DNA from: a virus | DNA: 64,000 bases | Virus record (IMG/VR): IMGVR_UViG_3300025853_008930 | Span: 16,706 to 80,705 of that record | Direction: 5' to 3' (one strand) | Part shown: one piece after another, positions 1 to 64,000 of the stretch | Numbering within the stretch: the stretch's first letter is position 1 | Layout: each line of letters begins with the position of its first letter | The notes under the pieces: model-generated | Seen by the model: only the letters and a program-made list of their open reading frames with translations | What the model was told of the DNA's origin: nothing | Databases searched by the model: none | Made by a program: the position numbers and the translations under genes

Positions 1-813
1 ATTTGTAAACTTACCCATTTTACTCATTTCAATAGACTTATCTCTTGCTTCTTCTAATAGTTTAATTTGTTCTTCTGCCGCTTCTCTTATTTTAGTAAAT
101 TCATCTTCGGTAATTTTTCCTTTCGCCATTTGACGACCTGCATCTCTAACTCTTTTCTTTTCTTCTCCTATTGCTACACCGAACCCTTTACTTACATTAC
201 CTATTCTTTTAGTTTCTTCAAAGCCCGATTTTATTTTGCCAAATATATTAAAATCGCCTTTTTTCATTTTCATTATTTTAGGAAAAGACAACAAACCTCT
301 AACCATCTTTTTAAAGATATTATCTATGTTTTCTCCTTCTGCGGAGGTTTTTCTAAATATACCTCCTAAAAATCTAAACGAAGTAGAGATTTTATTTACT
401 AACCTAAACATACCGGGTGGTAAGAAACCATACATCACTTTTCTTGCCAATGCCGCTTCTACGCCAAATATCTTTACTCTTTGATTAGCACTAGATAAAG
501 CCAAGTCAAAGAAATCGAAGGCATTACCTCCTGCATCTCTAAAGGCATCAAATGATTTCTTAGAAATAACTTCAAACTTCTTTATCTCTTGTCCACCTTC
601 TCCTAGTAGTTTAAATGCTTCTTTGAGAACTTCCTCTCTTGTAACTAACTCTTTATTCAAGGCTTCTTCTGCTTTTGCGGCTTTTTTAGTTTGTTCAGTA
701 AATGTTTTTTGTTGCCGATTAAATCCTTCTAATCCGTCAGCAACTTTATTTAATGTTTTTCGCATAGCCTCCAACATATCGTTGTTTTTTTGTAATGTTG
801 CAGTATATGACAC
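1..813 (-). CDS. Tail tape measure protein, N-terminal part (runs off the window)
   Basis: Hand-translated open frame from GTG at 813 (GGTGA SD upstream) to base 1: VSYTATLQKNNDMLEAMRK..., helical; directly follows the tail chaperone frameshift pair. Confidence 0.7.
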   Translation of the reverse strand, partial: MSYTATLQKNNDMLEAMRKTLNKVADGLEGFNRQQKTFTEQTKKAAKAEEALNKELVTREEVLKEAFKLLGEGGQEIKKFEVISKKSFDAFRDAGGNAFDFFDLALSSANQRVKIFGVEAALARKVMYGFLPPGMFRLVNKISTSFRFLGGIFRKTSAEGENIDNIFKKMVRGLLSFPKIMKMKKGDFNIFGKIKSGFEETKRIGNVSKGFGVAIGEEKKRVRDAGRQMAKGKITEDEFTKIREAAEEQIKLLEEARDKSIEMSKMGKFTN

Positions 814-820
814 TATCACA

Positions 821-1060
821 TCACCTGAACCTGTTTACTCCACTCTTTGCTTGCCTATCTAGTTTATCCATCTCTTCTTGTTCTAATTCCAACATTACTC
901 TATGAACACTTAATAAATCTATTACTAAACTTGCGGGCATTTTGTATATTTCTAGCGGGCTTATCGCTAAAGCCTTTGATAACGAATAAACAATCACTAA
1001 GGAAATATCTTGAGGGTCGCCTTGCTTACCTCTTAATATTCCCTTTATTCTTCGTTTTTT
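821..1060 (-). CDS. -1 frameshift extension of the tail assembly chaperone (lambda gpGT-like)
   Basis: Slippery heptamer A AAA AAC at 1060-1054 in frame near the end of 1045..1419; the -1 frame stays open (KRRIKGILRGKQGDPQDISLVIVYSLSKALAISPLEIYKMP...) to TGA at 823-821. Confidence 0.75.
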   Translation of the reverse strand, partial: KKRRIKGILRGKQGDPQDISLVIVYSLSKALAISPLEIYKMPASLVIDLLSVHRVMLELEQEEMDKLDRQAKSGVNRFR

Positions 1061-1419
1061 TCTTCATCCCCCTCAAAAGCCGTAAATGGATTAGGGAGGA
1101 TTTCCTTAATTTGATTTCCAATATAAGGAGTTAATCTAAGAATATCAATTGCAGAAAGTTTTGGTTCTGTTTTAACTACAAAATTTTCTACCATAAATCT
1201 AAACATGGCATTTAAATCTAATTCCATGTCTTGCCTTCTAGTATCTATTTTCATCATACTATTCATGGCTTTGTCTACCTCAAGCCAAGTGGGTTCTTTT
1301 ACCCATACCTTGAGATATTCTTCACTTTCGGGTGCTACTTTAATATAATGTAGCGTAGGCTCGGTTAGTGCAAATAGCACACTCTTATCACTTACAATTT
1401 TCTTTTCCATGTTATCCAC
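1045..1419 (-). CDS. Tail assembly chaperone (gpG-like)
   Basis: Lies between tail tube and tape measure; slippery site at its 3' end. Confidence 0.7.
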   Translation of the reverse strand: MDNMEKKIVSDKSVLFALTEPTLHYIKVAPESEEYLKVWVKEPTWLEVDKAMNSMMKIDTRRQDMELDLNAMFRFMVENFVVKTEPKLSAIDILRLTPYIGNQIKEILPNPFTAFEGDEEKNEE

Positions 1420-1566
1420 CTTTTATACCAACAAACAAACAAACGGTGTTGGTGGAATATTACTTTTTATTGCTCTTTTTTGGGCGACCTCTTTTTTTGG
1501 GTTTGCTCTTTTCAAGAGCCTTCTTTATTTTCTCTTGGTTCTTTTCATATGCTGATGGCAAACAAA

Positions 1567-3576
1567 TCACCCCTGTAATAGCCAATGAGTAGTTACTTCA
1601 CAAAGCGAGCAAGTTCTAGGCATGACAGTTGCTTCTACAACAATTGGCCCCTTATCTTCGGCTATTGGGAAATTATTAGCAGTTAAGAAGTAGTTTTGGA
1701 AGTTTAGTTTTATGTTTTCTCCGGTTGATTTAGTAAATACTAATTCAATTGTGCTATTATTACCATTAGCAACAGAATTTTCTGTATTGTTTATTAATTC
1801 ATTATACAGTAAATCATCAGTAACATGACCAGTAAAAGATATTTCATATGTTCTTTGTGCAGGGATGGCTTCTTGTATAGTCTTACTACCGACTCCCAAG
1901 AATCTTCTATCTTGTAGATTGTTATTCATGGTTAGAGTAAGGGTATTTATTTTTAAGAAACTCTCACCAAAGCACTTGAACACTCCATCGGAAAAGAAAA
2001 ATGGTTCTCTTAGTTCCGGTATTGAAGCATAATTCAAGAATGAAGTTTCATCAGTAATGCCTCTTCTAGCATCATAACTTTCTGTTTTTTCTAATGTGTG
2101 AACATTTCTAGTGTTTGCATTGACAGTCATTTTAACTTCTTCATTTTCATTAGCAGTTATTGTTAGAGTATTAACTCTACAGCCTCTAGCAATCTTAACG
2201 AAGTTGGTGTCTTCATTATCGTTATCAGTATTTGTTCTAAAGGTGTTAGAAGAAGGTAACTTGCTTAATACCTGTTCTAAAGCAAATGAAGGTAGTAAAT
2301 CTCCATCTTGTTCTGCAAAGGTATATTCAATGGCATTTTGTAACTTGCCTCCATTCAAAGAAAAAGCACCCAATGGGTCTAAGTCTCCAAATGTTTCTGT
2401 TGCAGGATTTACCGGAGGAGTCATAACTGTTCCTACGCTTCTGTGAATAATTGGCCCTGTTTCGGTTACTGAATTATAATCAATGTAAAGTTTGTTAGAA
2501 GCACCTACGAAGGCTGTTGGGGCTGAACCACTAGGCGCACTTTCGCTAAGGCTATTATCAGCACCTATGTTTCCAATATCTACATCTGTGCATTTTCCTA
2601 AGAAATAATACAACCATGTTCCGTGATTTGCTACTAAATTAATATCAGCCGCACCTGCTGTTTCTATTCCTTTGTATTGATAAGTAAAGTTTCTAGTGCT
2701 TCCTAGTGAAAGATTAGTTTGTTTCATTTCGATTTCTGTTGTTGGGAAAGTAAGTGATTCTACAATTCCTAGCCATGTATCTGCTAGTAGTCTTTTACCA
2801 GTAGCGGTTGAAGTAGTTGTTCCTACGGTCATTGATGTAATTGAAAGTCCTGTATCTGTTGTGGCTGAACCTCCTAATCCTGTAATTGTTGTAGCAATTC
2901 CGTTTGCCCCTCCGTGGTCATTAGTAACAGTAACAACAGCCCCGTTTCTAGTGACTGTTAAATCATCTAAAGTATCTACAGCAATAGCAAAAATAGCGGC
3001 ATATTCTTCTCTTGTATTGTCCGACGAAGAATGTATTTGTGCTTCTGCAACAACACCGGAACCAGTATGTTGAGTATATGTTGCGCTATTATCATGGTCA
3101 ATAAAAGCGGCTCTTTCTGTAGCACTACCGCCATCAGCCGCCAATGTTCTAAATACAACAGCAGTATCGTCATAATCTGCTTTAACATCCGAATTAAAAG
3201 TTATAACAGTTACAGCCGCAGTATGTGTTGTTCCCGAAGCCGCTTTTTCAGCAGGACATGGTGCGCCATATGATTCTAAAACAAAGTAGTCATTGCTTGC
3301 TAGTGTTGCTACTGCGGGAGAAAAGGAGATAGTAGTATCTGTATTAGCGGTAACTCTATGCATTCCTTGAAAAACATTAGAAACATTATACCTCTTAAGA
3401 ATACACCCAACATATAGATTATTTACTAAAGCAAAATTTCCGGTTATATCACCGTGTAAGGTAAAGGTTGTTTTATTTGACCCTGCGCTTCCAGTTGTTA
3501 TTTTACAATAAAAGTCCAATTCCGGCACTTTTGTTATGCTTGCTCCACTTCCTAAAAATATATCTTGTGCTACCAT
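1567..3576 (-). CDS. Major tail (tube) protein with extra N-terminal beta-rich domains
   Basis: 669 aa, Thr/Gly/Ser-rich; C-terminal part resembles tail tube proteins (LTLTMNNNL, RTYEISFTG); synteny. Confidence 0.65.
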   Translation of the reverse strand: MVAQDIFLGSGASITKVPELDFYCKITTGSAGSNKTTFTLHGDITGNFALVNNLYVGCILKRYNVSNVFQGMHRVTANTDTTISFSPAVATLASNDYFVLESYGAPCPAEKAASGTTHTAAVTVITFNSDVKADYDDTAVVFRTLAADGGSATERAAFIDHDNSATYTQHTGSGVVAEAQIHSSSDNTREEYAAIFAIAVDTLDDLTVTRNGAVVTVTNDHGGANGIATTITGLGGSATTDTGLSITSMTVGTTTSTATGKRLLADTWLGIVESLTFPTTEIEMKQTNLSLGSTRNFTYQYKGIETAGAADINLVANHGTWLYYFLGKCTDVDIGNIGADNSLSESAPSGSAPTAFVGASNKLYIDYNSVTETGPIIHRSVGTVMTPPVNPATETFGDLDPLGAFSLNGGKLQNAIEYTFAEQDGDLLPSFALEQVLSKLPSSNTFRTNTDNDNEDTNFVKIARGCRVNTLTITANENEEVKMTVNANTRNVHTLEKTESYDARRGITDETSFLNYASIPELREPFFFSDGVFKCFGESFLKINTLTLTMNNNLQDRRFLGVGSKTIQEAIPAQRTYEISFTGHVTDDLLYNELINNTENSVANGNNSTIELVFTKSTGENIKLNFQNYFLTANNFPIAEDKGPIVVEATVMPRTCSLCEVTTHWLLQG

Positions 3577-3605
3577 TTTATTCTCCCCCTTTCCTAACTA
3601 ACATA

Positions 3606-4115
3606 CTAGGGAATGCTTAATGCGAATCGTTTTGCCTCTACTGTCAATTTATATCCGAATAACCTCTTTGACCTGTCGTTACTTTCGCTTCTTGAACCAA
3701 CAAATATTTGATTAAACCTAGAACCATCATTTGCGGTGTAACCTTTACGACCTCGCTCAAGCGTATGACGGGCTATCAAGTATAAAGCCTTTAGCCTATC
3801 TTTGCCAAAGTTAGCATCCGTTCCTGCTCTTTCATCATGAATGGTTCTTATGTGCATTGTAAAAGAATAAGTTTCATTTCTTACATCATAATGTATTGTT
3901 GGGTATTCTAAACTTTGCGAATCTTCAAAGAATATAATTACATCTTTAGCAGTTAAGTCATATCTAACTCCTCTATTTTTATCTAATGTTCTAACATCAA
4001 CAAAGTTAGGAGTTCCTGCATGGTCAGCAGTTATCTTCCCTTCGCTAATTAAAGTAGTAACAGAAGAACTCCAATTAGAAGAAACTAAATCTATAAGTAA
4101 ACTTACTTCATCCAT
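3606..4115 (-). CDS. Putative tail completion/terminator protein
   Basis: Size, beta-strand pattern, position upstream of tail tube. Confidence 0.5.
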   Translation of the reverse strand: MDEVSLLIDLVSSNWSSSVTTLISEGKITADHAGTPNFVDVRTLDKNRGVRYDLTAKDVIIFFEDSQSLEYPTIHYDVRNETYSFTMHIRTIHDERAGTDANFGKDRLKALYLIARHTLERGRKGYTANDGSRFNQIFVGSRSESNDRSKRLFGYKLTVEAKRFALSIP

Positions 4116-4312
4116 CTTTTCATCATCCTTTCAGTTTCTTTATTTATGTATTCTTCTAATTTTTCTTCTGCGAATTGTATTATTTCTTCATCACTAAAAC
4201 TAACATCAACGCCTAATATTTCTGATAGTTCCCTTGTAGCCTGTTGTCTTTCTTTTTGTATTTCTATTAGTTCTTGCATTTTAGAAATCAAATTGACAGA
4301 CAAGATAATCAC
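4103..4312 (-). CDS. Hypothetical protein
   Basis: Short ORF coupled to both neighbours. Confidence 0.5.
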   Translation of the reverse strand: MIILSVNLISKMQELIEIQKERQQATRELSEILGVDVSFSDEEIIQFAEEKLEEYINKETERMMKRWMK

Positions 4313-5427
4313 TCCAAAAGATAAACCAAGTCACCCTTTCCTCTCAGTATATCCATTGCCTCTTTAGTTAGAATATCATATTTTTCTTTTGTAGATATAT
4401 TGCCGCCAGTTTCAGCAATCATAATTGTTTGGTCATCATGTCGTAATAATTCAGCCGCCACTAACATCGTCGTGGCTTTGTGTATAGCCGATGGCACACG
4501 GCTTGAACCCGCAACATATGTAATAATGATAGAGTTTTGAGTATGATATGGATAGTCCCTCAAAAAGAATATTCTACCATCATCCTTGATGCTCCAAAAA
4601 CTACCTAGTCTTTTCATGTCCTGTTTATCAGTAAATACTTCCGAAGTGGACTGTGAGTTCTGCCCTGCTTTATCCGCAAGTGTTATTGTGCATCCCGAAC
4701 CATCTTCTCCTGCTAATAAACTTGAGATATTAATTTTATATCCGTTATCGGGGTCAATCGAAGCATAAAAGAAGTCACTTATGCTTAAATTGTTTGGAGA
4801 AGAAGACCTCTCTTTTTCTCTATTCGCCCCTGTAAATTGTGCAGTATTAGCAGGGAACTCTTCATTGATTAAATGACAAATATCTCTTGCTGTTGTCTTT
4901 GCGCCAAATCTACTATCGAATGTATTGTGTGCTGACATAGACCCTTCTGCATGGTGAAATAAAGTAAAAGTATCTCCGCCATTTGGTAATTGTAGTGTTA
5001 TGCTTCTAAGGTGTTGAAAGTTGTCGGGATTTAGTGTAATGCTTGCTTGGGCTGATGCTAACTCAAGATAACTGTTGCCTTGCCAAACTTTGAGAGATAT
5101 AACTTTCTTTAGTTTCATAGTTGCCAATTGTATAAACCCAACATAACCGCCATAATATGCTTGCATTGGATGTCTCACAAATTCAAAATCGTGAAATTCA
5201 TCTTTGTGTATGATAGGTCTGTATGACCGCTTTACTTTGTCATCAACAATACCTTCTATGTTTTTAATTATCTTACCGACCTGTGCTTGGCTAGGATATG
5301 TAGAAGATGAAAAGGCAGGAACTTGTAGCATATCCGAGACAGCATCTTTGTCTGTGTAATATCCTTTTCCTGTTGCATAGTCTACATCAATAGATGTGTA
5401 GTCACTTGGTGATGATGCTATTGCCAT
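4309..5427 (-). CDS. Putative head-tail adaptor (neck) protein with an inserted domain
   Basis: N-terminal YYTDKDAV and C-terminal ITYVAG..VPSAIHKATTMLVA resemble gp6/gp15-type adaptors. Confidence 0.55.
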   Translation of the reverse strand: MAIASSPSDYTSIDVDYATGKGYYTDKDAVSDMLQVPAFSSSTYPSQAQVGKIIKNIEGIVDDKVKRSYRPIIHKDEFHDFEFVRHPMQAYYGGYVGFIQLATMKLKKVISLKVWQGNSYLELASAQASITLNPDNFQHLRSITLQLPNGGDTFTLFHHAEGSMSAHNTFDSRFGAKTTARDICHLINEEFPANTAQFTGANREKERSSSPNNLSISDFFYASIDPDNGYKINISSLLAGEDGSGCTITLADKAGQNSQSTSEVFTDKQDMKRLGSFWSIKDDGRIFFLRDYPYHTQNSIIITYVAGSSRVPSAIHKATTMLVAAELLRHDDQTIMIAETGGNISTKEKYDILTKEAMDILRGKGDLVYLLE

Positions 5428-5431
5428 TGTA

Positions 5432-7411
5432 TCAAACCTCTCTTTCTAATATATTTAGTTCTTCTTTGATGTCAAATATAAAATCTCTTGCCTTTCTTGT
5501 TGATTCTAAATCGGGTTGAGAATCTTTCTTATATGCCATTTGTAATTTTCTTAAGTTCACATTTTTATATTTTATAGTGCTAGGTTGTCCGTTAAACTTA
5601 CCTAAAGAGTATGTATAACTAGTTGAAGTTTCTCCATCGGAATCTTTTGCAGTAAAGGCGAATCTATCAATAACTAGTCTAAAGTCCATAACTTTAGTAA
5701 CATCTCCTATGGTTTCACCAAAGTATTCTTTGTCTAATACTTTATTTGGGCTATTGTATAATACTTCTAACATTTCACTAGTTTCAGTTTCTTCTGCATC
5801 CCTAGCAGGTAAACCCTTATCGCTTTCTTTTATTCTCTTATCAATATATCTTCTTTTATTAGCCAAATAATTTTTAAATATTGGCTTCAAAAGATTTCCG
5901 CTATCTTTACCTTTACCTAACTCAATTTCATATCTACTTTTATCGAAATCCGGCAACAACAATAGATGCTTTGCTTTTAACGGGTTATTCTTTGGATTGT
6001 TATGTCCTATAACTCTCATTTGACTCAACATATCTCTATGTGTTGTAACAGTGTCGGCCACATTACCAAAACCTTTACCGCCTATTTTTACTTCACTAAG
6101 AACTCTTTTTAAGTCGGCTATTGTGCCATCTTCAATAGGTTCATCAACAATCTCTTTTAAAAAATCCTTAACGAAACCTTGTGTTTTTTCTTTTTCTTTT
6201 TCGGTAGTTTCTTCTATTATTTTCTCTTCTTTTTCTCTAAAGTCTTTCTCTTCTTCGGGGCTTTCGAGTCTATCAAACATTGCATCTACTTCTTCTTCCG
6301 TAGCATCTTTAATGTATGATTCAATATCTCTCAATGCAGGGTTTCTTTCTAAAAGCAATTCTCTTAAACTATCAATATACTCATCGAATACAGGCTTAAG
6401 TTTATCTGTTTCTCTTTTAAGTTTAGAATATTCTAATGCCGCTTTTTTTCCTTCTTTCGTGTCTTCGTATTGTTTTCCAAATATTATTTCTAAACTATCT
6501 GCCGCAGTTTTTTGTTCTCTACCTGTTGTTGTGGCTATGGGTATAACTTGTTCTCTATAAAGAGGGCTACTTTCCAAAGATAACTTTTCCTCATCTCCGC
6601 CCCCAATAGTCATTTTAGTTTCTTGTTGGATTTTTTTACTTGTTATAATGTTAGGAAGTAATATATTCCTTAAGTCTTTTTCTTCTCTAACAAAACCTGC
6701 TGTGATTAATGCCGACGCTTTTGGATAATACTGTTGATAAGTTACCCTTTTTCCGTCTTCTTCTACCTCAACATCTTTTGTTAAATTGTCTACATAGGCA
6801 TCATTACTTAATTCATTAAATGTAATGATTTTGGTTTCTTTGTTTTTGTTTCTGTGAGACTTCTTTTCAACATTGAAAATGCTATTGCCACTAGAATCTT
6901 TATATTTTTTAAGTTCGTCTAACTCACTTTTAGTCAAACCCTGTCTAATCTTAGATTGACTTTCTTTTGTTGCTTTGGTATCTCTAAAAACACTTGCTAG
7001 TTTTTGACTTGTTAAATCTTTTAATTTTATTTGTGCGAGTTCCTTTCCGATTTCATTAGTTTTTAAAAAATCTTCAATGTCGTCTTTTAGACGCAGTTGA
7101 AACCTATCGTCATCTATTATACCTTTTGAAACCACATTTCCCTTTTTGTTTAATTGACTTAAAAGCGATTTGTTCTTTAATGCTGACAATGCTTTTTTAT
7201 AAACAGTTATGAATTTAGTTTCATCATATGCTTCAGCACCAAAGTTCTTTTCTTTTACATCATCGGGGTCTACTCTTTCAGCGTAATCTTCTGTTCCTTT
7301 TCCGGTAGAACCTTCCGCTAAATAATCAAACAAAATGAACTCGGCAAATCTTTGAGTTGCTATAGGTTGAGTCCAAGATAAAGGACTACCTTTAGCATCT
7401 TTTATTCTCAA
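5432..7411 (-). CDS. Large K/E-rich hypothetical protein (possible virion internal protein)
   Basis: 659 aa ORF within the structural operon. Confidence 0.5.
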   Translation of the reverse strand: MRIKDAKGSPLSWTQPIATQRFAEFILFDYLAEGSTGKGTEDYAERVDPDDVKEKNFGAEAYDETKFITVYKKALSALKNKSLLSQLNKKGNVVSKGIIDDDRFQLRLKDDIEDFLKTNEIGKELAQIKLKDLTSQKLASVFRDTKATKESQSKIRQGLTKSELDELKKYKDSSGNSIFNVEKKSHRNKNKETKIITFNELSNDAYVDNLTKDVEVEEDGKRVTYQQYYPKASALITAGFVREEKDLRNILLPNIITSKKIQQETKMTIGGGDEEKLSLESSPLYREQVIPIATTTGREQKTAADSLEIIFGKQYEDTKEGKKAALEYSKLKRETDKLKPVFDEYIDSLRELLLERNPALRDIESYIKDATEEEVDAMFDRLESPEEEKDFREKEEKIIEETTEKEKEKTQGFVKDFLKEIVDEPIEDGTIADLKRVLSEVKIGGKGFGNVADTVTTHRDMLSQMRVIGHNNPKNNPLKAKHLLLLPDFDKSRYEIELGKGKDSGNLLKPIFKNYLANKRRYIDKRIKESDKGLPARDAEETETSEMLEVLYNSPNKVLDKEYFGETIGDVTKVMDFRLVIDRFAFTAKDSDGETSTSYTYSLGKFNGQPSTIKYKNVNLRKLQMAYKKDSQPDLESTRKARDFIFDIKEELNILEREV

Positions 7412-7423
7412 AAAGAATCACCC

Positions 7424-8107
7424 TCACATTAACCATTTAGCCCAAGCCGCACCCTTTTGTATAGCACTACCTAAACCTAATCCGCTTTGTGGAGGTTCGT
7501 AACTCATCTGTCCTTGAGCATCTATCCAATATGGCCTTCCATAATTATCAGTTCCCGATGGTGGAATAGGATAGCCACTACCATTATTCATAGCACCTTG
7601 CATTTGATTATATTGTTGCATGTTACCTGTTAATCCTGCTACTGCGGAAGCGGCTGTTGGTTGTGCCATTTGTTGCATTTGCATACCACCGCCACCACTA
7701 AATCCTTGAGATTCTAGGTATTGTTGCTTTGCTAACTTTCTTTGATTGACAACTTCTGTATTGATTGCCGCATCTAATATGTTCTTAATATCTAACTCAA
7801 TGTTTTCTTGAGTAATCTTTTCAAATTCTCTCATTGCATCATTGTGTATCTTTAACATACCTGTTGTAGAATCAGTTGTAAATTGTAACTTAGCCAACAT
7901 CTTGCTAACTACTCTTTCTACAACATCTTCCATAAGTTTCTCCATCTGTGTCAAAAACATTTGACCATGATATTGAAAGAACTCTTCGACATGATTATCT
8001 TGTAAAGAAAGTAAGTTATTTACATTCTTGAATTGTTGGTCACTTTGTTGCTGAACTGCACCTAAAACTGTGCCATTACTTGTTCCGAATATTCCCATGT
8101 TACTCAC
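7424..8107 (-). CDS. Helical Gln/Gly-rich protein with a C-terminal amphipathic helix
   Basis: Ends GSAIQKGAAWAKWLM; coupled to the upstream genes. Confidence 0.55.
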   Translation of the reverse strand: MSNMGIFGTSNGTVLGAVQQQSDQQFKNVNNLLSLQDNHVEEFFQYHGQMFLTQMEKLMEDVVERVVSKMLAKLQFTTDSTTGMLKIHNDAMREFEKITQENIELDIKNILDAAINTEVVNQRKLAKQQYLESQGFSGGGGMQMQQMAQPTAASAVAGLTGNMQQYNQMQGAMNNGSGYPIPPSGTDNYGRPYWIDAQGQMSYEPPQSGLGLGSAIQKGAAWAKWLM

Positions 8108-8732
8108 CCTTCGCTCCCTTTAATAAATGATTTATCCTTTCTGTATTTAATTGTATTTCAGTATTCAATCTTACTATTTCTGCCAGTTGTGTTTCTTCGT
8201 CTGCTATTGGAGTTGGTGGCGTTATAGTCCATCCCATGCTAGTCAGCCTCATAACATCTTCTTTTGTTAAGTCAGTTATTTGTTGTCTTTTCAACATAGA
8301 GGGCATTTTCGCTTTAGGAATAAATGCCTTGAAATCTAATCCGTGTTCATCTGCTAATATTTGTTGTTGTAGCATTTCCATTTGCTTATGGATAGCCGCA
8401 TGTCTAGGACAATAAGTTCCTCTAAGTGGTCTTCCTTTCTCTACTTTATCTAATGGTATTGGTGGTCTTAGATAATCACCGGACTCCCAAACATGGTGAG
8501 TTCCGCATACTACACATCTATCTTTAAAGTTAAACTTGTGACCATATCTTAAGAAAAGAATTTTTTTCTTTTCCGGCAACAATACTTTTCTTATTTCTTT
8601 CATTTGCTTCTTTGGCTTTAGCGCATCAAACTTATAATCTTCAATTGGCCCAATTGCTCTATACTGTTGTAGTTTAGGCAAAAAAGCGTTCTTTGCTTGT
8701 TGCGTGTTTATCAAATTCGGTTGCTGATACAT
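8100..8732 (-). CDS. Zn-finger protein
   Basis: CVVC...CPRH motif; C-terminal coiled coil. Confidence 0.55.
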   Translation of the reverse strand: MYQQPNLINTQQAKNAFLPKLQQYRAIGPIEDYKFDALKPKKQMKEIRKVLLPEKKKILFLRYGHKFNFKDRCVVCGTHHVWESGDYLRPPIPLDKVEKGRPLRGTYCPRHAAIHKQMEMLQQQILADEHGLDFKAFIPKAKMPSMLKRQQITDLTKEDVMRLTSMGWTITPPTPIADEETQLAEIVRLNTEIQLNTERINHLLKGAKGE

Positions 8733-8735
8733 CTT

Positions 8736-9311
8736 TCATTCCTCTAAATTCTTTCTCCAATTCTTCGATTCTCTTACTTCTTCTACTTGTTCGGGTGTAA
8801 GATACATAGCAGGGTGAATATTTGCTCCCATCATACCGAATCTTTCAATTATTTCTTTTTGCTTTTCATTAACAAATTGCTTTACTTGTGGATTTTCTTC
8901 AAAGACATATATTTCAATATGAGAGGGGTCGCCATATTGACCTAAAGCATGAAAATAAATAACATCTGTAGGAAGATTAAATAAATAATCTTCCCCTAAT
9001 CTTTCTTTATCTTGTTCATCAATACCATAATATGTAATTGCATCAACTTGATTATCTATTGCCCCTCCCCCAATATCTTCTCCTCCAAAATCACCATCTA
9101 TTAAATCTCTCAATATCATATCTTTAGCAATATTGACTGAATATTCTTTTGACATATAAATAATCATACGCTGAGAATCCGAAAATACCTTACTGTCTTT
9201 CCCGTATATTCTTTTAAGTTCATCTAATATTTCTTTGGTTAAATCACCAAGATATTTTTGAGCCGAAGCCCTATCCATTCTTTTTAATATATTGAACCAC
9301 ATAATAATCAA
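8736..9311 (-). CDS. Hypothetical protein with W-tag (MWFNILKR)
   Basis: ORF track; N-terminal motif shared with many ORFs. Confidence 0.6.
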   Translation of the reverse strand: MIIMWFNILKRMDRASAQKYLGDLTKEILDELKRIYGKDSKVFSDSQRMIIYMSKEYSVNIAKDMILRDLIDGDFGGEDIGGGAIDNQVDAITYYGIDEQDKERLGEDYLFNLPTDVIYFHALGQYGDPSHIEIYVFEENPQVKQFVNEKQKEIIERFGMMGANIHPAMYLTPEQVEEVRESKNWRKNLEE

Positions 9312-9979
9312 TAATCCTTTATCATACTAGTTATTCCTTTATACACCATTTCGGGGTCGGACTTTGCTGATACTATGTATTTGAAACAAGGTATGCCCTT
9401 GTCATTCAACTGCCTCATCCCGTATGTAAATGGTTCAAATATTTCATGTTTATCTATGGGCTTATCGCTTTTATATTTCTCTCCCCACATATCATATTTG
9501 TTAGCCCATATTCCGACAGCCATAGGATAATCCACTTCTTTTTTCTTTTTACCCGAAGGCCACCTATCTGCTACAATGGTATCTACTAAAAACTTCCATG
9601 CTAATTGATGGTCTAAATTAGAAGGTGAATCTAAATGTCTATGGTCTATCATGAAAATAATATACTTTACTCTACGCTTCTGCATATCTTTAACCCATTC
9701 TTTCCAATAGATTGCTTCGCCTCCTAAGTCAGCACTTTTAATTGTATGAGAATTTCCATCAATCTTAACATTCTTTCTAGTGGCTCTATGTAAGCCAACC
9801 GTTCTTTCGCTTATTGTAGGAACTTCCCCCCTTGTTCTAAGTTGGTGGCTTAAGGTTGTTTTACCAACCATTGTAGAACCGTAAACTCCAAAGTTAATTG
9901 CATGAACTTTTTTGTAAAAACCTATTATGGCTTCACCAACAAGAATAGCAAAGCCTGTCATTATGGACATTTTATTCAC
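9308..9979 (-). CDS. Ras-superfamily (Arf/Sar-like) small GTPase
   Basis: G1 GSTMVGKT, G2 T (ERTVG), G3 DLGG, G4 NKYD, G5 SAK; hydrophobic N-terminal helix. Confidence 0.85.
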   Translation of the reverse strand: MNKMSIMTGFAILVGEAIIGFYKKVHAINFGVYGSTMVGKTTLSHQLRTRGEVPTISERTVGLHRATRKNVKIDGNSHTIKSADLGGEAIYWKEWVKDMQKRRVKYIIFMIDHRHLDSPSNLDHQLAWKFLVDTIVADRWPSGKKKKEVDYPMAVGIWANKYDMWGEKYKSDKPIDKHEIFEPFTYGMRQLNDKGIPCFKYIVSAKSDPEMVYKGITSMIKDY

Positions 9980-10497
9980 CCAAAATATTTTTCTAACATT
10001 TTTTTCATATGCTCTTTTGTTTCCATTACATCTTCATCTAGCGATAGTTCCATCCCTGCCGCACTTCTAAAATACCCTGTAATTTTAGGATAGTCATATT
10101 CTGTTGCATCATCTATTAAATTCATTAACTCCGTCGCTTTCTTTTTTACTACTTTGTCGGGTAGATATTTATATTCTATATCTTCGTCGTGAGAAATACC
10201 TCTAGGCATTCCCATTTCTTTTTTGTTTCTTATGTTTCTATTAACAGTGTATTCTCCATCGCCTTCTAGCCATTTTTCTTTATTTGTTTTCAAGGCTTGC
10301 TTTATCATGGGTTTTCCTTCATCTTTTATTGAATAAATTTTAGAACCAAAAAAAGCATAAATTAATGCTTCATCTAAAGAAGGAGTCCAATATCGAGTAT
10401 CTTCTTTTCCCTGTGTTCCTTGAAACAACTTACTGTAAGCATTAACATAATCTTTTGATTGTATTTTGTAAGGTGCTTTTAAAATATTTTTCCACAT
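9976..10497 (-). CDS. W-tag protein, possible ADP-ribosyltransferase-like fold
   Basis: Starts MWKNILKA; LFQGT...YWTPSLDEALIYA resembles the ART HGT/YxT/A..YA pattern. Confidence 0.35.
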   Translation of the reverse strand: MWKNILKAPYKIQSKDYVNAYSKLFQGTQGKEDTRYWTPSLDEALIYAFFGSKIYSIKDEGKPMIKQALKTNKEKWLEGDGEYTVNRNIRNKKEMGMPRGISHDEDIEYKYLPDKVVKKKATELMNLIDDATEYDYPKITGYFRSAAGMELSLDEDVMETKEHMKKMLEKYFG

Positions 10498-10834
10498 ATT
10501 AATGCCCCCAAATATCCATTTTATTCACCTATGAATACATCTAAACCTACAAAATCCCCGTCTATTTGTTTTTCATAGTTCCAAAAAATCTCACCGTTAA
10601 ACTCATCTTCATCCGCATATCTCAATTTCCAACCTAACTCATTTAATTTTTTATTTAGTTTATCCCAATCTACATCTAAAGGAAACAACAAATCAATATC
10701 TTTTGGGTCTTCCTTTTTACCAACCGAACCCACTATTTTAGGTTTAAAATATTCTAAATCTTTTAACAATTGATTAGCAATAGAGACATAATTTTTAAGA
10801 ATATTTTTCCACATATTAATGCCCCCAAATATCC
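10483..10834. repeat. 35-bp perfect direct repeat (10483-10517 and 10800-10834) flanking one gene
   Basis: aatatttttccacatattaatgcccccaaatatcc occurs twice. Confidence 0.95.
10521..10814 (-). CDS. W-tag protein, minimal nucleotidyltransferase (Pol-beta fold)
   Basis: Starts MWKNILKN; IVGSV...KDIDLL (GS..DxD) with a later LDVF aspartate. Confidence 0.6.
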   Translation of the reverse strand: MWKNILKNYVSIANQLLKDLEYFKPKIVGSVGKKEDPKDIDLLFPLDVDWDKLNKKLNELGWKLRYADEDEFNGEIFWNYEKQIDGDFVGLDVFIGE

Positions 10835-11034
10835 TTAGCCCTCTCTATAATCCAACCCATTATATTGATGTCAAAGACTCCCATGATATTACCTATCAAA
10901 AACGATGATAAGGCCGCACAAGAACCCCAAAAATACATCTTCATTTTTATAAAGAACATATCTGCTGAATGCGCCCGACTTTGATTATACACATAGTCGG
11001 ACTCACTAAAGCCCATTATGTCGCCAAAGACCAA
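10816..11034 (-). CDS. Small membrane protein
   Basis: Hydrophobic segment YFWGSCAALSSFLIGNIMGVF. Confidence 0.6.
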   Translation of the reverse strand: MVFGDIMGFSESDYVYNQSRAHSADMFFIKMKMYFWGSCAALSSFLIGNIMGVFDINIMGWIIERAKDIWGH

Positions 11035-11045
11035 TCAACCACAAC

Positions 11046-11453
11046 CTATTGTTGTATAGTCGCTAAGAATTCATTACCTATTGTATTGTCGTCGTATTCT
11101 TCGTTAGCCATTACTCCGCCTCGCCATGATTCACGCCTTACTGTTCCGTATTGCTTCATGCTTTCTTGTAGTTTAGCCTTGATTTGTTCTTCCCTTTGTA
11201 GTCTTTGGAAGTGATTTTCTATTTGTCTGTCTAGTAACCTAATCTCAATCTTATCATTTAGTGATAGGTCAAACAATGCTTTCATAACCATTATTCCACC
11301 AACTGTAATAAGACCAAACAAAACAGAATGTGCTAATGCCGTATAAGGAAAGTTCATTCCATATGTAGAATAGAAATATACATTCGCTCCGCTAACTGTT
11401 CCGACAAATAAAATTGTCATAATCAACCTTGTATCTTGACTTAGTGCCGCCAT
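11046..11453 (-). CDS. Two-TM membrane protein with a coiled-coil tail (holin-like topology)
   Basis: Two hydrophobic segments followed by a charged helix. Confidence 0.6.
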   Translation of the reverse strand: MAALSQDTRLIMTILFVGTVSGANVYFYSTYGMNFPYTALAHSVLFGLITVGGIMVMKALFDLSLNDKIEIRLLDRQIENHFQRLQREEQIKAKLQESMKQYGTVRRESWRGGVMANEEYDDNTIGNEFLATIQQ

Positions 11454-11462
11454 AATAAAACC

Positions 11463-11768
11463 TCAGTTGAACTCGACTGAAACATTGGCTGTAGAAATTC
11501 CTGCTTCTGTTACTTCCAAAAATATTCCGTTTCTACACAAAACACCATGCATATCGTATTCAAGATTGTAATGTCCTGTAACTGCATGATGTATTCTAGC
11601 AACTTCTGTTCCTGTGTTATCTGTTCCGTTGAAAACCTTAACTGTAACTGCCGCATTAGAAGCAATTGTGATTGCCGCATGAATGCTAATTAACTTAGCA
11701 CCTTCATTGCTTACAACCGCACTTGCACCTAATACGCCACTACTTCTACAACCGCCTATGCCTGTCAT
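11463..11768 (-). CDS. Small beta-rich virion protein
   Basis: Downstream of capsid gene; composition. Confidence 0.45.
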   Translation of the reverse strand: MTGIGGCRSSGVLGASAVVSNEGAKLISIHAAITIASNAAVTVKVFNGTDNTGTEVARIHHAVTGHYNLEYDMHGVLCRNGIFLEVTEAGISTANVSVEFN

Positions 11769-11820
11769 ACTCTCACCTGTTCAATTGACGGAGATAGACT
11801 CCACCTATTTAATGTAGCGA

Positions 11821-12165
11821 TTACTCTTTCTTTGTTTTAGAAGGAGTTTTTGCTTTTGGTTTAGGCTTTGGTTTAGGTTTAGGCTTAGGCTTCTCTTTCT
11901 TAGGGAGAAGTTCATCTGCTAATTGTTTAGCAGTTGAAATATCCTTACCTGTTTCCTTACAACCCATTAGAACAAGTTTTTCATTAAGTGCTAATAACTC
12001 TTCACGGTCTTCTTCACCGAAAGTAAAGAAATAATTTGGGTCGGAAAGACGAAGGACAGCCCATTTTACCGAGACTGTCGCTTCTTCTTTCCTTGTTATT
12101 TCTTGCTTTGGTGTAATGTTAAGTCTACCGATTTTTGAATTATCAGATAATCTAACTGTTACCAA
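11821..12165 (-). CDS. Hypothetical protein with (PK)n basic tail
   Basis: KPKPKPKPKPKPKAK C-terminus. Confidence 0.55.
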   Translation of the reverse strand: MVTVRLSDNSKIGRLNITPKQEITRKEEATVSVKWAVLRLSDPNYFFTFGEEDREELLALNEKLVLMGCKETGKDISTAKQLADELLPKKEKPKPKPKPKPKPKAKTPSKTKKE

Positions 12166-12175
12166 TCAAGCCACC

Positions 12176-12538
12176 TCAAAGGTTGCCCCAAACTCTTACT
12201 CTTACGCTCATGTCAGTAATATTTCCGGTAGCGGCCGCATTTGTTCCGTCGTTTGCTACAAAAACTAATGCAAATTGTGTGCTACTTTCATATTCACCTG
12301 CGGAATTTACAGGATGGTTTCCTACTTCAACATAGGCTTGGTAAGTAGCAGAAAGACCGTTTCCGGTTATTGCTACACAATGAACTGTGCTTAGTCCGAA
12401 AGAACTAGCCTCTATTACTTCTCCACCGCTTGTTGCGTCTGTTACTCTAACATAACCATCAACTACATATTCATTACCGCTAACTTTAGGTCGTGTAATG
12501 CCATTATGGTCAGGTAATAATGCTACTGTATGTGTCAT
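12176..12538 (-). CDS. Putative capsid decoration protein
   Basis: Small beta-rich ORF close downstream of the MCP. Confidence 0.45.
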   Translation of the reverse strand: MTHTVALLPDHNGITRPKVSGNEYVVDGYVRVTDATSGGEVIEASSFGLSTVHCVAITGNGLSATYQAYVEVGNHPVNSAGEYESSTQFALVFVANDGTNAAATGNITDMSVRVRVWGNL

Positions 12539-12549
12539 TATTAATCACC

Positions 12550-12813
12550 TTACTGTCCAATAGCCATGAAATAAACTACATCACCGCTAACACAATGTAT
12601 TGCTACATCACCACTTTCTAGTGGTAAATCTGCATTAACTACTGCTGTTGCCGCTTCTTCTGCACTTCCCTTGTGGGTAAATACAAGACTTTCAACTAGT
12701 GATAGCCCAGTTTCAATGTTTCCATCGGTGCTATCCGAAGTAGTTTGACCACAAACTATCTTTCTGTTTCCTTCTAAATTCATTTCTAAATGTATTACTG
12801 TTGCAAATGCCAT
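12550..12813 (-). CDS. Putative capsid decoration protein
   Basis: Small beta-rich ORF immediately after the MCP. Confidence 0.45.
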   Translation of the reverse strand: MAFATVIHLEMNLEGNRKIVCGQTTSDSTDGNIETGLSLVESLVFTHKGSAEEAATAVVNADLPLESGDVAIHCVSGDVVYFMAIGQ

Positions 12814-12835
12814 ATATATCCTCTCCTTTTTTTCC

Positions 12836-14173
12836 TCACTGTATGTTTGTTATCTTTCCTTGACCCTTGAAGAAGGAACATCCGACTTCACCAATTGTTC
12901 GATACAAAGCCCTGTTACCTAGAGTTCCAACACCGAATGGGTTTCCATTGGCGATACCATCTTCAAAGTATTGTGTTGGTTTCATAACCGATAGCCACAA
13001 ATGGTCTGTATCAAGGAATAGTAAATCACTTAGTTTTGTTGAAGCACTACCTGTTTGGCACATATCCTTAACAGGGATTAGTGGAATATCGTAGTATGTT
13101 GCTACTCTAAATCCAACTTCTTGACCTTTAACTCCTCTAACACCGTTTACAGTTGGCACGACTTCTTTTCTGTCCATGAATCTTTCTTGGCTTTGTAGTA
13201 AGTCAGCAAGTGCTTGAATAGTATCATAACCTGTTAGAATAACCTTTGGAGAACCACCGGCTAGTCTTAGGTTTCTAATCATATCATTTAGTCTTGTTAG
13301 AGTTAGTGAACGAACATCTCCTGCCGCATATCCACTACCAAAGTCTACTTCTGCATCAAGGAAAGATGCCGCAGTAAATCTCTCACTACCGTAAATCTTT
13401 CCTAGAGCGTTAGAAGCGGAAGTTGTATCAGTAGCGATAACTCCACCGTCAATTGCTAGTAGTTCTGCTCTTGAGGTAATAACCTTGTTTAGAGAAGTAT
13501 AGTTGTTTCCGATATTTGGCATAGCGGATGATTCACCATAATGCTCTAGTGGCATAACCAACATTTTGTTTTGAACTTCAGCGTGATGCTTACCCATATC
13601 TTCACGCATTTGCGCTCTAATATCGCCAATACCATCATCAATTTGTGCCATTTCCATAGCAAGTTCACTGAAATCAAATTGATGTGCAACTACTTTAGGA
13701 CTCATGTTGAGTTGTGCATAAGTTGGTGCAATTGGGCCAAGTCCATCTTGTGCTGTTGAAAGTCCTGCATTTTCAGGAACACCACCAATCATATCTGCTC
13801 TTGGGCTATCCGAACCTAGTTCTGCTAAGTTTTCTGTTCCGCTTGCATCAACAGTAAACAAGTTACCGCTTCCACCGGCAGGTCGTGACTTTAGAACTCT
13901 CCAACCACTAGAAGAATATGGCCTCTTTGAAATCATTGAAAGAGCATTAACTTCTCTATTCAACATTGACCATACTTTCTGTCCGTAAACAATGTTGTAA
14001 AGTGCTGATACATCACTAACAGCACTACCGGAGAATGATGGAGAACCATCATGTCCTGTGTGTATTCCACCAATAGCACCGGCTTGCTTCAAAAGAGCGT
14101 TACCGGCAGGTAGATTGTTTATTCCATATGTGCTTGCTTCTAAATCTGCGATTGTGTTAATATAACCTGTCAT
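12836..14173 (-). CDS. Major capsid protein (HK97 fold)
   Basis: 445 aa after protease/scaffold; YGQKVWSMLN, VATYYDIPLIP, QGKITN motifs typical of archaeal tailed-virus capsids. Confidence 0.85.
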   Translation of the reverse strand: MTGYINTIADLEASTYGINNLPAGNALLKQAGAIGGIHTGHDGSPSFSGSAVSDVSALYNIVYGQKVWSMLNREVNALSMISKRPYSSSGWRVLKSRPAGGSGNLFTVDASGTENLAELGSDSPRADMIGGVPENAGLSTAQDGLGPIAPTYAQLNMSPKVVAHQFDFSELAMEMAQIDDGIGDIRAQMREDMGKHHAEVQNKMLVMPLEHYGESSAMPNIGNNYTSLNKVITSRAELLAIDGGVIATDTTSASNALGKIYGSERFTAASFLDAEVDFGSGYAAGDVRSLTLTRLNDMIRNLRLAGGSPKVILTGYDTIQALADLLQSQERFMDRKEVVPTVNGVRGVKGQEVGFRVATYYDIPLIPVKDMCQTGSASTKLSDLLFLDTDHLWLSVMKPTQYFEDGIANGNPFGVGTLGNRALYRTIGEVGCSFFKGQGKITNIQ

Positions 14174-14174
14174 C

Positions 14175-15449
14175 TTAAATTCCTCCTACCATTTTGTGAA
14201 TGTCCGACCAATCCATTTCAGCCATCTCATCCATACTTGGGAGTTTAATTGCGGATTCTTCTTGAGCCTTTAGGATAGTTTCCTTTTCTGCTGTCAAAGA
14301 TTTCCTTAGTTGTGTAAATTCATCTTTAAGAGAAGCAATCTCGCTTTGTGCATCATAGTTTTGCTTTGCGATAACATTCTCTCTTGTTGAAACTTCTCTT
14401 GCGAATCTTGCTTCAAAAGACTTCTTTAGGTTGTCATAAGCAAGTGATTCAAGTTGTTCTTGTCGGAAAGCCTCATATGCTTTCTCAATGTTTCCAACTG
14501 ACAAATCAAGAGTATCAAATTCTCCATTGTTAAATGCCTTTACAACAGGCATGTCGGATGAAGTTGGCTTACCGTTGTTAATAACAATACGGTCAGCAGG
14601 TTCTCCAATTTGGTTTCCTGCACCATCAAGAGTTCTCAAGTAAGCCTTTGCTTCTTCATCTTGGTATTCTCCCATTCCCTTCTCATCTTCTGCATCCATG
14701 TCTTCTTCATCTTCTTTGTCCATGCCGTAGTCTCCTCTCTCCATGTCATCATCAGCCATTTCTGTTTCTTTCATACCCTTTTCATCAAGAGCCTCTTCTT
14801 CTTTACGAAGCGTATTTACTTCTTCTAGCAAAGTGTCTAGTTCTGCTAGGGCTTTTTCCAGTTTATCACTCATATTATTGTCTCCTTTATCTTGTTTCAA
14901 AATATCGAATCTCGCTTCGGGGTTAATTCCTTTTTCGCATATAGTAATTTCATGCAATTCTAACTTGCTGATTTCATTATACTCACCCAAGTTTTCATTA
15001 CTTTTCTTTACTTTTTGGAGGGCTTGACCTCCTATGCTAAAAGACCTTAATGACCCTTTGCGAATGTTTCTGCCAACTTCTTTGGCTTTTTCTATATCAT
15101 CTCGTAGTTTAATTACTACAAAGAAACCAACATCATCTACTTCAGATTTCCAAAGTCTACCTGTGCTGTCTCTATAAGAATCCACAACTTCTCCAACTTG
15201 AACATTGGAATGGTTTGTCATGACATTTCTAAATTTAGAATCTTTCATGAACTTAACAACTGCTTCTTTCAAAGCAGATAGTGTAATTAAATCATTTTGC
15301 TTATCAACAATTTCAATGCTAGCATAGCCGCCAATCATTAAGTCGTCACTTCTAGCCTTAAGGATGGTAAACCCATCATTCCTAGTTGCTAGAACTGCCG
15401 ATGCCATTTCGCTCAAAGGGAAAAAATTTCCTTTTAATATATAATACAC
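14175..15449 (-). CDS. Prohead protease fused to an acidic scaffold domain (start probably MASAV)
   Basis: IGGYASIEIVDKQND, MTNH, SFSIGG, LHEITI..GINPEA protease motifs; acidic coiled-coil C-terminus. Confidence 0.9.
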   Translation of the reverse strand: MYYILKGNFFPLSEMASAVLATRNDGFTILKARSDDLMIGGYASIEIVDKQNDLITLSALKEAVVKFMKDSKFRNVMTNHSNVQVGEVVDSYRDSTGRLWKSEVDDVGFFVVIKLRDDIEKAKEVGRNIRKGSLRSFSIGGQALQKVKKSNENLGEYNEISKLELHEITICEKGINPEARFDILKQDKGDNNMSDKLEKALAELDTLLEEVNTLRKEEEALDEKGMKETEMADDDMERGDYGMDKEDEEDMDAEDEKGMGEYQDEEAKAYLRTLDGAGNQIGEPADRIVINNGKPTSSDMPVVKAFNNGEFDTLDLSVGNIEKAYEAFRQEQLESLAYDNLKKSFEARFAREVSTRENVIAKQNYDAQSEIASLKDEFTQLRKSLTAEKETILKAQEESAIKLPSMDEMAEMDWSDIHKMVGGI

Positions 15450-15466
15450 ACGGTTATTTTAAACAA

Positions 15467-18016
15467 TTAATCCTCTTTTGGAGGTAATTCAAGACTACTA
15501 TATTTATCTTCATAAATATTCCATAATCCTTTATCAGCATCAGTATCAGCAGGTTTTTGTTCATAGCCTGTCCATGCTAGCCACATTTTCTTTCCTTTAA
15601 CTTCAAGCATTCTAACATGAAGTTTAGTTTCAAACTTATTACCCTCTAAGAAATATTCGTGATAGCCTTCCTTTTGAACACCTAACTTAACATCACCACT
15701 ATCAATCAATTTACGCTTGGATATGTTCTTAGCAACAATAGCAGGGAACTTCCCTGCCTTGCCAAATAGTTCAAAGACATCATCTTGTGAATCTAATCTA
15801 ACCATCCAATTAATGCTTTCATCACCTAACTTCATTACTATGTTTAGGCTATCGTCGTCTCTAAGATATATTTTAAACTCGCCACTTCTGTATTTTTCAG
15901 GTGTCTCATATTCTTTCTTGATAGTGTCCATTAATATCTTATCATGCTCGGCAAACAACTTTTTTGTTTTAGCATCAAAGGATATTCCATCTCTATTTTC
16001 AAACCAATCCTTAACTCTACTTTCTTTGCTTTCTAATATATCTTGATATTCTTTTTTATTATTCTTTACCAAAAAGTTGTGAACTTCTTTAGGAGTCTTT
16101 GCTCCTTTCTCTTTCAAGTAATTAAATATAGCAACAGTAAGTTTAGATTGTTTCGTTTTCATTATCTCTTCTGCTTGTTCTTTCCACAAGTCTAAATCCA
16201 TTAAGGCATTTTTAGCCATTAGATTATCTTGCTCAAAGCCATAGATAGTAAAACCATCCATATCGCTCTTAATTATAATGCTAGCCTCACCGTGAATATG
16301 GTCAGTAATTACAATGCCTTTCTCTACTTCTTCTACATTATATTTGAGAGACTTGTCAGTATCATTGATTAGCATTTGTAATGTAACTAATTTATCCGGT
16401 GTTTTACTTTCTGCAATCTCAGTTATCTTTGCGGAATAAACTACAGGCTTACCCTTGACTTCTTTTACCTTATCAATAGAGACTCTAACTACTTCTCCAA
16501 CATCTGCTGAAACTTTAGTGTTAGTAGCACTACCAACTTCAAGATAGTTTACTCCTTCTATCTTTTCATCTCCTTCTTCAACCGGCCCTGCCCCTAATTT
16601 GTAAGAAAAGTTAGAACCGTTTTTCTTTTTATCAAGAACAATTAAATCTAGTTCTACAAATGGTTTCCAACGAATCCACTTAGGATTCTTTTTCGTTCCC
16701 AAGAAATATGTAGATGTAGAATCTTTAATCATAGCCCCTTCTGCTGTTGGTATTTCCATAATTTTCTTAGCATATTCTTCAACATCTTTTAGGCTGTCTG
16801 CAACCCTAGTATCTTTTTTAGATGGGAATGTTAAGTCCTCACTAGAATGTATAGAATAGTTGTTAAACATTATTTGCATTCTATTTTGTAGCGTATCTTC
16901 CATGAGGTTTTCTTCATTGTGTCTCATAATGTCAAACACATGAATTCTAACCTTGCCTTCTCTTTTTCCCTCTAAGTATTCTGCGGCTTCTTTTCTTTTA
17001 AGAGAATCTTCTCCGTCAAATAAAACTAAAGAAGCATCTAAGATACAATCACCAAAATGTTTTTTCTTTAGTTCCTCAACTGCTTCTTTACACTTTGATG
17101 TAATGTCTTTTCCTGTATAATCATAGACTTTTATATTCTTATCTATTTTATGTAATTGAATTCTAAAACCATCGTATTTTTCTTGAACATAAAACTCACC
17201 ACTAAATCCCTTTAGTTCGTTCATATCTTCTATTGTAAATATTCTATACATTGGTTTGTTAGGGATTATGAAATCACTTTGGGCTTTTTCTTCATCGGAC
17301 TTCTTTTCTTTTAGAATAACTTTATCGTCTTGTTCCTTATCTTTAGTGGCTTTTTCTTCATCCATATCTGTATCTATGTCTTCTAATTCAGCCCACTCTT
17401 CTTTAGTGTTTTTAGATAAGAATATTAATTCTAACATATTCATAGCGGCTTTTACTTTAGCCTCTACTTTTTTAGAGTCTTTACCATCACCATAATGTTC
17501 TATAATGTAAAGTGCAACATCATCTACTTCTAGGTCTAATCCCATAAGTCCTTCTGTGATGTCATCCGGTTTCATATCTTTAATTGAATATGCTTCTTTT
17601 GGTAGTGCTTTATCATCTTCTCTAATAGCATAATGAACAAACTTAATCATAAGTTCGGGTGATTCTAATAATGCTTCTAATACATTGCCTTTGAATTTTT
17701 TAGCGAAGGGGTCACTAACTTCTTCCGAAGAATACCTAAGTGCCTTTATTGCTTCATACAATTTTTCAGCATTATTTGTGCTAACATCGGAGACATCATC
17801 CGCCTCTAATAAGTCATCATCAATATAATCCTTGAGTTCATTTGAAAGAGCATCCGTCATTTCATATGCGTCTTTAATTCTATTTACTGCGTTTCTCCAT
17901 TTAGAACCGTATTCCTTTGGGTCGGTTCTTGCTGAAAGATAAGCGACTCTCGTTCTTTCAAAGAGTCTTAGAATATCTGTGGATATTGACTTATCCTTCT
18001 CAATAAGGAGAGGCAT
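15467..18016 (-). CDS. ATP-dependent DNA ligase-like multidomain protein in the head module
   Basis: QEKYDG (motif I), LDASL, VFDIM, EGAMIK, WIRWK, OB-like region; extra N- and C-terminal domains. Confidence 0.8.
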   Translation of the reverse strand: MPLLIEKDKSISTDILRLFERTRVAYLSARTDPKEYGSKWRNAVNRIKDAYEMTDALSNELKDYIDDDLLEADDVSDVSTNNAEKLYEAIKALRYSSEEVSDPFAKKFKGNVLEALLESPELMIKFVHYAIREDDKALPKEAYSIKDMKPDDITEGLMGLDLEVDDVALYIIEHYGDGKDSKKVEAKVKAAMNMLELIFLSKNTKEEWAELEDIDTDMDEEKATKDKEQDDKVILKEKKSDEEKAQSDFIIPNKPMYRIFTIEDMNELKGFSGEFYVQEKYDGFRIQLHKIDKNIKVYDYTGKDITSKCKEAVEELKKKHFGDCILDASLVLFDGEDSLKRKEAAEYLEGKREGKVRIHVFDIMRHNEENLMEDTLQNRMQIMFNNYSIHSSEDLTFPSKKDTRVADSLKDVEEYAKKIMEIPTAEGAMIKDSTSTYFLGTKKNPKWIRWKPFVELDLIVLDKKKNGSNFSYKLGAGPVEEGDEKIEGVNYLEVGSATNTKVSADVGEVVRVSIDKVKEVKGKPVVYSAKITEIAESKTPDKLVTLQMLINDTDKSLKYNVEEVEKGIVITDHIHGEASIIIKSDMDGFTIYGFEQDNLMAKNALMDLDLWKEQAEEIMKTKQSKLTVAIFNYLKEKGAKTPKEVHNFLVKNNKKEYQDILESKESRVKDWFENRDGISFDAKTKKLFAEHDKILMDTIKKEYETPEKYRSGEFKIYLRDDDSLNIVMKLGDESINWMVRLDSQDDVFELFGKAGKFPAIVAKNISKRKLIDSGDVKLGVQKEGYHEYFLEGNKFETKLHVRMLEVKGKKMWLAWTGYEQKPADTDADKGLWNIYEDKYSSLELPPKED

Positions 18017-18022
18017 GTGGCA

Positions 18023-18541
18023 TCACTTTGTTATTGGCCCAACTCTATCTTTTTTGAGTCTTGGACTTGTTGGAGGAATGACTTTTATTTTTTCAATAAT
18101 ATATCTTTCCGAACTACCATCTGCTGACTTGGCTATAATCTGTAATTTTGCATCAGCAATAAAACTAGGATTAGATGAGGAAGAAGATTCTTGTTTTACA
18201 TCACCAAATCGGTTAGCAAGGGTTTCCGTAAGTTTATCCATAGAAAATGTTTTACCAATCAAGGATTTTCCAACTAATTGTAAACCCCCCTCATCTTGTT
18301 TCTTCAAACTCTCACCTGCTAAACCATAGCCTTCTTTCTTTTGAGTTTGATTAGTAATCTTAGAAGCGTCTTGCACCTTTGGCCTCTTAATCTTCTCAAC
18401 TTCGGGGTCTGTATCTATTTCCAATACTTGAGTTGGCTCAATGTTCTTTCTTTGTTTTGCGCTTAATTCTTCCTTAGCCTTTCTTGCTTTTTCGATAGCA
18501 AGACTAATTATTCTTTCTTCTTTTGTTACTCTTTCCGGCAC
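18023..18541 (-). CDS. Hypothetical protein
   Basis: Coupled ORF in the head operon. Confidence 0.55.
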   Translation of the reverse strand: MPERVTKEERIISLAIEKARKAKEELSAKQRKNIEPTQVLEIDTDPEVEKIKRPKVQDASKITNQTQKKEGYGLAGESLKKQDEGGLQLVGKSLIGKTFSMDKLTETLANRFGDVKQESSSSSNPSFIADAKLQIIAKSADGSSERYIIEKIKVIPPTSPRLKKDRVGPITK

Positions 18542-18798
18542 TACTGACCACCTACATTTTCTACCATCTTATGAATGTCTTTCCATTCCATGTTTCCTAC
18601 ATCCTTTAATGGAGAACCACCAATGGTTCCGTTATTCATCTTAGGAGTCGGACTATCAACAACAACAAAGCCGGACTTCATTAGTAAGTTATCGTCATTG
18701 TAAACTGCTTTCTCTAAACTTTCTATCTTAGCACTAAGGGCTTTAATAATCTCAAGTAGTTCTTGATTAATTGTATTTTCTTCACTCATATTTATCAC
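18541..18798 (-). CDS. Small protein sharing its C-terminal motif with the scaffold
   Basis: MEWKDIHKMV compared with scaffold MDWSDIHKMV. Confidence 0.65.
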   Translation of the reverse strand: MINMSEENTINQELLEIIKALSAKIESLEKAVYNDDNLLMKSGFVVVDSPTPKMNNGTIGGSPLKDVGNMEWKDIHKMVENVGGQ

Positions 18799-18983
18799 TT
18801 CATTTTATCCGCTAGGACAAACGGTGGACTCCCGTTATACACAAGAACCTTCTCACGGTTCTTATTAAAAATATATCCTATTGCGTATATTGCCTTTCCA
18901 GTATCCAAGTCTTTTCTTTCTCTCACAACTATTCTCTTAGTGTATAGAGGCAAGTCTTCTTTAATTATATTTTTCCAACTCAT
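18795..18983 (-). CDS. W-tag small protein (MSWKNIIKE)
   Basis: ORF track; motif. Confidence 0.6.
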   Translation of the reverse strand: MSWKNIIKEDLPLYTKRIVVRERKDLDTGKAIYAIGYIFNKNREKVLVYNGSPPFVLADKMK

Positions 18984-19342
18984 CTCTTTTCCTCCTTTGG
19001 TGGATATACTAAATCTCTTAGTTGTCTGTAAAGCAACTCATAGTCCTTACGGAGTTCGGTAGCCGAAGCGACTATATCTACATTCCGTTCATCCATAGAC
19101 TTCATTTTCTTTGTAAGTTTTTTATCGGACTTAACTAACTCTACATCTTTTAATGCTCTAATTAACTCACCTAACTTAGTAAAATCTTGACCAAAAAATT
19201 CTGTTGGTTGTGCGGCTTGTAGTGTTTTCTTTAGACGCTTAGTTTGTTTCTTATCTAATGTGTCTAATATATTCTTCTTTATTTTTTCTTCTTTCTTTAT
19301 GGTAAATTCTTTACCTTCTTCATAATAATCCCATGTCATCAC
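18980..19342 (-). CDS. Hypothetical helical protein
   Basis: Coupled ORF. Confidence 0.55.
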   Translation of the reverse strand: MMTWDYYEEGKEFTIKKEEKIKKNILDTLDKKQTKRLKKTLQAAQPTEFFGQDFTKLGELIRALKDVELVKSDKKLTKKMKSMDERNVDIVASATELRKDYELLYRQLRDLVYPPKEEKR

Positions 19343-22300
19343 TTATCACCTTTTTTTCCAATACCCATAGCCTGACTATAAAGAGACAGTATTCTTTCTA
19401 AATATCCTAGTGGTTCTGTTTTGTCATCTAATTGTCCTTTCTCATCTATTCTATTCAAATTAGTTTCTAGGGTTTTAAGTTGTTCTATTTTAAAATCCAC
19501 TACATCTATAAATTGAACTTCTAATCTATTTGCGGCCTTAACTGATTCTTCGTGTTCTTTTTCTAATCTTCTTAACTCTCTTAGATAGTCTCTAAACTCA
19601 TCAACTGCAAAAGCCGCTAATGTCATTCGACTGAAGCCTTCCTTTTCGGGGTCTAATACTTCTGCTGTCTTTTCTTCTTTTATTTGCCTTCCAATATCAA
19701 AAGCATCATATAACGAAACTAGTTCCTTTTCTCCCTGCCTTCCATCAATCATGGGTATGTATTCAAATCTTAATTGAGACAAGTCCATAAAGGTTTTATT
19801 TTTACTAAATGCTTCTATTAAATTCTCAATTCCTTTGTTTACTTCTTTGATATTCTCGTTATATCTATCAATGATTCCCTTAGACCTATCTCTAACTTTA
19901 TTGGTTAAAAGGTATTTTTCTATTGCTTTTTGTATATTTTTTAATGCATCTTTTTTAATTTTAGGAACCCTTAGAAGTCTTTTATCCTCAACCACTATTA
20001 GTATATCACTAAGTTTTGGATATAACTTATCTATGATAGTGAATACCTCTTTGCCCGTCAATGGAACGATGTCTTTTGTTAAGGAAACAGGTAAATCTAA
20101 ATACATTTTTAATGCTCTTTCTGTTATTGTTTCTTCCAGTTCTCCTGTGGGTATTTCTTTAAGAGCATTAGTAACAATGACTTCTTTAGGCTTTCTTGCA
20201 TAAGCCCCACCCTTAAAATCTCTAACATCTTTTTGAGTCATAAATTTAAATTCTTCTTTTACAGTCGTTAGTTTTCTTACAGTATTAGCATCAATAAGTT
20301 CTCGTTCAATCTTTTTAGTATAGGCTTGTGCTATTTTTGCTATTCTTTTCTTGTCTTTTCCTGCGTAAATAGAATCTCTTTCTCCTTCTAATTGCCCTAT
20401 TATATTTTGAAAACTCGCAAGCATTTCAGTAAAATCATCTAGTGCATCAAAAAGATTTTCTCCGGTTTCAGCATCTTTGATATTTTTCTTCAAAAATTCA
20501 GAAATAGCCTTGTAGTTTTTTTCTGCCCTAGACTTATTTTGTTCGGCAAATTCTTTTTTCATCAATTGATTAGATTTCATTAATATCCGTAGTTCTTGAC
20601 GAACCTTATCTAGTAATTTTTGTCCTTCTTTGCTTAGAGTTTTCTCCTTTATTTTTCCCTCTTTAGGGTCAAAATCTTGAAGACCGGCTATTGCTTTTAT
20701 CTTCTTTTTGATTTGTTCTTCAGTATAATTCAAAATTTGTATTTGTTTAGAAGGTTTACCGGCTTTCAACTCTTTTTCTAGTCTTTCTGCCCTTTCTATG
20801 TATCTATCCCAAACCTGTTCTAATACTTCGGGAGTTGTTAGTTTTTCATTATCTTTTGATTCTATTGAAGGAAAGTAAGAAACATATTTTGGTTTTTCTA
20901 TTTCTTTGTTATACCTCAAACCTTTTTCATCTAAGGTTATTTTCTTTACCATCGGTGTAACAGTTTTTGCCCGAACCTTCAAGTCTCCTTCTGTGTCTTT
21001 TTCATCATTCACAACTATGCTATCATCTACCGTTAATACTCCACTAATTATTCGCATTTTAGCAAGTCTCTCTAATACCTTGAAAAGACCTGTAGATGCT
21101 TCTTCTTCTGCTTTTATGTATTTATTTACAACAGTCTTTGGTATTCCTATACCTGCAATCATCATTTTTCTGCGTCTATCTGTTATCTTTTTGAATCTCT
21201 TTTCTTTGATACTTCTCAACTTCTTTCTTTTCTTTTTAGTTTCAGTATCTATACCTTGAACAGTTCTTCCTGTAAGTTCTTCAAATGTATCTGCAACGAC
21301 ATCCATTACTTTACTATCTTTCAAAATACTACTAAGACCATCTATTACTGCTTTCAGTGTATTAACTCCTTTTTCTCCGTCAGCAAGTGGAGAGTCCCTA
21401 GCATCCCACATCCACTTTCCTTTTACTTTCTTAGCATCAAAATACCTAAACATTTCACCAGTATCTTGTTTCTTGAATTGTAATTTTTTTCTTTCTGCTT
21501 CTCTTTGTCTTCTTGAAGCATCCGATAACACCCCCGAACCTGCTCTTTTTCCTCTTATTCTTTCTTTATCAAAGACTTTTCTTCCAAACAACTCTCTTTT
21601 AGGGTATTTATCTTCCGAAAGACTAGATTCTTCCGGTTTTGTTTTTGGAGATTCTTCTTTTGGCTTCATCCTGTTTAAAACAATATTTATTCCATCCATA
21701 ATAAATTGAGGATTATCATAATTAGTATTTTTAAACATAGTTCTTAACTTATTAGAAGCACCAGTTTTACCGCCTTTCTCTAAGTTTTCTTTTACTTCTT
21801 CAAGATTTTTCAACAAGAAATCAAAAAATTTAGGAGTGCTTTCACTAACTTCTTGTTCTTTTCTTTTGTCAGCAAACAATTTGTTATCTACTACTTCTTT
21901 TCTGTTTGCTAGCATATCTATGAAGTCTTGAATTTTCTTTCCTTTTTCGGGATTTTCTTTCTTTGTTTTGTTAAGAGCAGTAACTAGTTGATTGTATATT
22001 TTGATATAAGTGTTTTTTATTTTTCCATATCCAGTGGTATCTTTCATTCCCTTCGGGCTTTCTTTACCCGACGCTAATCTATCTAGTTGGGTTTTTATCT
22101 GCTTATCGCTTAATCTCTTTCCTTTGCGCTGTAGCCTAATTGTTTTCTTAGACATTGTATCTAATACCCTTTTAACTTCGGGATTATCTTTGAGTGTTTC
22201 TAATTCTGCTACAGTGTCTTTACCGCTATAAATTCCCAACAATCTTTTTGGGCTTATTGCTTCAAAATCGCTTTCTTCCGGTGAAGTCGGCTGAAAAAAA

Positions 22301-22716
22301 GGTTTACCCTTTCTTGCTTTACGCCTTATTACTTCTAGTCTTCTTTCCTCAAACTCATCAATATTTTTTTTCTTTTTTGCATCGAATTTGGCTTTTTCTT
22401 TACTCCATAGTTTTAGGGCTTCGTTTTGTCTCTTTTGTCGTGCCTTTCTCTCTCTTTCCAATACTTTGAGTCTAACAGGGTCTAAATAAGGACTTTGTTT
22501 AAACTCTTTTTCTTTTCTTTTTTGTTCTTCATGCAATCTAACAGACTCAAAATATGCTTCTGCTTTTTTTCGTTGTTCGGGAGTTAGATTGTTCATAACA
22601 ATCATTTGAACCGGATTATATTTAAGAATAGCCTTATCCTGTAACTCTTCTATCAAACACTTCAAAAGAAAATGAAGGTCATCTTCTCTATTGTGTAAGA
22701 TAGCCTTCATAAACAT
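19339..22716 (-). CDS. Very large Lys-rich helical protein (possible internal/ejection protein)
   Basis: 1125 aa between portal and protease genes. Confidence 0.55.
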   Translation of the reverse strand: MFMKAILHNREDDLHFLLKCLIEELQDKAILKYNPVQMIVMNNLTPEQRKKAEAYFESVRLHEEQKRKEKEFKQSPYLDPVRLKVLERERKARQKRQNEALKLWSKEKAKFDAKKKKNIDEFEERRLEVIRRKARKGKPFFQPTSPEESDFEAISPKRLLGIYSGKDTVAELETLKDNPEVKRVLDTMSKKTIRLQRKGKRLSDKQIKTQLDRLASGKESPKGMKDTTGYGKIKNTYIKIYNQLVTALNKTKKENPEKGKKIQDFIDMLANRKEVVDNKLFADKRKEQEVSESTPKFFDFLLKNLEEVKENLEKGGKTGASNKLRTMFKNTNYDNPQFIMDGINIVLNRMKPKEESPKTKPEESSLSEDKYPKRELFGRKVFDKERIRGKRAGSGVLSDASRRQREAERKKLQFKKQDTGEMFRYFDAKKVKGKWMWDARDSPLADGEKGVNTLKAVIDGLSSILKDSKVMDVVADTFEELTGRTVQGIDTETKKKRKKLRSIKEKRFKKITDRRRKMMIAGIGIPKTVVNKYIKAEEEASTGLFKVLERLAKMRIISGVLTVDDSIVVNDEKDTEGDLKVRAKTVTPMVKKITLDEKGLRYNKEIEKPKYVSYFPSIESKDNEKLTTPEVLEQVWDRYIERAERLEKELKAGKPSKQIQILNYTEEQIKKKIKAIAGLQDFDPKEGKIKEKTLSKEGQKLLDKVRQELRILMKSNQLMKKEFAEQNKSRAEKNYKAISEFLKKNIKDAETGENLFDALDDFTEMLASFQNIIGQLEGERDSIYAGKDKKRIAKIAQAYTKKIERELIDANTVRKLTTVKEEFKFMTQKDVRDFKGGAYARKPKEVIVTNALKEIPTGELEETITERALKMYLDLPVSLTKDIVPLTGKEVFTIIDKLYPKLSDILIVVEDKRLLRVPKIKKDALKNIQKAIEKYLLTNKVRDRSKGIIDRYNENIKEVNKGIENLIEAFSKNKTFMDLSQLRFEYIPMIDGRQGEKELVSLYDAFDIGRQIKEEKTAEVLDPEKEGFSRMTLAAFAVDEFRDYLRELRRLEKEHEESVKAANRLEVQFIDVVDFKIEQLKTLETNLNRIDEKGQLDDKTEPLGYLERILSLYSQAMGIGKKGDK

Positions 22717-22725
22717 ATTATCGCC

Positions 22726-22953
22726 TCAAAATGGAATATTCTCTTTCTTACCTCTCCTCTTTTGTGGGGGTAAGATAACATCGGGAACATCATTAGATGC
22801 TCTTATTGCTTTATGAGTTGTATCCGGTGGTAGTCCACCAACAGAAAAATCACGATTCTTCGTGGTCTTTCTAGTATCATTTGCATTCTGTGTTCTAACT
22901 TTCGCTAATTCTTTCTTTAGTCTAATCTCTTTCTGTCTATTATCTTCTGTCAT
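22726..22953 (-). CDS. Small basic protein
   Basis: Coupled to the portal stop codon. Confidence 0.5.
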   Translation of the reverse strand: MTEDNRQKEIRLKKELAKVRTQNANDTRKTTKNRDFSVGGLPPDTTHKAIRASNDVPDVILPPQKRRGKKENIPF

Positions 22954-24599
22954 TAACCTGTCCTCCTTTCACTCCTTCTATCTACATTTTGATTACCTGC
23001 GTCTTCCGGTAATCCGCTTAATCTTTTATCCGGCCCAACACTCATAGAAGGTTTATTTCTAGTAGCCGGTGGATTTTCTTGTGGCTTACTACCGCCACCT
23101 TCTGCAAACATTCTTGTTTGTTCATCTAAATCTCTTTGGTCTAAATTAGAACCTGCTAGTGGGTCTTTTTCTATGGGTCTTCCATCATCATCCATTTGTT
23201 GTTCATCTTCTTTTGGTTCGGGTTTCTTGTAAGTAAAGTTACCATCCTCATCCATATCAACTTCAAAGCCTAAGTTCTTTATTGATGCCGCAATATTGAC
23301 TTCAATCTCTTTCTTTCTTAGTCCTGCAATCTCATCTTCTTCTTCGCTAGGAGGCAACTTCAACTTCCAATCTGTAATGCCAAATTGCTTTACAAGATAA
23401 GGAAATACATATTCATTGTAAACATTCTGTGCCATTTGAACTGCTCTATTAGTTACAAGTATTTGCATACCTTCATTGTTTAAGCCGCCACTTGTAGTAT
23501 TATCAGCCATGAAGACTTTACTGACACCATAGAACGCTGATATTCTATCTCTCAAATCATCCTTAACAGAAATATAATCCATTTCTTTTAGGCTATCCAT
23601 GAACTTAATCCACTCAACAGCACCTTTACCGCCTTCTGCTTCTATACCCATAACAGGAATAAAGTGCGGGTCTGCCTCCATCTTTTCTTTTACTCCTCTC
23701 CAAAAGGCTCTCATTGAATCCATGTTTCTAGTTTGAACCGCTAACAAACCTCTTGGCATTCTGCTCTTAGTATAGGCTGAATTGACATAGTTCTCCATAG
23801 CAATTAAAGTCATGATATGATTGTAAAGTGTAATTACAGGGGAAAAACCGTAAAGTCTTGAAGGACTATACTTACTAAAATGTAATACTTCTCCTTCGAT
23901 GAAATACTGTTCATCACCTTTTGCTCGATTGACATAATGAATAGGCATAAGAGGAGAGCCACAAGTTTCACAACTATCGTGTGGTTCTGTTGAAATAATA
24001 TCTCTATGATGAACACAAGTAAATCCTTTGTTACCCTTTACGCCATCTTCATCGGCATAAATAAACATAGTAACAGGGTCGCCACGATACACTTCCTTAA
24101 CACGGTGCATTCTAATTTTACCATTACCATCCAAGAAATATTCTTTGACCATAACTATGTATGCGTCATCCATAATATTCAAATCGTCTTCCAATTCCTT
24201 CAACACATCAATAAATAATTGCTCGGATGAGTTTACATAACCCTCTAAGAACTTTTCAGCATATTCTAATTGCTTAACATCGGGTATTTTTAAATCAGTA
24301 GAGCCACATCTTGAACACTCTTGAACAGGTCTTGTGTGGGTTTTTCCGCAATTGTTACACTTTGCTTCAAATGCTTTTTCCCAAACATAGCCTCTTCTGT
24401 AGACTTCCTGCTTTAGTTGAGTTATACAAGTTCTAACAATTACTGATTGTTGAACCATAGAATAGATGATGGGGGCTGTCATCATGTAATTGTTCTGCCT
24501 TTCTTGAATACCCATGTTGTAGATATTCCTGTCAGCAGGTTTCGGAGTAGTGCGCCTGAAAAGATTAGTGAAAGAGAACCGCCTTCTTTTTTCTGCCAC
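22953..24599 (-). CDS. Portal protein
   Basis: EVLHFSKYSPSRLYGFSP, MPRGLL, ISAFYGVS motifs; position; two Cys/His insertions. Confidence 0.85.
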   Translation of the reverse strand: MAEKRRRFSFTNLFRRTTPKPADRNIYNMGIQERQNNYMMTAPIIYSMVQQSVIVRTCITQLKQEVYRRGYVWEKAFEAKCNNCGKTHTRPVQECSRCGSTDLKIPDVKQLEYAEKFLEGYVNSSEQLFIDVLKELEDDLNIMDDAYIVMVKEYFLDGNGKIRMHRVKEVYRGDPVTMFIYADEDGVKGNKGFTCVHHRDIISTEPHDSCETCGSPLMPIHYVNRAKGDEQYFIEGEVLHFSKYSPSRLYGFSPVITLYNHIMTLIAMENYVNSAYTKSRMPRGLLAVQTRNMDSMRAFWRGVKEKMEADPHFIPVMGIEAEGGKGAVEWIKFMDSLKEMDYISVKDDLRDRISAFYGVSKVFMADNTTSGGLNNEGMQILVTNRAVQMAQNVYNEYVFPYLVKQFGITDWKLKLPPSEEEDEIAGLRKKEIEVNIAASIKNLGFEVDMDEDGNFTYKKPEPKEDEQQMDDDGRPIEKDPLAGSNLDQRDLDEQTRMFAEGGGSKPQENPPATRNKPSMSVGPDKRLSGLPEDAGNQNVDRRSERRTG

Positions 24600-24636
24600 G
24601 ACAACAACCCCCGTTTACTTTGGACTATTCTATCTA

Positions 24637-24870
24637 TTATAGAATCTTCGCAAAGGCTTTCCTCAATACATTTCTCCAATTACCTTTTTTTCTACCATAA
24701 TTTTTTGTTTCGTATTGTTTAGGATTTTTATTTGCATAAAGAGCCGCCATGTATTTTTTTGCCCTAGATTTGGACAAAGGGGTTTTATTTTTGGCCTTAC
24801 CTGTATCGGTATTAATAACATAGTAGCCGTTTTTTCCGACTCTTAATTCATAAGGCAAGGCATTCACCAC
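24637..24870 (-). CDS. Small basic protein with a C-terminal W-tag-like motif (NWRNVLRKA)
   Basis: ORF track. Confidence 0.55.
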   Translation of the reverse strand: MVNALPYELRVGKNGYYVINTDTGKAKNKTPLSKSRAKKYMAALYANKNPKQYETKNYGRKKGNWRNVLRKAFAKIL

Positions 24871-25151
24871 AACTTCTTACATGCTAGACATTTAGGTGTT
24901 GTGATTCTACCTTTGCATTGGTCACAATTATGTCTTGCTTTAAAATTAGCCCTACGCTTTTTGTTGGTATGAGTTCCACCGCCCCTATTCTTTCCTTTGC
25001 CTTTGTAATTGCCATATCCTTTAGCACCTGCATGAATCTTTTTTCCTTCATGAGTAAGCATCATAATTTTTTTACCTTCTCTATCGGAAGGATATACACG
25101 ACCTACTCGCATGTCTTTCTTATCTTTTTTACACACATCGAACCAAGTCAT
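24864..25151 (-). CDS. W-tag small basic protein (MTWFDVCKK)
   Basis: KRRANFKARHNC basic domain. Confidence 0.6.
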   Translation of the reverse strand: MTWFDVCKKDKKDMRVGRVYPSDREGKKIMMLTHEGKKIHAGAKGYGNYKGKGKNRGGGTHTNKKRRANFKARHNCDQCKGRITTPKCLACKKLW

Positions 25152-25552
25152 TGCTTACCCCTCATTTGATTTTCTTTAGAACGCTTATCGTCTTTTATCG
25201 GGCCGCCTTTAGCCCATGTTCTACAAGACCTAGCCGAATGACATTTAAAATGGTGCATCCAACAATAACCTAATTTACCATCATCATCTAATTCTAACGG
25301 CATACATTTTTCCATTCTAGGACTAATATCAAACGCTACACAATTACCGCAGTTAGAATCCATAGCGGCTTCTACTGATGTATTCCAAAAGTCTGCAATA
25401 TCTTCCCAATAATCTTCGGGCTTGTCTATATTAAGTGGGCCATATTGTATATGTTCTGCTTTTATGGCGGCATTTCTATTCTTAGTGTTTAACTTCAAAT
25501 CCTGTGTTGCTCTAGGACAAGTAAGTTCCTTTAGAATAATATGCCAACTCAT
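25148..25552 (-). CDS. W-tag Cys-rich protein (start MSWHIILKE)
   Basis: Internal Met of ORF 25148..25588; CGNC, CWMHHFKC..C motifs. Confidence 0.6.
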   Translation of the reverse strand: MSWHIILKELTCPRATQDLKLNTKNRNAAIKAEHIQYGPLNIDKPEDYWEDIADFWNTSVEAAMDSNCGNCVAFDISPRMEKCMPLELDDDGKLGYCWMHHFKCHSARSCRTWAKGGPIKDDKRSKENQMRGKQ

Positions 25553-25556
25553 AATA

Positions 25557-25973
25557 TCATCTCGGACTATGTGTGTAAATATCTCCATCTTTGTGCATGA
25601 ATATTTTACCTTCTTTTTCTAATTTCTTCAAGGCCGCTTTAATCTCGGTTTCCTTTCCAAATTGTTTTAGGTTTTTCATTCCTAATGCTCCGCCCTCTTT
25701 CTTAATTTCTCTTAAGATTTGACGCTCTAATTTTGCTGTCTTCATTCTAGGACTAATGTTCATAAAGTCTGTCATTTCTTCGGGGTCTTTACCAAAAATA
25801 GATTTCTTAACCTTTCTTCGTTTAAGTTCATCAAAATCTGCACCTGTTATTTTTCCTTTCGGTTTAGCCACATCTAATTTTTTTTGCCCACCATAAAGCA
25901 TCTTTTCATCTTCTTTATGAGTTCCACAATGGGCTTTCTCATCTTCTGTTTTTAGTATGTCTTTCCAACTCAT
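25557..25973 (-). CDS. W-tag basic protein (MSWKDILKT), possible C-terminal winged helix
   Basis: ORF track; motif. Confidence 0.6.
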   Translation of the reverse strand: MSWKDILKTEDEKAHCGTHKEDEKMLYGGQKKLDVAKPKGKITGADFDELKRRKVKKSIFGKDPEEMTDFMNISPRMKTAKLERQILREIKKEGGALGMKNLKQFGKETEIKAALKKLEKEGKIFMHKDGDIYTHSPR

Positions 25974-26320
25974 CTTGTAAATCCCCTGCCTCTACTTTTT
26001 GTTTTTTCTTTACTCGCTTCCTTTCTTTGCTTGGCGTAAGTGTGTGCCGCTTTTAGCCTTTTCTTTACTTTACGGTCTTTAGCATTTTTAACTGCGGCTC
26101 GTAATCTTTGCTCCACTAAATTGATTATTTGTGATTGTCTTTTATGAGACTTAGATTTGAATGCACTACTACTAAATGTTTCTTGAACATCTTTAACGGT
26201 TCTAAATTTTACAGGAACAGTATCTTTTGGGTTTTCATCTGTGTATAATCTTCTTGCTGAACCTTTTGGTTTTTTACCCGTTCCTTTTTTCGGGTCAGCC
26301 TTCAAGATATTCTGCCACAT
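25970..26320 (-). CDS. W-tag basic protein (MWQNILKA)
   Basis: ORF track; motif. Confidence 0.6.
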   Translation of the reverse strand: MWQNILKADPKKGTGKKPKGSARRLYTDENPKDTVPVKFRTVKDVQETFSSSAFKSKSHKRQSQIINLVEQRLRAAVKNAKDRKVKKRLKAAHTYAKQRKEASKEKTKSRGRGFTR

Positions 26321-26640
26321 TATGCTCCCTTCCTCCTTTTGTAAGTTTTACAAGCGGCACAAGTTGGCCTACATCTTTGTTTAGTTCCTTTAGAAGCATC
26401 CGGTCTTCCGCAAGGTTTTGTTCCTTTTTTATCATCTTCACATGATTGACAAGAAACCCAACCTTTTGCTTTACCACTACCGCCTCTTCTTTGAAACCAT
26501 CCATGAAGACCGGACTCTTTTTCTCTCTTGAAATTGTCTCCGCCCTTTCTTCTTTGTTTCTTCTTATATCTTTTAGCACCGCTTCTTCTTCGAGCCTTGC
26601 TCTTTTTTTGAAGAATGTCCTGCCATGTCATATTAATCAC
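26320..26640 (-). CDS. W-tag basic Cys-rich protein (MTWQDILQKK)
   Basis: ORF track; motif. Confidence 0.6.
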   Translation of the reverse strand: MINMTWQDILQKKSKARRRSGAKRYKKKQRRKGGDNFKREKESGLHGWFQRRGGSGKAKGWVSCQSCEDDKKGTKPCGRPDASKGTKQRCRPTCAACKTYKRRKGA

Positions 26641-26867
26641 TTCTTAGATTTGTTGCCCCAATTATCCGCACCAACTTTACGACATCTAACTAAAGCACCG
26701 CTAGCATAAGCGGAAGGCCACTTATCATATCTGCTACGAACTTTGTAATAACAAGCATCTTGTTTTTTATCGGACTTACGATTTCTGCGGCCTTTTTTCT
26801 TAGCCCGCTTAGAACCTTTTTTTCTTCGAGACTTACTCTTTTTTTGAAGAATATCTTGCCAACTCAT
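26637..26867 (-). CDS. W-tag highly basic protein (MSWQDILQKK)
   Basis: ORF track; motif. Confidence 0.6.
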   Translation of the reverse strand: MSWQDILQKKSKSRRKKGSKRAKKKGRRNRKSDKKQDACYYKVRSRYDKWPSAYASGALVRCRKVGADNWGNKSKK

Positions 26868-26992
26868 TTCTTCATCACCTTTGGTTTATCTGCTTGTTCC
26901 CAACATCTCCTACAAAAGCCAAATGGGTGAACATCTCTTGTCATGTAACATCTACCACAATACTTGAATTGTAGTTTTTGTTTACTAATCAC
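26864..26992 (-). CDS. 42-aa Zn-finger microprotein
   Basis: Hand-translated: VISKQKLQFKYCGRCYMTRDVHPFGFCRRCWEQ...; stop overlaps the next ATG. Confidence 0.5.
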   Translation of the reverse strand: MISKQKLQFKYCGRCYMTRDVHPFGFCRRCWEQADKPKVMKK

Positions 26993-27006
26993 CCATTCTT
27001 TTGTAT

Positions 27007-28362
27007 TTATGCTATCACTCCTCCAATATTTTCCATACTATCCATTAAAGACATTTTACAGTTGTCTTTGTATTTCTGTATGTTATCAAGATATATACCT
27101 TCTTTTAGCCAATCAAAACCAACATGGTCTTTGTGATTTTCCCACTTCATCAGTTTAAAAATCTCATCACATCTTCCCTTATACCAATCTTCTTTCTTGT
27201 AGGATTTTTTCATCCGTATAAGTTCCATAAGTAATTTAGCATTACCTTTTTTTAATCTAAAATGAGGGAGGCATTTTTCCAATAAACCATAAACATCATC
27301 TTGAGAATAAAAATTTAATCTTTGAACAGGTCTAGTTTGTTGCGGAGACTTTTGATTTAGATGCAACTTACCAAAGCCTATACTCTTGTGCATTTCTTCC
27401 ATGAATGCTCTACCTCTTTCTCCTGTGGCAATAAGTCCAACTCTAGGGTTATGGTTTCTATCCATTGTAATGTAACCATCCGAATCAATAAATGCCGCAG
27501 TATAAGCCCAAATGTTTTTCTTAAGCATTGTTGGTAATTTGTAATATGCCCCATCAACATTAGCAACATCTAACTTCTTTACCATTTTAGAAATCATATT
27601 TGTTGTTGTGCTTTTATGCAAAGTGTTTGGCATTCTATCATGTATTTGTTTAGCACCGATAGAAGGACTTTTGATAATTTCACTTTCAATAAATGACATG
27701 ATTCTTTCTTTCTTACTCTTAGTAATAGATTGGTCTGTAATATTTTTTATTTGTTGCTTGTAATCTCTTTTAGCGAGACGACATTCTTTTTCTAATTGAG
27801 CATATTCTTTAGAGTAAACCATATCTGTTTTCTTTAGGTCACTCTCCCAATACTTACATATTGCATCAATAATATTTCTTCTACCATTTACAGAATCAAT
27901 CTTATTTATTTTCATGAGGTCTTTCTCACTAAAGCCCATCTTAAGTATCGCAGGTTTGTATGGTTTAATCCAATAGATAGAATCTATGCACTTATTGATA
28001 TGGTCGGAATATCCATCAATAACAGTATCAATAGCCTTAGCCATTCTAGTTCGCTGTTCTCCTTTTAACTTCCTTCGAGCCTTTCTCATTTTCTTCACAA
28101 GGTCGGGTATGTTTTCACCATCAATAGAATATTCACTAGGGAAAGAACTCAATTGTTTTCTAGCATCACTAGCATTAATGTTTAGATTCTTAGAAAGTAA
28201 ATTTACTGCTTCATAATCCGACATAATATAATCATTTACAGAAGCCAATTTATTTCCCAACGCTTCTTCAATTTCATCCTTAGTTTCGTCTTGCTCTCTT
28301 TGAAGTTCAGCAAGCCTAGCCATGTTTCGTGAACCTTCTTCATACTCTTCTGCTGTTGGCAT
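27007..28362 (-). CDS. Protein with a C-terminal LAGLIDADG endonuclease-like domain
   Basis: WAYTAAFIDSDGYI motif; long helical N-terminal region and possible HTH. Confidence 0.75.
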   Translation of the reverse strand: MPTAEEYEEGSRNMARLAELQREQDETKDEIEEALGNKLASVNDYIMSDYEAVNLLSKNLNINASDARKQLSSFPSEYSIDGENIPDLVKKMRKARRKLKGEQRTRMAKAIDTVIDGYSDHINKCIDSIYWIKPYKPAILKMGFSEKDLMKINKIDSVNGRRNIIDAICKYWESDLKKTDMVYSKEYAQLEKECRLAKRDYKQQIKNITDQSITKSKKERIMSFIESEIIKSPSIGAKQIHDRMPNTLHKSTTTNMISKMVKKLDVANVDGAYYKLPTMLKKNIWAYTAAFIDSDGYITMDRNHNPRVGLIATGERGRAFMEEMHKSIGFGKLHLNQKSPQQTRPVQRLNFYSQDDVYGLLEKCLPHFRLKKGNAKLLMELIRMKKSYKKEDWYKGRCDEIFKLMKWENHKDHVGFDWLKEGIYLDNIQKYKDNCKMSLMDSMENIGGVIA

Positions 28363-28371
28363 TCACATCAC

Positions 28372-29802
28372 CTAAAAGTTAATTCCCATGACTCCTTGAG
28401 AGCGTTTATACTTATTGACCTTTGGCGGGTCAAATAACCCCATGTCATCTAAGAGTATGAATGTTTCACTCATCGTATGAGTAGCGGCATTAGCCAACGC
28501 TAAACTCATAACCATGTCGTCATGCGCCCCTATTCCCTCAAACTTTCCTTTGTCTGTAATAGCAAACATAGATAATTCTTCTATTAAAGTAGAAGTAACT
28601 CGACGACTTTCTTCATTAGCGTAAGGTAATATTATCTTACCATTTTCAAAGTTCATTTGTAGACTTAGAATAATCTCTTCTTTCTTTTTCCTAGTGGTGT
28701 TAAAGTCGTGAACATTTAAATCTGTAACATTTCTAATCTCTTGTGTAAATGATTTAGCAAATGTATTTGTTTCAAACAATATTGCTTCGGGCTGAAATAC
28801 TTTACCGATTAATTTCACCTTCTGTATATTCTCTCTAAACTCTACATTCTTAGAACGGTCAATATACACAATAGTTTTGTTATCATTTTCATCAACTTCT
28901 AATACAGTAATTACATTATAATCTCCATCAGTAGAAATAGCGGGGTCAATGCCAACATAATATTTGTAGCCCTCTCTACGCATTGGTTTCAAAACATGGT
29001 CTTTGCTCTTTGCCGCTTCCAAATATTCGGGATTGAATAGAGAAGTTCCTGTAGATATTGGAACACACATATATTCTCTTGTAAACATTAGAGAGCCGAC
29101 TTCAGCCTTTCTCGCCATAAGAGCATCATAATCCCATCTATTCGGCCATAGCGGTTCGTTAAGAGCATTAAGACAAGGATATGTTCTAAGAGTATATGCA
29201 GGGTTTTCAGCGAGTTGTTGGTAAATATCTGTATAACTAAATGGAGTTCCAATAACTCTTAGAGAAGCAGTATGGTGAAGTGTTGGTATCATGTCACCAT
29301 AAAACCAATCTGTAACCTTTTGAATTCCTGTCATACTAAACTCTTTCAAAGGGTCGTCAATGATAATCTCTTGAGGGTGAAGTCCACGAATCTGTGAACC
29401 GACAGAACGCTCTAAGATTTGATTACCATTAGTAAGTGTGATATTTCCAATTGCCCAACCCTTTGCCGGTTTGTATTTCTTTAACATTGGATGATTGAAT
29501 AGTTTATCTATATCTCTCATGTGAACCAAAGTCTGTTTTTGGTTAGAAGAAATGTATAGCATTTGATATGGTGGTTCTCTAAACACTAAATTCCATACAA
29601 CCCAAGCATGCATAAATACTGATTTACCGTGACCTCTTGAACAAATGATAACAGTTCTTTGTGTATCGTTCATCAAATCGTGCCACTCTTCTTGGTGCTT
29701 GGCGAACTCCCAACCTAGAACTTGCTGAAAGAAATAAGGAAATGAGTTTTTAGATAATTCCATATCCATTTGATGCTCAAAGTTAAATGCGTCTATATCC
29801 AT
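28372..29802 (-). CDS. terL: Terminase large subunit
   Basis: CSRGHGKS Walker A, IIIDD Walker B, VIGTP motif III, GIDPA nuclease and HDDMVMS. Confidence 0.95.
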   Translation of the reverse strand: MDIDAFNFEHQMDMELSKNSFPYFFQQVLGWEFAKHQEEWHDLMNDTQRTVIICSRGHGKSVFMHAWVVWNLVFREPPYQMLYISSNQKQTLVHMRDIDKLFNHPMLKKYKPAKGWAIGNITLTNGNQILERSVGSQIRGLHPQEIIIDDPLKEFSMTGIQKVTDWFYGDMIPTLHHTASLRVIGTPFSYTDIYQQLAENPAYTLRTYPCLNALNEPLWPNRWDYDALMARKAEVGSLMFTREYMCVPISTGTSLFNPEYLEAAKSKDHVLKPMRREGYKYYVGIDPAISTDGDYNVITVLEVDENDNKTIVYIDRSKNVEFRENIQKVKLIGKVFQPEAILFETNTFAKSFTQEIRNVTDLNVHDFNTTRKKKEEIILSLQMNFENGKIILPYANEESRRVTSTLIEELSMFAITDKGKFEGIGAHDDMVMSLALANAATHTMSETFILLDDMGLFDPPKVNKYKRSQGVMGINF

Positions 29803-29810
29803 AATCCCAC

Positions 29811-30593
29811 CTACTGATATAGTTCTCTCTTTCTTCTTTGAATAATCTTATTTAGTTCTTCTTTGAGTTCCTTTCCATTTTTATATTTGGTTTCTATTAT
29901 CTCAACAATTTCACCAAATTTTCTCATAATGTCTTTATGTTCAGCACCCTCTCCCATATAAGCAACCATTTGAATTATGTCTGTTATAGCAAACCAATTC
30001 CTTCCTGTTCCTCTATCTAATTTACCTTGCATTTCATATATTGAATTTATAAAAACTTGCATCCATTCTTCCATTTCATTTAATGGAGTAAAACTTTTTT
30101 TTAATACCATCTGCCACTTTTTTATTCCATCAGCCGGTTTAATTCCCCAAGCCACATCTTTGCTCTCAACATATTCTGTTATTTTCTTAACTATATTTTC
30201 GGGAACAGAATCAAGTAGTTCTTTACTCTTATTTTCTATTTTCCAACCTATGCCCTCACTTGCCGCTATCCATCTTGGTTCGTTTACAAATGTAGCCAGT
30301 TGGGGTTTATCGCTAGAAATTTTCTTTTCTCTATAGGGAACTAAATCAGCCATATGACCCTTTGCAGAACCTTTAATGGATTTAGTTCCACCAATCATAA
30401 TATATTCGGGATGTTCGTTCCACCCTGTAGTGGATATAGTTTTATCATTATCATCAACTCTAATAATCCACTCATTCAAATCATACCAAGAAGGAACCTG
30501 CCCCATTCTAGCATAAGGTTCATTTGGGTTATCAGTATTCCACCTTTCTTTCATTTCTTCAAAAGAAAACACTTGGTCTAATACTCTTGGCAC
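29811..30593 (-). CDS. Two-domain hypothetical protein (possible GNAT-like N-terminus; internal KWQMVLKKS)
   Basis: Pattern impression only. Confidence 0.4.
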   Translation of the reverse strand: MPRVLDQVFSFEEMKERWNTDNPNEPYARMGQVPSWYDLNEWIIRVDDNDKTISTTGWNEHPEYIMIGGTKSIKGSAKGHMADLVPYREKKISSDKPQLATFVNEPRWIAASEGIGWKIENKSKELLDSVPENIVKKITEYVESKDVAWGIKPADGIKKWQMVLKKSFTPLNEMEEWMQVFINSIYEMQGKLDRGTGRNWFAITDIIQMVAYMGEGAEHKDIMRKFGEIVEIIETKYKNGKELKEELNKIIQRRKRELYQ

Positions 30594-30599
30594 AACAAA

Positions 30600-33056
30600 T
30601 CACCTAAAATTAGCCTTAATAAAATACACATGCTCGCTATTTATTCCGTATGCCTTACTAATACTGTCGAAAGAGTCAATCTCATTAACGATGCTAACTA
30701 GTTCACTAGCCGACATATCTACATTATATTTAGTTTCCATTTTCTGTAGCATAGCATCCACATCATCAAAGTCTTCTTCATTTCTCTTAGCAAAGAATAT
30801 TTCCTTTCCTTTGAGTATTCTCAAAGAATCGTGTGCTTCTAATATTCTACTGTAAATTGTAGACTTGGCTATCCTATCAACCTGTTTCAAGAACTCTAAA
30901 GTTTGCTTATACAATGATTCGTTTTCTGTTTCCAAAACCTTTTGTTTTTCTCTAAGAGTATCTATTAGAATCCTAATTGGTGTCATTTCATCAATGTCAT
31001 CAATGCCTCTACTCCTAAATGCGTCGGAGGTGTTTAATCCCATAAACTTGTCAAGTATCTTTTTACCCGATGACATTGATTCTAAGCCGCCAAAAATAGA
31101 TGCTACATCTTTTTTTATTTGTTGCTTTATGCTAGACTTACCCCGATATATTTCACTAAGAGCATTAACAAAACTCTCGGCTTTCTTTTCACTTTGTTTT
31201 GGATTTGTGAATATTTCACCGGAGTTTATTGACTTGAGGAAAGGCATAAGTTTTTTCAATCTTCTCGGTTTAATAAATCTACTTTGCGAATCAACAATTT
31301 TATCATTCATGGTTCGATAGGCTTGATATTTTTCTCCTGTTATTTGAGTAGAAACTATGATTCTCAAATGGCCATCTTTCGCAAATGGTAGTGCAACTCC
31401 TAATGTATTTTTGGAATGTATTGGCTCTAAAAATAATTCACCTACCATTTCCGATATTTCCTTGAAAAGAGTTTTCATATCTTCTGTTATTTCTTTTGAG
31501 GCTCTAACCATACCTCTTCTTCCCAATGTGGTTTTCATATACTTTTCATACGCTCTATGTTGAAAACCGGAATCCTTTACTCCTTTACCTGTCATATCCA
31601 AGTATGTTGTGAAGTCAAATAGGGTTTTTTCTTCTTCTAATAATTCAGCAAACAAACGCAAAAATTCCTGTATGTTTTCTCTTTTTTCGTTTGCCCTGCT
31701 GACTTCCGAACTATACCTTTCCCTTAGTGCAGGTTCTTTGAATATTTCAAAAGGTAAAGAAAAAGTAGTTTCGTCTAATTTGTCTATTGATTTAATTGTG
31801 GCCTTTAGTTTATTTAGGGTAGTTTGTGTATCTTCACCGTCTAGTATTTCTTTTACTTCGTCTTTAATGGATAAGAAAAACTCTTCCACCGTTTCTACAA
31901 AATTAACATCATTAAAAGTATCAACTATTCCATCCATTTCGTCTTTCAAATACAAAATAGCCAACGGGTCTAAATCTATATCTTCAAGAAGTGGCTTACT
32001 TTCAGTATTAGAAATAGTATCTTTAGCAGACATTATATCGCTAATCTCACGCATTTCTTTTTCTTCTCCTGTTTCGGAGTCTTGCACTTTATCATAAATT
32101 AATTCTATATCGGTTTCATCGGTTAATGCGCTCAACGCTCTAATTTCTGTGAGAAAGTTTGTTATTAGTTTATCTGCTCTTTCATATACATCTTCTAACT
32201 GATAGGTCTTTTTTGTTGAAGCAGATATATAATTTAAAGAGTCTTTATCAAATCCACCTATCAGTTCTACGAATGCTTTAGCGTCTTCGGCCAAAACTTC
32301 ATCTTTACTTTCTTGTAGTGGCTCAATCAACTTAGTTAATTCTAATATCTTTGCATGTAAGTCTGCAAACTTAGGAGACATATCTTCCCAAAACTGATAG
32401 ATGTCACCTCTTTTTGATATGTCTTTCAGTTTTTTATTTCCTAATAAGTAAGCAACATCAATATCTACAATTTTAAATTCAAAGAGACTCCTATCTTCAT
32501 AAGCACCTTCTATTTCATCTATAATCATCCCTACATTTTTAACAATGGTTTCGTCTTCTATTGTGTCTTTTACACCATTAAATTTATTCCTCATAATTTT
32601 AGTATCGAATAAGTCTTCGCCATCTTTATCCTTTAGATTTATTGAAGAAGAATCTATGCTTAAATTAGGATTTTCTAAATCTCTTTCTAACAAATTATTT
32701 CCGTCAGTTTTCTTAATTGTCCTTATGCCCCTACCTTTCTTGAACAATATCTCATCTTTAAAAACTTCAATTGCTGTCTGTAAGTCGGTGTTATCATCTT
32801 CCTCTACTACTCTTCTATCAGCAAGAGTTAGAGTTTTTGCTAGATTTTTCTTAACATACTCAAGAACTTCATTGTTTATATCTCTCTTTACTGCGAACTT
32901 AGCACCTTCGGGATATTTTATATTGGCTTTCTTTTTAATTAATTTTTTTAGTTCTTTGTCTCGTTGTTCTAAATTAGAATATTCTCTATATATGTCTAAG
33001 AATTCAGCCTTTATTTCTTGCAGGAAGCCTTCAGGGTTGTCTAGGTATTCCATCAT
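30600..33056 (-). CDS. Large acidic hypothetical protein
   Basis: 818 aa ORF. Confidence 0.55.
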   Translation of the reverse strand: MMEYLDNPEGFLQEIKAEFLDIYREYSNLEQRDKELKKLIKKKANIKYPEGAKFAVKRDINNEVLEYVKKNLAKTLTLADRRVVEEDDNTDLQTAIEVFKDEILFKKGRGIRTIKKTDGNNLLERDLENPNLSIDSSSINLKDKDGEDLFDTKIMRNKFNGVKDTIEDETIVKNVGMIIDEIEGAYEDRSLFEFKIVDIDVAYLLGNKKLKDISKRGDIYQFWEDMSPKFADLHAKILELTKLIEPLQESKDEVLAEDAKAFVELIGGFDKDSLNYISASTKKTYQLEDVYERADKLITNFLTEIRALSALTDETDIELIYDKVQDSETGEEKEMREISDIMSAKDTISNTESKPLLEDIDLDPLAILYLKDEMDGIVDTFNDVNFVETVEEFFLSIKDEVKEILDGEDTQTTLNKLKATIKSIDKLDETTFSLPFEIFKEPALRERYSSEVSRANEKRENIQEFLRLFAELLEEEKTLFDFTTYLDMTGKGVKDSGFQHRAYEKYMKTTLGRRGMVRASKEITEDMKTLFKEISEMVGELFLEPIHSKNTLGVALPFAKDGHLRIIVSTQITGEKYQAYRTMNDKIVDSQSRFIKPRRLKKLMPFLKSINSGEIFTNPKQSEKKAESFVNALSEIYRGKSSIKQQIKKDVASIFGGLESMSSGKKILDKFMGLNTSDAFRSRGIDDIDEMTPIRILIDTLREKQKVLETENESLYKQTLEFLKQVDRIAKSTIYSRILEAHDSLRILKGKEIFFAKRNEEDFDDVDAMLQKMETKYNVDMSASELVSIVNEIDSFDSISKAYGINSEHVYFIKANFR

Positions 33057-35374
33057 TTCTCCTCCTTGAATAGTTTTCCGTCTATCATTTGTCTTAGCAA
33101 ATTCTCATCGTAGTATAATGTCTTATAGTTCTCCGGCCTATTTGCTATGTCTTCTAATTTCTTCTTTAAAGATTTCTTAAACAACTCTCTTATTTTGTTT
33201 AAATCTTCATTGACTTTATTGGCGAGTTCTTCTATGGCTTCTTTAAGAGATTCATTTTCTAGTGAAAGATTCTCTCTAGCAATATCGCCAACTATCTCTT
33301 TCAAAGGTTTATCTGCTTCAACAACTATTTCGTTTTCGTCGGCATCTAAGTCTTTCACTTGCACTTTCTTTTTGTATTCAGCCGCAGGGAATAAAAGTTC
33401 TGCTGTGTATAGGGCGACAGCAAAGGCTTGAGACTTATCCATTTTTTTAGACAATAAATTTTCTATATTCGTTTTTGATATAACTTTGCCTAATGTTTGG
33501 TTTTTAGGCAAGGAAACTAATAATTCATAAAACGCTTTGGCGATTTCGCTAGAAAAATCATCGGCTGTTATTGGTTCTAAGTCTTCTAGTTCATCAATAA
33601 ATTCACCTAGTTTTTCATCATCTTCATCCCAAGATTCCTCTTCTGTCATTGTCTCTCTTACAAGAGGTTCTAGTGTTTTAATGAAGTTTCCTAACTCTTT
33701 ATTTGTTGTAATATATTTATTTCCTGCTCTTATCAAATATTTACTCTTATCATCTGTATTTTGAGTATCTAGGTTTTGAGTTCTAAACTTCCCATAAAGG
33801 TCTGCAAAGGTATCATCCTCCAAATTTTCTTTGCTGAATAGCCATTTTATCACTTCTGCATCAAACTCTTCAAAGTTTTCATCTCCGACCAATTCATTGT
33901 ATTCTTTTTCTGTTTCTGCTAATTGTTTATCGTCTAATTGAGACATGCTGATGCCTAGTTTTCTAGCGGCTGTCGCTTTAGCAGAATCTAAAGAATATTT
34001 TGCGGTTCTTTTTGATAGTCCTTTACTTGCTTCAAAAAAAGCATCCGAACCGCTAGTAGTTAGCAATTGTTCAAAAAATGGGTGAATTTCTAACTTTCTT
34101 GCTCCTCTAGCACCTTTTTGAAACATAAGATTATCAATTTTTTCATTATTTATCTTGAAAAGTAAAGGAGTTTTGTCCAATTGTCGCTTTGCTCTCTTTT
34201 CTCCACGAACTTTTATGCCAAATTGCATTTTGCTTGCTCCTAAAACATTCAAATATGTCTCTACTTGTTTTTCTCCGACATTTTCAGCAATCAACTTAGT
34301 CAATTCGGCATCTTCCATAGCATATCCGCCAATTTTTGTTTTATTTTGCAGTTTTTCATCTGAACTCACTAATAATTCATATAATTCGGGATAATCAACA
34401 TAAAAAAGTATTCTTGCTTTACGATTTGCTTTCATTTTAGCGGCTCTTTGTGAATATTCAGCCGGTTTTATGTCTTTTTCTGCTATATCCTTGAATGATT
34501 TTTCGCCACCACGAATAATTCTTTTCTTTGTCCTTGCTTCAGCCGTAAATCCTTCTCTAAATGTCAAACGAACACCATCTTTATCAACAAATTTAGATAA
34601 AAATTCTTCTTGTTCAATTTTTTTCCTTACGGGGATGTCTACAACCTTACCATAAAGCGTAAGATTTTCTTTTATCTTGTTTTTTGACTTAAATTTGTTG
34701 CTATTCGCTGTAAATTTTTTGAAATCCCCTACCTTTTTAGCATAAACTATGCCTTCAATGTTCTCAATTCCAATCACAATCAAGGCTTTATTGAAAATAA
34801 CACGGTCTTTAAAAAAATCTTGAACACTTACATTACTATCCTTGATACTGTTTTTCAAAATAGTAGTTAATTTTTTTAGATTTTGCTGTCCTATTACCTT
34901 TCTTAGTCTATCTTTGCCTCCACCGGACAAATTTTTCCTTTGTTCTTCTAGTGAATTTCTCAAGTCTTGTAGTTGGTTTGAATTTAGCGTTTCTAAATTA
35001 GCATATTTGTTTATTTTTTCTATAAAACTTAAAGATTTTATTTCTCTTTCTTCAGGTTTATCTTTACTATAATCTCTTTTAGTGGCCATGTGTTTTTCCA
35101 TAACCTTTGTGAATCTTTCGTGAACTTCCTCTAGCCTGTCTTTGTATTTTCTGTATGCCTCATTGAAATTCCTACGAAAAATATTTTTAAATTCTGTAAC
35201 ATTTGAGTAAAAATATTCTACTGAACCGGAAGAGGTGGTTTTTCCAAACTTAGACAGAACTTCTCTTTTAGCATCCTTTTTGTTTTCTGTTTTCTTATTA
35301 GAAAGCATGTCTTGATAAGTAGAATCACCCATCAAAAAATCCCAAAAGAAAGAAGCAGGAAAAGGAAATACCAC
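33053..35374 (-). CDS. Large K/E-rich hypothetical protein
   Basis: 773 aa ORF. Confidence 0.55.
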   Translation of the reverse strand: MVFPFPASFFWDFLMGDSTYQDMLSNKKTENKKDAKREVLSKFGKTTSSGSVEYFYSNVTEFKNIFRRNFNEAYRKYKDRLEEVHERFTKVMEKHMATKRDYSKDKPEEREIKSLSFIEKINKYANLETLNSNQLQDLRNSLEEQRKNLSGGGKDRLRKVIGQQNLKKLTTILKNSIKDSNVSVQDFFKDRVIFNKALIVIGIENIEGIVYAKKVGDFKKFTANSNKFKSKNKIKENLTLYGKVVDIPVRKKIEQEEFLSKFVDKDGVRLTFREGFTAEARTKKRIIRGGEKSFKDIAEKDIKPAEYSQRAAKMKANRKARILFYVDYPELYELLVSSDEKLQNKTKIGGYAMEDAELTKLIAENVGEKQVETYLNVLGASKMQFGIKVRGEKRAKRQLDKTPLLFKINNEKIDNLMFQKGARGARKLEIHPFFEQLLTTSGSDAFFEASKGLSKRTAKYSLDSAKATAARKLGISMSQLDDKQLAETEKEYNELVGDENFEEFDAEVIKWLFSKENLEDDTFADLYGKFRTQNLDTQNTDDKSKYLIRAGNKYITTNKELGNFIKTLEPLVRETMTEEESWDEDDEKLGEFIDELEDLEPITADDFSSEIAKAFYELLVSLPKNQTLGKVISKTNIENLLSKKMDKSQAFAVALYTAELLFPAAEYKKKVQVKDLDADENEIVVEADKPLKEIVGDIARENLSLENESLKEAIEELANKVNEDLNKIRELFKKSLKKKLEDIANRPENYKTLYYDENLLRQMIDGKLFKEEK

Positions 35375-35382
35375 TAAACCAC

Positions 35383-35526
35383 CTACTTCATAGCATATCT
35401 TTCTATTTCATCTATCGCTGTCTTAACATACTTAGGGGCTGACTTCATACTATCTCTTAGTGTTGCTAAGGCTTGAGCAATCATAGCCTCATCTATATCT
35501 TCTTTAATTATATCTTGCCAATTCAT
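35383..35526 (-). CDS. 47-aa W-tag protein (MNWQDIIKED...), missing from the ORF track
   Basis: Hand-translated; GGTGA SD upstream. Confidence 0.65.
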   Translation of the reverse strand: MNWQDIIKEDIDEAMIAQALATLRDSMKSAPKYVKTAIDEIERYAMK

Positions 35527-35535
35527 TGTAATCAC

Positions 35536-35976
35536 CTAATATGAGCCTTGCCAATCAATGTCTCCTCTATACTCGAATTGGTTTTTATCTTTTTGATTTT
35601 TCATATCAATGTAAACTGTAACACTCGAAACATTAAAACTAGGGCTTTCGTATGAGTCGGGCATATGATTATCTAATTTATCTGCATCAAACTCTACATC
35701 ATATTCAGTTTCGTCTTGCTCAAATGTATCTGTCTCTACAACATAATTAAAGTTTAGACGGACTTTACTCGCATAAGACCCAACACCCTTTACTCCCCAA
35801 CTTCTAAGTTCAACATCAAATCTTCCGTCTACATATCCAGTTGCATTGTCAATGTATGAGTCATTTTTTTCTTCGGGAGCATTTTCTAAAAAAACACTTA
35901 GCATTCTGCCATCTATTTCCCAAGTAATGTCTGCCATTTTTTTAATATCTTCTTTTACTATATCTTTCCAACTCAT
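35536..35976 (-). CDS. W-tag acidic beta-rich protein (MSWKDIVKED)
   Basis: ORF track; motif. Confidence 0.6.
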   Translation of the reverse strand: MSWKDIVKEDIKKMADITWEIDGRMLSVFLENAPEEKNDSYIDNATGYVDGRFDVELRSWGVKGVGSYASKVRLNFNYVVETDTFEQDETEYDVEFDADKLDNHMPDSYESPSFNVSSVTVYIDMKNQKDKNQFEYRGDIDWQGSY

Positions 35977-36629
35977 TGTAATTTCTCCTGCATTCTTTTC
36001 TTAATGTCTAACCAAATTTCGGGATTGTTTTCAGCAAGCACTTCTTGGACAATTTGCATCTGTGCAAATATAATTGTGTCCTGTCTCTTATGTATAAGTT
36101 TGCCCTTAAACTCCATAAGATATTTTAGCGACTCCCTAACTTCTTTCGCAAGTTTAGTTAGGCTATCTATTTCTCTAGGTTCTAAATCAACTGCACCGAA
36201 CAAGTCATCTAACTTGCTATCCAGTCTTTGTATGTTATTACTTAGCAAATCAATCTCATTAACTTCTTTCTTTGCTATTATTACTGCGGCTGACTCTTGA
36301 ACAATCGGTGCTAGATGGTGTTTCATGTGTCGTTGCACTTGTTCCTTTGTAGTGTCTAATGCTTCGGCAATTGCTTCAGCACTTATTTCACCATTGGCTA
36401 AGTTTTCTTCGTAGTGCTTTCTCATTGGGTCTGTGCATAATACACACTTAGGATTACTACTATTGACATAATCTCCCATGTGATTTCTTTGGTGTTGTGC
36501 CGCAGTTCCACTTCTCCAATCGTGTCTTGAATCTAAATCATCACAAGAAACCTCACCGGCTTCCAACATTCTTTCAAGTTCTTCTCTATCTTCATGTTGG
36601 CAAAAGCCACAACGCTTTCTTGTTACCAT
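35973..36629 (-). CDS. Zn/HTH protein, candidate terminase small subunit
   Basis: Two CxxC...HxxxH units with HTH-like helices, then a coiled coil. Confidence 0.45.
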   Translation of the reverse strand: MVTRKRCGFCQHEDREELERMLEAGEVSCDDLDSRHDWRSGTAAQHQRNHMGDYVNSSNPKCVLCTDPMRKHYEENLANGEISAEAIAEALDTTKEQVQRHMKHHLAPIVQESAAVIIAKKEVNEIDLLSNNIQRLDSKLDDLFGAVDLEPREIDSLTKLAKEVRESLKYLMEFKGKLIHKRQDTIIFAQMQIVQEVLAENNPEIWLDIKKRMQEKLQ

Positions 36630-36643
36630 TTTAAATCACCTCA

Positions 36644-37012
36644 TCACTTGTAGAACTTGAAGGAAATCAAAGGTTCATTATCAAATTCTTCACTATCAAT
36701 AAAAACACTTTCCGGTTCTAAATCTCCTAAGAATCCATGTTTTACATTTTGGAAATCTATACCTAAAATTTGTATTAGATAGCCCTCCATATTTGTAAAT
36801 TCAAATGGTTCAAAACCATCTTTAAATTCTACTTTGTGAACTTCTAATGCCATAGCAATAGTTTCGCTACTTCTATCAATATCCAAACTCCATGTAACAA
36901 AACATTTCTGTCCATCTTGGTCTTTGTATTTTTTACTATCTTTAGACATTACTCTACATTCAGTCGTCAGTTTATCTTGCTTTTTCAGTTCGTCTTTCCA
37001 CATTTTAAACAC
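36644..37012 (-). CDS. W-tag protein (MWKDELKK)
   Basis: ORF track; motif. Confidence 0.55.
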   Translation of the reverse strand: MFKMWKDELKKQDKLTTECRVMSKDSKKYKDQDGQKCFVTWSLDIDRSSETIAMALEVHKVEFKDGFEPFEFTNMEGYLIQILGIDFQNVKHGFLGDLEPESVFIDSEEFDNEPLISFKFYK

Positions 37013-37331
37013 CTAATTTTTTCTCCATACTTTCGACGAACTTTCTTAAAGAGGCAATTAGATTATCTATTTGCCTTATAGGAATATTATCATCAATAAA
37101 TCTATCTAGTCTTTTATTTTCTTTCTTTTCCATCAAGTCTTCTTTGTAGTCCAAAAGAGACTCTATCATGCTCTCGGCTCTTGTAATTACTGAACCCTTT
37201 TCTGCTCTTAGCATGTCTTCGTGCATACTTGACATATTTTGCCTAAAGGCATCAAACTTGTCTTCTTTTAGTATGTTCTTCCACATTTTATCAACTCCAT
37301 AAATATTCATGCCATGACTTTTGTATATCAT
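37005..37331 (-). CDS. W-tag protein (internal start MWKNILKED)
   Basis: ORF track; motif. Confidence 0.55.
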   Translation of the reverse strand: MIYKSHGMNIYGVDKMWKNILKEDKFDAFRQNMSSMHEDMLRAEKGSVITRAESMIESLLDYKEDLMEKKENKRLDRFIDDNIPIRQIDNLIASLRKFVESMEKKLGV

Positions 37332-38418
37332 CCTGTGGAACTTTTAATCCTTTTAGATTTAGATGTTCGCCCCACGCTAACTTCTTTGATTTACCCTTTC
37401 CAACAACCGCTACAATCAGTGATGACATAGCAGTTGCTTGAAAGGGCTTTAATGAAAATGTTTTGATTTGACCCGCAGGTGGTTCTATACCTGCTATCTT
37501 TGAAAGTGCTTCTTTACTTGTCTTTTTGTTATCCAATGTAAACTTCATACCCGAAAAAGTGCTTGCCATTTCTACCAACTTAGGTATTCCATTTTCTTTA
37601 AACAAGGCTTTTCTTTTTAGCAATCCCAATACATGCTTTCTAACAGGTGGGAAAATTGCCAACTTAGAAGGTAATTTAACTTGTAAGTGCATATTTTCTA
37701 TTGCTTTATTTGATTCTGCTAAAGCAATCTTCAATATATCTTTTAATCCAACTTTGATTAAATCACCTCTACCAAAAAGTGCTTGAGCCAAAGGTGGATT
37801 AGCAGTATTTGGTGTATCGCTATACCATGTCGGAGGTGCTTTCTTTCCATATTTTTTCTTATACCATTCATTTGCATAGTGGCCAAAAACCTTGTCTTTT
37901 TCTTTACCTATGGCATTACCATCAGCATCCGACTTTGCAGGAAAATTAAATACAGTATTTCTAGGATTTAATGTGCTTGTTGCTTCTTCAAATCCTTCAA
38001 TGGCTTCTTGAAATTCTTGTAGTTTTTTTACATGGCTTACTAACAGAATCTTATCTTCTTTGAATTCTTCCATAAATTCTTCTATGTCATCTAATAGAGT
38101 AAATGCTCCTGTGCTTCCCCTATTTGGCGACCTATCCCTTCTATATCCGCTAGTTACATGCTCTTTCAATTGTAAATATAGATTAGCAGGGTGAGGCTGT
38201 CCACTCTTAGTATCTATTTGTCCAACCTTCTTTCCCTCTCTAGGTTTTCTAATTCTTCTACCTTCACTAAGTAATTTTTTTCTACCTATACCTTCACACT
38301 TCTTAACCCAAGCCTCATACTCATCAATAAACTTGAATGAGCCTCTAACTTCAATATCGGTGCTTCCAACCCTAATCACGGACTTTTTCTTTTCGTCTTT
38401 TCTTACCACGCTTTCCAC
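37291..38418 (-). CDS. Basic hypothetical protein ending IQKSWHEYLWS
   Basis: 375 aa ORF. Confidence 0.55.
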   Translation of the reverse strand: MESVVRKDEKKKSVIRVGSTDIEVRGSFKFIDEYEAWVKKCEGIGRKKLLSEGRRIRKPREGKKVGQIDTKSGQPHPANLYLQLKEHVTSGYRRDRSPNRGSTGAFTLLDDIEEFMEEFKEDKILLVSHVKKLQEFQEAIEGFEEATSTLNPRNTVFNFPAKSDADGNAIGKEKDKVFGHYANEWYKKKYGKKAPPTWYSDTPNTANPPLAQALFGRGDLIKVGLKDILKIALAESNKAIENMHLQVKLPSKLAIFPPVRKHVLGLLKRKALFKENGIPKLVEMASTFSGMKFTLDNKKTSKEALSKIAGIEPPAGQIKTFSLKPFQATAMSSLIVAVVGKGKSKKLAWGEHLNLKGLKVPQDDIQKSWHEYLWS

Positions 38419-38767
38419 CTCCGTATTCTATATTGAATAATTCAGGATTAGCCCCATGACCACCAAAAGAAACGCCTCCGGCTTCTTTTTCAAAAGTATC
38501 ACTAGTGTTTTCTACAATGTCGTTGAACTCTTCCATGAAACTATTAAATTGTTTTTTCATAGATTTGGCTAATGCTTCCTCATCTAATATTTCATCGTAT
38601 GGGTCTGTGTGTAAGTAGCCCAAATAGTCACTCAAACCCATAAAATTACCGCTATCAAACTCAAGTAAACCTAATAGAGCCTTATGGTGTTTTTCTAAAG
38701 CCCTTTTGAGTTTGACAGCAACCTCCTCAAGTTCTTGGTTGCGCTTCAATACTTCTTCCCAACTCAT
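38372..38767 (-). CDS. W-tag protein (MSWEEVLKR)
   Basis: ORF track; motif. Confidence 0.55.
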   Translation of the reverse strand: MSWEEVLKRNQELEEVAVKLKRALEKHHKALLGLLEFDSGNFMGLSDYLGYLHTDPYDEILDEEALAKSMKKQFNSFMEEFNDIVENTSDTFEKEAGGVSFGGHGANPELFNIEYGGGKRGKKRRKEKVRD

Positions 38768-38779
38768 GTCAAACCCTCT

Positions 38780-39079
38780 TTAATCATCTAAAGCAATAGA
38801 CATGATTTTTTCTATCTCTTTTTCGAGTCCTTTTATTGTTCTATTCATTGACTCTCTTTTTTCAGCATCAAAATCTTTACTCATCGTTTGTAATTCCTTG
38901 ATTGTTTTCTTTAGTTCATCTACTCTTTTCAAAAAGTAACTCATGTCTCTTTTCTCTTGGCCTCTAACCGCTTTGCCCTTTAGTCTTCTTCTTTCCAAAG
39001 CCCTTTGCTTTCTTCTGCGAATTCTATCTTTCTCTCGTTCAAAACGACTATCTTCTTTAATTATGTTTTCCCAGTTCAT
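38780..39079 (-). CDS. W-tag coiled-coil protein (MNWENIIKED)
   Basis: ORF track; motif. Confidence 0.6.
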   Translation of the reverse strand: MNWENIIKEDSRFEREKDRIRRRKQRALERRRLKGKAVRGQEKRDMSYFLKRVDELKKTIKELQTMSKDFDAEKRESMNRTIKGLEKEIEKIMSIALDD

Positions 39080-39080
39080 A

Positions 39081-39308
39081 TCAAGCCCTCGCTAAACTTC
39101 CAAGTATTCTCTTAATGCTATCCATAGTAGTCTTATGCAATCTATGATATTCTCCGGCAATGTCTTCAAACTCTTCAGCATCAATCATTTCTTCACCTTG
39201 ATACTGTCTAACAATTTCATCCAACTCTTTCAAAACATCCCTTTGTCTGCCAAAGTTATCAATGGCATTTTGCGTGGTGTTACGCTTTAGAATACTTTGC
39301 CATGCCAT
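39081..39308 (-). CDS. W-tag protein (MAWQSILKR)
   Basis: ORF track; motif. Confidence 0.6.
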   Translation of the reverse strand: MAWQSILKRNTTQNAIDNFGRQRDVLKELDEIVRQYQGEEMIDAEEFEDIAGEYHRLHKTTMDSIKRILGSLARA

Positions 39309-39310
39309 AA

Positions 39311-39760
39311 TTAACTCTCCATCGCATTCTTATCTTGGAAACCCCTACTAAATCCCTGCTCAAAGTCTATTCGCTTAACTTCTTTAACCGCACTAGTAGT
39401 AGGGTCGTCTTTTATTTCTTTAAATCTCATAATAGCCAAATCTACAAAAGATTCTATTCCTTCGGGAGTCAATCGCATTATAGTATCATTTTTTGGACTG
39501 TTGCCCCCGAAAAGGTCTACTGTTACAAAGGGCGTATCATCTTCCCCTGTGTCAATAAAAGCAATTTCATATGCCTTATATGAATGAGGGTCTTGTAATT
39601 TGCCGTGAGGAATTGACCCTAATCTATCTCCTGCTACCACGCTTAATTCTAAATCGGGTGCAATTTCAGTTCTTGAGTGATAGCCTCTCCTGTCATTATA
39701 CGGCTTAAACTCAATATCTTGGAATCTAAATTGTTTCTTAAGAATATCTTGCCAAGTCAT
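39311..39760 (-). CDS. W-tag protein (MTWQDILKK)
   Basis: ORF track; motif. Confidence 0.6.
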   Translation of the reverse strand: MTWQDILKKQFRFQDIEFKPYNDRRGYHSRTEIAPDLELSVVAGDRLGSIPHGKLQDPHSYKAYEIAFIDTGEDDTPFVTVDLFGGNSPKNDTIMRLTPEGIESFVDLAIMRFKEIKDDPTTSAVKEVKRIDFEQGFSRGFQDKNAMES

Positions 39761-40113
39761 TTCTTACCCACCTGTCTGCCTTCTCCTGAAAATGGATTAT
39801 ATGGAATATTTCTCGCTTTTCTTCTAGCCCTCATAGGCATTGAGTTAGTTTTATTACCTGCCATTCCAAACCCTACCTTTTTTCCTTTTCTTTGCTTAGT
39901 TTTACCCTTTGGTTGTGGTTGTCCAAAACTAGGTGAATCTGTTACATTACCAAACTCTTCTTCTAGTTCTTGCATTTCTGCATCTCTAACCTTTTTAGAA
40001 CTTCGTCGTTCAACCCCAAGTTTCTTTTTTTGACGGTCATCTATTTTCCTTTCTATTGCTCTCAACCTACCTTCGGTAAAATATGGCTTTTTTAGTATAT
40101 CTTGCCAAGTCAT
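39757..40113 (-). CDS. W-tag basic protein (MTWQDILKK)
   Basis: ORF track; motif. Confidence 0.6.
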   Translation of the reverse strand: MTWQDILKKPYFTEGRLRAIERKIDDRQKKKLGVERRSSKKVRDAEMQELEEEFGNVTDSPSFGQPQPKGKTKQRKGKKVGFGMAGNKTNSMPMRARRKARNIPYNPFSGEGRQVGKK

Positions 40114-40217
40114 TTCTTACCACCTGTAACAAAACACTTCTTTGACTTTGCCTCTTTCTCATCAACTTCTTTTGACTTTGCATCAAACCACTTATCGAGA
40201 TAACTACACCTTGTCAT
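40110..40217 (-). CDS. 35-aa microprotein (MTRCSYLDKWFDAKSK...)
   Basis: Hand-translated; same GGTGAATAATATGACA start context as its neighbours. Confidence 0.5.
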   Translation of the reverse strand: MTRCSYLDKWFDAKSKEVDEKEAKSKKCFVTGGKK

Positions 40218-40218
40218 A

Positions 40219-40569
40219 TTATTCACCTTCGGGGCCATAATCTCCTACATATCGAGCAAGTCTTAAAATTTCTTCAGCCACATCTCTAGCCTCAAATTCC
40301 AAACCTGCTAATTTATCATAGAACTCTATTATTTTATTCTCATCATAATCTCTATTATCCCTGTTGTAGTCTCTTACTTTTTCAAAGAGTTTTATGTAGT
40401 AATCTCTTGCGTCTACAGCCGGATTTTTTTCGTGCATTTCCATTAATTCAAATTTTGTTCTCACTAAACCTCTTATTAATTTAGACCTTGAGTCCATAGA
40501 CCTTTCTCGTCTATCAATTGCATCTCCTAAATCTTTTCTTATTTCGTCTTTCCATGTCATATTATTCAC
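40219..40569 (-). CDS. W-tag protein (MTWKDEIRK)
   Basis: ORF track; motif. Confidence 0.6.
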   Translation of the reverse strand: MNNMTWKDEIRKDLGDAIDRRERSMDSRSKLIRGLVRTKFELMEMHEKNPAVDARDYYIKLFEKVRDYNRDNRDYDENKIIEFYDKLAGLEFEARDVAEEILRLARYVGDYGPEGE

Positions 40570-40716
40570 CTACTGTAATTTTTTCAACATTAGTGCCGCT
40601 TTAGAACAAACTTTCCTTAGTAGGTCTGCATCATACATATCTTGTTTACTTGCATCCTCTAAATAATCTATCACATGCTCAAGCCCTTTTTGTTTAATTA
40701 TATCTTCCCATGTCAT
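40570..40716 (-). CDS. 48-aa W-tag protein (MTWEDIIKQK...), missing from the ORF track
   Basis: Hand-translated; GGTGA SD upstream. Confidence 0.65.
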   Translation of the reverse strand: MTWEDIIKQKGLEHVIDYLEDASKQDMYDADLLRKVCSKAALMLKKLQ

Positions 40717-40758
40717 ATTATTCACCTTTTATTTTAAACGCTTTTTTCAAAAATTTTT

Positions 40759-41136
40759 CTAGGATTTTTTTCTACCGGCTTCTTTCATTTCATCACGATA
40801 TTCAAATAGAGTTTCCTGTATTGCTTTTTCTATTGCTTGTGTTATTTTATAAAAGCGATTATTAGGGAATGAAAAACCCACAACAGGGTAGGCTTCAAAC
40901 TTGTCTGCAAAATAAAGATAGGATTTATGTAATATCTCTCGTATATTTGCATAATCTAAATAATCAACCCCATCAACTATCTCAAAGGGGGTTTTTTCAT
41001 TAAGATTATAATGTTCTCTACCATCAAAAATAATACTTTTCGCCTCTTCTCGGCTCATTGAACCACCCGCCTTTCTTCTAGCATCTATGTTTTCACTATG
41101 CTCACTCGTTTTTTTAACGGTATCTTTCCAATTCAT
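40759..41136 (-). CDS. W-tag protein (MNWKDTVKK)
   Basis: ORF track; motif. Confidence 0.6.
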   Translation of the reverse strand: MNWKDTVKKTSEHSENIDARRKAGGSMSREEAKSIIFDGREHYNLNEKTPFEIVDGVDYLDYANIREILHKSYLYFADKFEAYPVVGFSFPNNRFYKITQAIEKAIQETLFEYRDEMKEAGRKKS

Positions 41137-41255
41137 TCAAATTCAACTCTTTTTTCAAAAAATGTGGCGGAATTTTTGTAGCACTAGCGTAAAATTTTTT
41201 TTTATAACTATTGTATTTCCAGAATAAAAGTTATACTATTCATTATTAATCATGC

Positions 41256-41612
41256 TTAGTTATAATCAAATAAACTAGTATTCTTAGTTTCTTTAACTTC
41301 ACCCTGCATAGTTATTTTATGCTTGGCTTTAACATCTCTAATGTATCTTAGTAGTGTGTTTAACTTAGTTTTAAGCCCTTTTAACTCACTATCCAATTCA
41401 TCAGTATATTCATTACCCTTAGTTTGAGTTTCTTTAAGTAACTCTCTAAGTTTTTGTGATATTGTATTTAGCCTTGATAATAAGCCAAAGTCAATATCCT
41501 TACTAATGCAACAACCTCCTTTGAAGGGTCGTAGTAATATAAGGGTAATAAATGTAGTAGTTTTATGGGTTAATATGTTATACACAGTAGTTAATAGGTC
41601 AAAATTAACCAT
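41256..41612 (-). CDS. Hypothetical coiled-coil protein (start uncertain)
   Basis: ORF at the strand switch. Confidence 0.35.
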   Translation of the reverse strand: MVNFDLLTTVYNILTHKTTTFITLILLRPFKGGCCISKDIDFGLLSRLNTISQKLRELLKETQTKGNEYTDELDSELKGLKTKLNTLLRYIRDVKAKHKITMQGEVKETKNTSLFDYN

Positions 41613-41747
41613 GAATGCTTATATTATTCAAAATTAACAAAGAAAAAAATTTTGGAACAAAGCCATATGGTTGTAGAGCAACCGATTAACAAGCATATGG
41701 TTCACTTTGCGGAACCCGCCATATATACTTTACAGGAATGAGTAGTC

Positions 41748-42131
41748 ATGTCACTGAACATAGTATATCAAAGAAGCATAAAAGAGGAGAACGAAGACAG
41801 TATTGAGATAAGTTGCTGTAAAGAAGGCAACGAATATTGGGCATATGCCTTAAAAGTCCTTACTTCAATAGCCAACAAGTCAAACACACGGCCACACATC
41901 TATTTTGATTGGGGAAAGAGTAGTAAATGCACCATGAGAGTAGCGGGTTCTTGGAATGCCGAAAGCATGAGTAGTTTCCTAAGAAAAGCATCAAGCAAGA
42001 GAGCAATCGAAAGCGGTCTTTTCAATGGTCGCAGAACTTGGGTTTTCAATCATAAAACTGAAGAATACGAGCGAGTGAATGAAGAAGATGTAGATGCTTT
42101 ACCTAGAGATACCTACGCTATGATGGAGTAG
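41748..42131 (+). CDS. Cassette 1 hypothetical protein
   Basis: ATG about 25 nt after the TATA-like element of the repeat. Confidence 0.65.
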   Translation: MSLNIVYQRSIKEENEDSIEISCCKEGNEYWAYALKVLTSIANKSNTRPHIYFDWGKSSKCTMRVAGSWNAESMSSFLRKASSKRAIESGLFNGRRTWVFNHKTEEYERVNEEDVDALPRDTYAMME

Positions 42132-42140
42132 ATAAATACG

Positions 42141-42190
42141 GTTAAAAAAACCCTGCAAGGTTTCGGCCTTGTGGGGTTTTACCTTTTTTT
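42141..42190 (+). terminator. Hairpin + T-tract terminator (family also at about 42925, 43688 and 47021)
   Basis: GGTxAAAAAAAC-stem-loop-GGTTTTACC followed by T-run. Confidence 0.75.
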
Positions 42191-42315
42191 GGTCAAGGTT
42201 TGGTGCTTACGCTACGCTCTAAATTCATTATATAAATTACATTTATTATATGAATTTACACCAAACCATATGGTTCACTTTCGGAACCCAGAATATATAT
42301 CTTCCATCAAGGAGT

Positions 42316-42520
42316 ATGTGTCTAGCCGGCATAATAGACAAGAACAGACCGGAGTTAAGCGGCCTATCGGCTTAACACTATGGCCTAATGACGAGAGGAA
42401 ACTTGGAATAGAGGTAAAGTGGCTAGAAAAACATGGCGATGGATATGAACGCCCGTATCTAACAAATCAAGTGTTTTTTGCAGGACTAGGGGATATAGGC
42501 TCTCCCCTAGTCCAAGTTTT
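42316..42520 (+). ncRNA. Cassette 2: putative small structured RNA
   Basis: Promoter and terminator but no convincing ORF; tctagcc/ggctaga (42321/42421) and gttaagc/gcttaac stems. Confidence 0.4.
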
Positions 42521-42626
42521 TTTATCGAGGTTTGGTGTCGTTATATATTATAACGGTGAATGTGACACCAAACCATATGGTATGCTTTCAATACCCGTTT
42601 CATATAGTTGTATAGTAATAGTATGC

Positions 42627-42914
42627 ATGTCAGTAGTACAAAAACCGATTAGGCCTAATATTGAAGATTACCAAATTGATAGTGAAAATGATTGGATTGA
42701 AACATTTTGGAGAGATATGGAAACATATAACAATGAAATGAGATTGTGGAATTTTCGCCAACAGTGGTTAAGTGAATATGGAGTAACTGAAGAAATGTGG
42801 ATTCAAACACCTGTTGAACTTCAGCGAATTATGGTCGAGTTACATCATGAATGTGAGAAGCAAAATCAACTCATGTATGACCTTGAGGAATGGCGTGACT
42901 CAATGCCCATTTGA
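42627..42914 (+). CDS. Cassette 3 hypothetical acidic Trp-rich protein (start MSVVQKP)
   Basis: ATG placed after the repeat promoter; the longer ORF-track start crosses two boundary elements. Confidence 0.65.
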   Translation: MSVVQKPIRPNIEDYQIDSENDWIETFWRDMETYNNEMRLWNFRQQWLSEYGVTEEMWIQTPVELQRIMVELHHECEKQNQLMYDLEEWRDSMPI

Positions 42915-43084
42915 GGCATTAGTCGGTCAAAAAACCTCCCTTGCTTTCGGGCTTGGGAGGTTTTACCTTTTTTTATTGAGGTTTGAGGTCGTTTTAATTA
43001 ACTTACTAGATAGTAACCTCAAACCATATGGTTCACTTTAGGAACACGAATTATATATTATATCTATATTAGAGGGTAGAAAGA

Positions 43085-43495
43085 GTGATTAAAATGGTGT
43101 GCGAAGAATGTGGAAGAGGATTGAGATATAATACAGAAAGCGGTTTATGTAGTATGTGCATGAATGATTTAATAGACGAGACGCTAGAGCGTTTTATGCA
43201 AGAAGAGTATAAGGCAGAAGGCGAAAAGGTGTTTAAATGCCCTAAGTGTAATCGCTTAGACTGTATTCAAGGAGACTTTGTTTTGAATGATTGGGAAGAG
43301 TTTAAACCTATACTAAAACCGACAAATACTGATATGTGGTGTCAATATATGTATAAGGGTAAAATGGTTCAAGGTAACACTTTACTGGATGAAATTCAGG
43401 AGTTAAGAATGGAATGCAAGTATTGTGGATATGACTTTGACGGCCAAGACGACGAACTTAACAACAACACAGTTATTACTCATGGAGGTGTCTAA
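43085..43495 (+). CDS. Cassette 4 multi-CxxC Zn-binding protein
   Basis: CEEC, CSMC, CPKC, CKYC. Confidence 0.65.
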   Translation: MIKMVCEECGRGLRYNTESGLCSMCMNDLIDETLERFMQEEYKAEGEKVFKCPKCNRLDCIQGDFVLNDWEEFKPILKPTNTDMWCQYMYKGKMVQGNTLLDEIQELRMECKYCGYDFDGQDDELNNNTVITHGGV

Positions 43496-43497
43496 TA

Positions 43498-43680
43498 ATG
43501 ATAGTAATAACAGGTTGGGCAGTTTGGGATAATGAGGCATGGAGGACAGATTTTCGGAACATATACCCCACAAAGGAACTTGCTATGGAAGCGGCTAAAA
43601 AGCATTATAGTTACTTAGGAGACACAGAAGAAGACTATGGCGACCACATGATAAGTCCGGTTGAAATAACGGTTCATTGA
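43498..43680 (+). CDS. Cassette 4 second small protein
   Basis: GGAGGTG SD; followed by a terminator. Confidence 0.6.
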   Translation: MIVITGWAVWDNEAWRTDFRNIYPTKELAMEAAKKHYSYLGDTEEDYGDHMISPVEITVH

Positions 43681-43837
43681 GTTAAACGGTAAAAAAACCC
43701 CTTGTTTTTAGGAGCAAGGGGTTTTTACCTTTTTTTTATTGAGGTTTGAGGTCGTTTTATACTTATTACTGTTAGTAACCTCAAACCATATGGTTCACTT
43801 TCGGAACTCGGATTATATATCGAACAGGGTGGAGTAT

Positions 43838-44312
43838 GCATGTCGGGAGTCATGAACCGGCAGGGATTGACCGAACACCCTATTGAACGGGGGTAAGGTG
43901 CAATGTTCCGAGTAGTTTCGGCTTATGTAATTATGATGCTCTAATGAGTGAGTTTTTACCTCTAAGAAAAAGTCCTTGAACCTCAAAAGGGGAGTTATTA
44001 CTAGTAACTTGGATAACATTGGCAGTATGGCTCTTAAGAATCAAAGAATCAAGAGAGCGTTCAAAGTGAGTGCGACCCAATCGTATCATACTTGAAGATA
44101 CCCAACTCTTCATCCCATCCTATTCCAATGGCTATTAGTGGCCATAACACCATTGAGAAACAAAGGCGAAAGTCAAAGTTGAAAATGTAAGGCGGCAGAA
44201 AATAGAAAGAGATTGTAAGTTATCTAAATACTAGTTAGTTAGTGACCTCTCATCAAACCTACTAAGCATCACGCATTCCCTTGCTTTGAACGAGTAGCCG
44301 GAGTTTCTCACT
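43838..44312 (+). ncRNA. Cassette 5: putative ~470-nt structured non-coding RNA
   Basis: No sizeable plus-strand ORF between promoter and T-tract; nested 5'/3' pairings. Confidence 0.55.
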
Positions 44313-44460
44313 TTTTTTATCGAGGTTTGGCATCGTTATTATTATGAATTACTTTACCTATGGTAATGCCAAACCATATGGTTCACTTTGAGAACACGGT
44401 TCTTATACCGAATCATAGGTAGTAGTCGCTTCAAGGGGTTGAAGTGTAATTATCATTGAG

Positions 44461-44946
44461 GTGAAAATTATGAATTTGGAAAAACTAGAAACTAATAGAA
44501 ATAACATACGAACATGGATGAAGGAAAACGAAAGCCCGCTTAATGATGCTTTAGAGGGTCTACTCACAGCATCGGAGTTGGCTAAAACTGATGATGAGGC
44601 GGTCAAGTATTGGTCGTCAATTCGTTCACTTTGTGGCAACATGAGTCCTTCTCCTGTTAGAAAAGGTGTGCAATCAAAATACAGTGTCGAGCAATTGGCA
44701 GTATTAGACGCTATTGGAACAGAAGTTGATGAGGCTTCTGTCCGCTACCACAACGACGGTATTATGTCTAAGGTATTGTTTTCTCACGGTAAATCCGGTG
44801 GAAAAACTATGCTTGCAGAAGTATTTGGTAAGACTATGAGAAATATGACCATCAGCAAACTTAAGAAAAAGTTAGATGCAGGAATATGGGATGGAACTCT
44901 AGCCGGTTTAGACTCCTTGACCGAAACAACGGAGGATAATGAGTGA
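44461..44946 (+). CDS. Cassette 6 protein, WDGT paralog family member 1
   Basis: YWSSIRSLCGNM.SP.RKG ... GIWDGTL. Confidence 0.75.
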   Translation: MKIMNLEKLETNRNNIRTWMKENESPLNDALEGLLTASELAKTDDEAVKYWSSIRSLCGNMSPSPVRKGVQSKYSVEQLAVLDAIGTEVDEASVRYHNDGIMSKVLFSHGKSGGKTMLAEVFGKTMRNMTISKLKKKLDAGIWDGTLAGLDSLTETTEDNE

Positions 44947-45185
44947 TTAACATTTCAACCCCTTGTTGCCCCCACTCCCGATTAGGCCGAATAGTGAAAC
45001 TACTCTTACAGTGCAGTAAATAAGCACTTCTTAAGAGATTTGAAAAAATAGTTTCACTATTCGGTCTAAGTTTTTTTATTTAGGGTTTGATGCGGCCTTC
45101 GGCCTAAATGTTTAAAGAACATTTCATCAAACCATATGGTTCACTTTAAGAACCCGATTGATATATCTATTGGCATGGAGATAAC

Positions 45186-45533
45186 ATGCGAAAAATAACA
45201 CAAGACGCAATAAGAGCATTTGAACAGCATAAGAAATTTAAGCGAAGCAATACCGAAGTTGAAGTAAGTGGAAGCGGATTATTTGCCGAACTAAAACTAC
45301 ATGGGAATACAATCGCCAAAAGTGGAATATTTGAAGGTTTGATGATTTCATCAGCCGGATGGAATACCAACACCACAAAAGAACGCTTAAACGGATTTGA
45401 TGGAGTTCACATCCATCAAAAAGACTTCACATGGTATTTGAATGGCCGTGAATGGACAGGCGAATGGGTTGATGTTGATGATTTCACCAAACACGGCCAT
45501 TATTGTCAATTCGTTGGCGGAACATCATTCTAA
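45186..45533 (+). CDS. Cassette 7 hypothetical protein
   Basis: LHGNTIA...AGWNTNTTKERLN; promoter and terminator present. Confidence 0.7.
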   Translation: MRKITQDAIRAFEQHKKFKRSNTEVEVSGSGLFAELKLHGNTIAKSGIFEGLMISSAGWNTNTTKERLNGFDGVHIHQKDFTWYLNGREWTGEWVDVDDFTKHGHYCQFVGGTSF

Positions 45534-45754
45534 TTATGAACTGATATAGTTTGAGGACTATAACTGCCTTTCTCGACCCTTCGGGGTCGGGATTGGCTTT
45601 TTTTGGGGTTGTGAGTAATGTATTTTATAATACTAGGGGAGTATTACTCACAACCATATGGTTCACTTTGAGAACTTGATTCATATACTATTAAGGAAAT
45701 AGTAGTTGCTTCACGGGGTATGAAGTAAACTTACAAACATCGGAGTGATAAAAA

Positions 45755-46264
45755 ATGATGGAATATAGTAAAATAATTAGCAAAACAGACGATATATTGA
45801 CTTGGCTTGATGTCAATGATGCAGGTGCTTTGGATAGTGCCATTCGAGGCATCATTGCAGTTGCTAGAGTCGAAGGACAGACAGAAAAACAATACGGTAA
45901 CTATTGGGGTAGTATTCGCCAAATGTGCGGCAACCTCCCAAACTCACCTATCCGCAAAGGAACTCAACCGTCACTACCTGTCGAAGCACAAGCGGTTGTG
46001 GATTCTGTAATGACTCAAGTAACAGATGCTTTTGCGGGTATTACTGAAAACACTGGACTACTTCTTGAAGTTATCCTACCTTTCAGAAATACAACCGGCA
46101 AAGGCTTTGAGTCTATGGATGACCTAGCCGCATATATGGCAGGTCGAGCCCGTGATGCATTAATTAAGGCTCATAAAGATGGTCGTTGGGATGGAACTCT
46201 TAACGACGGACTAACAGGTATGACCCCTCCTCAACCTGCATCAAAGAAGGAGGCTAGTAAGTAA
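45755..46264 (+). CDS. Cassette 8 protein, WDGT paralog family member 2
   Basis: YWGSIRQMCGNL.SPIRKG ... GRWDGTL. Confidence 0.75.
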   Translation: MMEYSKIISKTDDILTWLDVNDAGALDSAIRGIIAVARVEGQTEKQYGNYWGSIRQMCGNLPNSPIRKGTQPSLPVEAQAVVDSVMTQVTDAFAGITENTGLLLEVILPFRNTTGKGFESMDDLAAYMAGRARDALIKAHKDGRWDGTLNDGLTGMTPPQPASKKEASK

Positions 46265-46519
46265 GGCTAACCGATTACCCCGTGTTGCCCCTCTACTAAA
46301 TTAATTCAACAAATAGCACCCAAAGGACATTACAACTCATACAGTCAAGAGAGTTCACGACTTCTTATGAGATAGTAAAAAATAAAGTGTCCTTTGGGTG
46401 TCTATGCTTTTTTTATGCAGGGTTTGAGGCGTAGAATAATATTCAACAAAAGAATGTGCCTCAAACCATATGGTTCACTTTCGGAACACAATTGATATAC
46501 GCCTCGACCTATAGATACC

Positions 46520-46792
46520 ATGACGGTAATAGATTGGCATGAGCAAGTAAGAGAATACAAAAAACACTATGATGATGATGATGGGATTCATGAATATATA
46601 GAAGGGTTACTCCCTGTATATTTCGGTGACATCAACCAAGTATATCATGATGAGATAGGAACACCTCTCAATATTGAGATTGAACCTCATCATGTCGGCC
46701 TTGAGTTTTGGCGAATAATGATAGGTCATATTTTCGAGGAATATGTTGAGAAATTCTTAGAGGCTTGGCATGAAGTAGAGGAGGAAGAGTAA
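46520..46792 (+). CDS. Cassette 9 very acidic small protein
   Basis: D/E-rich, 90 aa. Confidence 0.65.
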   Translation: MTVIDWHEQVREYKKHYDDDDGIHEYIEGLLPVYFGDINQVYHDEIGTPLNIEIEPHHVGLEFWRIMIGHIFEEYVEKFLEAWHEVEEEE

Positions 46793-47011
46793 ATGATACC
46801 GAGATGGAACGACGAAGTTTATCCGGTAATATCTTCCTTAGACGGTTTCAATAATTCAGCAATTGAAGCGATATGTAGCACATACAAAGACGCAAAAAAT
46901 TATGTTGCTAAATTAGAGAGTAGAGAGGCGTTAAAGGGTCTTGAGTTCGCTATCCTATGCTTCGACATAATAGAATGCGGGGAAATAGTAGACAGTAAAA
47001 TACTGGAATAA
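46793..47011 (+). CDS. Cassette 9 second small protein
   Basis: Coupled ORF followed by a terminator. Confidence 0.6.
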   Translation: MIPRWNDEVYPVISSLDGFNNSAIEAICSTYKDAKNYVAKLESREALKGLEFAILCFDIIECGEIVDSKILE

Positions 47012-47129
47012 ATCACACTCGGTCAAAAAAACCGGCTATCTTTCGGGGTAGTCGGTTTTTACCTTTTTTTCGAGGTTTTGTGCAGTTATTATTTATTTAA
47101 CCCCTTGACAGTTGCACAAAACCATACCA

Positions 47130-47650
47130 CATTATAACCATAAGCCTTCACTTGGTAGCAACAATTACTACCCAAGATTCCCACACCCTCGATAATATTA
47201 TTTTCAATTGAGTGTATAAATAATGAAAATAATAATAAAAATATCAATATCATATACTATATAATAGTAAGAAAAACATTATTTTGGGTCAGCAGGAGGA
47301 GTGAAAATAAAAGTGAAAATAAAATTCTTGAAGGTAAAGGGGAATAACTGTGAAGTTATTATATAATAAATATATTATTTTATTATTTTATTATTTTCAA
47401 TACTACTCTCTTTCTTCCCTCCCCTCCTCGATTTTTACTGTCAAGATTCTTGAGGGTTATTTTCCAAAGGATTTTTTTTCTCTCTCGGAAGCAGGGCAAA
47501 ATAATGAAAATAACAAAATATTAGAGCAGTTGCCCGTTTAGCGTTCAAAATAATCTAAAAATAATCCAAAATAATAACTTGAGTTGGCAAAGTTCATCTA
47601 AATCAAAATAGAAATAAAGGCTTTCTTTAAATGTAATTTAAACGGTAGGA
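47130..47650. other. AT-rich non-coding region with many AAAATAA repeats; candidate replication origin
   Basis: Multiple (G)AAAATAA copies in both orientations; upstream of the helicase gene. Confidence 0.4.
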
Positions 47651-47656
47651 TAAAAC

Positions 47657-48127
47657 ATGGAAGAAGATAAATGGGAAAATATCAAATTAGATGTAGTTGA
47701 ATACCTAGAATCGGGGGCAGAACTTTCTGTTGGATTGAGGCAAGTAATAGAATTAAACTTGCAGGTTGGAGATAATGACGAAAAGGCTAGAACAGGTGTG
47801 CTTAAATCATTGAAAGCGTTGCTAAGTGGTAAGGAAGGAACTCCTTTCCACAAGGGTAACAAGAGCGACCTCCCTGCTAAGGTGAGGGTCAATGTGCAAA
47901 AGTTAGGTAAGATAATGCATGGTGCTTCAATGGCATATATGGAATATGACGAATTGATGCAACTCATCACACCACGACATAAAAAATCCGGTGGTGGTTT
48001 CTATAAAACTCACAAAGAGTTCGCTAATGCTAATAAGAAGAGACTGATGACGAGGCTCAAAAAAGAATATCGTTTAGGTCTGTGGGATGGAACAATAGAT
48101 GGTTTATTGCCTCTTGAAGAAGAGTAA
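47657..48127 (+). CDS. WDGT paralog family member 3 (divergent)
   Basis: LSGKEGTPFHKG, KSGG, GLWDGTI. Confidence 0.7.
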   Translation: MEEDKWENIKLDVVEYLESGAELSVGLRQVIELNLQVGDNDEKARTGVLKSLKALLSGKEGTPFHKGNKSDLPAKVRVNVQKLGKIMHGASMAYMEYDELMQLITPRHKKSGGGFYKTHKEFANANKKRLMTRLKKEYRLGLWDGTIDGLLPLEEE

Positions 48128-48175
48128 TGTCACTATAGGTCATTTTTAGCCCGTCGGCATCCATCCGAGTCGGCC

Positions 48176-48370
48176 TTTATATAGTCAAGGGGAGGGAGGA
48201 GGCAATCGGGTCACTCGGTGACTCACCCCCCAACCGTAACTTGAGTAGTGAATCTACTCGACTTACGCTCACGGTTGAATTAGTTTAAAGCAAGGGGCAA
48301 CAAAGAAGTATATCATTTGATATTACCATGTTTCGGGGGGAACATGCGATGCTTAACTAATTCAACCACC
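48176..48370 (+). ncRNA. TATA box followed by a multi-hairpin RNA/leader
   Basis: TTTATATA at about 48177; stems gagtag/ctactc and ggttgaattagtt/aactaattcaacc (13 bp). Confidence 0.45.
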
Positions 48371-48389
48371 TCACACTCCCCAAATAAAA

Positions 48390-49835
48390 ATGGTGATAAA
48401 AATGATAAAAGGAACAATAGAACAAGATGAAATATGGAATGAAATAACAAACACAACCAATGATGTAATAGTCAATGCCGGTGCAGGAACAGGTAAGACT
48501 TTCACAATCGTAGAAGGTGCTAATAGAGCAAATGAAGTAAGAAAGGGTTTTCTATGCTTTAACAAATCTATTCAAACCGAACTACAAGAAAGACTACCCG
48601 AAGGTGTAGAGGCAAAGACATTTCACGCATTGGGTATGAAAGCAGTTAGAGATGTAGTTGGTAAAACTAAAGTAAACAATTGGAAAGTAAAGAATATCAT
48701 TGATACTATTCTAGGCCGTGACTATCACGCACAACCACTTGTCAAACTAATTAGTCTAATCAAAGGCTCAATGGTTGATTGCACTAACGAGCGAGAAATC
48801 TACAAATTAATTGATGAATATAATATTCAATTTCACGATGACCGAGAAGAAGCACTAGGTGTTAGCGTTGTTTGTCAAATACTTGACGAATGTAAATCAA
48901 TCACTCATGAAATTGACTTCGATGATATGATTTGGCTACCACTAGTCAATGGTTATCCTCTACCACAATTTGATATTCTATTCGTTGATGAAGCACAAGA
49001 CTTCAATGAAATGCAAAGACAACTAGTTTTGTCATGCACTAAAAACGGTAGATGTATTATTGTTGGTGACAAGAATCAAGCAATCTATGGCTTTAGAGGA
49101 GCAGATAGCGGTAGTATTGCTATCTTCAAGAATCAACTAGAAGCAAGAGGTAAAACTGTTGTAGAGTTTGGTTTGACTCTAACATGGAGATGTCCTAAGT
49201 TAGTGGTTGCAGAAGCAAACAGATATGTCAAAGACTTCAATTGTTTAGAAACTGCTGAAACAGGTAATGTTCATGTTAATGCGTATCTAAACCCACAGAA
49301 GGGTGACATGGTATTATGCAGATATAATGCACCATTAGTTAGTGCATTCTATGACTTGATTACTCAAGGTAAATCAGCATATATTCTAGGCCGTGACATG
49401 CACAAAGGTTTGGTAAACTATGTCAAAAAGATTACCAAGAACGAAGGTATGTCATCCGAGGAATTTTGCGAACTACTTGAAGTAAGTTATAATGCTGAAT
49501 ATGCTAAGTTGCTTAAGGCTGAAAAGCAAAACCAAGCAAACACACTTAGCGATAAATATGAATGTATCAAGATATTTGCTAGTAAGGCAAACTATGTTGG
49601 TGGCATTATCAAAGAAATCGAAAAACTGTTTAACAGTAAAACAAGAGGCGATATTAAATTATCAACTGTTCACAAGGCTAAAGGTCTTGAGGCTGATAAT
49701 GTATTCATCTTAGCAACTGAAAGAATGCCACATCCAAAAGCATCTAATATGCAAGAGGAAAGAAACATTTGTTATGTTGCTATAACAAGGGCTAAGAAAA
49801 ACCTATATTATTGTGGCCCAAGACCAAAGAATTGA
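48390..49835 (+). CDS. UvrD/Rep-like superfamily 1 helicase
   Basis: AGAGTGKT, VDEAQD, VGDKNQAIYGFRGA, STVHKAKGLE, YVAITRAK. Confidence 0.93.
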   Translation: MVIKMIKGTIEQDEIWNEITNTTNDVIVNAGAGTGKTFTIVEGANRANEVRKGFLCFNKSIQTELQERLPEGVEAKTFHALGMKAVRDVVGKTKVNNWKVKNIIDTILGRDYHAQPLVKLISLIKGSMVDCTNEREIYKLIDEYNIQFHDDREEALGVSVVCQILDECKSITHEIDFDDMIWLPLVNGYPLPQFDILFVDEAQDFNEMQRQLVLSCTKNGRCIIVGDKNQAIYGFRGADSGSIAIFKNQLEARGKTVVEFGLTLTWRCPKLVVAEANRYVKDFNCLETAETGNVHVNAYLNPQKGDMVLCRYNAPLVSAFYDLITQGKSAYILGRDMHKGLVNYVKKITKNEGMSSEEFCELLEVSYNAEYAKLLKAEKQNQANTLSDKYECIKIFASKANYVGGIIKEIEKLFNSKTRGDIKLSTVHKAKGLEADNVFILATERMPHPKASNMQEERNICYVAITRAKKNLYYCGPRPKN

Positions 49836-51139
49836 ATGGAGGAATAAAAATGGAAACAGAAATAATTAGAGCAAAAAGAAGTTTAGGTGACGGACATTGG
49901 GATAAGAAACTCATTGCCAATATGGTAGAGTTATCTAATGCCGACAACTATGAGGAGGCAAAACATGAATGGATTGCTACCGGAGATGTTTGGTGGAGTG
50001 GTAATTCTAACGAAAGACCATCATGGGTTAATGACCATGCAGGTAAGTGTCTTTGTGGACATAGAGTTGTCTATCACTTCAAGATAATGAACACCGAAAA
50101 CGGTAATGAAGAATGTGTCGGTAGTGAACATATTGGTTCGTATCTTATTCTTAGAGAAATCAAAGAAAGAACCGGACTTAAAGAATCCGAGATTACTGAT
50201 GAGATGATTCAAGAATGGATTAACGAAAGAACACAATCTATGATTCAAACCGCATGGTGGCATACTAATGGTGAACACTTTACTGAAATGTTTGATGCTA
50301 TCAAAGAGGCTGATTTGAGAATCAATGTTAAGTCTAAAGACCAATATTGGTGTTGGACTGATAAGAAATACAAAATAAGAAGTCGTGTGTTAAAGCGTGG
50401 TAGTGGTAAACTCGGTGAAGAGGGTTATCAAATGTCATCTATTGTATGGCGTTGGAGTCATCCAAATAATCCTAAGAATCAACGAACAACTAGAGGCTAT
50501 CCGAATGATAAACTTTGGAATGACTTAGTTTACTTCCATGCTATGTATCTTGTTGAGCATAAAGTGAGATTAGACGCTGAAGATGCTAGACTCGATAAAG
50601 CAACTCAACAACAACATGAAAGAATGGCTAGACAGGAACAAGAGCGTTTAGAAAGACAAGAACGCCAACGACTTAGAGAGCAAGAATGGGAAAGACAACG
50701 GGCTGAAAGACAGGCTAAGTATGAACAAGAAGAAAAAGAGCGTAAGGCAAATCTTCTAATCACTAATGCGGATAAACTAACTCAAGAGCGACAACAACTA
50801 AACGACCTATCTATGTTTAACAACACAGAAGTTACCGAGTTCAAGAATATGTGCGACTACTATGGCTTACCTGTCTTTGACGGTAACTTCCCTATATCAA
50901 TATGGGAATCTTCTTTCTTGTTAGACATTAGAAGAAGAATGGCTAGTGGTAGAGAGTTATCACCGAATCAACTACAAACTCTCAAGAATATTTGTAGTGG
51001 TGAACCTGCTACATCTAAGCAAGTTCAATACTTAGAAAACTTAGGCTATGAAGGTAGTTTTGACGGTATAACTAAAAGAAAGGCTAGCATCATGATTACC
51101 AACAAGAAGCAATACGACACTTTTGAGGGAGAACAATGA
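49811..51139 (+). CDS. Hypothetical protein with a Zn-like motif and coiled coil
   Basis: CLCGH...VGSEH; QER-rich helix; C-terminal PATSKQVQYL. Confidence 0.6.
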   Translation: MWPKTKELNGGIKMETEIIRAKRSLGDGHWDKKLIANMVELSNADNYEEAKHEWIATGDVWWSGNSNERPSWVNDHAGKCLCGHRVVYHFKIMNTENGNEECVGSEHIGSYLILREIKERTGLKESEITDEMIQEWINERTQSMIQTAWWHTNGEHFTEMFDAIKEADLRINVKSKDQYWCWTDKKYKIRSRVLKRGSGKLGEEGYQMSSIVWRWSHPNNPKNQRTTRGYPNDKLWNDLVYFHAMYLVEHKVRLDAEDARLDKATQQQHERMARQEQERLERQERQRLREQEWERQRAERQAKYEQEEKERKANLLITNADKLTQERQQLNDLSMFNNTEVTEFKNMCDYYGLPVFDGNFPISIWESSFLLDIRRRMASGRELSPNQLQTLKNICSGEPATSKQVQYLENLGYEGSFDGITKRKASIMITNKKQYDTFEGEQ

Positions 51140-51779
51140 CACAAAAGAAAGGTAATAAACGACAAACTCGCTCAAAGCCTAAAGAAGACTTGAATAAAGA
51201 TGCAGAATATCTTGTAGGTCTAATCAAGGAATTTGATAAGTTTCTCGATGAACACTCTCACCATCGAGTGAGAAAGGTTATCGAAGCCTACAAGAAATTC
51301 TTTAAGGGTCAATTGTGATTGAATGCTTAATTGGCTCAAGCAGTTCTTTGTTAAAGAGCGTAAAGAGAAAATTCCTAAGTGCTACAAATGTGGGTTAGTA
51401 GCATCAACGATGGTGTTTATGGAATTTAAAACAATGGAACTAGAAGAAATAGAAAATAATATTCTAGTTCAACTTTGTAGTCATTGTCATACAGAATTAT
51501 TTGTTTTGTATGACAAAGACTACATCCCACCAATAATAAATAAAAATGGAGATGAAAATAATGGATGAAGAAATATATAAAATAATAACAGATAGTTACG
51601 GGACTGTCTTTGAACCTGCTCCTAGAGAGCAAATAGAAGTGCATAAGAAACATGCAAATGAGGGCATGGATATTGCCCTTCGTCATTTCAAAAGAAACCC
51701 AAGTGCAGAAAATTTCAACTTGCTAAAAGTGGCTATGCTAACTTATCAGTATTGGGTGCAAAAGAGGGTGATGCAATGA
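51136..51779 (+). CDS. Three small hypothetical ORFs (51136-51318; 51323-51568, Zn finger; 51546-51779)
   Basis: Coupled ORFs. Confidence 0.5.
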
Positions 51780-52414
51780 ATATATTTGCACTATCAAAAA
51801 GCCCTGTAGAATCAGCACAACAAATGATAAACAAGCATGTAGTAAAAATGCCAACTGAAACTTGTCAAATGCTACATACTAATGCTTTGTTTAAAGAATA
51901 CACGGATAGATACGGACAAGAACCAACTCTAGCACAACTAAAACAATACCACGAAGATACAGAATCTATCTTAATGAAACCTGCTATGCTTAACCACCCT
52001 AGCACTATTTGGGCTAGACAAAACAATGATAATACTATGTGGTTGTTTGAACATGGTATGGCTCTTTGTGAAGAGTATTCACTAAGATACTACAATAAAA
52101 GACATGGCACTCACAAAAGACTATTACAAACACCAATAGAATATGATGCAGACAGCAGTTTAGCGACACCCGTAACCATTGCTATGTTTGATAGTTATAG
52201 AATACCAAATGAGTATGGAGAACATTGTTGGGAATATGTAGTTGATTCTTATAGACACTACTACCTTGAAGGTAAGTGGAGATTCGCACAGTGGACTAAA
52301 AGAGAAGAACCTAGTTGGTGGCCTAAAAATCATGCCATCAATAAGGGCAATGAAATAATCATAGATTACAACGAAAGATTCGGTGCTAACATAAAACTGT
52401 TGGAGGTAAAATAA
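51752..52414 (+). CDS. Pyrimidine-dimer DNA glycosylase-like (DenV-related) protein
   Basis: MNIF..........KHVVKM..E..QML, NHPSTIW, SYRHYY motifs. Confidence 0.7.
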   Translation: MGAKEGDAMNIFALSKSPVESAQQMINKHVVKMPTETCQMLHTNALFKEYTDRYGQEPTLAQLKQYHEDTESILMKPAMLNHPSTIWARQNNDNTMWLFEHGMALCEEYSLRYYNKRHGTHKRLLQTPIEYDADSSLATPVTIAMFDSYRIPNEYGEHCWEYVVDSYRHYYLEGKWRFAQWTKREEPSWWPKNHAINKGNEIIIDYNERFGANIKLLEVK

Positions 52415-52981
52415 TGGAATGTGAAAAATGTAATGGAACAGGATGGGTAGATAGTTGGAGTATAGGTCACGATGTAATGTTGAAAGAACAATGTTATGAT
52501 TGTATGGCCCACGAAAGAGATAAAGTTCAACTTGGTATGGAAATATCTAAACTACTATCTACTCTTAGTAGAGAGAGACTCGCAATAAATTTAGCCCAAC
52601 TATTAGTAGAGTTGTCGGACAAACACTACGACTTAACTAAACTCGATGAACTAGTTGCGGCTAAAGATAAAGAAGGAATAATGATGGAAATAAAATATAT
52701 GATGTGATAAAATGAAAAAGAATGTAGAATTTAGTATAGTGCAAGATTTAGAGTTACCCCCGTTGGTAATCTCGATGAATGAATATGATGTTCCTAAAGT
52801 TATGTTGAATACTCAACATAAAATATGGTTGTCTTTAAATAGACGATTAATCTTAGGAATCTTTGAAGCCCTGCCGGAAAAACTAGATATGATTTTAGAC
52901 GGTTATCTTAGGGAACAAAGAATGTATGAAATTGATGACAATAACATGCAAAAGCAAATTAACGGTAGAGGTGAAGAATAA
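52414..52981 (+). CDS. Two small hypothetical ORFs (52414-52707 with CxxCxGxG; 52712-52981)
   Basis: ORF track. Confidence 0.55.
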
Positions 52982-53076
52982 ATTGGTAAATGATTTATTT
53001 TCATTCACTCGAAGCCGGAATGAAATTAGGCTCGCTTTAAATAGTGATTAAAATAAAATAAATAGGAGAGAAAAAT

Positions 53077-53193
53077 ATGTGGAAAGGAATTTTGAAAGTA
53101 GCATTTTGGGGAACGGTAGGACTATCAACTGGCTTGGTCGGACTAGCGTTACTAGCACAAGACGACGACTTAGGTAGTGGTCGTTTAGAATAA
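53077..53193 (+). CDS. 38-aa single-TM microprotein
   Basis: Hand-translated MWKGILKVAFWGTVGLSTGLVGLALLAQDDD...; GGAG SD. Confidence 0.5.
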   Translation: MWKGILKVAFWGTVGLSTGLVGLALLAQDDDLGSGRLE

Positions 53194-53211
53194 AAAAATA
53201 AAAAAAAGGAG

Positions 53212-53421
53212 ATGAAAAATATGGTAAAAGTAAGAATATTGAACGAAACAGGACATACGGAACTTCAACTAGAAGTTCAAGAGGTTATTGAGCAAATTGA
53301 CACACACCCTACACATTGGGTTTTCGTTGATGGTGAAATGGTTAGCCGTGAATCTATCAATGAAATCAATTGGGATGCAGTAGACAGCGTTGATTTGACC
53401 CCTGCTATCGTAGGCGGCTGA
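53212..53421 (+). CDS. Ubiquitin-like (ThiS/MoaD/SAMP) beta-grasp protein
   Basis: 69 aa; VFVDGE; ends DSVDLTPAIVGG; followed by a strong hairpin at about 53461-53491. Confidence 0.85.
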   Translation: MKNMVKVRILNETGHTELQLEVQEVIEQIDTHPTHWVFVDGEMVSRESINEINWDAVDSVDLTPAIVGG

Positions 53422-53500
53422 ATTAGTATCTACTGATTCTTCTCAATAATGATGGAAGAGGGGAGAAGGGGTTATTACACTCCTTCTCCCCGTTTGTGGT

Positions 53501-53851
53501 GTGAAGATAGATTATGAGGACTTCATTGAATCCTCTTTCACCATAATAAATGGTTGGGATTACAAGGTTGAATCGTGGATTATAGATAGATTTGAAATGG
53601 TTGTTTCAAGTAGAAGTCAAAAATCCATGATAAAATTTTCAGTAAGTCAATTATTAGACAACATATTATGGGGAGTCCCTATAGCAGTTAATCGAGGTTT
53701 TTATGAATGGAAGATTGAGAATCTTCCTCTTAGATTAGAAGCAATGAAATTCCATAGAGAAAATTGTAGTGGTCATGACAATTGTAAAATGTGTAAGTTA
53801 GAAAAACAATGGAGTGAATTTAATGAAAGAACAAGACCCGAACTATGTTAG
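53501..53851 (+). CDS. Hypothetical protein
   Basis: ORF track. Confidence 0.45.
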   Translation: MKIDYEDFIESSFTIINGWDYKVESWIIDRFEMVVSSRSQKSMIKFSVSQLLDNILWGVPIAVNRGFYEWKIENLPLRLEAMKFHRENCSGHDNCKMCKLEKQWSEFNERTRPELC

Positions 53852-53990
53852 TAGCCATAGAGCGTATAAGAAAAGAATTGCTACTAGATGCCGTGTATGC
53901 GGTGGGCAACTATTATTGCCCGAAGAAATTAAATTAGAAAGGCACAAGAAATGTGTGCCGAAATCAGATTCAAAAATATATATGATGTGA
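53823..53990 (+). CDS. 55-aa Zn-finger microprotein
   Basis: Hand-translated ...RCRVCGGQLLLPEEIKLERHKKC... Confidence 0.5.
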   Translation: MKEQDPNYVSSHRAYKKRIATRCRVCGGQLLLPEEIKLERHKKCVPKSDSKIYMM

Positions 53991-53995
53991 TAAGA

Positions 53996-55162
53996 ATGAA
54001 GAAAATAGAAATTGAAATAAGAAAGCCGGATGATGGAGCCAATTATTATACGACTTATGTAAAGTCCGACCTGCTACGCTACAGTAGAAATAAAACTGTA
54101 AACCCTGATAGGTCAGCAAAAGACCCTTTACATGGAGCGTTAAAGACTATGTTCAAAAACATACTAAAACAACCTAGAACGAATAGATGGGGTTACACTA
54201 ACAAACTAAACTATTTTGGTGAAGGTGATTTTAGTGGAGTATTTTGGATAAAAGAATGTCCAATTGCCCTATCAAGAACCAATGGTAAATTTAGAATAAA
54301 TGGTAAAGCAGAAAGTATGGAAACTATCGCCAATGCTTTTGCTAGAGTTGCATTCAAATCTTGCTTTAGTGATGATAATTCTCAACTAATGCAGACCTTA
54401 TTTACTTCTCTAAGTCTTAGTGAAGATATTAAATATGTATTAGAAAATAGAGTTCCTTATCATTACTTTAGAGATTTTGAAAAGCAAGAAGTTAGACTTA
54501 ATGTTGCTCAAATAGGTGACAAGGAGTTTGCTATTGAAATTGGTGATGGGGTGTGGGGTAATATCTCAATGAAAGATTTACAGTCATTTTGTAACTACTA
54601 TATTCATGGTAAGAAGAATAGTAAGTTTAGAAGAATGGGCCTAAAAAGACTATACGAAGCACTAGTCGGTAGAGAACCACTAGACTCGGACATTAAAGTT
54701 ATGAGGGAGTTTCTAGCACAAAACAGAACCGAAGACCTTATTGAGAATAGAGCCAAAGAACTGTTAAGAGACATCACTAAACAATATCCTAATAGAATTA
54801 AACTAATAGAAGATGAAAACAACGAACCGGAAACAATGTATATTGCAGGTAATGAATACGATTGGAAACTATCTAATAGCAAATACAAGAGCGACATACA
54901 AATGGTATCTACTTTTGTTAGACAGAAGCGAGATATTATTGTTGATGATGAAACCACTAAAGAAGAGTGGTATTGGAGTGGGCCAATATGTATAGATAAT
55001 ATGGCTAGAGGTTCTTCACTAGGCGACCAATTCGCAACTAGGGCATTTGCTCTACTTAATGATAATATGACAGTAGCAAGAGTTAGCACAATTAAAGGCT
55101 ACTTAAAATACAAACCAAATGAAAATGAAAGAGTGGATATAAATGAAATGCATGGAGTGTAA
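53996..55162 (+). CDS. Hypothetical protein within the Ubl module
   Basis: Likely start MKKIEIEI; C-terminal GPICID motif. Confidence 0.6.
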   Translation: MKKIEIEIRKPDDGANYYTTYVKSDLLRYSRNKTVNPDRSAKDPLHGALKTMFKNILKQPRTNRWGYTNKLNYFGEGDFSGVFWIKECPIALSRTNGKFRINGKAESMETIANAFARVAFKSCFSDDNSQLMQTLFTSLSLSEDIKYVLENRVPYHYFRDFEKQEVRLNVAQIGDKEFAIEIGDGVWGNISMKDLQSFCNYYIHGKKNSKFRRMGLKRLYEALVGREPLDSDIKVMREFLAQNRTEDLIENRAKELLRDITKQYPNRIKLIEDENNEPETMYIAGNEYDWKLSNSKYKSDIQMVSTFVRQKRDIIVDDETTKEEWYWSGPICIDNMARGSSLGDQFATRAFALLNDNMTVARVSTIKGYLKYKPNENERVDINEMHGV

Positions 55163-55979
55163 TGGAACACAATTTGAAATGGATGAAAGAATGGGCGAAC
55201 TATCTTGTATAGATTGCGGCTACATAGCAGTAACAGAACTGTTTGAACAAACAACCTTGCCTGTTAATAAAGATGGTGAGTTTATTCATTCTGCTGATAA
55301 GTTATTGGGGTCAAGAACAAACCACAACGAAAAGGCGTGGCTTAGAAATTCTAATCACCATTTAGAGAAAGGGCTTAGAATGTGCAATATGTTATTGGCT
55401 ACATTGATGCCTAATCATCCATTAAAGGATAGAGTAGAAGAGTGTTATATCTCTCTTTATAGAAGTAACACTCTTACTACTTTAGGTGTTGAAGAAAAGG
55501 CAACTGCTGTTGTATATTATGTTCTAAGAGAAAACAGAACACCTGTATCTCTTAAAGAGTTAAGGCAAGAGTTTTCTTGTAATACTAGAACATTAAATCA
55601 AGCAATAAAAAGAATCAACAAGCATTTCAATAATGTAAATGCCTATACTAAGATTGACCCGCATTATATGTTAAAGACGGTTACAAGTAAAATTACTGAT
55701 GACTTAACATTTGCATCTAAATGTCAAGATGTGTTAGAATTATTTGAGCCTCTAACACAAAATGTAGATTGTGTAAAAGGCACAGTATATTATTCTAGTA
55801 TTTGTTGGATTGCCAAGAATATTTACTTGCATCCAATAAAACAGAAAGAGATTGCAGAAAAGGCTAATGTGTCTTTATCTTCAATTAAACTAACCACAAA
55901 GAAACTGTTGGCTTTGATTGGTTATGAAAAATGCTCTCAAGTGAGAGGTAAACAGATAAATGAATTAAGGAGAAATTAA
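55143..55979 (+). CDS. tfb: Transcription factor B (TFIIB) homolog
   Basis: N-terminal CxxC...GEL.CxxCG Zn ribbon and two cyclin-like repeats ending in an HTH (QKEIAEKANVS). Confidence 0.85.
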   Translation: MKCMECNGTQFEMDERMGELSCIDCGYIAVTELFEQTTLPVNKDGEFIHSADKLLGSRTNHNEKAWLRNSNHHLEKGLRMCNMLLATLMPNHPLKDRVEECYISLYRSNTLTTLGVEEKATAVVYYVLRENRTPVSLKELRQEFSCNTRTLNQAIKRINKHFNNVNAYTKIDPHYMLKTVTSKITDDLTFASKCQDVLELFEPLTQNVDCVKGTVYYSSICWIAKNIYLHPIKQKEIAEKANVSLSSIKLTTKKLLALIGYEKCSQVRGKQINELRRN

Positions 55980-55980
55980 A

Positions 55981-56396
55981 ATGATAAATGAAGAATGGAT
56001 TGAATATTATGTATATTTAGAAGAATTACGGCAAAGTGGAGAAACCAATATGTTTGGTGCTACTCCGTATTTGAGAGAAGAATTTGGCTTAGGCCGAAGA
56101 GAAGCAATAAAGATTCTAAGTAGTTGGATGGATAACTACGAAGAACTAGTAGAAAAAGGAATAATAAATAGAGGTGACTAAGTATGAAGGATGAATTACA
56201 ATATCCAACATTAGCAATACAGTTAGTAAATCCACAGGGCATGCCTTATGATATGCCGGATGATTGGATGGAAACCGTTATTTCTATTGCGGCTATGATT
56301 AATGCCAAGTATAAGATTGGCGTTGATACAGTCTATGGAACAGCATCAAGAGAAGGATTTGAGATATTAAGTGAAGAATGTGGACAGGTGGAATAA
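55981..56396 (+). CDS. Two small hypothetical ORFs (55981-56181 with LRQSGETNMFGA; 56184-56396)
   Basis: ORF track. Confidence 0.55.
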
Positions 56397-56398
56397 AA

Positions 56399-56962
56399 AT
56401 GAAAAGAAAAATATTAGTAATTGGAGCAGGTGGAATAGGAAGTTATCTTATTTCATTTTTGAATAACTTAGACTTGTATGAGATACAAGTGAATGACGAT
56501 GATAAAGTAGAGACAAAGAATCTAACATATCAAAACTTCAATAGTGGCGATGTTGGTTTCCATAAAGTCAATAGAATGAAGAATAAGTTTGGAGATACTG
56601 TAAAGGTAGCAAGCCCCTATCCTATCTTAACACCCAATCAACTTGAAGGATTTGACCTAGTAGTTTGTTGTGTAGATAACTTAGGCACTAGAAGAATGCT
56701 TTACAATTCAAATGTAAAGTGGCTAGACCTGCGTTCTCAAGGTAGAAATGCGGCCTATGTTTCTTATCAAGCAGACCCATCAATGTATGATAGTTTGCTA
56801 GCAGGTAAGGAAGGTTCGTTTAGTTGTCAAGGAGAATCATGGGATGGTTCTCAAGAAGGAATACATTTCATGCACATGGCTATTGCAGGTATGGGCGCAC
56901 AATGGATTCAAAGATGGTTTAATGGTGAAAGTGTAAACTCTTTTGCCGTAGTAAATGTATGA
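56399..56962 (+). CDS. ThiF/MoeB/E1-like activating enzyme
   Basis: LVIGAGGIG, DDDKVETKNLTYQ, CCVDN..R motifs; start approximate (MKRKIL). Confidence 0.88.
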   Translation: MKRKILVIGAGGIGSYLISFLNNLDLYEIQVNDDDKVETKNLTYQNFNSGDVGFHKVNRMKNKFGDTVKVASPYPILTPNQLEGFDLVVCCVDNLGTRRMLYNSNVKWLDLRSQGRNAAYVSYQADPSMYDSLLAGKEGSFSCQGESWDGSQEGIHFMHMAIAGMGAQWIQRWFNGESVNSFAVVNV

Positions 56963-56971
56963 GGTGATAAA

Positions 56972-57520
56972 ATGGTAGATATAGAAATAGAAAAATTAGA
57001 AGATGCTAGAGTTAGAGCAGAACAACACATACTGAATGTGTGGGCTGAAGAAGGTATGTTAGAGTTAAATGCTATTGGTGTTGATTGGAATAATAAACAT
57101 AAAGTAGATATGACTTCATATAAAGATAAAAGATTCTTTAATGCTATTTGGCATGCTTCCACAGAAATACTACCTGCCTTAGAAGTGCAAGTGGTTATTG
57201 ATGGTAAGAATGATTGTTATGTTACAACTGGTTCATCCGGCTATGTTGAGTTTGGTATGCAACCTCCTGTTGGTATGAGTTTACCGATTAAGTGTTGGAT
57301 TCACACTCACCCATTCGGTGCGGCTTATTTTAGTGGTGTTGATTGGGGAACAGTAAATGTATGGAAGTCATTAATGCACGAAGCCTATGTATTGGGCGGT
57401 GTAGAACACTATGGTTATTGGCATAATTCAAAGCCGGACTTATTAATGATTAGATACTTGGATGAAAATGGATTAGAGACTTTTAGAGGTCAAGTGCAGA
57501 ATAGAGGTGAAGAAGAATGA
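56972..57520 (+). CDS. JAB/MPN+ metallo-isopeptidase
   Basis: E...WIHTHP....FSGVD JAMM motif. Confidence 0.85.
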   Translation: MVDIEIEKLEDARVRAEQHILNVWAEEGMLELNAIGVDWNNKHKVDMTSYKDKRFFNAIWHASTEILPALEVQVVIDGKNDCYVTTGSSGYVEFGMQPPVGMSLPIKCWIHTHPFGAAYFSGVDWGTVNVWKSLMHEAYVLGGVEHYGYWHNSKPDLLMIRYLDENGLETFRGQVQNRGEEE

Positions 57521-57729
57521 AAGCAGTAGGAAAATGGGTATTAGTAGAAAAAGTAAATGAAAAGAGTGGGGCAATCATATCTAAAGTAGATAACAAAGGC
57601 GTAGTTGTAGACTGTCGCTGTGATAAAAACTTGAGAGATAAGATTGTCTACTTTAATGAAAGAAAAGATTATGTTAAAGTGAACGACTTTATTGCAGTTC
57701 ACTATGATGATATATTGGCGGTGGAATAA
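57517..57729 (+). CDS. groES: GroES-like co-chaperonin
   Basis: MKAVGKWVLV..SGAII...DILAVE; adjacent to GroEL. Confidence 0.75.
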   Translation: MKAVGKWVLVEKVNEKSGAIISKVDNKGVVVDCRCDKNLRDKIVYFNERKDYVKVNDFIAVHYDDILAVE

Positions 57730-59240
57730 TGATAATACATGGCAATGAAGTAAAAGAAAAGTTATTACAAGGAATAGACATAGTAGCGAATACAGTAAAG
57801 CCCACACTTGGGCCACAAGCGAGAACAGTAATATTACAAGGTAATCCTCCGGTAGTAATTAACGACGGAGTTACAATTACTAGGTATATTAGTCACGAAG
57901 ACCCTTATGTTCAAATGGGCATTCAGTTAGTGCAGAATCTAGCAAGTAAAGCACAAGAAGGTAGTGGTGATGGAACTACCACCGCTTGTATTCTTGCTCA
58001 AGCACTATGTCATAATATGTTAGATGCACCGGAAATGAATGTTCATCAGTTTAATAGTTTGATTAATACTTTGAAAGAAAAGACAACCTTTCATTTAGAC
58101 CAAGCATCGGAAGAAGTCGAGGATATAGATATACTTGGAGTAGCAACCATAGCGGCAAACAACGATAACAAACTAGGTATGTTAATTGCTGATGCAATAA
58201 ACAAAGTTGGCCGTGATGGTATTATTACTGTGGAAGAATCTAAAACACACAATACTGATATTGTTGTTAGGGAAGGTTTAGAGATTGATGAAGGCTACAT
58301 GAGTCACCTTATGGCTAATAGCGAGGATGGTAAATGCACATTCAGCAACCCACTAATCTTCTTATCTAATTTAGCGATTAGAAACTTTAGTGAGATACTA
58401 CCTATGATGGAACATGCGGCAAATAACAAACAACCTCTAGTTATATTCTGTAAAGGGATGGATGGTAATGCTATGAATAATGTAGTTATGAATCTATTAC
58501 AGAAGACAATAGAAATTGCTGTAGTTACCGCACCTAACTTTGGTGATGCTCAATTAGATGAGTTAGCCGATATTGCAGGTGTTGTTGGTGGAACTCTTTA
58601 CACAGATGAAAGCAAAGATGACCCTAAAGAATTACATGCACATACTTTCGGAACTTGTGATAGTATTACTATTACTAAAGATAAAACAATTTTTGTGGGG
58701 GGTAACAGACCACTAACAGAAAATAGAATAGCGACACTAAAAGGAACTTATGAAGATAGTCAAGACGAATATGATAAACTTAGACTTAAGAAAAGAATAG
58801 CAAGACTTAGTGGTGGCGTTGCTACCATTAGAGTTGGTGCTTCTTCATCTATTGAAATGAGAGAAAAGAAAGAAAGGTTAGACGATGCTCTTAACGCTAC
58901 AAAGGCCGCACTAGAAGAAGGTATTATTGTTGGTGGTGGATTAACTCTAGCGAGAGCCGCCAAACAAGCAACAAAGACAATGAAGAATGCTAAGTGGTTT
59001 GAGTTAGCCATGCAAGAACCTATCAAAGTATTACAAAGAAATAGTGGTATAAATACACCAACTGTTAATTTTGGTAAAAAGAACATAGGTTTCAATGCAC
59101 TTACAGGTAAGACCCAAGACTTGAAAGCGGCAGGTATTTTCGACCCTGTTAAAGTTACTAAAAATAGTTTCTTAGCGGCTATGTCTATCGCACAACTTTT
59201 CTACTCTACTGATGTAGCGGTTTTGTTACCGGAGGAATAG
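57729..59240 (+). CDS. groEL: Group I chaperonin (GroEL-like)
   Basis: TLGP, NDGVTI, GDGTTT, DALNATKAA.EEGI..GGG, GIFDP.KV. Confidence 0.93.
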   Translation: MIIHGNEVKEKLLQGIDIVANTVKPTLGPQARTVILQGNPPVVINDGVTITRYISHEDPYVQMGIQLVQNLASKAQEGSGDGTTTACILAQALCHNMLDAPEMNVHQFNSLINTLKEKTTFHLDQASEEVEDIDILGVATIAANNDNKLGMLIADAINKVGRDGIITVEESKTHNTDIVVREGLEIDEGYMSHLMANSEDGKCTFSNPLIFLSNLAIRNFSEILPMMEHAANNKQPLVIFCKGMDGNAMNNVVMNLLQKTIEIAVVTAPNFGDAQLDELADIAGVVGGTLYTDESKDDPKELHAHTFGTCDSITITKDKTIFVGGNRPLTENRIATLKGTYEDSQDEYDKLRLKKRIARLSGGVATIRVGASSSIEMREKKERLDDALNATKAALEEGIIVGGGLTLARAAKQATKTMKNAKWFELAMQEPIKVLQRNSGINTPTVNFGKKNIGFNALTGKTQDLKAAGIFDPVKVTKNSFLAAMSIAQLFYSTDVAVLLPEE

Positions 59241-59242
59241 AG

Positions 59243-59966
59243 TTGAAATGTCCGACTTGTTGGAGAAACATGCAAGGATATTACGCTAGAAGATTTGGTA
59301 AGTGTAAATATTGTTTGGAGAGTAGAAAGAAATGATAACAGCAGATGATTGGAAAGGAGAATATAGAGATATTAAATATGAAATATCGGCAGAAAATAAA
59401 GTTAGTAAACCTTTTTTAAAGGTTCTATTCTATGTTTATGATATAGAAATGGATGAATACTTACCTGCTGATGACGAAGATATTGCTCATCATGGTTATA
59501 GTTATACTCTAAAACAAGCACACCAAGTTGCTAGAAGTCTTATAGATGAAAAGTTAGGTGAATACTAATGAAGAAAAGAGCAGTAACAGTAACATTACCT
59601 GCGCCACACAAAGCGCAGATTAAATGCCCTATTTGTAAAGGTAACAAATGTGTTGTTTGTAAGATGACAGGCAACTTAGCAATAGATGTTGCACCAAAGA
59701 TACCAATACAAAGAGCGCACATTATCAAATATGTTATGGAGAACATGCAAGATGTTTCTCAAGAACTAACTAGAATGTATGGCTTAGTGCCGGAGATAGG
59801 AACTAAAGAAGTAGTTGTTGTCAATGAGGGTCAGTATGAGATAGTCCAAGTATCATCTTTAGGTGGTGCTTGTTGGGTAGTAAATAGATTAGATGAATTA
59901 GAAACTCCACGATATTTTACTGCTTTGAAAGACTTAAAGAAATTTAAAGAGGGGTGGATGAGTTGA
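59243..59966 (+). CDS. Small ORFs: 59243-59335 Zn microprotein, 59332-59568, 59568-59966 (CxxC..CxxC)
   Basis: Coupled ORFs; the first was translated by hand. Confidence 0.5.
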
Positions 59967-60160
59967 GTGATTTAGAAACAAAGGGAACAATAGCCCGTAA
60001 CGCAACTGATGAGATATTAGTGAAGCGTGGAAACTATTGGAACATTGAAGTCTTTGATGTTCGTTGGTATAGTAATGATAAACCAACAAGAAAAGGTATT
60101 CGTATGAATATTGAAGAGGCTAAATTATTATTAAAAATATTGGAGAGAGAATTAGAATGA
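59954..60160 (+). CDS. PC4/YdbC-like ssDNA-binding protein
   Basis: FDVRWY...PTRKGIRM motif. Confidence 0.75.
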   Translation: MDELSDLETKGTIARNATDEILVKRGNYWNIEVFDVRWYSNDKPTRKGIRMNIEEAKLLLKILERELE

Positions 60161-60423
60161 CGAAAATAATTAGTGATGTGCAAATAAAGAAATTAATGAG
60201 GGCGTATAACCCTAAAAGAGAATGGTCGGAAGGTTGTGTAGAACAACTTAGACAAAACTCTTGGCAGTTAATCAATTTCATGTTAAGTGAGATTGAAACA
60301 AACATGGAAGGAAATAAAAGAGTTCAATCGCAGGATATTGTTAATGCTTACAATTTTATTGCTAATGCAATAATGTTGGCTAAACAACCTGTATTAAGAC
60401 ATTTCATAGGAGAGGAAGAATAA
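60157..60423 (+). CDS. Putative histone-fold protein
   Basis: IKKLMR / EWSEGCVEQL / GNKRVQSQDI aligns by eye with HMf IGRIIK / RVSDDARITL / GRKTIKAEDI. Confidence 0.55.
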   Translation: MTKIISDVQIKKLMRAYNPKREWSEGCVEQLRQNSWQLINFMLSEIETNMEGNKRVQSQDIVNAYNFIANAIMLAKQPVLRHFIGEEE

Positions 60424-60779
60424 TGTTCAAGTATGTTAGAATTTGGCAGAATGATAAGAAGTTAGACGAATGGGCTAAGAAGGTTAGAAAAGAAATCAAG
60501 AACGAAAGATTGCTAGAAGCCTTTGAGGTAGATTTTAGTCAAATCAAAAGGACTAATGAATTTACAAGAGCATCCTTTGTTATGTATTGGGAAATACAAA
60601 CTAATAGCCAACTGGCTACACTTGCACCACCTTTGGTTCAAGCCACTTTAGTATCTATGACTAATAGATTAGTAGAGATGGAAAGAATGGATGAAGCGCA
60701 AGTAGTTAATGCTATGATGATTAACTTTACTAGAGTATTAGGAATAATCAATAGTGGTGCTAACGATGAAGAAGAGTGA
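60423..60779 (+). CDS. Hypothetical protein
   Basis: Coupled ORF. Confidence 0.55.
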   Translation: MFKYVRIWQNDKKLDEWAKKVRKEIKNERLLEAFEVDFSQIKRTNEFTRASFVMYWEIQTNSQLATLAPPLVQATLVSMTNRLVEMERMDEAQVVNAMMINFTRVLGIINSGANDEEE

Positions 60780-60895
60780 ATGGATTTACTTAGCAAATGC
60801 TATGTGGGCATACTCGGATAAACATGAAGGTGAAATATCCCGCCTTCTAAAAGAAGTGGTAATTAAAATTAATAAAAATATGGAGATGATTATAG

Positions 60896-62428
60896 ATGAT
60901 AGATTGGAAAATGATGAGCCGGTTGTTAGAATCCACGAAGGGAAAGACACCAACAAAACAAGTAAAATTGATAGCAACAGAACTAGATAAGTTCGATACA
61001 CATAAGAGCGCAGTAATACAATTACTTGCTAGAGAATATCCTAACAATAACATTGGTTTGGCTAAGGCTAAGTCTTGGCTTGCTAAGATGTTTGATTGTT
61101 TTGATGATGAGATAGAAAGCCTATTCGCTATTGATGATGAATTGGGAGAGGCTATCTATATGTTAGATACAAGTGCAGAAACAGAACGAAACATAAGTAT
61201 AACTTCTGTCTTAAGAGTTTTAGAAACTAATTGTGGTGCTGTAGACGATTCTTCTTATCTCTTAGTTAAAGATGTATTATCAAATATGTCAGCATTAGAA
61301 AGAAGGTGGTTTGTTAGATATTGGATTCGTTCCCCTACTAATGGAATAGACGAAGGAGTAGTTAAGAAAGTATTAGCAAAACATTACGATAAGAAACTAA
61401 GTGAAGTTAAGAAACATGCTAACTTCAATACCTTGTATAATGTTACCATGTATTATGAAATGAAAGAAGACCCTCCGTGTAATTTATCACATGGTTCTTT
61501 TGTAAAACCAATGCTAGCAAAGGAAGTTCTTATGAATAAGTGGCCGGAAAATAAGATAGTAGATTACAAGTATGATGGTAACAGATACCAAATACACAAA
61601 CAAGGAGATAATGTAATTATTTTTAATCGTAAAGGCTCTATCGTTACTCCACAGTTTCAAGATGTCGTAGAGACAGTTAGACAGTATGAAGTAGATTGTA
61701 TTCTTGATGGTGAGATATATCCAATTAAGGATGATGGTTCACCTGCTGAACATAAACTAATGGGAACAAGAGTTCATTCTAAAGACCACGCAGAAGCAAG
61801 AGAGAGGGTTAAAGTCAAGTGGGTTATATTTGATTGCCTTAAAATCGGTAATGAAACTATAATGGACTTATCTTATAGCGATAGATTAGGTAAGTTTTCG
61901 CAACTCCCCGACCAAGCACATAGAATGGAAGAGGGCGGTGATGTTCTAGCATTCTATAATAGAGCGATTAACGATGGTTTTGAGGGCATTATTGTCAAAG
62001 ATACTAATTTACCCTATGAGGCAGGTAAAAGAAGCGCAGGATGGGCTAAATACAAGCCTCCTCGCATTGAATTAGATGTGGCTATTACTACTGCTAAATA
62101 TGGCGAAGGCTCAAGAGCAAATGTGTTTGGAACTTTTGGTATTTCTGTAAAGAGTGATAGTGGTTTCAAATCAGTAGGTTCTATCGGAACGGGCTTTAGT
62201 GATGCTGATTTAGTTTGGCTAACTAATGAACTTAGAAAGAATGTAGAGACTTACAACAATGGCACATACAATTTATTACCGAGAGTTGTCTTAGAAGTAT
62301 CAGCAGACTTAGTTACTCAAGATGCAAAGGGCAACTATGGATTAAGATTCCCACGATGTAAAAGAATACGGCATGATAAGTTTGTTGCTGATATAAATAC
62401 AATAGAAGATGTGGAGAGACTACTATGA
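60896..62428 (+). CDS. lig: ATP-dependent DNA ligase
   Basis: KPMLA, YKYDGNR, LDGE, IFD, EGIIVK, WAKYK, LRFPR. Confidence 0.95.
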   Translation: MIDWKMMSRLLESTKGKTPTKQVKLIATELDKFDTHKSAVIQLLAREYPNNNIGLAKAKSWLAKMFDCFDDEIESLFAIDDELGEAIYMLDTSAETERNISITSVLRVLETNCGAVDDSSYLLVKDVLSNMSALERRWFVRYWIRSPTNGIDEGVVKKVLAKHYDKKLSEVKKHANFNTLYNVTMYYEMKEDPPCNLSHGSFVKPMLAKEVLMNKWPENKIVDYKYDGNRYQIHKQGDNVIIFNRKGSIVTPQFQDVVETVRQYEVDCILDGEIYPIKDDGSPAEHKLMGTRVHSKDHAEARERVKVKWVIFDCLKIGNETIMDLSYSDRLGKFSQLPDQAHRMEEGGDVLAFYNRAINDGFEGIIVKDTNLPYEAGKRSAGWAKYKPPRIELDVAITTAKYGEGSRANVFGTFGISVKSDSGFKSVGSIGTGFSDADLVWLTNELRKNVETYNNGTYNLLPRVVLEVSADLVTQDAKGNYGLRFPRCKRIRHDKFVADINTIEDVERLL

Positions 62429-62802
62429 ACAGGCCTAAAGAAGTAAAAAGACTAGTTGCTAAATATGGAATAGCATCTATATTCACCTTTGCCACATATT
62501 CCGATATTGGTGAAGAAGAGTTGTTTATTTTAACTAAGGGATTGTTTGTGGCTCTAAGAGTAAACTCGGATGTAGAACTAGTGAAAGACTTTGAAAAGAA
62601 CATGGTTATTATAGAAAGTGAAGAACCGGAGGATGTTGCTAGAATATTCAATAGAGAAGAAAATATTAACTTGAATATAGTATTAGGTGGCTCTTTTAAG
62701 AAACATGAAGATTTTATTAGATATTTACTACACGAAGGACTAGAATACATGAAAGTAGATAGCGAATATGTTGGATTTTGTGAGGTAGAATCCGATGTTT
62801 AG
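62425..62802 (+). CDS. Hypothetical protein
   Basis: Coupled ORF. Confidence 0.55.
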   Translation: MNRPKEVKRLVAKYGIASIFTFATYSDIGEEELFILTKGLFVALRVNSDVELVKDFEKNMVIIESEEPEDVARIFNREENINLNIVLGGSFKKHEDFIRYLLHEGLEYMKVDSEYVGFCEVESDV

Positions 62803-63193
62803 TAGAGATAACTTGACAGGAATATTCTTATCTATTGCTAATACAGAAATAATAGTAGAAAGAAACAACTCTCTACAGATAGGATATAGAGTTAAACTAA
62901 AAATAAGTATTAGAGGAACAGAAAAGTTCCTAAATGCTTTACAAAGAAGCCTCCTTCAGCACGAAATAAGTAGTAAATTATTTCTTGAAGAGAGCAAAAA
63001 AAGACCTAGACCTATATTGAAAATAGGCGGTATCAAGAACATAGTGTATATTTTACAGAACTTCTGTAAATCCCTACCCGATGCAAAAGGAGAAATGGAT
63101 TCCTTTAGAAAAGCAACTAGAATAGTTGCAGAAGGCAGACATTTACAACTAGAAGGATTAGAAGAATTATTTAAATTAAAGGAGTTGATGTAG
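62795..63193 (+). CDS. Degenerate single-motif LAGLIDADG-fold protein
   Basis: LTGIFLSIAN (catalytic acid absent), GYRVKLKISI, HLQLEGLEELFKLK. Confidence 0.55.
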   Translation: MFSRDNLTGIFLSIANTEIIVERNNSLQIGYRVKLKISIRGTEKFLNALQRSLLQHEISSKLFLEESKKRPRPILKIGGIKNIVYILQNFCKSLPDAKGEMDSFRKATRIVAEGRHLQLEGLEELFKLKELM

Positions 63194-63207
63194 TGGGATT
63201 AACCACA

Positions 63208-64000
63208 ATGAATAAAAATAGACCAATAATAATTACAGGAAAGACAGGAACAGGAAAGACGACTAAAGCAAAAGAGATGCTTCCAGATGCTACGATGTTA
63301 TTTGCGAATGAAATTGAAATAGACGCAAATTCACTTAATGTTGAAAATGGACTTATTATAGAAGATATACATTACAATGCACAGAAAGATGCTATATTGA
63401 ATATAATTAGACGGTATAGAGGAGAGTTGATTATGACTTCCCTCAATGAAAAGAACATTCCAAAAGAAATCAAGGCTTTGTGTAAAATAAAAAGAGCAGG
63501 TTCAACCAAGCACTTATATGATTCAATACTAAATATTGCTCCAAGAAGTGAAGAACCATTCTCATTGCAGAAAGATACTTTTAGTCTTGTAAGTTATTTC
63601 TTGAAGGAAACTGATAGAGACTTAGTTTGTAAAGTATTGAAGGTGAACAAGCCTTCCGATACTCAACTTATGAATTGGCTGTGTGTAAACTCAAACCCCA
63701 ATAAGTTATTATTTATTGATGGTAGAGTTAGAAGAAGATGGTCGCAGGACTACTTCTATGAAATGCTTGCTTATGTCTATGATGGTAGATTCTATGGAAG
63801 AATGAATATGCCGATTAGGAAGCAGTATTCTAAAGTTCCTTCGTTGTTAAGGCGACTAGGAATAAAGAATGCTGATAAGAGAATTTTCAAACAATTAACT
63901 AAGGATGAAGAGTTTGTGAAGTTTGCCAAAAGCAAACTAAATAATAGTGAGTGCCGCCTTTTAGGTTTAGGTGAGAAGCGGGTTCGTAAATCGAAACCCG
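63208..64000 (+). CDS. P-loop ATPase, clamp-loader (RFC)-like, partial
   Basis: Hand-translated PIIITGKTGTGKTT, LIIEDI; appears open to the end of the window. Confidence 0.6.
   Translation, partial: MNKNRPIIITGKTGTGKTTKAKEMLPDATMLFANEIEIDANSLNVENGLIIEDIHYNAQKDAILNIIRRYRGELIMTSLNEKNIPKEIKALCKIKRAGSTKHLYDSILNIAPRSEEPFSLQKDTFSLVSYFLKETDRDLVCKVLKVNKPSDTQLMNWLCVNSNPNKLLFIDGRVRRRWSQDYFYEMLAYVYDGRFYGRMNMPIRKQYSKVPSLLRRLGIKNADKRIFKQLTKDEEFVKFAKSKLNNSECRLLGLGEKRVRKSKP

Follow-up and report, generated by a model that had tools for sequence, protein, structure and literature searches.

The window analysed was a stretch of 64,000 nt assigned to a magrovirus and taken from a record of 80.7 kb (completeness 86%). 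The hosts of magroviruses are Marine Group II archaea (Poseidoniales), which are plentiful in the sea and uncultured. Eight open reading frames lie between positions 7424 and 11453, all on the minus strand and with the coordinates listed in the first-pass annotation. From the highest coordinate downwards they are:

11046..11453, minus strand, 2-TM protein of 135 aa, first cassette gene
10816..11034, minus strand, 1-TM protein of 72 aa, second cassette gene
10521..10814, minus strand, W-tag gene, 97 aa, starts MWKNILK
9976..10497, minus strand, W-tag gene, 173 aa, starts MWKNILK
9308..9979, minus strand, Arf-like small GTPase, listed with 223 aa but probably 220 aa long (start ATG at 9970)
8736..9311, minus strand, W-tag gene, 191 aa, N-terminus MIIMWFNILKR
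8100..8732, minus strand, Cys/His protein of 210 aa, fixed partner downstream of the GTPase
7424..8107, minus strand, Gln/Gly-rich protein of 227 aa, last cassette gene

The 97-aa W-tag gene was present in two of 80 close loci and the 173-aa and 191-aa genes in three each; because they occur in so few close relatives, the three are, judged by this distribution, late inserts outside the core cassette. The 97-aa gene is flanked by a 41-nt direct repeat (10477–10517 and 10794–10834) that duplicates the junction 'DIWGH-stop / MWKNI'. Its product matched Pfam DUF6932 (E = 0.02) and a PHROG nucleotidyltransferase (E = 0.073) only weakly, and the 173-aa protein matched no Pfam or PHROGs family. In most close relatives the GTPase stop codon lies 14 nt before the Cys/His gene. 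With the W-tag genes set aside, the order 2-TM protein, 1-TM protein, GTPase, Cys/His protein, Gln/Gly-rich protein was recovered as originally read, each gene being kept in 68–80 of the 80 close loci.

The GTPase comprises a hydrophobic N-terminal helix, the basic residues YKK and a G domain carrying motifs G1 to G5. Its start is probably at 9970, since its relatives and the ESM Atlas record begin at residue 4 (MSIM...). The protein was 79% identical to gp088 of Poseidoniales virus YSH_150918. All five G motifs claimed for it, including the Arf-type DLGG, are present and in order: G1 GSTMVGKT (residues 34–41), G2 T60 within ERTVG, G3 DLGG (84–87), G4 NKYD (160–163) and G5 SAK (204–206). The G1, G3, G4 and G5 motifs thus follow the Ras-superfamily pattern, and the protein has the small G-domain fold. 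Residues G34, G39, K40, D84, G87, N160 and K161 were invariant in an alignment of 54 family sequences extending to ~22% identity. Across 160 loci, G1, G4 and DxxG with a Trp at +11 were retained in all 150 full-length copies, with Gly (140 copies) or Ala (10 copies) at the third position of DxxG. The residue after DxGG is an invariant Glu in the window's group, E, Q or D across the 160 loci and His in one family representative (P0136); in view of this variability, intrinsic hydrolysis may be weak or work differently.

The N-terminal helix spans residues 3–25 in the AF2 model and was seen in every family member. It is hydrophobic, as had been noted at first reading (mean Kyte-Doolittle 1.8 in an 18-residue stretch; Eisenberg H 0.72), and its moment is low (0.19); in another group the moment reaches ~0.5. 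With high hydrophobicity and a low moment, the helix in the window's group resembles an anchor more than an amphipathic helix. Median identity in the same loci was 85% for the GTPase, 72% for the protease and 66% for the capsid protein; by this comparison the GTPase is under strong purifying selection.

The window GTPase scored below every Pfam GTPase cut-off (best MMR_HSR1, 18.9 against 21.9 bits) and below that of TIGR00231 (22.2 against 42.5 bits), and gave no match to Pfam Arf (PF00025) at E 0.1. By these scores it is too divergent for curated sequence models, and since all Pfam GTPase cut-offs were missed, its biochemistry may be unlike that of Arf. Pfam Arf was matched at E ≤ 0.01 by eight of the 54 family members, and four remote relatives exceeded its cut-off (27–57 against 22.3 bits). 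The best PDB profile match was GerdArfR1, an Asgard ArfR (8OUN/8OUM), with whose DLGGQ...W the viral DxGG...W aligns, giving the Arf switch II signature. In structural re-ranking the top 31 rows were Arf6, Arf1, Arl1, Arl3, Arl6 and Arl8; an unbiased structure search returned Arf6 first, then Rag-like, SRbeta, Sar1 and G-alpha proteins, the margins of Arf members over Rab being only ~1 Z. The PDB profile match, structural neighbours, DxGG..W signature and remote relatives within Pfam Arf place the GTPase nearest the Arf/Sar1/SRbeta group and bear out the Arf/Sar-like identity first proposed from the letters alone. The accompanying remark that such GTPases are unusual in tailed viruses also held: PHROGs has no family for the protein, and its best 50 structural matches in BFVD were all giant-virus proteins.

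With the Arf family (Arf1, Arf6, Arl1/3/6/8, Sar1 and Asgard ArfR) the viral GTPase shares a helix before strand 1 and DxGG with a Trp 11 residues after the Asp. It is, however, only ~20% identical to these proteins and has, in its group, a Glu where a catalytic Gln or His follows DxGG. The helix at its N-terminus is hydrophobic on all faces, not amphipathic, and the protein lacks Gly2 for myristoylation; its gene belongs to a tailed virus and is linked to membrane-protein genes. From SRbeta it is set apart by a Pfam score under the cut-off, by the lack of an SRalpha/SRX-type partner and by a late-operon context unrelated to protein targeting. The small GTPases of giant viruses, such as mimivirus Rab (PDB 5XC5), were captured recently from eukaryotic hosts, are recognisably Rab, Ras or Ran and act on eukaryotic endomembranes, whereas the window GTPase comes from a tailed virus of archaea, is remote from every cellular family and has a host without endomembranes.

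The two genes upstream of the GTPase encode small membrane proteins. The 135-aa protein has membrane helices predicted by hydropathy at about 10–28 and 37–65 and a charged, probably coiled C-terminal tail of 70 residues (11 K+R, 13 D+E), a layout that would resemble class II holins in features only; it matched no Pfam, PHROGs or NCBIfam family. Its gene lies directly upstream of the 1-TM gene in 77 of the 80 close loci, and divergent groups carry an analogue by position (~150–200 aa, 1–2 TM segments) to which it gave a weak hhalign match (E = 0.0036). The 72-aa protein contains a single long hydrophobic segment at about 34–63 (38–63 in one hydropathy scan) and a short charged C-terminus, ERAKDIWGH. 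Its gene was found in 78 of 80 close loci, with its stop 3–4 nt before the GTPase start in most, and a 1-TM analogue of 73–86 aa sits immediately upstream of the GTPase in divergent groups. Both proteins fit the holin layout (small size, TM segment(s), charged C-terminus) and neither matched a family in Pfam or PHROGs; small TM proteins are common, and 'holin-like' would describe their features alone.

In the Cys/His protein, a basic N-terminal stretch is followed by C73-x2-C76 and C108-P-x-H111, which probably form a metal site; P40, L51, G64, C73, G77, G100, C108, P109, H111 and P144 are invariant. The earlier label of Zn-finger protein stands as to this pattern, but C76 is not kept in other virus groups. 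No match was found in Pfam, PHROGs, NCBIfam or PDB. The protein shows no invariant arginine and resembles neither ArfGAP nor ArvC (OapC). The 227-aa protein has an MG(I/L)FG-type N-terminus and a conserved core of ~100 aa that includes a hydrophobic helix. Of its description as a helical protein with an amphipathic C-terminus, the first half can be kept for about residues 31–140, where it is probably helical; residues 141–227 are of low complexity (rich in Gly, Gln, Ala and Met) and end in a short Trp/Lys-rich C-terminus, with a C-terminal amphipathic moment of a modest ~0.35. Its gene was present in 68 of 80 close loci. In divergent groups, the second gene downstream of the GTPase encodes a protein that the 227-aa profile matched (hhalign probability 86%, E = 4.8e-6, 94 columns); no match was found in Pfam, PDB or Atlas.

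The cassette persists in 80 divergent relatives, in which the GTPase is ~30% identical. By HMM iteration, a Cys/His homologue of ~300–345 aa was found one to three called ORFs downstream of the GTPase in 80/80 of these loci, and directly downstream in most. The first-pass annotation had staked its module on co-occurrence of the genes in relatives, and they do co-occur, in close and divergent loci alike. In divergent groups there is also a third small 2-TM protein, and the Gln-rich protein has a hydrophobic helix. There the cassette is not placed after the capsid gene, as it is in the window, but upstream of homologues of window genes 35973–36629 and of terminase; judged from gene order, it has moved as one unit. 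Tailed-virus operons hold gene order for long periods, for packaging and timing, and the genes could on that account be neighbours through descent only, without joint function. Their internal order is nevertheless kept at different genome positions in different groups and insertions are tolerated at gene junctions only, and we regard descent alone as very improbable.

The proposed late-operon placement was substantiated: the cassette is part of a long, gap-free late operon, only 9–12 nt away from the structural genes on both sides, and in this window it falls between capsid-proximal small genes and tail genes. The ejection-protein genes of podoviruses (P22, T7) occupy a comparable place. This location, the short gaps and the following genes of 659 and 372 aa, to which Pfam and PHROGs assigned no function, would suit five virion-associated or assembly proteins, whether membrane-active ejection or internal proteins that breach the recipient's membrane at entry in the manner of P22 or T7, or a GTP-using assembly factor. 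Such a role seems unlikely. Position is not tied to head-tail joining, because divergent groups carry the cassette upstream of the terminase region; the N-terminal W-tag common among the small genes of this genome is missing from the GTPase; and we know of no virion with a regulatory small GTPase among its components.

We infer, with a probability of about 0.4, that the cassette encodes a viral membrane-directed GTP switch that late in infection acts on the cytoplasmic membrane of the host, most probably for progeny release. The proteins would be made alongside virion proteins, and the N-terminal helix would keep the G domain at the membrane, near the 2-TM and 1-TM proteins. GTP binding or hydrolysis would then gate or drive the action of these membrane proteins and the low-complexity protein on the bilayer, perhaps tuned by the Cys/His partner, with hole formation, budding or rupture as the outcome. 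In a host without a peptidoglycan wall, such a switch might substitute for the holin-endolysin logic of phages. The release reading is favoured by the hydrophobic helix of the GTPase and the TM proteins encoded by both upstream neighbours, by the cohesion of the cassette in close and divergent loci, and by a constraint on the GTPase exceeding that on the capsid protein. Against it stand the unlikeness of the Cys/His protein to ArfGAP and ArvC and the absence of OapB from the genome, and a position amid head and tail genes would fit virion or ejection proteins just as well.

Phage holin cassettes and the Sulfolobus virus pyramid (VAP) likewise involve small late membrane proteins encoded together, and the lysis genes of P2-like phages also lie between head and tail genes. 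The cassette differs from these systems in lacking sequence likeness to any such family (Pfam, PHROGs) and in lacking an endolysin; to our knowledge, a small GTPase has not been described in any lysis system. In agreement with the first impression that no endolysin was visible, Pfam and PHROGs searches of the window's larger ORFs found no lysis enzyme. For head-tailed archaeal viruses, the machinery of egress has yet to be characterised and no holins have been identified (PMC10791045). That the cassette is the missing release machine of these viruses, in which a helix-anchored Arf-like switch would control holin-like and low-complexity membrane-active proteins for GTP-gated rupture or budding, is a tentative and rather doubtful proposal.

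A switch at the membrane could also reprogramme the host without breaching it, by blocking division, by organising a replication or assembly site there, or by sensing guanine nucleotides (energy) to time late events. Switches of the Arf, Sar1, SRbeta and Rag types bring effectors to membranes in a wide range of settings, SRbeta and a Rag-like GTPase count among the structural neighbours of the viral protein, and the strongly basic conserved N-terminal stretch of the Cys/His protein would also fit nucleic-acid binding. Take-over genes, however, are usually early and variable, whereas the cassette is late, deeply conserved and more constrained than capsid, and three to five of its members are membrane proteins; we consider such reprogramming quite unlikely.

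The closest functional parallel may be the vesicle-forming ArvA/ArvB/ArvC (OapABC) system of Haloferax volcanii and other Euryarchaeota, likened here by description, in which the gene for a small Arf-like GTPase, again with an N-terminal helix, has fixed neighbours, among them one for a Cys-rich metal-binding protein, and which in Haloferax works on the archaeal cytoplasmic membrane (PMC10927574). The ArvA helix is amphipathic, and ArvA drives vesicle budding together with two proteins of its operon, of which one, a Zn-ribbon protein, has been put forward as a GAP; overexpressed ArvA led to more vesicles (PMC10927574). The viral cassette too couples an Arf-like GTPase with a Cys/His protein and might, as a non-lytic counterpart, bud the host membrane outwards to supply decoy vesicles, shed receptors (superinfection exclusion) or export material, with release by another route. 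The likelihood of this is low. No OapB domain (PF09846) was found in the 80.7-kb viral genome, whereas Haloferax and Methanosarcina controls matched; the Cys/His protein lacked any Pfam match, including to the DUF2072 Zn-ribbon of OapC; and exclusion genes are usually early, while the cassette lies in the late structural operon. The virus also differs from ArvA/ArvB/ArvC in having two or three extra small TM proteins and a Gln/Gly-rich protein.

The observation made in the first pass is thus confirmed, and its interpretation of the region as an egress or membrane-remodelling module is partly supported. No mention of the GTPase was found in the magrovirus papers searched; the cassette is undescribed and is a candidate for magrovirus action on, or exit through, the host membrane. 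Magroviruses rank with the most abundant viruses in surface ocean waters. For the egress question of head-tailed archaeal viruses, the five-gene set provides something concrete, open to synthesis and to testing in a tractable archaeon. The range of Arf-like membrane GTPases now takes in prokaryotic viruses, with a bearing on the origin of small-GTPase membrane remodelling before eukaryotes. If the cassette is a release machine, it would represent a lysis principle without bacteriophage counterpart and a virus-borne relative of the small-GTPase membrane remodelling otherwise seen in eukaryotes and, as found more recently, in the formation of archaeal vesicles.

The source virus record measures 80,705 bp, with a completeness of 86% as estimated by CheckV. 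Its minus-strand block, running from ~41.6 kb to base 1, encodes terminase, portal, prohead protease, an SU10-type major capsid protein and a tail-tube-like protein, and its plus-strand block encodes a UvrD-type helicase, a TFIIB-like factor, a thermosome-type chaperonin and an ATP-dependent ligase. The GTPase shares 79% identity with gp088 of Poseidoniales virus YSH_150918, for which the RefSeq record gives hypothetical protein as the sole annotation. Because of the gene content of both strand blocks and this match, the window is assigned to a magrovirus, i.e., a tailed virus infecting Marine Group II archaea. The 'phages' collection, which may leave out near records, returned no match to DNA or protein queries. 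Three genes of the two blocks were recorded in more detail:

15467-18016, minus strand: 849-aa protein with an ATP-dependent DNA ligase domain, in the structural operon just upstream of the prohead protease
27007-28362, minus strand: 451-aa protein adjoining the large terminase, with an HNH-endonuclease-like stretch (PHROG 5046, E 5.5e-6)
60896-62428, plus strand: standard ATP-dependent DNA ligase of 510 aa, in the replication block

The window thus holds two ATP-dependent DNA ligase domains, one in each setting, and the 451-aa product may be a terminase-associated HNH protein. When the viral thermosome was used as bait for a host genome, the returns from the genome contigs scanned were limited to one MAG labelled Gammaproteobacteria and one Roizmanbacteria MAG, with a convincing GTPase relative in neither. 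Contig L161 (CAZGFG010000003.1, 99.5 kb), from a MAG labelled Gammaproteobacteria, encodes a thermosome that shares 35% identity with that of the virus and may be a mis-binned archaeal-virus-like contig; the MAG that holds it contains no convincing GTPase relative.

All open reading frames of the first-pass annotation were present as described. The GTPase (9308-9979, minus strand) carries GSTMVGKT, a switch-I Thr within ERTVG, DLGG, NKYD and SAK. In an alignment of 54 sequences reaching down to ~22% identity, G34, G39, K40, D84, G87, D112, N160 and K161 were invariant and W95 nearly so; the G1 motif, NKxD, and DxxG with Trp at +11 were kept in 150/150 full-length copies from 160 fetched loci. 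Residues 3–25 form a helix in the predicted model, uniformly hydrophobic and followed by YKK. This N-terminal helix is common to every family member, and its sequence varies between groups. Since relatives begin at residue 4, the start codon is probably at 9970. A first AF2 model, built from 20 close sequences, was discarded as poor (pLDDT 59.6).

Curated models were searched with the GTPase and gave MMR_HSR1 at E 0.0017, SRPRB at E 0.014 and TIGR00231 below its cut-off; the Arf model gave no match. A single-sequence search of the PDB found nothing, and PHROGs holds no family for the protein. Only 74 proteins were recovered when 1.84 billion representatives were searched exhaustively with a profile, and on these sequence grounds the family is small and isolated. 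The family profile matched the PDB entry 8oun best (E 1.4e-9), which is GerdArfR1, an Asgard Arf-related GTPase, followed by Rab33B, KRas and Arl3. The remotest relatives reached by the viral profile (P0169, P0187, P0183 and P0159) score above the Pfam Arf cut-off, at 27–57 bits. The last large homology search added ~20 small proteins related to them, all carrying Arf, its other matches being two-domain Der GTPases only. In the ESM Atlas, the clusters nearest the GTPase outside viruses carry Arf in 17–100% of members, and the DxGG...W spacing is that of the aligned ArfR (8oun). Plain Foldseek ranked Rab and Ras first and left the subfamilies unseparated. Alignments A3 and A4 were too diverse for pattern scans, and two family proteins used as queries (P0191 and P0179) had no match among the viral contigs scanned. 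Because four lines agree, including the PDB profile, the remote relatives and the Atlas, together with the DxGG...W spacing, the GTPase is classed as Arf/Sar1/SRbeta-like. The likeness in the first-pass label of an Arf/Sar-like small GTPase is thereby retained, but the curated criteria do not make the protein a member of the Arf family.

The GTPase is encoded with four other core products in a cassette at 7424-11453 (minus strand). The 135-aa protein combines two hydrophobic segments with a charged tail of 70 residues, and the 72-aa protein has one hydrophobic segment. The 210-aa Cys/His protein follows the pattern C73-x2-C76 ... C108-P-x-H111, in which C73, C108, P109 and H111 do not vary between groups but C76 does. 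No known family was matched in Pfam, PDB or NCBIfam, and the PDB search gave nothing meaningful beyond a single chance-level row (E 0.35). The 227-aa Gln/Gly-rich protein had been described as helical with an amphipathic C-terminus; it is only partly helical, its last 87 residues are rich in Gly, Gln, Ala and Met, and the amphipathic moment of the C-terminus is modest. It had no match in the Atlas, Pfam or PDB. Its MG(L/I)FG start recalls CHMP3 and prompted an ESCRT-III-like reading, which was dropped for want of a Snf7 or PspA match even at E 1.

Conservation of the cassette was assessed in 80 close IMG/VR loci (GTPase 82–99% identical). The proposed five-gene synteny was borne out: the order 2-TM, 1-TM, GTPase, Cys/His and Gln/Gly-rich is kept, the genes being found in 77, 78, 80, 73 and 68 loci, respectively, and missing genes mostly coincide with contig ends. 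Across loci whose GTPase is 80–90% identical, the GTPase had a median identity of 85%; the capsid protein and the protease reached 66% and 72%, respectively. The core genes directly abut in most close relatives. In the window they are interrupted by three small genes (97 and 173 aa, both beginning MWKNILK, and 191 aa, beginning MIIMWFNILKR) that are absent from most relatives, each occurring in only 2–3 of the 80 loci. The 97-aa gene is bracketed by a 41-nt direct repeat (10477-10517 and 10794-10834; 95% identical) that copies the junction: the end of the 1-TM gene with its stop codon, then the opening codons MWKNI. The repeat looks like an insertion footprint, the gene having been recombined in at a shared leader sequence. 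These three are among about 25 small genes of the minus-strand block whose products start with a common motif, M(x)W(K/Q)(N/D)I(L/I)K, and many of which lie in arrays, for example:

18795-18983, minus strand: shared N-terminal motif
25557-26320, minus strand: shared N-terminal motif
35383-35976, minus strand: shared N-terminal motif
38780-41136, minus strand: shared N-terminal motif

A divergent set comprised 80 loci on contigs of <= ~110 kb, with a GTPase only ~30% identical. Here the cassette consists of a ~150–200-aa TM protein, a 73–86-aa 1-TM protein, the GTPase, a ~300–345-aa protein, a ~205–228-aa protein and an extra ~80–90-aa 2-TM protein. By HMM iteration, the 300–345-aa protein is homologous to the Cys/His protein of the window in 80/80 loci; profile comparison linked the 205–228-aa protein to the Gln/Gly-rich protein (probability 86%, E 4.8e-6) and gave weak matches for the TM proteins across groups, a common outcome for membrane proteins this short. 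The cassette comes after the capsid gene in the window. In the divergent groups it is followed by homologues of one further window gene, with the terminase homologue 9–11 genes on:

35973-36629, minus strand: 218-aa protein that has a CxxC at its N-terminus and matches HTH_20 weakly

Clear homologues of this protein occur in all divergent loci (78 matches, best E 3.8e-47), 4–6 genes downstream of the GTPase, and few window genes are so conserved. The cassette has thus kept its internal order while changing genome position between groups, which argues for functional linkage; that its genes are mere neighbours is accordingly rated very improbable. Directly upstream of the cassette in one set of divergent magroviruses, loci L081–L096 (e.g., L083:8136-8282), lies a conserved 47–49-aa ORF starting MSRHVSVVMPDDLF, absent from the window, which may be a small regulator heading the transcription unit.

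Three of the five cassette proteins in the window are predicted to lie in or on the membrane; in other groups the number rises to as many as five of six. Reprogramming of the host from the membrane is a rival reading that we consider quite unlikely. To our knowledge, Poseidoniales have no peptidoglycan wall, and the targets of a release system would therefore have to be the membrane and the S-layer. The cassette operon has no intergenic gaps and is shared with virion genes, a setting in which its products might instead be virion or ejection proteins, although we hold this to be improbable.

In Haloferax, the Arf-like GTPase ArvA, which has an N-terminal amphipathic helix, drives extracellular vesicle formation, and its operon encodes two partners, one a Zn-ribbon protein suggested as its GAP (PMC10927574). 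The viral cassette parallels the logic of ArvA. However, the two are not the same system, because the OapB domain is absent from the virus genome and the viral Cys/His protein showed no match to a known family. Vesiculation for a purpose other than release is an unlikely role for the cassette. The main text of the magrovirus and archaeal tailed-virus literature searched made no mention of a GTPase, and no literature pairing 'magrovirus' with 'GTPase' was found. According to a review of how archaeal viruses enter and leave their hosts (PMC10791045), the factors behind egress of head-tailed archaeal viruses await characterisation, and identified holins are lacking. From its anatomy, we tentatively infer, with a probability of roughly 40%, that the cassette would be a GTP-gated membrane device for release.

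Follow-up and report, generated by a model that had tools for sequence, protein, structure and literature searches.

Twin-hairpin junctions between small gene cassettes in an uncultured ocean virus that probably infects archaea

We analysed a window of 64,000 nucleotides (positions 16,706 to 80,705 of the 80.7-kb IMG/VR record IMGVR_UViG_3300025853_008930) and focused on an array of nine small accessory units, here called cassettes A to I. Each unit consists of a putative promoter with a TATA-like box, a cargo of small genes or probably of RNA, a GC hairpin with an oligo-T run as putative terminator, and a large hairpin that ends in a palindromic core. The coordinates of all the features are listed in Table 1. 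The cargo genes are mostly ORFans, and the gene of cassette G matches Pfam Kyano_Gp96. Cassette E contains no conserved ORF, so its cargo is probably a non-coding RNA. Downstream of the array lies post156, a conserved paralogue of the genes in cassettes F and H. It sits just upstream of the helicase in most clade loci that hold this stretch, and is absent from L044, L049 and a few others (L-numbers denote the loci of the relatives compared in this study). Its predicted fold is all-alpha with no known relative.

Table 1. Features of the cassette array and the adjacent post156 gene. All coordinates refer to the 64-kb window and all features are on the plus strand; promoters and terminators are inferred from sequence.
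Feature	Coordinates	Small hairpin and TATA	ORF or cargo	T-run	Large hairpin	Core	Remarks
Array start	41630-41700	5-bp hairpin GGTTG/CAACC 41669-41683			none	CCATATGG 41663-41670; half core CATATGG 41694-41700	A-rich tract, then ACAAAG, before the first core; single copy per genome, conserved across the clade; between the leftward gene 41256-41612 and rightward cassette A
Cassette A	41694-42273	small hairpin; TATA 41721	leaderless ORF 41748-42131 (127 aa, no family)	42184-42190, with GC hairpin	42197-42267	42266-42273	
Cassette B	42266-42580	GGTTC-N7-GAACC 42272-42288; TATA 42293	short uncertain ORF from 42316/42318	42517-42523	42529-42574	42573-42580	
Cassette C	42573-43031	variant GGTAT-N7-ATACC 42579-42595; TATA 42602	ORF 42627-42914 (95 aa)	42968-42974	42980-43025	43024-43031	5' arm of the small hairpin differs from the usual one so that pairing is kept
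Cassette D	43024-43793	TATA 43051	ORFs 43085-43495 (136 aa; weak sub-threshold zinc-ribbon matches) and 43498-43680 (60 aa)	43730-43737	43743-43787	43786-43793	
Cassette E	43786-44381	promoter present	no conserved ORF; probably a non-coding RNA	present	44324-44375	44374-44381	3' half conserved, 5' half variable
Cassette F	44374-45139	TATA 44403	about 65-nt leader; ORF 44461/44470-44946 (F/H/post156 family)	45071-45077	45084-45133	45132-45139	
Cassette G	45132-45661	TATA 45161	leaderless ORF 45186-45533 (115 aa, Pfam Kyano_Gp96, E 8e-18)	45598-45604	45607-45655	45654-45661	
Cassette H	45654-46473	TATA 45683	about 70-nt leader; ORF 45755-46264 (169 aa, paralogue of F)	46408-46414	46421-46467	46466-46473	
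Cassette I and array end	46466-47125	TATA 46495	ORFs 46520-46792 (90 aa) and 46793-47011 (72 aa)	47064-47070	47074-47123	CCATACCA (half core only)	last large hairpin
post156	47657-48127		conserved paralogue of F and H				just upstream of the helicase in most clade loci that hold this stretch

First of all, we re-examined the array as it had been described from the sequence alone, and the observation held in full: all nine hairpins, the nine CCATATGG cores and both terminal half-sites are present, and every arm sequence and coordinate given was exact. The stems of the large hairpins are 9-13 bp and the loops 23-53 nt, and each hairpin follows a T6-8 run. The first eight run into CCATATGG, whereas the ninth runs into CCATACCA. 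When folded as single-stranded DNA, the ten stretches gave z-scores of -3.5 to -6.2 against dinucleotide shuffles. The core CCATATGG occurs 9 times in the 64 kb against 0.66 expected, and all copies lie between 41663 and 46473. The longer motif is found nowhere else in the 80.7-kb record. Two further features had not been described. The first element (41694), which lacks a large upstream hairpin, is preceded by another complete core and a 5-bp hairpin. This core-hairpin-core doublet starts the array in all relatives, with the consensus AAAnAAAAAnnTTnnAACAAAGCCATATGGTTGT in 30 distinct relatives. In addition, a second, small hairpin lies downstream of each core.

To place the virus, we examined its gene content. 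The structural module comprises a terminase, a portal, a prohead protease and a capsid protein, and the replication cluster contains a GroEL gene, two ligase-domain proteins (ATP-dependent ligases) and an SF1 helicase. The relatives are marine contigs of 90-96 kb. This gene content matches the published description of magroviruses, which are tailed viruses of marine group II archaea with a chaperonin in the replication cluster and genomes of 65-100 kb (PMC5434244). The record is therefore described here as a magrovirus-like tailed virus, on the basis of gene content. The record also encodes a TFIIB-like protein with a zinc ribbon (Pfam, E 7e-6), an HTH and a weak NF001658 match (E 2e-6, far below the cut-off). 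An A/T-rich TATA-like hexamer lies 23-27 nt before the ATG in six of the nine units, and a shared AGTA-like motif sits at the expected start. The TFIIB-like protein and this spacing fit an archaeal host, although the host, the promoters and the transcript ends all remain inferences from sequence.

Next, we asked how widely the junction is distributed. About 50 relatives share the same arrangement of a hairpin, ACCATATGGT, and a second hairpin with a CTTTG loop. The palindrome CCATATGG was the top repeated 8-mer palindrome in every clade locus with enough upstream DNA and in none of 23 distant loci. A covariance model of the element returned 53 matches, all in arrays of clade loci and on both strands, and none in 16 distant loci. 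The element is mirror-symmetric on both strands and sits between tandem, convergent and divergent units. The distance from the core to the loop motif varies from 4 to 10 nt. In the more distant clades the junctions share little beyond the core, yet the units still differ in order and orientation. Our literature search found no paper describing this element.

We then quantified the covariation of the hairpin arms. The 24 distinct hairpins used were 99.1% Watson-Crick paired, against 72% for shuffles and 32-47% for slid partners. All five variable pairs change on both sides, there was 1 G-T in 216 cells, and no conserved bulge was seen. Of 65 distinct hairpins, 60 had at least 7 perfect base pairs. 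Among internal mismatches, wobble pairs (13) were no commoner than A-C (11). Since G-T pairs are almost absent and the hairpins lie outside the inferred transcripts, after the T-run and before the TATA box, this is a DNA feature. An RNA-level signal in read-through transcripts, such as a processing site, a terminator or a stabiliser, was also considered, since these are hairpins between genes and archaeal oligo-T termination can be leaky. The scarcity of G-U-type pairing, the position of the hairpins and the mirror symmetry of the element all speak against this reading, and we regard it as very unlikely.

A purely regulatory role was considered as well. In this view, the core would be an operator for a dimeric regulator or an upstream site for the virus TFIIB-like factor, the shuffling would be only a by-product of repeated sequence, and the hairpins would be incidental. 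The core does lie about 60 nt upstream of each inferred start and between divergent promoters at the array start, the TFIIB-like gene is encoded nearby, and an 8-10 bp palindrome suits a dimer. However, the element also sits between convergent units that have no promoter on either side, the spacing between core and loop motif varies, and the covariation shows that the pairing itself is kept. We consider this reading unlikely.

The order and content of the cassettes were then compared between close relatives. A fixed gene order, or gains and losses that do not break at the CATA core, had been named beforehand as grounds for regarding the element as only a repeated terminator/promoter module. 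The order is not fixed: at least five cassette orders occur among strains whose shared cassettes are mostly 87-100% identical (G alleles are about 70-80%). The breakpoints are not confined to CATA. Overall, 36% of similarity breaks lie within 30 nt of a core and 75% within 120 nt, so that they cluster at the junction modules but are spread over them. The large hairpin assorts independently of both flanking cassettes, and hairpin types combine with up to 6 left and 6 right cassette types, so exchanges happen on both sides of it. For example, B is followed by one hairpin in the window and another in L120, and G likewise in the window and L121. One relative, L009, carries a hybrid small hairpin, which implies a crossover inside its loop. 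In a strain pair that is 98-100% identical, the replaced segments begin inside an ORF and about 22 nt right of the core: in L120 versus L126, identity breaks about 15 nt inside the G ORF, at its stop and terminator, and about 22 nt right of a core. Other breaks fall before the TATA box. A patch of gene G is 93-100% identical between genomes that carry it in opposite orientation, with the similarity limited to the ORF.

The sequence-only reading had interpreted the array as cassettes that enter and leave by crossover at CATA on folded single-stranded sites, and this interpretation was only partly supported. The arms do covary, the cassettes do differ in order and content between close relatives, and of the three analogies it offered (integron attC sites, HUH/IS200 hairpin ends and the promoter-stem-loop modules of T4-type phages) the last holds best. 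Crossover at a single point was not supported. Nor was a dedicated recombinase detected: a profile search with PF00589 (tyrosine recombinases) gave no match in the 80.7-kb record or in five relatives rated 100% complete, with positive controls, and PF01797 (Y1 HUH transposases) likewise gave no sequence-profile match in the record or in five complete relatives. No serine recombinase was found in this record. Nevertheless, one syntenic pair (L034/L036) has a cassette inverted exactly from core to core, and in the inverted configuration only the core and loop motifs are shared. A core-specific or microhomology event therefore cannot be excluded for inversions.

These observations bear on two further rivals. 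In the first, an unrecognised virus or host enzyme would bind the twin hairpins, as folded single strands or a cruciform, and exchange strands in the palindromic core, so that units would be excised, inserted and flipped as in integrons or HUH/IS200 elements. The conservation of structure rather than sequence together with an invariant core and loop motif resembles attC logic, units occur in both orientations, the L034/L036 inversion ends exactly at the two cores, breaks are enriched around cores, and the element marks unit boundaries even where no promoter is present. On the other hand, no tyrosine or Y1-HUH recombinase was found in the record or in five complete relatives and no serine recombinase in the record, many exchanges demonstrably lie elsewhere (on the 5' side of the large hairpin, in the small hairpin loop, before the TATA box and inside ORFs), and the hairpins lack the conserved bulges that orient attC sites. 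The inverted unit is only 73% identical while its flanks are 87-89% identical, so that inversion is old or imported. We consider this reading unlikely. In the second, the polymerase would stall at the hairpins, and the nascent end, which finishes in the core, would re-anneal to another core on either strand, giving deletions, duplications, moves and inversions without any recombinase. The palindromic core can pair in either orientation and is flanked by perfect DNA hairpins, the core-to-core inversion is compatible with such copy-choice, and compensated arm changes occur between very close hairpin variants with almost no G-T intermediates, as arm-to-arm templated correction would give. However, there is no direct evidence for template switching, and it explains neither the exchanges outside the core nor the conservation of the element; it is a remote possibility.

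Taken together, we favour the view, with a probability of roughly 0.6, that this is the accessory early-gene region of a magrovirus-like tailed virus, probably of marine group II archaea, in which autonomous transcription units are joined by a clade-wide junction module ([T-run]-[perfect DNA hairpin]-ACCATATGGT-[small hairpin with CTTT(G) loop]-[BRE/TATA]) and shuffled mainly by homologous recombination. What our comparison demonstrates is that the module is conserved in about 50 relatives and marks tandem, convergent and divergent unit boundaries, that its pairing covaries at the DNA level, and that relatives carry the units in different orders and orientations. The mechanism is inferred, as are promoter and terminator activity. 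In this view, the 20-100 bp shared by all junctions would give homologous recombination many points of exchange during mixed infection or between repeats of one genome, and whole units, hairpins alone, promoter halves or ORF segments could therefore be swapped. The invariant palindrome and the loop motif are most likely the site of an as yet hypothetical virus or host DNA-binding factor, such as a regulator or insulator of the early promoters. The hairpins, as cruciforms or folded single strands, may also make the joints break-prone, which is speculation. Several observations weigh against this view. Ordinary homologous recombination does not explain why the stems are kept perfectly paired, nor why an 8-10 bp palindrome is invariant across a clade whose helicases are only about 50% identical. 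The L034/L036 inversion leaves little homology for general recombination, and the junctions of the more distant clades share little beyond the core although their units still vary. The five complete relatives gave no Rad51-family match, so the recombination machinery itself is unidentified. It also remains conceivable, although unlikely, that the twin hairpin is the substrate of an undescribed structure-specific DNA enzyme or binding protein of magroviruses or their hosts. Such a factor would cut or pair cassette ends at the core, giving an archaeal-virus cassette system that needs neither a tyrosine nor an HUH recombinase and that can insert units in either orientation.

Magroviruses are among the most abundant viruses of ocean archaea, and nothing is known of their gene regulation or of how their accessory genes turn over. 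The array provides candidate early promoters and terminators for the whole clade, a clear case of DNA-level rather than RNA-level covariation, which is rare and points to a hairpin- or cruciform-reading factor, and a natural series of near-identical strains in which cassette exchange can be mapped to the nucleotide. If a dedicated enzyme exists, it would be a new kind of recombination or DNA-recognition system. If not, the array shows that the PeSL principle of T4-type phages arose independently in archaeal viruses.

We finally compared the array with known systems. The conserved boundary or linker sequences of lambdoid and other mosaic phages are likewise short shared intergenic sequences that act as preferred crossover points for module exchange by homologous recombination, but they are not known to be structured palindromes or to be repeated at every gene of an array. 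IS200/IS605 and REP/RAYT elements, which use HUH Y1 enzymes, share with the array DNA hairpins that carry a conserved short motif at the foot. In those families the hairpin sequence is the same in all copies, whereas the window alone has eight different stems among its nine large hairpins (two share arms) and close strains add many more; no Y1 transposase was found by the profile search. Integrons also hold arrays of small cassettes separated by sites in which structure rather than sequence is conserved, with a distinct, conserved first site. However, no IntI or any tyrosine recombinase was found in the genomes searched, the units have their own putative promoters and terminators instead of being promoterless and co-oriented behind one upstream promoter, in relatives they face both ways, and the hairpins are perfect, without the extrahelical bases of attC, with exchanges that are not confined to one point such as that in the R box. 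The closest system is that of the PeSL (promoter-early stem-loop) cassettes in hyperplastic regions of T4-type phages (Arbiol et al. 2010, PMC2839356; Comeau et al. 2014, PMC4122927). There, as is inferred here, small and mostly ORFan genes each carry their own promoter and terminator, the composite terminator/promoter motif is repeated at every joint, and recombination between the repeats causes gain, loss, replacement and reordering between close relatives without a dedicated recombinase. PeSL cassettes are further characterised by a strong early promoter, by non-essential genes and by mini-circles formed by exchange between neighbouring repeats. The present virus is not a T4-type myovirus of a Gram-negative bacterium, since its nearest terminase and helicase matches in cultured phages are only 22-33% identical and are to non-T4 viruses. 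Its host is probably archaeal, with an inferred TATA/BRE promoter and mostly leaderless mRNAs rather than sigma-70 promoters. Beyond this, its joints carry an invariant palindrome and two extra DNA-only hairpins that are not the terminator and whose stems vary between copies but stay Watson-Crick paired, the element is mirror-symmetric, and its units occur in both orientations.

The observation made in the sequence-only reading, an array of nine units joined by hairpins that run into a common palindrome, held when we re-examined the sequence. Nine large inverted repeats have 9-13 bp arms and 23-53 nt A/T-rich loops, and each starts 3-7 nt after a run of 6-8 T. Eight of them run into CCATATGG and the ninth into CCATACCA. 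When folded as single-stranded DNA, the ten stretches gave z-scores of -3.5 to -6.2 against shuffles. CCATATGG, which we call the core, occurs nine times in the 64-kb window against 0.66 expected, always inside the array, and the extended motif is absent from the rest of the 80.7-kb record. Two features had been missed by that reading. First, a second, small hairpin lies downstream of each core, in the form GGTTC-N7-GAACC and once GGTAT-N7-ATACC. Second, the array begins with a complete core plus a 5-bp hairpin, before the element that had been described as a terminal half-site. Across the window, short palindromes are otherwise extremely avoided: ACGT, AGCT, CGCG and GATC occur 0 times (61-206 expected), GTAC occurs once, and 41 of 64 palindromic hexamers are absent. 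This suggests heavy restriction pressure from the host. By contrast, CATATG is not avoided.

The window is most of an IMG/VR virus contig rated 86% complete. Transcription direction and GC skew switch at about 41.6 kb. To the left, on the minus strand, are terminase, portal, prohead protease, capsid and tail genes, and to the right, on the plus strand, are an SF1 helicase, a pyrimidine-dimer glycosylase, a ThiF-like protein, GroEL and an ATP-dependent ligase. Two separate proteins carry an ATP-dependent DNA ligase domain, one of which (849 aa) lies inside the structural, minus-strand module. There is also a virus-encoded TFIIB-like protein with a TFIIB zinc ribbon, an HTH (HTH_11) and a weak match to archaeal TFB (NF001658), which could redirect host RNA polymerase to the repeated promoters. 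A nucleotide search of cultured phages gave no match, and at the protein level cultured phages gave only 22-33% identical terminase and helicase matches. The gene content, the 90-96 kb size of complete relatives and their marine origin fit the published magroviruses, in which a GroEL gene sits in the replication cluster (PMC5434244). The archaeal host remains an inference from these features.

After the small hairpin comes an A/T-rich TATA-like hexamer, and in six of nine units the ATG follows 23-27 nt later, next to a shared AGTA-like motif. Units F and H have 65-70 nt leaders and unit D one of about 40 nt. This is the geometry of archaeal TATA promoters with leaderless mRNAs. We had first considered a sigma-70 promoter for the conserved block (TTCACT-N16-TATAyn), but this reading was dropped in view of the TFIIB-like gene, the fixed TATA-to-ATG spacing and the magrovirus-like gene content. 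The T-runs, preceded by GC hairpins, are the expected terminators. Both hairpins of the joint therefore lie between the terminator of one unit and the TATA box of the next, outside the inferred transcripts.

Coordinates of the array and of other features of the window
Feature	Position
Cassette array	41661-47125
Complete core at the start of the array	41663
Half element that follows it	41694
247-aa ORF spanning cassettes B and C	42171-42914
Cassette E region without a conserved ORF	43830-44312
Gene F	44461-44946
Gene G	45186-45533
Gene H	45755-46264
Non-coding, A/T-rich stretch	47120-47650
post156	47657-48127
TFIIB-like protein	55143-55979
Protein with an ATP-dependent DNA ligase domain	15467-18016
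Protein with an ATP-dependent DNA ligase domain	60896-62428

The cargo of the units is mostly small and without known relatives. A, C and I are ORFans, and D has only weak sub-threshold zinc-ribbon matches. B is a short doubtful ORF. The longer 247-aa ORF runs in frame through cassette B, its terminator, the hairpin, the core and cassette C, and is almost certainly an artefact of ORF calling rather than a gene. G matches Pfam Kyano_Gp96 (E 8e-18), a family named after T4-like cyanophages, so an accessory gene is shared between bacterial and probable archaeal viruses of the ocean. E has no conserved ORF (longest 20-30 aa in five of six relatives; the unit was compared among the window and the relatives L120, L121, L126, L091 and L009, where L numbers denote loci of related viruses). 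Its 3' 200 nt are highly conserved, with a long-range GAGAAAC/GTTTCTC pairing, while the 5' half exists in three unrelated versions, and it is probably a modular non-coding RNA. A search of positions 40000-49000 against Rfam gave only sub-threshold chance matches. F and H are paralogues and form a three-member family with post156, the gene between the array and the helicase. The family is present in 2-3 copies in many relatives, with one copy fixed upstream of the helicase in most. Its predicted fold is confident (pLDDT 93) and all-alpha, but we found no Pfam match, no PDB sequence match and no Foldseek match at E <= 0.001, and VIA-align gave only generic three-helix-bundle similarity at Z < 8. 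Between the array and post156/helicase lies a 0.5-kb, very A/T-rich stretch with several short tandem repeats (AGTGAAAATAAA x2, TATTATTT x3, TCAAAATAATC x3), which is a possible replication origin.

To follow the element across the clade, we fetched 79 loci anchored on the helicase. Every locus with helicase identity of about 48% or more and enough upstream DNA has 4-13 copies of CCATATGG as its top repeated palindrome, whereas none of the 23 more distant loci does. The general form is a structural palindrome, [GGT-stem ... CAAAG-stem-ACC]-ATAT-[GGT-stem-CTTTG ... stem-ACC], whose stems differ in every copy. In two clade loci, L065 and L028, the element lies between tandem units (T-run, element, TATA), convergent units (T-run, element, A-run) and divergent units (TATA, element, TATA). 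It therefore marks unit ends rather than promoters. The array always starts at one conserved site, ...ACAAAGCCATATGGTTGT. A covariance model of the large hairpin plus core found 53 matches, all in arrays of clade loci and on both strands, and none in 16 distant loci. A partial scan of 185,579 cellular genomes for the two-sided motif returned only single, scattered sites in unrelated bacteria, as chance predicts, and carries no information on hosts.

We next quantified the covariation of the arms and asked at which level it acts. We aligned 24 distinct large hairpins from the window and close strains, in which 99.1% of cells are paired, against 72% for shuffled partners and 32-47% for slid partners. 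All five variable pairs change on both sides, and only one G-T occurs in 216 cells. The selection step demanded seven perfect pairs, but only 5 of 65 distinct hairpins failed it, so the bias is small. Across the clade, own arms pair far better than arms of other copies, with at least 9 pairs in 9.8% against 0.4%. Among internal mismatches, wobble pairs (13) are no commoner than A-C (11). Very close variants differ by compensated changes, for example T-A to A-T between the loci L102 and L147. In unit C of the window, the usual 5' arm of the small hairpin is altered so that it pairs with its unusual 3' arm, whereas four relatives keep a mismatched hybrid. Taken together, Watson-Crick-only pairing, a position outside the inferred transcripts and mirror symmetry point to DNA pairing (cruciform or folded single strand), not RNA.

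A metagenome scan gave further close strains, which allowed us to examine whether cassettes move. The order of units is A-B-C-D-E-F-G-H-I in the window, D-C'-F-G-E-H-I in L009 and L119, n10-A-B-C'-F-G-E-H(-I) in L120 and L126, x-A-B-C'-E-F-G-H in L121, and n5-G-H-I-n1 in L137 and L157. Shared units are mostly 87-100% identical. The order is therefore not fixed, and on that count the sequence-only reading passes its own test, since it had named a fixed order as a result that would refute it. Nevertheless, the interpretation given there was only partly supported: crossover at the single point CATA was not supported, because the breaks are not confined to CATA.

First of all, the large hairpin assorts on its own. 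B is followed by one hairpin in the window and by the window's D hairpin in L120, L121 and L126, and G is followed by its usual hairpin in the window but by the C hairpin in L121, while C' carries the G hairpin there. One hairpin type combines with up to six left and six right cassette types. This needs exchanges both in the T-run/GAGGTT(T)G zone and in the CAAACCATATGGTTCACTTT zone. In L009, the small hairpin before C' is a hybrid of a generic 5' arm and a C-type 3' arm, so a crossover fell in its loop. Two near-identical strains, L120 and L126 (metagenome contigs CEWG01023017.1 and Ga0098043_1002204), map exchange points to the nucleotide. They are 98-100% identical over A, B, C', F and H but carry different G alleles and different E 5' halves. 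Identity runs through the F-G joint and stops about 15 nt into the G ORF. It resumes at the G stop codon, is perfect from the T-run through hairpin and core, and stops again about 22 nt right of the core. Between L035 and L048, which carry G in opposite orientations, a 298-nt patch limited to the ORF is 93-100% identical, so that this apparent inversion turned out to be a recombination patch and not a flipped unit. Overall, 36% of similarity breaks lie within 30 nt of a core and 75% within 120 nt, against about 10% and 40% if they were uniform, with secondary peaks at the terminator and at the start codon, although this count is descriptive because the pairs are not independent. This is the pattern of homologous recombination using the shared joint as portable homology. 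In this account, the cassette orders, the conservation of the element and the pairing of its arms were observed directly, whereas the host, the transcripts, the promoter and terminator functions and the route of exchange are inferred from sequence.

On the other hand, some observations do not fit simple homologous recombination. L034 and L036 are 87-96% identical in their flanks, but one unit is inverted exactly from core to core, and in that configuration only the core and the loop motifs are shared. The unit itself is 73% identical, so the inversion is old or imported. Four other inverted cassette pairs (L023/L065, L055/L060, L041/L057 and L017/L025) have unrelated flanks and so do not place breakpoints. 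Units of the same families face either way across the clade. Neither the invariance of the palindrome nor the maintenance of the stems is explained by recombination alone, and we therefore keep a structure-specific factor and copy-choice at the palindrome as live alternatives. Profile searches found no Phage_integrase, Y1_Tnp or Resolvase match in the record, and no Phage_integrase, Y1_Tnp or Rad51/RadA family match in five relatives rated complete.

Three magrovirus papers do not mention promoters, palindromes or hairpins, nor this element, and a literature search for the core sequence returned only primer sequences. By the membership criteria that we applied, the element is not an integron or an HUH element. 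The closest known system is the PeSL cassette of T4-type phages, in which terminator plus early promoter repeats mediate modular shuffling (PMC2839356, PMC4122927). The present element shares that logic, but it differs in host domain (here inferred) and promoter type, and in having an invariant palindrome with two DNA-only, covarying hairpins and free unit orientation.

Follow-up and report, generated by a model that had tools for sequence, protein, structure and literature searches.

Two neighbouring genes on a genome fragment of an uncultured marine phage raise the question of why the sequence ahead of each start codon is complementary to the sequence just past the stop codon, and what such a complementarity might do in the mRNA. 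The fragment, referred to as the window, comprises 64,000 nucleotides (positions 16,706 to 80,705 of IMG/VR record IMGVR_UViG_3300025853_008930), and both genes belong to the WDGT family. The relevant genes and promoters are:

44470-44946, plus strand: paralog 1 gene, 158 aa, acidic, WDGT family, end-paired class
45755-46264, plus strand: paralog 2 gene, 169 aa, acidic, WDGT family, end-paired class
47657-48127, plus strand: paralog 3 gene, 156 aa, basic, second family class, directly upstream of the leader RNA X described below
44374-44409, plus strand: predicted early promoter of gene 1, CCATATGGTTCACTTT motif, -10-like TATACC at 44404-44409
45654-45689, plus strand: predicted early promoter of gene 2, -35-like TTCACT, -10 TATACT at 45684-45689

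As read from the sequence, each end-paired WDGT gene is a single-gene early unit that extends from its own predicted promoter to its own terminator. The early-promoter motif CCATATGGTTCACTTT is present in eight copies in the region 41693-46481, compared to 0.06 expected. Based on promoter spacing, transcription of gene 1 probably starts near 44415-44417, and that of gene 2 would start near 45696. The genes are located in an array of promoter-terminator units, and the number and content of these units differ among genomes.

Pairing between the ends of the WDGT mRNAs

The predicted strands of the end pairing are positioned as follows:

44418-44458, plus strand: gene 1 leader, 5' strand of the pairing; weak outer helix, conserved CGCTT at 44427-44431, core CAAGGGGTTGAAGTGT at 44432-44447, inner extension to 44458
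44936-44973, plus strand: gene 1 tail, 3' strand of the pairing; inner part overlapping the stop codon, core at 44950-44965, then directly TGTTGCCCC at 44964-44972
45700-45735, plus strand: gene 2 leader; outer helix TAGTAG at 45700-45705, conserved TGCTT at 45707-45711, core CACGGGGTA at 45712-45720
46267-46298, plus strand: gene 2 tail; core TACCCCGTG at 46276-46284, motif TGTTGCCCCT at 46283-46292, outer helix CTACTA at 46293-46298

Re-reading of the sequence showed that all coordinates and motifs quoted in the initial annotation were correct. The pairing described there for gene 1 (caaggggttgaa at 44432 with ttcaaccccttg at 44954) is real, but its length was given as 12 bp, whereas the uninterrupted pairing comprises 16 bp (44432-44447/44950-44965). 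For gene 2 the positions of the 9 bp pairing were confirmed (cacggggta at 45712, taccccgtg at 46276). AGTAGT, which had been regarded as a constant part of the leader, is present but simply represents one variant of a covarying outer helix. From the 5' end inwards, this outer helix is followed by a GC pair step, which is conserved and includes a U-U/U-Y mismatch, then by a core of 9-21 bp and finally by inner pairs extending up to the stop codon. In all clades, core and outer helix occur on both sides of a conserved 2x2 internal loop (UGCUU / UYGC). At the 5' end of the mRNA the pairing falls within the interval from the putative transcription start to the ribosome binding site, and at the 3' end within that from the stop codon to the terminator.

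The 16-bp core of gene 1 lies well above a shuffled-tail null. The 9-bp core of gene 2 alone is marginal, with a score of 24 against a null mean of 17, a 95th percentile of 22 and a maximum of 28, and the statistical weight for end pairing therefore comes from homologs. The homolog set comprised 65 genes on contigs of marine viral and metagenomic origin. Anchors were set by sequence motif alone and pairs were counted by script from these anchors; a whole-gene MAFFT alignment placed gaps within the helix strands, and the WDGT subfamilies are so divergent that an alignment of all of them was unusable as a seed for the locus search. The first nine helix positions harbor standard pairs in 180 of 180 cells, representing 20 distinct helix sequences. 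When leaders were combined with foreign tails, 68% of the cells paired and just 2.7% of the combinations reached nine of nine pairs, and sliding the register by 1-2 bases left 3.4-4.4 of nine. The mean duplex energy was -45.5 kcal/mol for leaders with their own tails, -30.0 kcal/mol with foreign tails and -27.1 kcal/mol with shuffled tails. Clades that lack the anchor motif possess different helices of 11-21 bp, and the helix sequence differs even between paralogs within one genome. The end pairing had originally been made dependent on its preservation in further homologs, and it is kept across these 65 genes. Furthermore, the core helix contains nine G.U but no A.C pairs (18 and 0, respectively, with looser anchoring). 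This indicates that pairing takes place in plus-strand RNA and not in DNA.

Folding of the whole mRNAs placed the end pairing in the minimum-energy and centroid structures of both genes (z = -6.1 and -6.0). In the fold of gene 1, positions 44432-44458 form 27 consecutive pairs with the tail. In the folds of both genes the helix ends just 5' of the ribosome binding site, and in the minimum-energy as well as the centroid folds this site and the AUG are unpaired. The initial proposal of an mRNA that is closed end to end is thus borne out by family-wide compensatory changes, the asymmetry between G.U and A.C pairs and the whole-mRNA folds. According to sequence comparison and modelling, a long helix with interruptions arises in the RNA between the 5' leader and the sequence just past the stop codon. 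A 9-bp match between leader and tail of paralog 3 (ATAAAGGCT/GGCCTTTAT) was rejected as end pairing, as it is at chance level relative to the shuffled-tail null; it probably reflects the repeated promoter-like motif CTTTATATA.

The leader can also fold locally. The conserved UGCUUC forms one arm of a 5' hairpin that is mutually exclusive with the long-range helix and pairs 44429-44434 with 44439-44444 in gene 1 and 45709-45713 with 45721-45725 in gene 2. This hairpin occurs in most clades, with a few compensatory variants (GCUUC/GAAGY, CCUCAA/UUGAGG, GUGUC/GACAC and GGCUCAA/UUGAGUC), and its statistics are modest, with a mean stem of 6.5 bp compared to 4.85 bp after shuffling of the downstream sequence. 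A switch, which had been suggested as one possible function, fits the data in the weaker sense of this competing hairpin.

Structured tails and the leader of a helicase gene

Downstream of the paired ends both mRNAs carry a structured tail, and a further structured RNA precedes a helicase gene:

44983-45078, plus strand: gene 1 tail module; long covarying hairpin 44983-45068 with conserved inner motif 45002-45048, then U run, terminator
46313-46416, plus strand: gene 2 tail module; long covarying hairpin 46313-46405 with inner motif 46335-46382, then U run
48273-48367, plus strand: RNA X, structured leader of a UvrD-like helicase gene (ATG at 48390); outer stem 48273-48285/48355-48367, unpaired GGGGCAACA at 48294-48302, then conserved GAAGT

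The two long stems were recovered in the whole-mRNA folds. The conserved sub-structure that had been noticed inside them also proved to be real, as two copies of the pattern ACTCWTA..TAWGAGA..AAAAA are present in the window with 0 expected. In the fetched loci this inner motif lies about 70 nt past the stop codons of the family wherever positions were compared, and 12 of 22 pairs of the enclosing stem are changed on both sides among eight sequences. The idea of a protein-plus-RNA unit that travels as one cassette holds only in the sense that the WDGT family is inherited together with its leader, helix and structured tail, none of these three being found elsewhere in the window.

The motif TGTTGCCCC (at 44964 and 46283) had been described as a shared flank. 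It is indeed conserved, but beyond that it shows both complementarity to and covariation with the leader RNA of the helicase gene. The tail motif UGUUGCCCC is complementary to the unpaired X segment GGGGCAACA in the same genome, and in general the 8-10 nt directly 3' of the core are complementary to the unpaired X segment of their own genome. Tail motif and X covary across about ten genome lineages. Matched tail/X variants within one genome are UGUUGCCACU/AGUGGCAACA, UGUUGCGCC/GGCGCAACA, UGUUGCACCC/GGGUGCAACA (or GGGUGCGACA with a U.G pair), GUCGCCCC/GGGGCGAC, UGUGGCCCC/GGGGCUACA, AAGCCCCAU/AUGGGGCUU, UAUGCCCCCU/AGGGGGCAUA and AGGCUCCA/UGGAGCCU. In a permutation test over genomes, the own-genome scores summed up to 339 compared to 282 +/- 11, and none of 20000 permutations reached this value. 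The outer stem of X covaries as well (eight pairs changed on both sides among five sequences), while the complementary segment is unpaired. The complementarity to X accounts for the presence of a short, constant motif inside an otherwise freely varying helix. Only two wobble positions argue for an interaction at the RNA level, and the match between tail and X could instead represent a DNA motif that is bound by one protein in either orientation. For some genomes in which end-paired genes occur, no match to X was located in the DNA fetched (L152, L160 and L177). The proposed helix between GCUUC of the leader and GAAGU of X is invariant where present and therefore yields no covariation signal. 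Pairing of ACTTCTT in the inner motif of the tail with AAGAAGT of X was rejected, as it is not kept in the L012/L128 genome.

Models for the closed mRNA

The preferred reading, with a probability of roughly 0.55, is an mRNA end pairing that resembles tac/fbi of hok and is combined with an RNA-RNA contact to the helicase leader, as predicted from sequence and modelling. Its function would be control of stability, processing or timing. The end pairing of an early mRNA together with the match to the helicase leader points to an RNA-based control circuit that was previously undescribed in phages. The 5' hairpin would form first, during transcription, and the C-rich tail, once it has been made, would displace this hairpin as in hok mRNA. 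The closed form would then hide the 5' end and join the start and stop regions, and might thereby set stability and translation of the early mRNA. Since the predicted folds leave the ribosome binding site unpaired, the closed form provides no obvious translational lock, unlike in hok and icaR. The exposed junction motif could dock with X, perhaps in a three-way junction to which GCUUC of the leader and GAAGU of X contribute as well. Such docking would link the fate of the early mRNA, in either direction, to expression of a replication gene, the helicase. A more specific version of this model is put forward tentatively and is clearly less probable than its general form. It assumes a defined mRNA-mRNA complex in which X lies across the foot of the helix, with GGGGCAAC contacting the tail and GAAGU the leader, so that a three-way junction is formed. 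This complex would act as an RNA timer from early to replication genes, possibly with release of the structured tail as a small RNA by an RNase.

If this more specific version is correct, the locus would represent a phage regulatory circuit built from messenger-messenger pairing, in which each paralog has a private helix and all share one common docking motif. The link to the helicase leader would constitute direct cross-talk from an early mRNA to the mRNA of a replication gene in a phage. Here, dozens of different helix sequences preserve the pairing throughout a phage gene family, and they provide a natural mutational series for closed mRNAs. Leader, tail and X are short and modular, and the model is thus testable by reporters in a laboratory host.

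Known end pairing of bacterial mRNAs is represented by a few single cases, namely hok (PMC9841398), aapA1 (PMC5416894), and icaR and hbs (PMC3868564, PMC5737220). In hok, the tac/fbi end pairing is combined with a metastable 5' hairpin (PMC9841398), and in icaR of Staphylococcus aureus and hbs of Bacillus subtilis pairing between 5' and 3' UTR controls decay or translation (PMC3868564, PMC5737220). The WDGT mRNAs resemble hok/sok-type systems and aapA1/IsoA1 of Helicobacter. A long-distance helix between 5' and 3' UTR closes the full-length mRNA, and a separate RNA pairs with the mRNA, which in the present case is predicted from complementarity. In those systems a metastable local hairpin uses the 5' element before the 3' end is made, for which the competing 5' hairpin of the WDGT leaders, with its modest statistics, is a candidate counterpart. 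However, the products of the end-paired WDGT genes are acidic, soluble proteins of 158-176 aa, compared to membrane peptides of 30-50 aa in the hok type. In hok the ribosome binding site is sequestered, but in the closed form predicted here it is free. The partner RNA is the leader of another gene at a distance of 2-4 kb and not a cis-encoded antisense RNA, and X matches the 3' flank of the helix instead of the translation start region. One promoter-like site on the minus strand inside gene 2 (45816-45789) was considered as a Sok-like antisense promoter but is not conserved as such; conserved codons give rise to its sequence, and homologs do not retain the -10 part. The 3' UTR of icaR masks the ribosome binding site and thereby generates a target for RNase III, whereas the ribosome binding site is uncovered here. 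Moreover, icaR and hbs are single genes in single species, while the present pairing extends over an entire gene family and at least 20 different helix sequences.

The alternative that survives best, although it is unlikely, is that the helix mainly serves to be cut by an RNase with specificity for double strands, for example RNase III. Cleavage at the conserved internal loop would shorten the mRNA and free the structured tail as a 3' UTR small RNA, which would carry the seed UGUUGCNNC at its new 5' end and act on X. Stems processed by RNase III are formed in rRNA precursors by sequences that flank the mature RNA, and the sites in phage T7 early mRNA are local hairpins between cistrons. The WDGT helix resembles such stems in having two helical segments around an internal loop, which amount to about two turns of double-stranded RNA and occur in all clades, and the 27 consecutive pairs in the fold of gene 1 are long enough for cleavage. 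Unlike the T7 sites, the pairing encloses the whole coding region, and cleavage is a proposal. Small RNAs of the CpxQ or SroC type derive from 3' UTRs. Like these, the WDGT tail has a conserved seed upstream of a structured region, here a scaffold hairpin that is conserved, covaries and contains an A-rich internal loop, and of the U run of the mRNA's own terminator; the seed is complementary to another transcript, X, with which it covaries. However, the seed lies at the foot of the end-pairing helix, its target site is in the internal loop of a structured leader and not at a ribosome binding site, and release of the tail is a proposal as well. In favour of processing, the duplex between 5' and 3' UTR of icaR is known to be cut by RNase III (PMC3868564). 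On the other hand, clades with plain short terminators keep helix and seed but lack the scaffold hairpin. This alternative overlaps with the preferred reading, from which it differs solely in that cleavage is required.

Still less probable is a role of the helix with its UGCUU / UYGC internal loop as an operator for the encoded WDGT protein, that is, autogenous control. Such control would explain the strict linkage between gene family and RNA structure, and the junction motif retains its sequence inside an otherwise freely varying helix; yet the conservation of this motif is already explained by its complementarity to X. The properties of the protein also argue against an operator. The end-paired products are helical, soluble proteins of 158-176 aa, and those of the two paralogs are acidic (pI 5.2-5.3; family median 5.1). 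The AlphaFold model is all-helical (pLDDT 88) and shows no RNA-binding fold. A search of the model against the PDB with Foldseek retrieved no match at E <= 0.001, VIA-align found just generic three-helix-bundle matches of residues 1-64 (Z <= 8), and the BFVD search yielded two unnamed, uninformative viral proteins. The ESM Atlas search returned nothing usable, and Pfam, PHROGs and PADLOC revealed no usable family. RNA binding by the WDGT protein, as considered in the initial annotation, is thus unsupported for these acidic proteins, in which no known fold could be recognised.

It is very unlikely that the complementary flanks act in DNA, either as inverted repeats of a mobile or recombining cassette or as repeated sites of a DNA-binding protein. 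The variable array of promoter-terminator units would be compatible with such a cassette, and the sites of one protein would change together within a genome and could mimic the covariation of tail and X. However, the excess of G.U over A.C pairs in the core is expected only for pairing in plus-strand RNA, the differing helices of paralogs within one genome exclude a shared recombination site, and the pairing is placed exactly between transcription start and ribosome binding site and between stop codon and terminator. Covalent circularisation of the mRNA by ligation of helix-held ends is the least likely alternative, and neither circularisation nor back-splicing finds support. The helix does place the 5' and 3' regions near each other, and the phage has genes for two proteins with ATP-dependent ligase domains. 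However, another 50-130 nt of terminator structure separate the helix from the 3' end, and no splice-like or ribozyme motif was found with Rfam. Rfam gave no match at gathering score in the whole window, and at E <= 1 the region 41600-48420 contained chance-level hits only, none of which was located on leader, tail or X.

The collection of phage records contained no DNA or protein match to the phage and no cultured relative was found; its helicase shares approximately 33% identity with helicases of phages of Bacteroidota and others.

Early transcription units and the WDGT genes

The source record is an 80.7-kb linear sequence of an uncultured virus in IMG/VR with a completeness estimate of 86%; no cultured relative was found. 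The following features of the window are referred to below.

1-41500, minus strand: genes, including identifiable structural ones (e.g. tail tube protein)
15467-18016 (-), 60896-62428 (+) and 57729-59240 (+): ligase-domain proteins and Cpn60/GroEL-type chaperonin (listed jointly)
From 41600 on, plus strand: early and replication genes
44470-44946: gene 1, WDGT-family paralog
45755-46264: gene 2, WDGT-family paralog
47657-48127: gene 3, third WDGT-family paralog
48273-48367: X, conserved structured leader 5' of a UvrD-like helicase gene (ATG at 48390)

The motif CCATATGGTTCACTTT occurs in eight copies within 41693-46481, compared with 0.06 expected. A -10-like TATAYY lies behind every copy, and a terminator closes each unit. 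Thus, short early transcription units are arrayed across this region, and genes 1 and 2 occupy two of them. A hairpin closing GGTTTG...CAAACC is located before each promoter of the array, right behind the preceding terminator, and near 42563 there is a ninth, weaker copy of the promoter motif. Distant relatives also retain the palindrome CCATATGG and the word CTTTG. The promoter-to-terminator units at 42285-42530 and 43805-44320 contain no plausible plus-strand ORF and are therefore candidates for non-coding RNAs, with lengths of about 230 and 500 nt. The 3' half of the latter (around 44110-44200) is found again in other phages (fetched loci L013, L074 and L077), 3' of genes of the gene 2 type. 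A gene-free, AT-rich stretch of 560 nt (47090-47650) lies 5' of gene 3, with AAAATAA-type repeat runs and a near-consensus promoter-like site, TTGACA...TATAAC, near 47107. ATP-dependent ligase domains were found in two phage proteins, one of which, with 849 aa, is among the minus-strand genes.

Public marine data contain 92 cluster representatives of the WDGT proteins. The family, to which no Pfam or PHROG family corresponds, splits into a large gene 2-like, a small gene 1-like and a gene 3-like group. The loci fetched for the gene 2 group comprised 19 viral and 80 metagenomic ones; a further 79, covering the surroundings of the adjacent helicase gene, were added later. The AlphaFold model of the protein is all-helical and confident (pLDDT 88); no informative fold match to it was found.

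Conserved end pairing of early mRNAs

The initial annotation had described similar leaders and tails in genes 1 and 2, with each leader complementary to the sequence just after the stop codon. All of its coordinates proved correct in the sequence, and the similarities were as it described. The 16-bp match of gene 1 clearly exceeds the shuffled-tail null; for gene 2, the 9-bp match is by itself only marginal (score 24; null 95th percentile 22, maximum 28). The leader is complementary to the post-stop sequence in locus after locus, while the helix sequence varies (CACAGGGUA/UACCCUGUG, CUUGAGCGAA/UUCGCUCAAG, CACCGGCGAA/UUCGCCGGUG, GUUCCGGCAAGG/CUUGCCGGAAC), and locus L019 contains a 21-bp helix. 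So that the alignment was not fitted to the structure, leaders and tails were anchored by sequence motif only (xGCTT then C, and TYGCNNC, respectively). On this basis, 65 genes yielded 20 distinct 9-bp helices with 18 distinct 5' strands, and standard pairs occupy all 180 of 180 cells. Combining leaders with foreign tails leaves 68% of cells paired, with 9/9 pairs in only 2.7% of combinations, and sliding the register leaves 3.4-4.4 of 9 pairs. Three to six pair types occur at each of positions 2-4 and 7-9. Mean duplex energies are -45.5 kcal/mol for leaders with their own tails, -30.0 with foreign and -27.1 with shuffled tails. When the whole inferred transcripts (44415-45078 and 45696-46416, starts inferred from promoter spacing only) were folded, the end pairing was present in the minimum-energy and centroid structures of both (z-scores -6.1 and -6.0). 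Taken as predicted base pairing, these comparisons show a conserved closure of early mRNAs at the RNA level. For gene 3 and its class, immediately 5' of the helicase, pairing was not above chance.

The helices contain nine G.U but no A.C oppositions (18 versus 0 with looser anchoring). This asymmetry means that selection acts on pairing in the plus-strand RNA rather than on an inverted repeat in the DNA. Among other readings of the closed ends, an RNase may cut the end-pairing helix and free the tail as a small RNA. Circularisation of the mRNA, which was proposed in the initial annotation, and mobility of the cassette at the DNA level are disfavoured. The acidic nature of the end-paired paralogs makes binding of the encoded protein to its own mRNA less likely; gene 3 and the members of its class are basic.

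The outer helix is formed by the first transcript bases, with UAGUAG/CUACUA in gene 2 and AAGAG/CUCUU instead in relatives. At a conserved junction, leader UGCUU lies opposite tail UYGC, giving two G-C pairs that flank a U-U or U-C mismatch. The core helix measures 9-21 bp and is followed by inner pairs that extend up to and across the stop codon. The ribosome binding site and AUG are free of pairing. In most clades the conserved UGCUUC also pairs locally with a GAAGY a few bases 3'. As GAAGY belongs to the tail-pairing strand, this predicted hairpin and the long-range helix are mutually exclusive, and the hairpin would compete with mRNA closure. Variants such as CCUCAA/UUGAGG, GGCUCAA/UUGAGUC and GUGUC/GACAC preserve the hairpin, with modest statistics (mean stem 6.5 bp versus 4.85 bp with shuffled downstream sequence).

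A paired 5' end protects bacterial mRNAs from 5'-end-dependent decay. As no more than a few bases separate the transcript start from the outer helix, the 5' end of the closed mRNA would be protected. The 5' hairpin would fold first, followed by closure once the tail is made. In hok mRNA, a metastable hairpin initially holds the 5' tac element, which pairs with the 3' fbi element at a later stage (PMC9841398). The layout predicted for the phage leader, a local 5' hairpin versus later pairing with a 3' element, is the same.

Tail module and helicase leader

A conserved module was also shown by comparison of the predicted tails. In many clades a long hairpin follows the tail motif, the conserved 8-10 nt 3' of the core helix. 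Its outer stem covaries, with both sides changed in 12 of 22 pairs (8 sequences), and encloses a motif resembling AACUCWUA, a small hairpin, UUCUUAWGAGA, four bases and AAAAAA. This inner pattern occurs twice in the window (0 expected) and lies behind family stop codons wherever positions were compared in the fetched loci. Other clades have plain terminators, yet retain the helix and the tail motif.

The comparisons further show a covarying complementarity, presumably as RNA, between the tail motif and X. Within X, GGGGCAACA at 48294 is unpaired and equals the reverse complement of TGTTGCCCC; the outer stem of X covaries (8 pairs changed on both sides, 5 sequences). Both partners change together across genomes carrying them on one contig.

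Tail motifs and the corresponding segments of X
UGUUGCCCC: GGGGCAACA
UGUUGCCACU: AGUGGCAACA
UGUUGCGCC: GGCGCAACA
UGUUGCACCC: GGGUGCAACA, or GGGUGCGACA with a U.G pair
GUCGCCCC: GGGGCGAC
UGUGGCCCC: GGGGCUACA
AAGCCCCAU: AUGGGGCUU
UAUGCCCCCU: AGGGGGCAUA
AGGCUCCA: UGGAGCCU

The score summed over own genomes was 339, compared with 282 +/- 11 for permuted genomes, and was reached by 0 of 20000 permutations. The match was absent from the fetched DNA of three genomes with end-paired genes (L152, L160 and L177). A rival explanation is that a single protein binds the motif in DNA, whichever way round it lies; against it stand two wobble positions, the sole feature that favours RNA. If tail and X do pair as RNA, early mRNAs and the helicase mRNA would be regulated jointly. 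A conserved GAAGU after the tail-complementary segment of X could pair with leader GCUUC, a contact beyond the reach of covariation because both partners are invariant where present. The order and spacing of the two predicted contacts are consistent with a three-way junction at the base of the core helix.

Directly 3' of the outer stem of X lies a conserved CCACCUCAC...AAAUAAAAAUGGUGA (48368-48392). Its CACC could pair with GGUG, the ribosome binding site of the helicase gene, possibly as an on/off element for translation. The conserved word CTTTATATA occurs on both sides of the third-class paralog, 5' of the gene and, ahead of X, about 50 nt past its stop (about 47614-47632 and 48174-48183; also loci L111-L113), and may be a second (middle) promoter type driving the helicase mRNA with its long leader. 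In several related phages (L135, L136, L139, L141, L151, L153, L154 and L177), the space that separates the helicase gene from the third-class paralog or from X holds a tRNA-like sequence (T-arm GGTTCGAA / GGTTCAAAT); the window contains no tRNA. Another copy of GGGGCAACA, at 39499-39507, lies within an ORF and appears to be a chance match. On the minus-strand transcript at 26631-26660, GGGGCAACAAATCTAAGAAGTGA is located about 20 nt 5' of the ATG of the next late gene. It resembles the X segment (GGGGCAACA...AAGAAGT) and may therefore offer the tail motif a second target.

What the first reader, a model, noticed from the sequence alone, without database searches (positions are those of the whole stretch)
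53212..57520. Virus-encoded ubiquitin-like conjugation kit (Ubl-GG, E1, JAB) surrounding TFB
A beta-grasp protein ending in GG, a compact ThiF/E1 and a JAMM peptidase lie within 4.3 kb, with no thiamine, molybdopterin or tRNA-thiolation genes in the window. This suggests protein conjugation (SAMP-like) rather than sulfur transfer. The intervening ~390-aa ORF with a C-terminal GPICID Cys could be an E2-like or target protein, which is speculative. TFB and the chaperonins are neighbours and possible substrates; a counter-defence role is also possible.
Basis: partly seen in the sequence, partly recalled or inferred. Interest (0 to 1): 0.75.

Follow-up and report, generated by a model that had tools for sequence, protein, structure and literature searches.

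The report
Magrovirus ubiquitin-like protein-tagging gene set
This ocean virus of Marine Group II archaea carries a small ubiquitin-like tag, a miniature activating enzyme, a trimming protease and a probable carrier enzyme. Its host archaea keep the same genes as one chromosomal operon, so the virus most likely tags proteins itself, on targets still unknown.

Summary
Window 53212-57520 encodes:
- a 66-69-aa beta-grasp protein ending AIVGG;
- a 187-aa ThiF/E1-family enzyme;
- a 182-aa JAMM peptidase with the full E...HxHx7SxxD motif;
- a TFB homologue lying between them.

The about 390-aa ORF has a C-terminal domain predicted to adopt a UBC/E2-like fold, with an invariant Cys in GPICID.

All four genes co-occur in every related viral contig that was long enough to judge. 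Four in five relatives carry 1-4 variable residues after the invariant GG, which marks a processed precursor.

Three results from the host archaea (Poseidoniales):
- They encode natural E1-JAB fusion proteins.
- They carry Ubl -> E1-JAB operons.
- In some genomes the operon is complete: E2-like -> Ubl -> E1 -> JAB.

These tie the parts into one system.

No sulfur-acceptor genes were found in six viral genomes. Conjugation is therefore favoured over sulfur transfer, but nothing has been tested biochemically and the E2 call rests on a middling structural score plus gene neighbourhood.

The scan reached similar readings on other magrovirus genomes (e1-6076172, e1-5887222 and others). The searchable literature mentions only the ThiF gene, in passing.

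Verdict: a new variant of a known kind of system.

The parts
53212..53421 (+). Ubl: a 66-69-aa beta-grasp modifier ending AIVGG then stop (likely start 53221). In this genome it is already in the mature form, with no tail.
   Evidence: Model pLDDT 89 with beta-grasp topology. Foldseek and VIA-align hits are ubiquitin, NEDD8, ISG15, MoaD and SAMP1. VGG is kept in all 75 unique relatives, and 59 of them carry 1-4 variable residues after GG.
53460..53491 (+). Terminator-like hairpin (13-bp stem) just after the Ubl gene. The Ubl looks like its own transcription unit.
   Evidence: Consensus scan and direct reading of the sequence. This is a pattern match only.
53501..53851 (+). Conserved 116-aa helical protein of unknown function. 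Membership in the system is unproven.
   Evidence: Found in 50 of 80 related loci at the same position. Alignment. No family hit.
53814..53990 (+). 58-aa C2HC zinc mini-protein that always lies directly upstream of the E2-like gene. Its role is unknown.
   Evidence: Conserved motif AT.CR.CG...E.H..C in 30 representatives. Found in 55 of 80 E1-anchored loci and in 74 of 74 Ubl-anchored loci.
53996..55162 (+). 388-aa protein (ORF opens at 53951) with an N-terminal region of unknown fold. The C-terminal domain (54707-55162) is predicted to be UBC/E2-like. The invariant Cys332 codon lies at 54989-54991, in GPICIDN.
55143..55979 (+). Viral TFB homologue (TFIIB zinc ribbon plus cyclin/HTH region). 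It overlaps the end of the E2-like gene by 20 nt. It is a candidate partner or target, which is inferred only.
   Evidence: Pfam on the family: Zn_Ribbon_TF in 27 of 30 members (best 4.8e-13) and the TFIIB repeat in 11 of 30 (6.5e-12). A related zinc-ribbon gene sits in host Ubl/E1-JAB operons.
55981..56396 (+). Two small variable ORFs (66 aa and 70 aa) between TFB and E1. They are not conserved across the clade and are probably not part of the system.
   Evidence: Found in only 6 and 1 of 80 loci.
56399..56962 (+). Compact E1-like adenylyltransferase (187 aa). It keeps GAGGIGS, D33/D35, K56 and CVDN. It has Tyr where canonical E1s have the Arg of NLxRQ. The invariant Cys143 (codon 56825-56827) lies in SFSCQG. 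It has no zinc CxxC pairs and no rhodanese domain.
   Evidence: Pfam ThiF 1.1e-15. Alignment A3. PDB profile. hhalign to E. coli MoeB prob 96.6 over residues 2-103, and to the host E1-JAB fusion prob 99.5 over residues 8-182. The [SG]CQ Cys is kept in 18 of 18 host E1s.
56972..57520 (+). JAMM/MPN+ metallopeptidase (182 aa). The catalytic Glu71 codon is at 57182-57184. The HxHx7SxxD motif spans 57302-57343.
   Evidence: Alignment A4 invariants. Prok-JAB in 41 of 43 relatives. The PDB profile hits only JAMM deubiquitinases. The motif is intact in all 73 unique genome sets, including 16 whose Ubl has no tail.

Best explanation
The virus carries a four-part ubiquitin-like protein-conjugation system that is homologous to a chromosomal operon of its Poseidoniales (Marine Group II) hosts.

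Proposed mechanism:
- The beta-grasp Ubl is made, in most relatives, as a precursor with 1-4 extra residues after an invariant Gly-Gly.
- The JAMM peptidase removes that tail and later removes the Ubl from its targets.
- The compact E1 adenylates the exposed Gly-Gly carboxylate with ATP, and perhaps holds the Ubl on its invariant Cys143.
- The C-terminal UBC-like domain of the 388-aa protein takes the Ubl onto its invariant Cys332 and passes it to lysines of target proteins.
- The targets are unknown. The linked TFB-type transcription factor is the most obvious candidate.

Shown here: the folds and families, the catalytic motifs, the precursor tails, the gene linkage in virus and host, and the E1-JAB fusion.

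Inferred: every chemical step, the role of the E2-like domain, and the targets.
For: The parts are what they seem.
- Ubl beta-grasp.
- E1 family, with the nucleotide and Mg residues kept.
- Full JAMM motif.

Precursor signature.
- VGG is invariant in 75 unique relatives.
- 59 of them carry 29 different tails of 1-4 residues.
- Host Ubls carry tails of 1 or 8 residues.

Evidence for one system.
- E1 and JAB co-occur in 79 of 80 E1-anchored loci.
- The E2-like gene, E1 and JAB are present in 74 of 74 Ubl-anchored loci.
- Natural E1-JAB fusion proteins of about 400 aa exist in Poseidoniales and Thalassarchaeaceae.
- A Ubl homologue (HMM E 1e-14) lies directly upstream of those fusions.
- 121 of 201 sampled Poseidoniales genomes carry the E1/JAB pair.

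Evidence for the E2-like part.
- By linear mapping, the invariant Cys332 lies within 0-5 residues of the catalytic Cys of E2S, Ube2K and UbcH7.
- C-I-D resembles the canonical E2 C-L-D.
- Host homologues keep the same xCI[DNQH]...GD[QR].A..L.L.ND motif and lie in operons in three arrangements. These are E2-like -> Ubl -> E1 -> JAB (L196, L197), E2-like -> E1 -> JAB (L198) and E1 -> JAB -> E2-like (L183, L184).

Evidence against sulfur transfer.
- No PP-loop (ATP_bind_3), PAPS-reductase or rhodanese genes were found in the own record or in five 100%-complete relatives.
- MoaE, ThiG and cysteine desulfurase were not found in the own record.
- JAB stays intact in 16 genomes whose Ubl needs no trimming.
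Against: - There is no biochemical evidence of any kind.
- The E2-like call has no sequence support. PDB profiles, Pfam, PADLOC, the Atlas and hhalign to a Prok-E2_D protein all gave nothing.
- There is no HPN motif.
- The E1 lacks the canonical Arg of NLxRQ (Tyr in the virus, His in hosts), the N-terminal Arg helix and the zinc motifs. Its C-terminal half aligns to no solved E1, so both adenylation competence and the role of Cys143 are assumed.
- By sequence identity the Ubl is closest to the sulfur carriers MoaD and CysO (20-23%).
- JAMM trimming of GG+2 tails also occurs in sulfur-carrier pathways (QbsE/QbsD; from my own knowledge).
- In most host genomes the best E2-like homologue lies about 120-135 kb from E1.
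Confidence: 0.55

Rival explanations
1. E2-independent, SAMP-like conjugation. The Ubl, E1 and JAB form the whole machine, as in Haloferax SAMP/UbaA/HvJAMM1. The 388-aa Cys protein would then be a substrate, an adaptor or a transcription-linked partner of TFB rather than a carrier enzyme.
For: - Archaeal sampylation needs no E2 (my own knowledge; PMC2948915 and PMC4895103).
- The fused-type host operons (L174, L180, L181, L188, L189) hold Ubl, E1-JAB and a zinc-ribbon/TFB-like gene but no adjacent full E2-like gene.
Against: - The invariant Cys and its flanking motif are conserved from virus to host.
- The UBC-type topology is consistent across about 40 of the top 50 structural rows.
- The domain lies in the same operon as Ubl, E1 and JAB in at least five host genomes, in three different gene orders.
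Confidence: 0.2
2. Sulfur-carrier pathway. The E1 adenylates the Ubl and a host sulfurtransferase converts it to a thiocarboxylate, which donates sulfur to a tRNA, cofactor or metabolite. JAB only trims the tail or releases a product, as QbsD and Mec+ do. The Cys protein acts as a persulfide relay.
For: - The top VIA-align rows include MoaD, CysO and SAMP1, with the highest identities (20-23%).
- The C-terminal pattern resembles ThiS/MoaD (reading by eye).
- The best NCBIfam E-values for the E1 are ThiF and MoeB types.
- Tails after GG that are trimmed by a JAMM enzyme are known from thioquinolobactin synthesis (my own knowledge).
Against: - No rhodanese, PP-loop thiolase or PAPS-reductase was found in six viral genomes. 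MoaE, ThiG and cysteine desulfurase were not found in the own record, and the window has no tRNA.
- The E1 has no rhodanese domain.
- The partner Cys domain is predicted to be UBC-like rather than rhodanese-like.
- JAB is retained where no tail exists.
- The genes sit among replication, repair and transcription genes rather than metabolic genes.
Confidence: 0.18
3. Other ThiF-type chemistry on the Ubl C-terminus. This could be nucleotidylation, amidation or cyclisation in the manner of MccB or PaaA, giving a modified small protein rather than protein conjugates.
For: - MccB is among the best PDB matches of the E1 profile (2.5e-9).
- The E1 is atypical: no Arg finger and a divergent C-terminal half.
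Against: - The substrate is a folded beta-grasp protein with a Gly-Gly end, not a short peptide.
- A JAMM peptidase and a UBC-like Cys domain accompany it.
Confidence: 0.05
4. The genes are merely neighbours in a collinear core genome and do not work together.
For: - In the virus the Ubl lies 3-7 kb from E1, with unrelated genes between them (a ribonucleotide reductase in many relatives).
- All core genes of a clade co-occur by default.
Against: - E1 and JAB are fused into one polypeptide in the hosts.
- Tight host operons hold the Ubl, and in some genomes also the E2-like gene.
Confidence: 0.02

Closest known systems
Bacterial BilABCD operons (Ubl BilA, E2 BilB, JAB BilC, E1 BilD; PMC10557695) and the Ubl/E2/E1/JAB cassettes of Iyer, Burroughs and Aravind 2006 (PMC1779556)
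   Different: - None of the Ubl, the E2-like protein or JAB hits a PADLOC model.
- The E1 is about 187 aa, has no Arg finger, and aligns to Cap2-type models only over its first 60-100 residues.
- This set is carried by a virus and by archaea, not by a bacterial defence island.
PRTRC cassette of bacterial plasmids (Prok_Ub, Prok-E2_D, DUF2016+Prok-JAB, PRTRC ThiF)
   Same: PRTRC ThiF proteins are the plasmid hits that cover most of the viral E1 (27-33% identity, up to residues 2-174). hhalign gives prob 96.9. The cassette has the same four roles.
   Different: - hhalign finds no similarity between the viral Ubl and Prok_Ub, or between the E2-like domain and Prok-E2_D. JAB similarity is weak.
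- PRTRC ThiF keeps the Arg of NxxRQ.
- In the E1 tree PRTRC ThiF is a long-branch outgroup.
Archaeal SAMP / UbaA / HvJAMM1 system of Haloferax volcanii (PMC4443979, PMC4895103)
   Same: It is an archaeal system with a beta-grasp GG modifier of MoaD/ThiS type, an E1-like activator and a JAMM deconjugase. A basal transcription factor (TBP2) is a known sampylation target, which echoes the TFB linkage seen here.
   Different: - UbaA is about 270 aa with zinc motifs and works without an E2. The viral E1 scores 39 bits against the UbaA model, whose cut-off is 450.
- SAMPs also serve as sulfur carriers.
- A dedicated UBC-like Cys protein is linked here.
Bub pathway (peptidase-E1 fusion BubCD, E2 BubB, Ubl BubA; PMC11601596)
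   Different: - Bub works through oxyesters and its E1 lacks a catalytic Cys.
- Its domain order is peptidase then E1. Here the order is E1 then JAB, and invariant Cys residues are present in both the E1 and the E2-like domain.
Eukaryote-like Ub operon of Caldiarchaeum subterraneum (Ub, E1, E2, small RING, Rpn11; PMC3082918, PMC5654768)
   Same: It is an archaeal operon with a modifier, E1, E2 and a JAMM enzyme. Its Rpn11-like protein (6fjv) is among the PDB profile hits of the viral JAB. A small zinc protein also accompanies the set.
   Different: - Those proteins are recognisable by sequence as ubiquitin, UBA and UBC families. The magrovirus and Poseidoniales proteins are not.
- The 58-aa C2HC protein has four ligands, so it is not a RING.
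E1-like genes noted in archaeal viruses (RaFAH, PMC8276007; Asgard Nidhogg viruses, 10.1101/2021.07.29.454249)
   Same: RaFAH reports a MoeB/ThiF gene as one of the most prevalent auxiliary genes of archaeal viruses and speculates about ubiquitination. That gene is probably this family.
   Different: Only the E1 was noticed. The Ubl precursor, the JAMM peptidase, the E2-like protein and the homologous host operon are not described there or in the magrovirus papers searched.

Membership tests
E1 / ThiF superfamily (PF00899) | Rossmann-type nucleotide-binding fold with a GxGxxG motif, and sequence membership above the curated cut-off | tested here: met
   Pfam ThiF 57.9 bits against a cut-off of 28.1. 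GxGGIGS is invariant. hhalign to E. coli MoeB gives prob 96.6.
E1 / ThiF superfamily (PF00899) | Mg-binding Asp of the xDN motif, and the conserved Lys and Asp that bind ATP | tested here: met
   D33, D35, K56, D93 and N94 are invariant and align with the DFD, K and DCTDN of MoeB.
E1 / ThiF superfamily (PF00899) | Arg of the NLxRQ motif (the arginine finger) | tested here: not met
   This position is invariant Tyr (KNLTYQ) in 31 viral sequences and His (NLxHQ) in 18 host sequences. MoeB, MccB and PRTRC ThiF all keep Arg.
E1 / ThiF superfamily (PF00899) | Catalytic Cys in the crossover loop (thioester-forming E1s) | tested here: inconclusive
   An invariant Cys143 ([SG]CQ) is present in all viral and host members.
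MoeB / ThiF / UbaA orthologues | Score above the equivalog cut-offs, zinc-binding CxxC pairs, and about 240-270 aa | tested here: not met
   NCBIfam scores are ThiF 46.9 (cut-off 275), UbaA 39.3 (cut-off 450) and MoeB 35.5 (cut-off 449). There are no CxxC pairs, and the protein is 187 aa.
JAMM / MPN+ metallopeptidases | Catalytic Glu plus the HxHx7SxxD zinc site | tested here: met
   E71, H111, H113, S121 and D124 are invariant in 43 sequences. Prok-JAB is hit by 41 of 43 members. The PDB profile hits only AMSH, Sst2 and Rpn11.
Beta-grasp ubiquitin-like modifiers | Beta-grasp fold with a flexible C-terminal tail ending Gly-Gly | tested here: met
   Model pLDDT 89. Foldseek prob about 1 to ubiquitin, NEDD8 and ISG15. 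VGG is kept in all 75 unique relatives.
ThiS / MoaD (PF02597) or Prok_Ub (PF14454) | Sequence membership | tested here: not met
   Only 1 of 32 members touches ThiS, at E 0.061. The PDB profile finds nothing. hhalign to a Prok_Ub protein gives prob 0.1.
E2 / UBC fold enzymes | UBC fold: an N-terminal helix, a beta-meander, an active-site loop, then C-terminal helices | tested here: inconclusive
E2 / UBC fold enzymes | Catalytic Cys after the last strand | tested here: inconclusive
   The invariant C332 follows strand 320-331 directly. Linear mapping of the aligned ranges puts it within 0-5 residues of the catalytic Cys of E2S, Ube2K and UbcH7. No residue-level superposition was available.
E2 / UBC fold enzymes | HPN motif, and sequence membership in UQ_con or a Prok-E2 family | tested here: not met
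   Nothing from Pfam, PDB, PADLOC or NCBIfam. hhalign to Prok-E2_D gives prob 0.2. No HPN is present upstream of the Cys.
E2 / UBC fold enzymes | Forms a Ubl thioester and transfers the Ubl to targets | not testable with these tools
TFB / TFIIB | N-terminal TFIIB zinc ribbon plus cyclin repeats | tested here: met
   Zn_Ribbon_TF in 27 of 30 family members (best 4.8e-13) and the TFIIB repeat in 11 of 30 (6.5e-12). The window protein itself is just below the cut-off for the ribbon (26 bits against 29).

The most novel reading that the evidence does not exclude
Poseidoniales archaea and their magroviruses run parallel, separately evolving ubiquitin-like cascades: a compact E1 without an Arg finger, a new UBC-like carrier family and a JAMM enzyme. 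The natural targets would include TFB-type transcription factors. On this reading the virus brings its own cascade to tag, and so redirect or destroy, components of host or viral transcription during infection. That would be a virus-versus-host contest fought with ubiquitin-like tags in one of the most abundant microbe-virus pairs in the surface ocean.
Probability: 0.15. Interest if true: 0.9.

Novelty: new variant of a known kind. Interest (0 to 1): 0.75.

Why it matters
Magroviruses are reported to be among the most abundant viruses of the surface ocean (PMC5434244). Neither they nor their hosts have been cultured.

If the reading holds, every member of this clade injects a complete protein-tagging system into its host. 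Outside eukaryotic viruses that would be a rare case of a virus owning the whole cascade rather than hijacking the host's.

The host-side operon would be an undescribed archaeal Ubl system. It was found in at least 121 of 201 sampled Poseidoniales genomes.

All parts are small and soluble-looking. Reconstitution in E. coli is therefore feasible and would directly test whether an E1 without the arginine finger can activate a Ubl.

The recurring link to TFB-type genes gives a concrete first substrate to test.

Tried and rejected
Searches that found nothing.
- blastn of the region against 50,697 phage records: no match.
- PHROGs: only unnamed families for E1 and TFB.
- Ubl sequence searches (Pfam on 32 members, PDB profile): nothing significant. 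There were recurring weak hits to the PinA inhibitor family (best 0.006), which I treat as noise.
- E2-like protein:
  - Foldseek against PDB gave only spurious rows with low TM-scores.
  - The ESM Atlas gave no usable hit for the whole protein or for residues 240-388.
  - PDB profiles of the whole protein and of the C-domain found nothing at E up to 10.
  - Pfam on 42 viral members and on 10 host homologues found nothing.
  - PADLOC and NCBIfam found nothing.
  - hhalign to a Prok-E2_D protein found nothing.
  - An exhaustive HMMER search gave 201 representatives. All 150 listed are strong family members, and none forms a bridge to a known E2 family.
- hhalign of the E2-like protein against the host 370-aa zinc-ribbon protein: nothing.
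- The full-length E2-like profile found no match in four host genomes. The C-domain profile did find matches.
- TFB by phmmer against PDB: nothing.
- hhalign of viral TFB against the L189 host protein: weak (prob 4.8).

As a result no Ubl-E1 docking, no expression data and no exact-contig look-up could be obtained.

The E1 C-terminal half and the isolated E2-like domain were therefore not folded.

An idea considered and dropped: that the 58-aa zinc protein is a RING-type E3. It has only four ligands.

Full report
**What the window is**

The window is bases 16706-80705 of an 80.7-kb viral record, estimated 86% complete. Earlier notes of this scan call it a magrovirus, a tailed virus of Marine Group II archaea. 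My results fit that:
- relatives are 90-97-kb IMG/VR contigs;
- the region has GroEL, a TFB homologue, an ATP-dependent DNA ligase, a UvrD-type helicase and a T4 endonuclease V-like glycosylase;
- the closest cellular homologues of the genes studied here come from Poseidoniales genomes.

The finding lies in the + strand arm, which holds replication, repair and transcription genes.

**The observation**

All three claimed genes are real.

The E1 (56399-56962) passes the Pfam ThiF cut-off. It keeps GxGGIGS, the two Asp, the Lys and the CxDN Mg site.

The JAB protein (56972-57520) misses Pfam by itself, but 41 of 43 relatives hit Prok-JAB. The Glu, HxH, Ser and Asp of the JAMM site are invariant.

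The gene between them is a genuine TFB homologue.

**The Ubl is made as a precursor**

Across 75 unique relatives the last residues before the end are always VGG, and AIVGG in nearly all. Only 16 stop there.

The other 59 continue with 1-4 residues of 29 different kinds: CY, SL, NL, Q, SC, NEEE and so on. An invariant Gly-Gly followed by a hypervariable stub is the signature of a modifier whose tail is cut off before use.

The window's own Ubl is already in the mature form. The JAMM site is nevertheless intact in all 16 genomes that need no trimming. That suggests a second job for the peptidase, such as deconjugation. This is an inference.

**Do the genes work together?**

Within the viral clade they always co-occur:
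- E1 with JAB in 79 of 80 E1-anchored loci;
- the 388-aa gene, TFB, E1 and JAB in 74 of 74 Ubl-anchored loci with enough sequence.

The gene order is fixed. Unrelated insertions do occur, such as a ribonucleotide reductase after the Ubl in many relatives. Co-occurrence inside one collinear clade is weak evidence by itself.

The decisive evidence came from a search for longer relatives of the E1. It found proteins of about 400 aa. Their first half aligns with the whole viral E1, including the invariant Cys (hhalign prob 99.5, 37% identity, residues 8-182). Their second half is a clear homologue of the viral JAB, with the same WIHxHP...AYxSxxD site.

These E1-JAB fusions are annotated as coming from Candidatus Poseidoniales and Thalassarchaeaceae, the presumed hosts. 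In genome contigs up to 2 Mb long, the gene directly upstream encodes a 71-76-aa homologue of the viral Ubl (HMM E about 1e-14). It ends GG plus one residue: F, Q, Y, E, L or N.

In 201 sampled genomes of the order, 121 carry the E1/JAB pair. About 20 have the fused form and about 100 have adjacent split genes.

In an E1 tree the 31 viral sequences form one clade (support 97/94). The 18 host sequences form another (92/89). E. coli MoeB and a PRTRC ThiF are long-branch outgroups. The split between the viral and host versions is therefore old and probably single. The direction of transfer is not resolved.

**The 388-aa protein**

The protein has no sequence relative outside its own family. That family has 201 representatives at 50% identity.

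The order of elements fits a UBC fold: a long helix, a beta-meander, a loop, then three to four helices. The invariant Cys332 sits right after the last strand. Mapping the aligned ranges linearly puts it within 0-5 residues of the catalytic Cys of E2S, Ube2K and UbcH7. The catalytic positions for these enzymes are partly from my own knowledge, and Ube2K C92 is named in the entry title. C-I-D also recalls the canonical C-L-D.

These scores are middling by the tool's own standard. There is no HPN motif and no profile-level similarity to any E2 family. On structure alone the call is only plausible.

Gene neighbourhood in the hosts strengthens it. A profile of the C-domain matches 75 of 201 Poseidoniales genomes. 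All matches keep the Cys and the following GD[QR].A..L.L.ND motif. Several of them lie next to the E1/JAB pair, in three different arrangements:
- E2-like -> Ubl (with an 8-residue tail) -> E1 -> JAB, in L196 and L197;
- E2-like -> E1 -> JAB, in L198;
- E1 -> JAB -> E2-like, in L183 and L184 (hhalign prob 60%, E 8e-5, with the Cys aligned).

Other homologues, including the best-scoring ones, lie about 120-135 kb away from E1. The link is therefore frequent but not universal.

**The E1 is unusual**

It is about 187 aa and starts directly at the first Rossmann strand. It has no zinc CxxC pairs and no rhodanese domain.

It has Tyr where all characterised E1s compared here have the Arg of NLxRQ. 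The hosts have His at that position.

Only its first 100-113 residues align with MoeB or PRTRC ThiF. Its best-covering matches among plasmid genes are PRTRC ThiF proteins. Those sit in a Prok_Ub / Prok-E2_D / JAB / ThiF cassette. The other three PRTRC proteins show little or no similarity to the viral ones.

Whether the invariant Cys143 is the thioester Cys could not be tested.

**Conjugation or sulfur transfer?**

The own record and five complete relatives contain no PP-loop thiolase (ATP_bind_3), no PAPS-reductase-type enzyme and no rhodanese. MoaE, ThiG and cysteine desulfurase were not found in the own record, and the window has no tRNA gene. Host enzymes could still serve, so the sulfur-carrier reading is weakened but not excluded.

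I put conjugation through an E2-like carrier at 0.55 on three grounds:
- a UBC-like Cys partner is present;
- JAB is retained where no trimming is needed;
- the genes sit among replication, repair and transcription genes.

I give E2-independent SAMP-like conjugation 0.2 and sulfur transfer 0.18.

**TFB linkage**

In the virus the TFB gene overlaps the end of the E2-like gene and precedes E1.

In the five fused-type host loci, the second gene after E1-JAB encodes a zinc-ribbon protein of about 370 aa. hhalign links its family to the viral TFB family at prob 75% (E 2.5e-5). In L188 the ribbon aligns with the viral TFB ribbon at prob 94% (HMM E 6e-9). In L189 the match is weak.

This recurring neighbour makes a TFB-type factor the first substrate or partner worth testing. 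It proves nothing more than that. Sampylation of TBP2 in Haloferax (PMC4895103) is a loose precedent.

**What is known**

The magrovirus papers I could read do not mention ThiF, JAB or ubiquitin. The supplements of the founding paper are not held.

RaFAH notes a MoeB/ThiF gene as a prevalent auxiliary gene of archaeal viruses and speculates about ubiquitination. An Asgard-virus preprint notes E1-like genes. No paper in the library links Poseidoniales to such a system.

Public annotations call the E1 hypothetical, or a D-arabinose 1-dehydrogenase-like protein.

This scan has reached similar readings on other magrovirus genomes. Those are AI notes and not independent evidence. I re-derived the shared claims here.

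The system is best filed as a new variant of the prokaryotic Ubl/E1/E2/JAB kind (Bil, PRTRC, Bub, SAMP). It is not a member of any of those families.

Noticed in passing
window 53078-53193 (+): A 38-aa ORF just upstream of the Ubl begins MWKGILK and continues as a hydrophobic segment.
   Followed up: no
window, coding-strand ORFs, for example 52712-52981, 56972-57520, 60157-60423, 60423-60779: 9 of 107 coding-strand ORFs of at least 50 aa end in EE or EEE, often as GEEE. None of 111 ORFs on the non-coding strand do. The JAB proteins of nearly all relatives also end in EEE. This could be an acidic C-terminal tag, or a purine-rich ribosome-binding site of the next gene read in frame.
   Followed up: partly
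window 57517-57729 (+): A 70-aa ORF directly upstream of GroEL is conserved in 67 of 80 loci and sits where GroES would be, but it has no Pfam hit. The founding magrovirus paper assumed that no co-chaperonin is encoded.
   Followed up: no
L018:1365-3236, L076:1726-3630 and many other relatives: In many relatives a ribonucleotide reductase-like gene of about 620-630 aa is inserted between the Ubl and the next conserved gene. It is absent from this window.
   Followed up: no
window 51752-52414, 48390-49835, 59954-60160, 60896-62428: The neighbours are repair and replication genes: a pyrimidine-dimer DNA glycosylase (Pyr_excise 1.8e-8), a UvrD-type helicase, a PC4-like protein (8.8e-5, below the cut-off) and an ATP-dependent DNA ligase.
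   Followed up: partly
L174:12573-16038 (-), with equivalents in L173 and L175: In the fused-type host loci, two large convergent ORFs (about 550 and 600 aa) begin with CxxC zinc-ribbon motifs and have no Pfam family. The 552-aa one has a weak match (E 1e-3 to 5e-5) to the Cys/GDQ motif of the E2-like domain.
   Followed up: partly
L177 (Thermoplasmatota MAG, 95-kb contig): This contig has a split arrangement of Ubl, JAB and, about 1 kb further on, E1. Its E1 sits on a long branch among the host sequences. The contig size resembles a magrovirus genome, so it may be a mis-binned or integrated virus.
   Followed up: no
alignment A2 (Ubl family): Three His residues and the motifs NETGHT and HPTHW are invariant or nearly so on the small Ubl. 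This is unusual for a beta-grasp modifier and might mark a metal site or the E1/JAB recognition surface.
   Followed up: no
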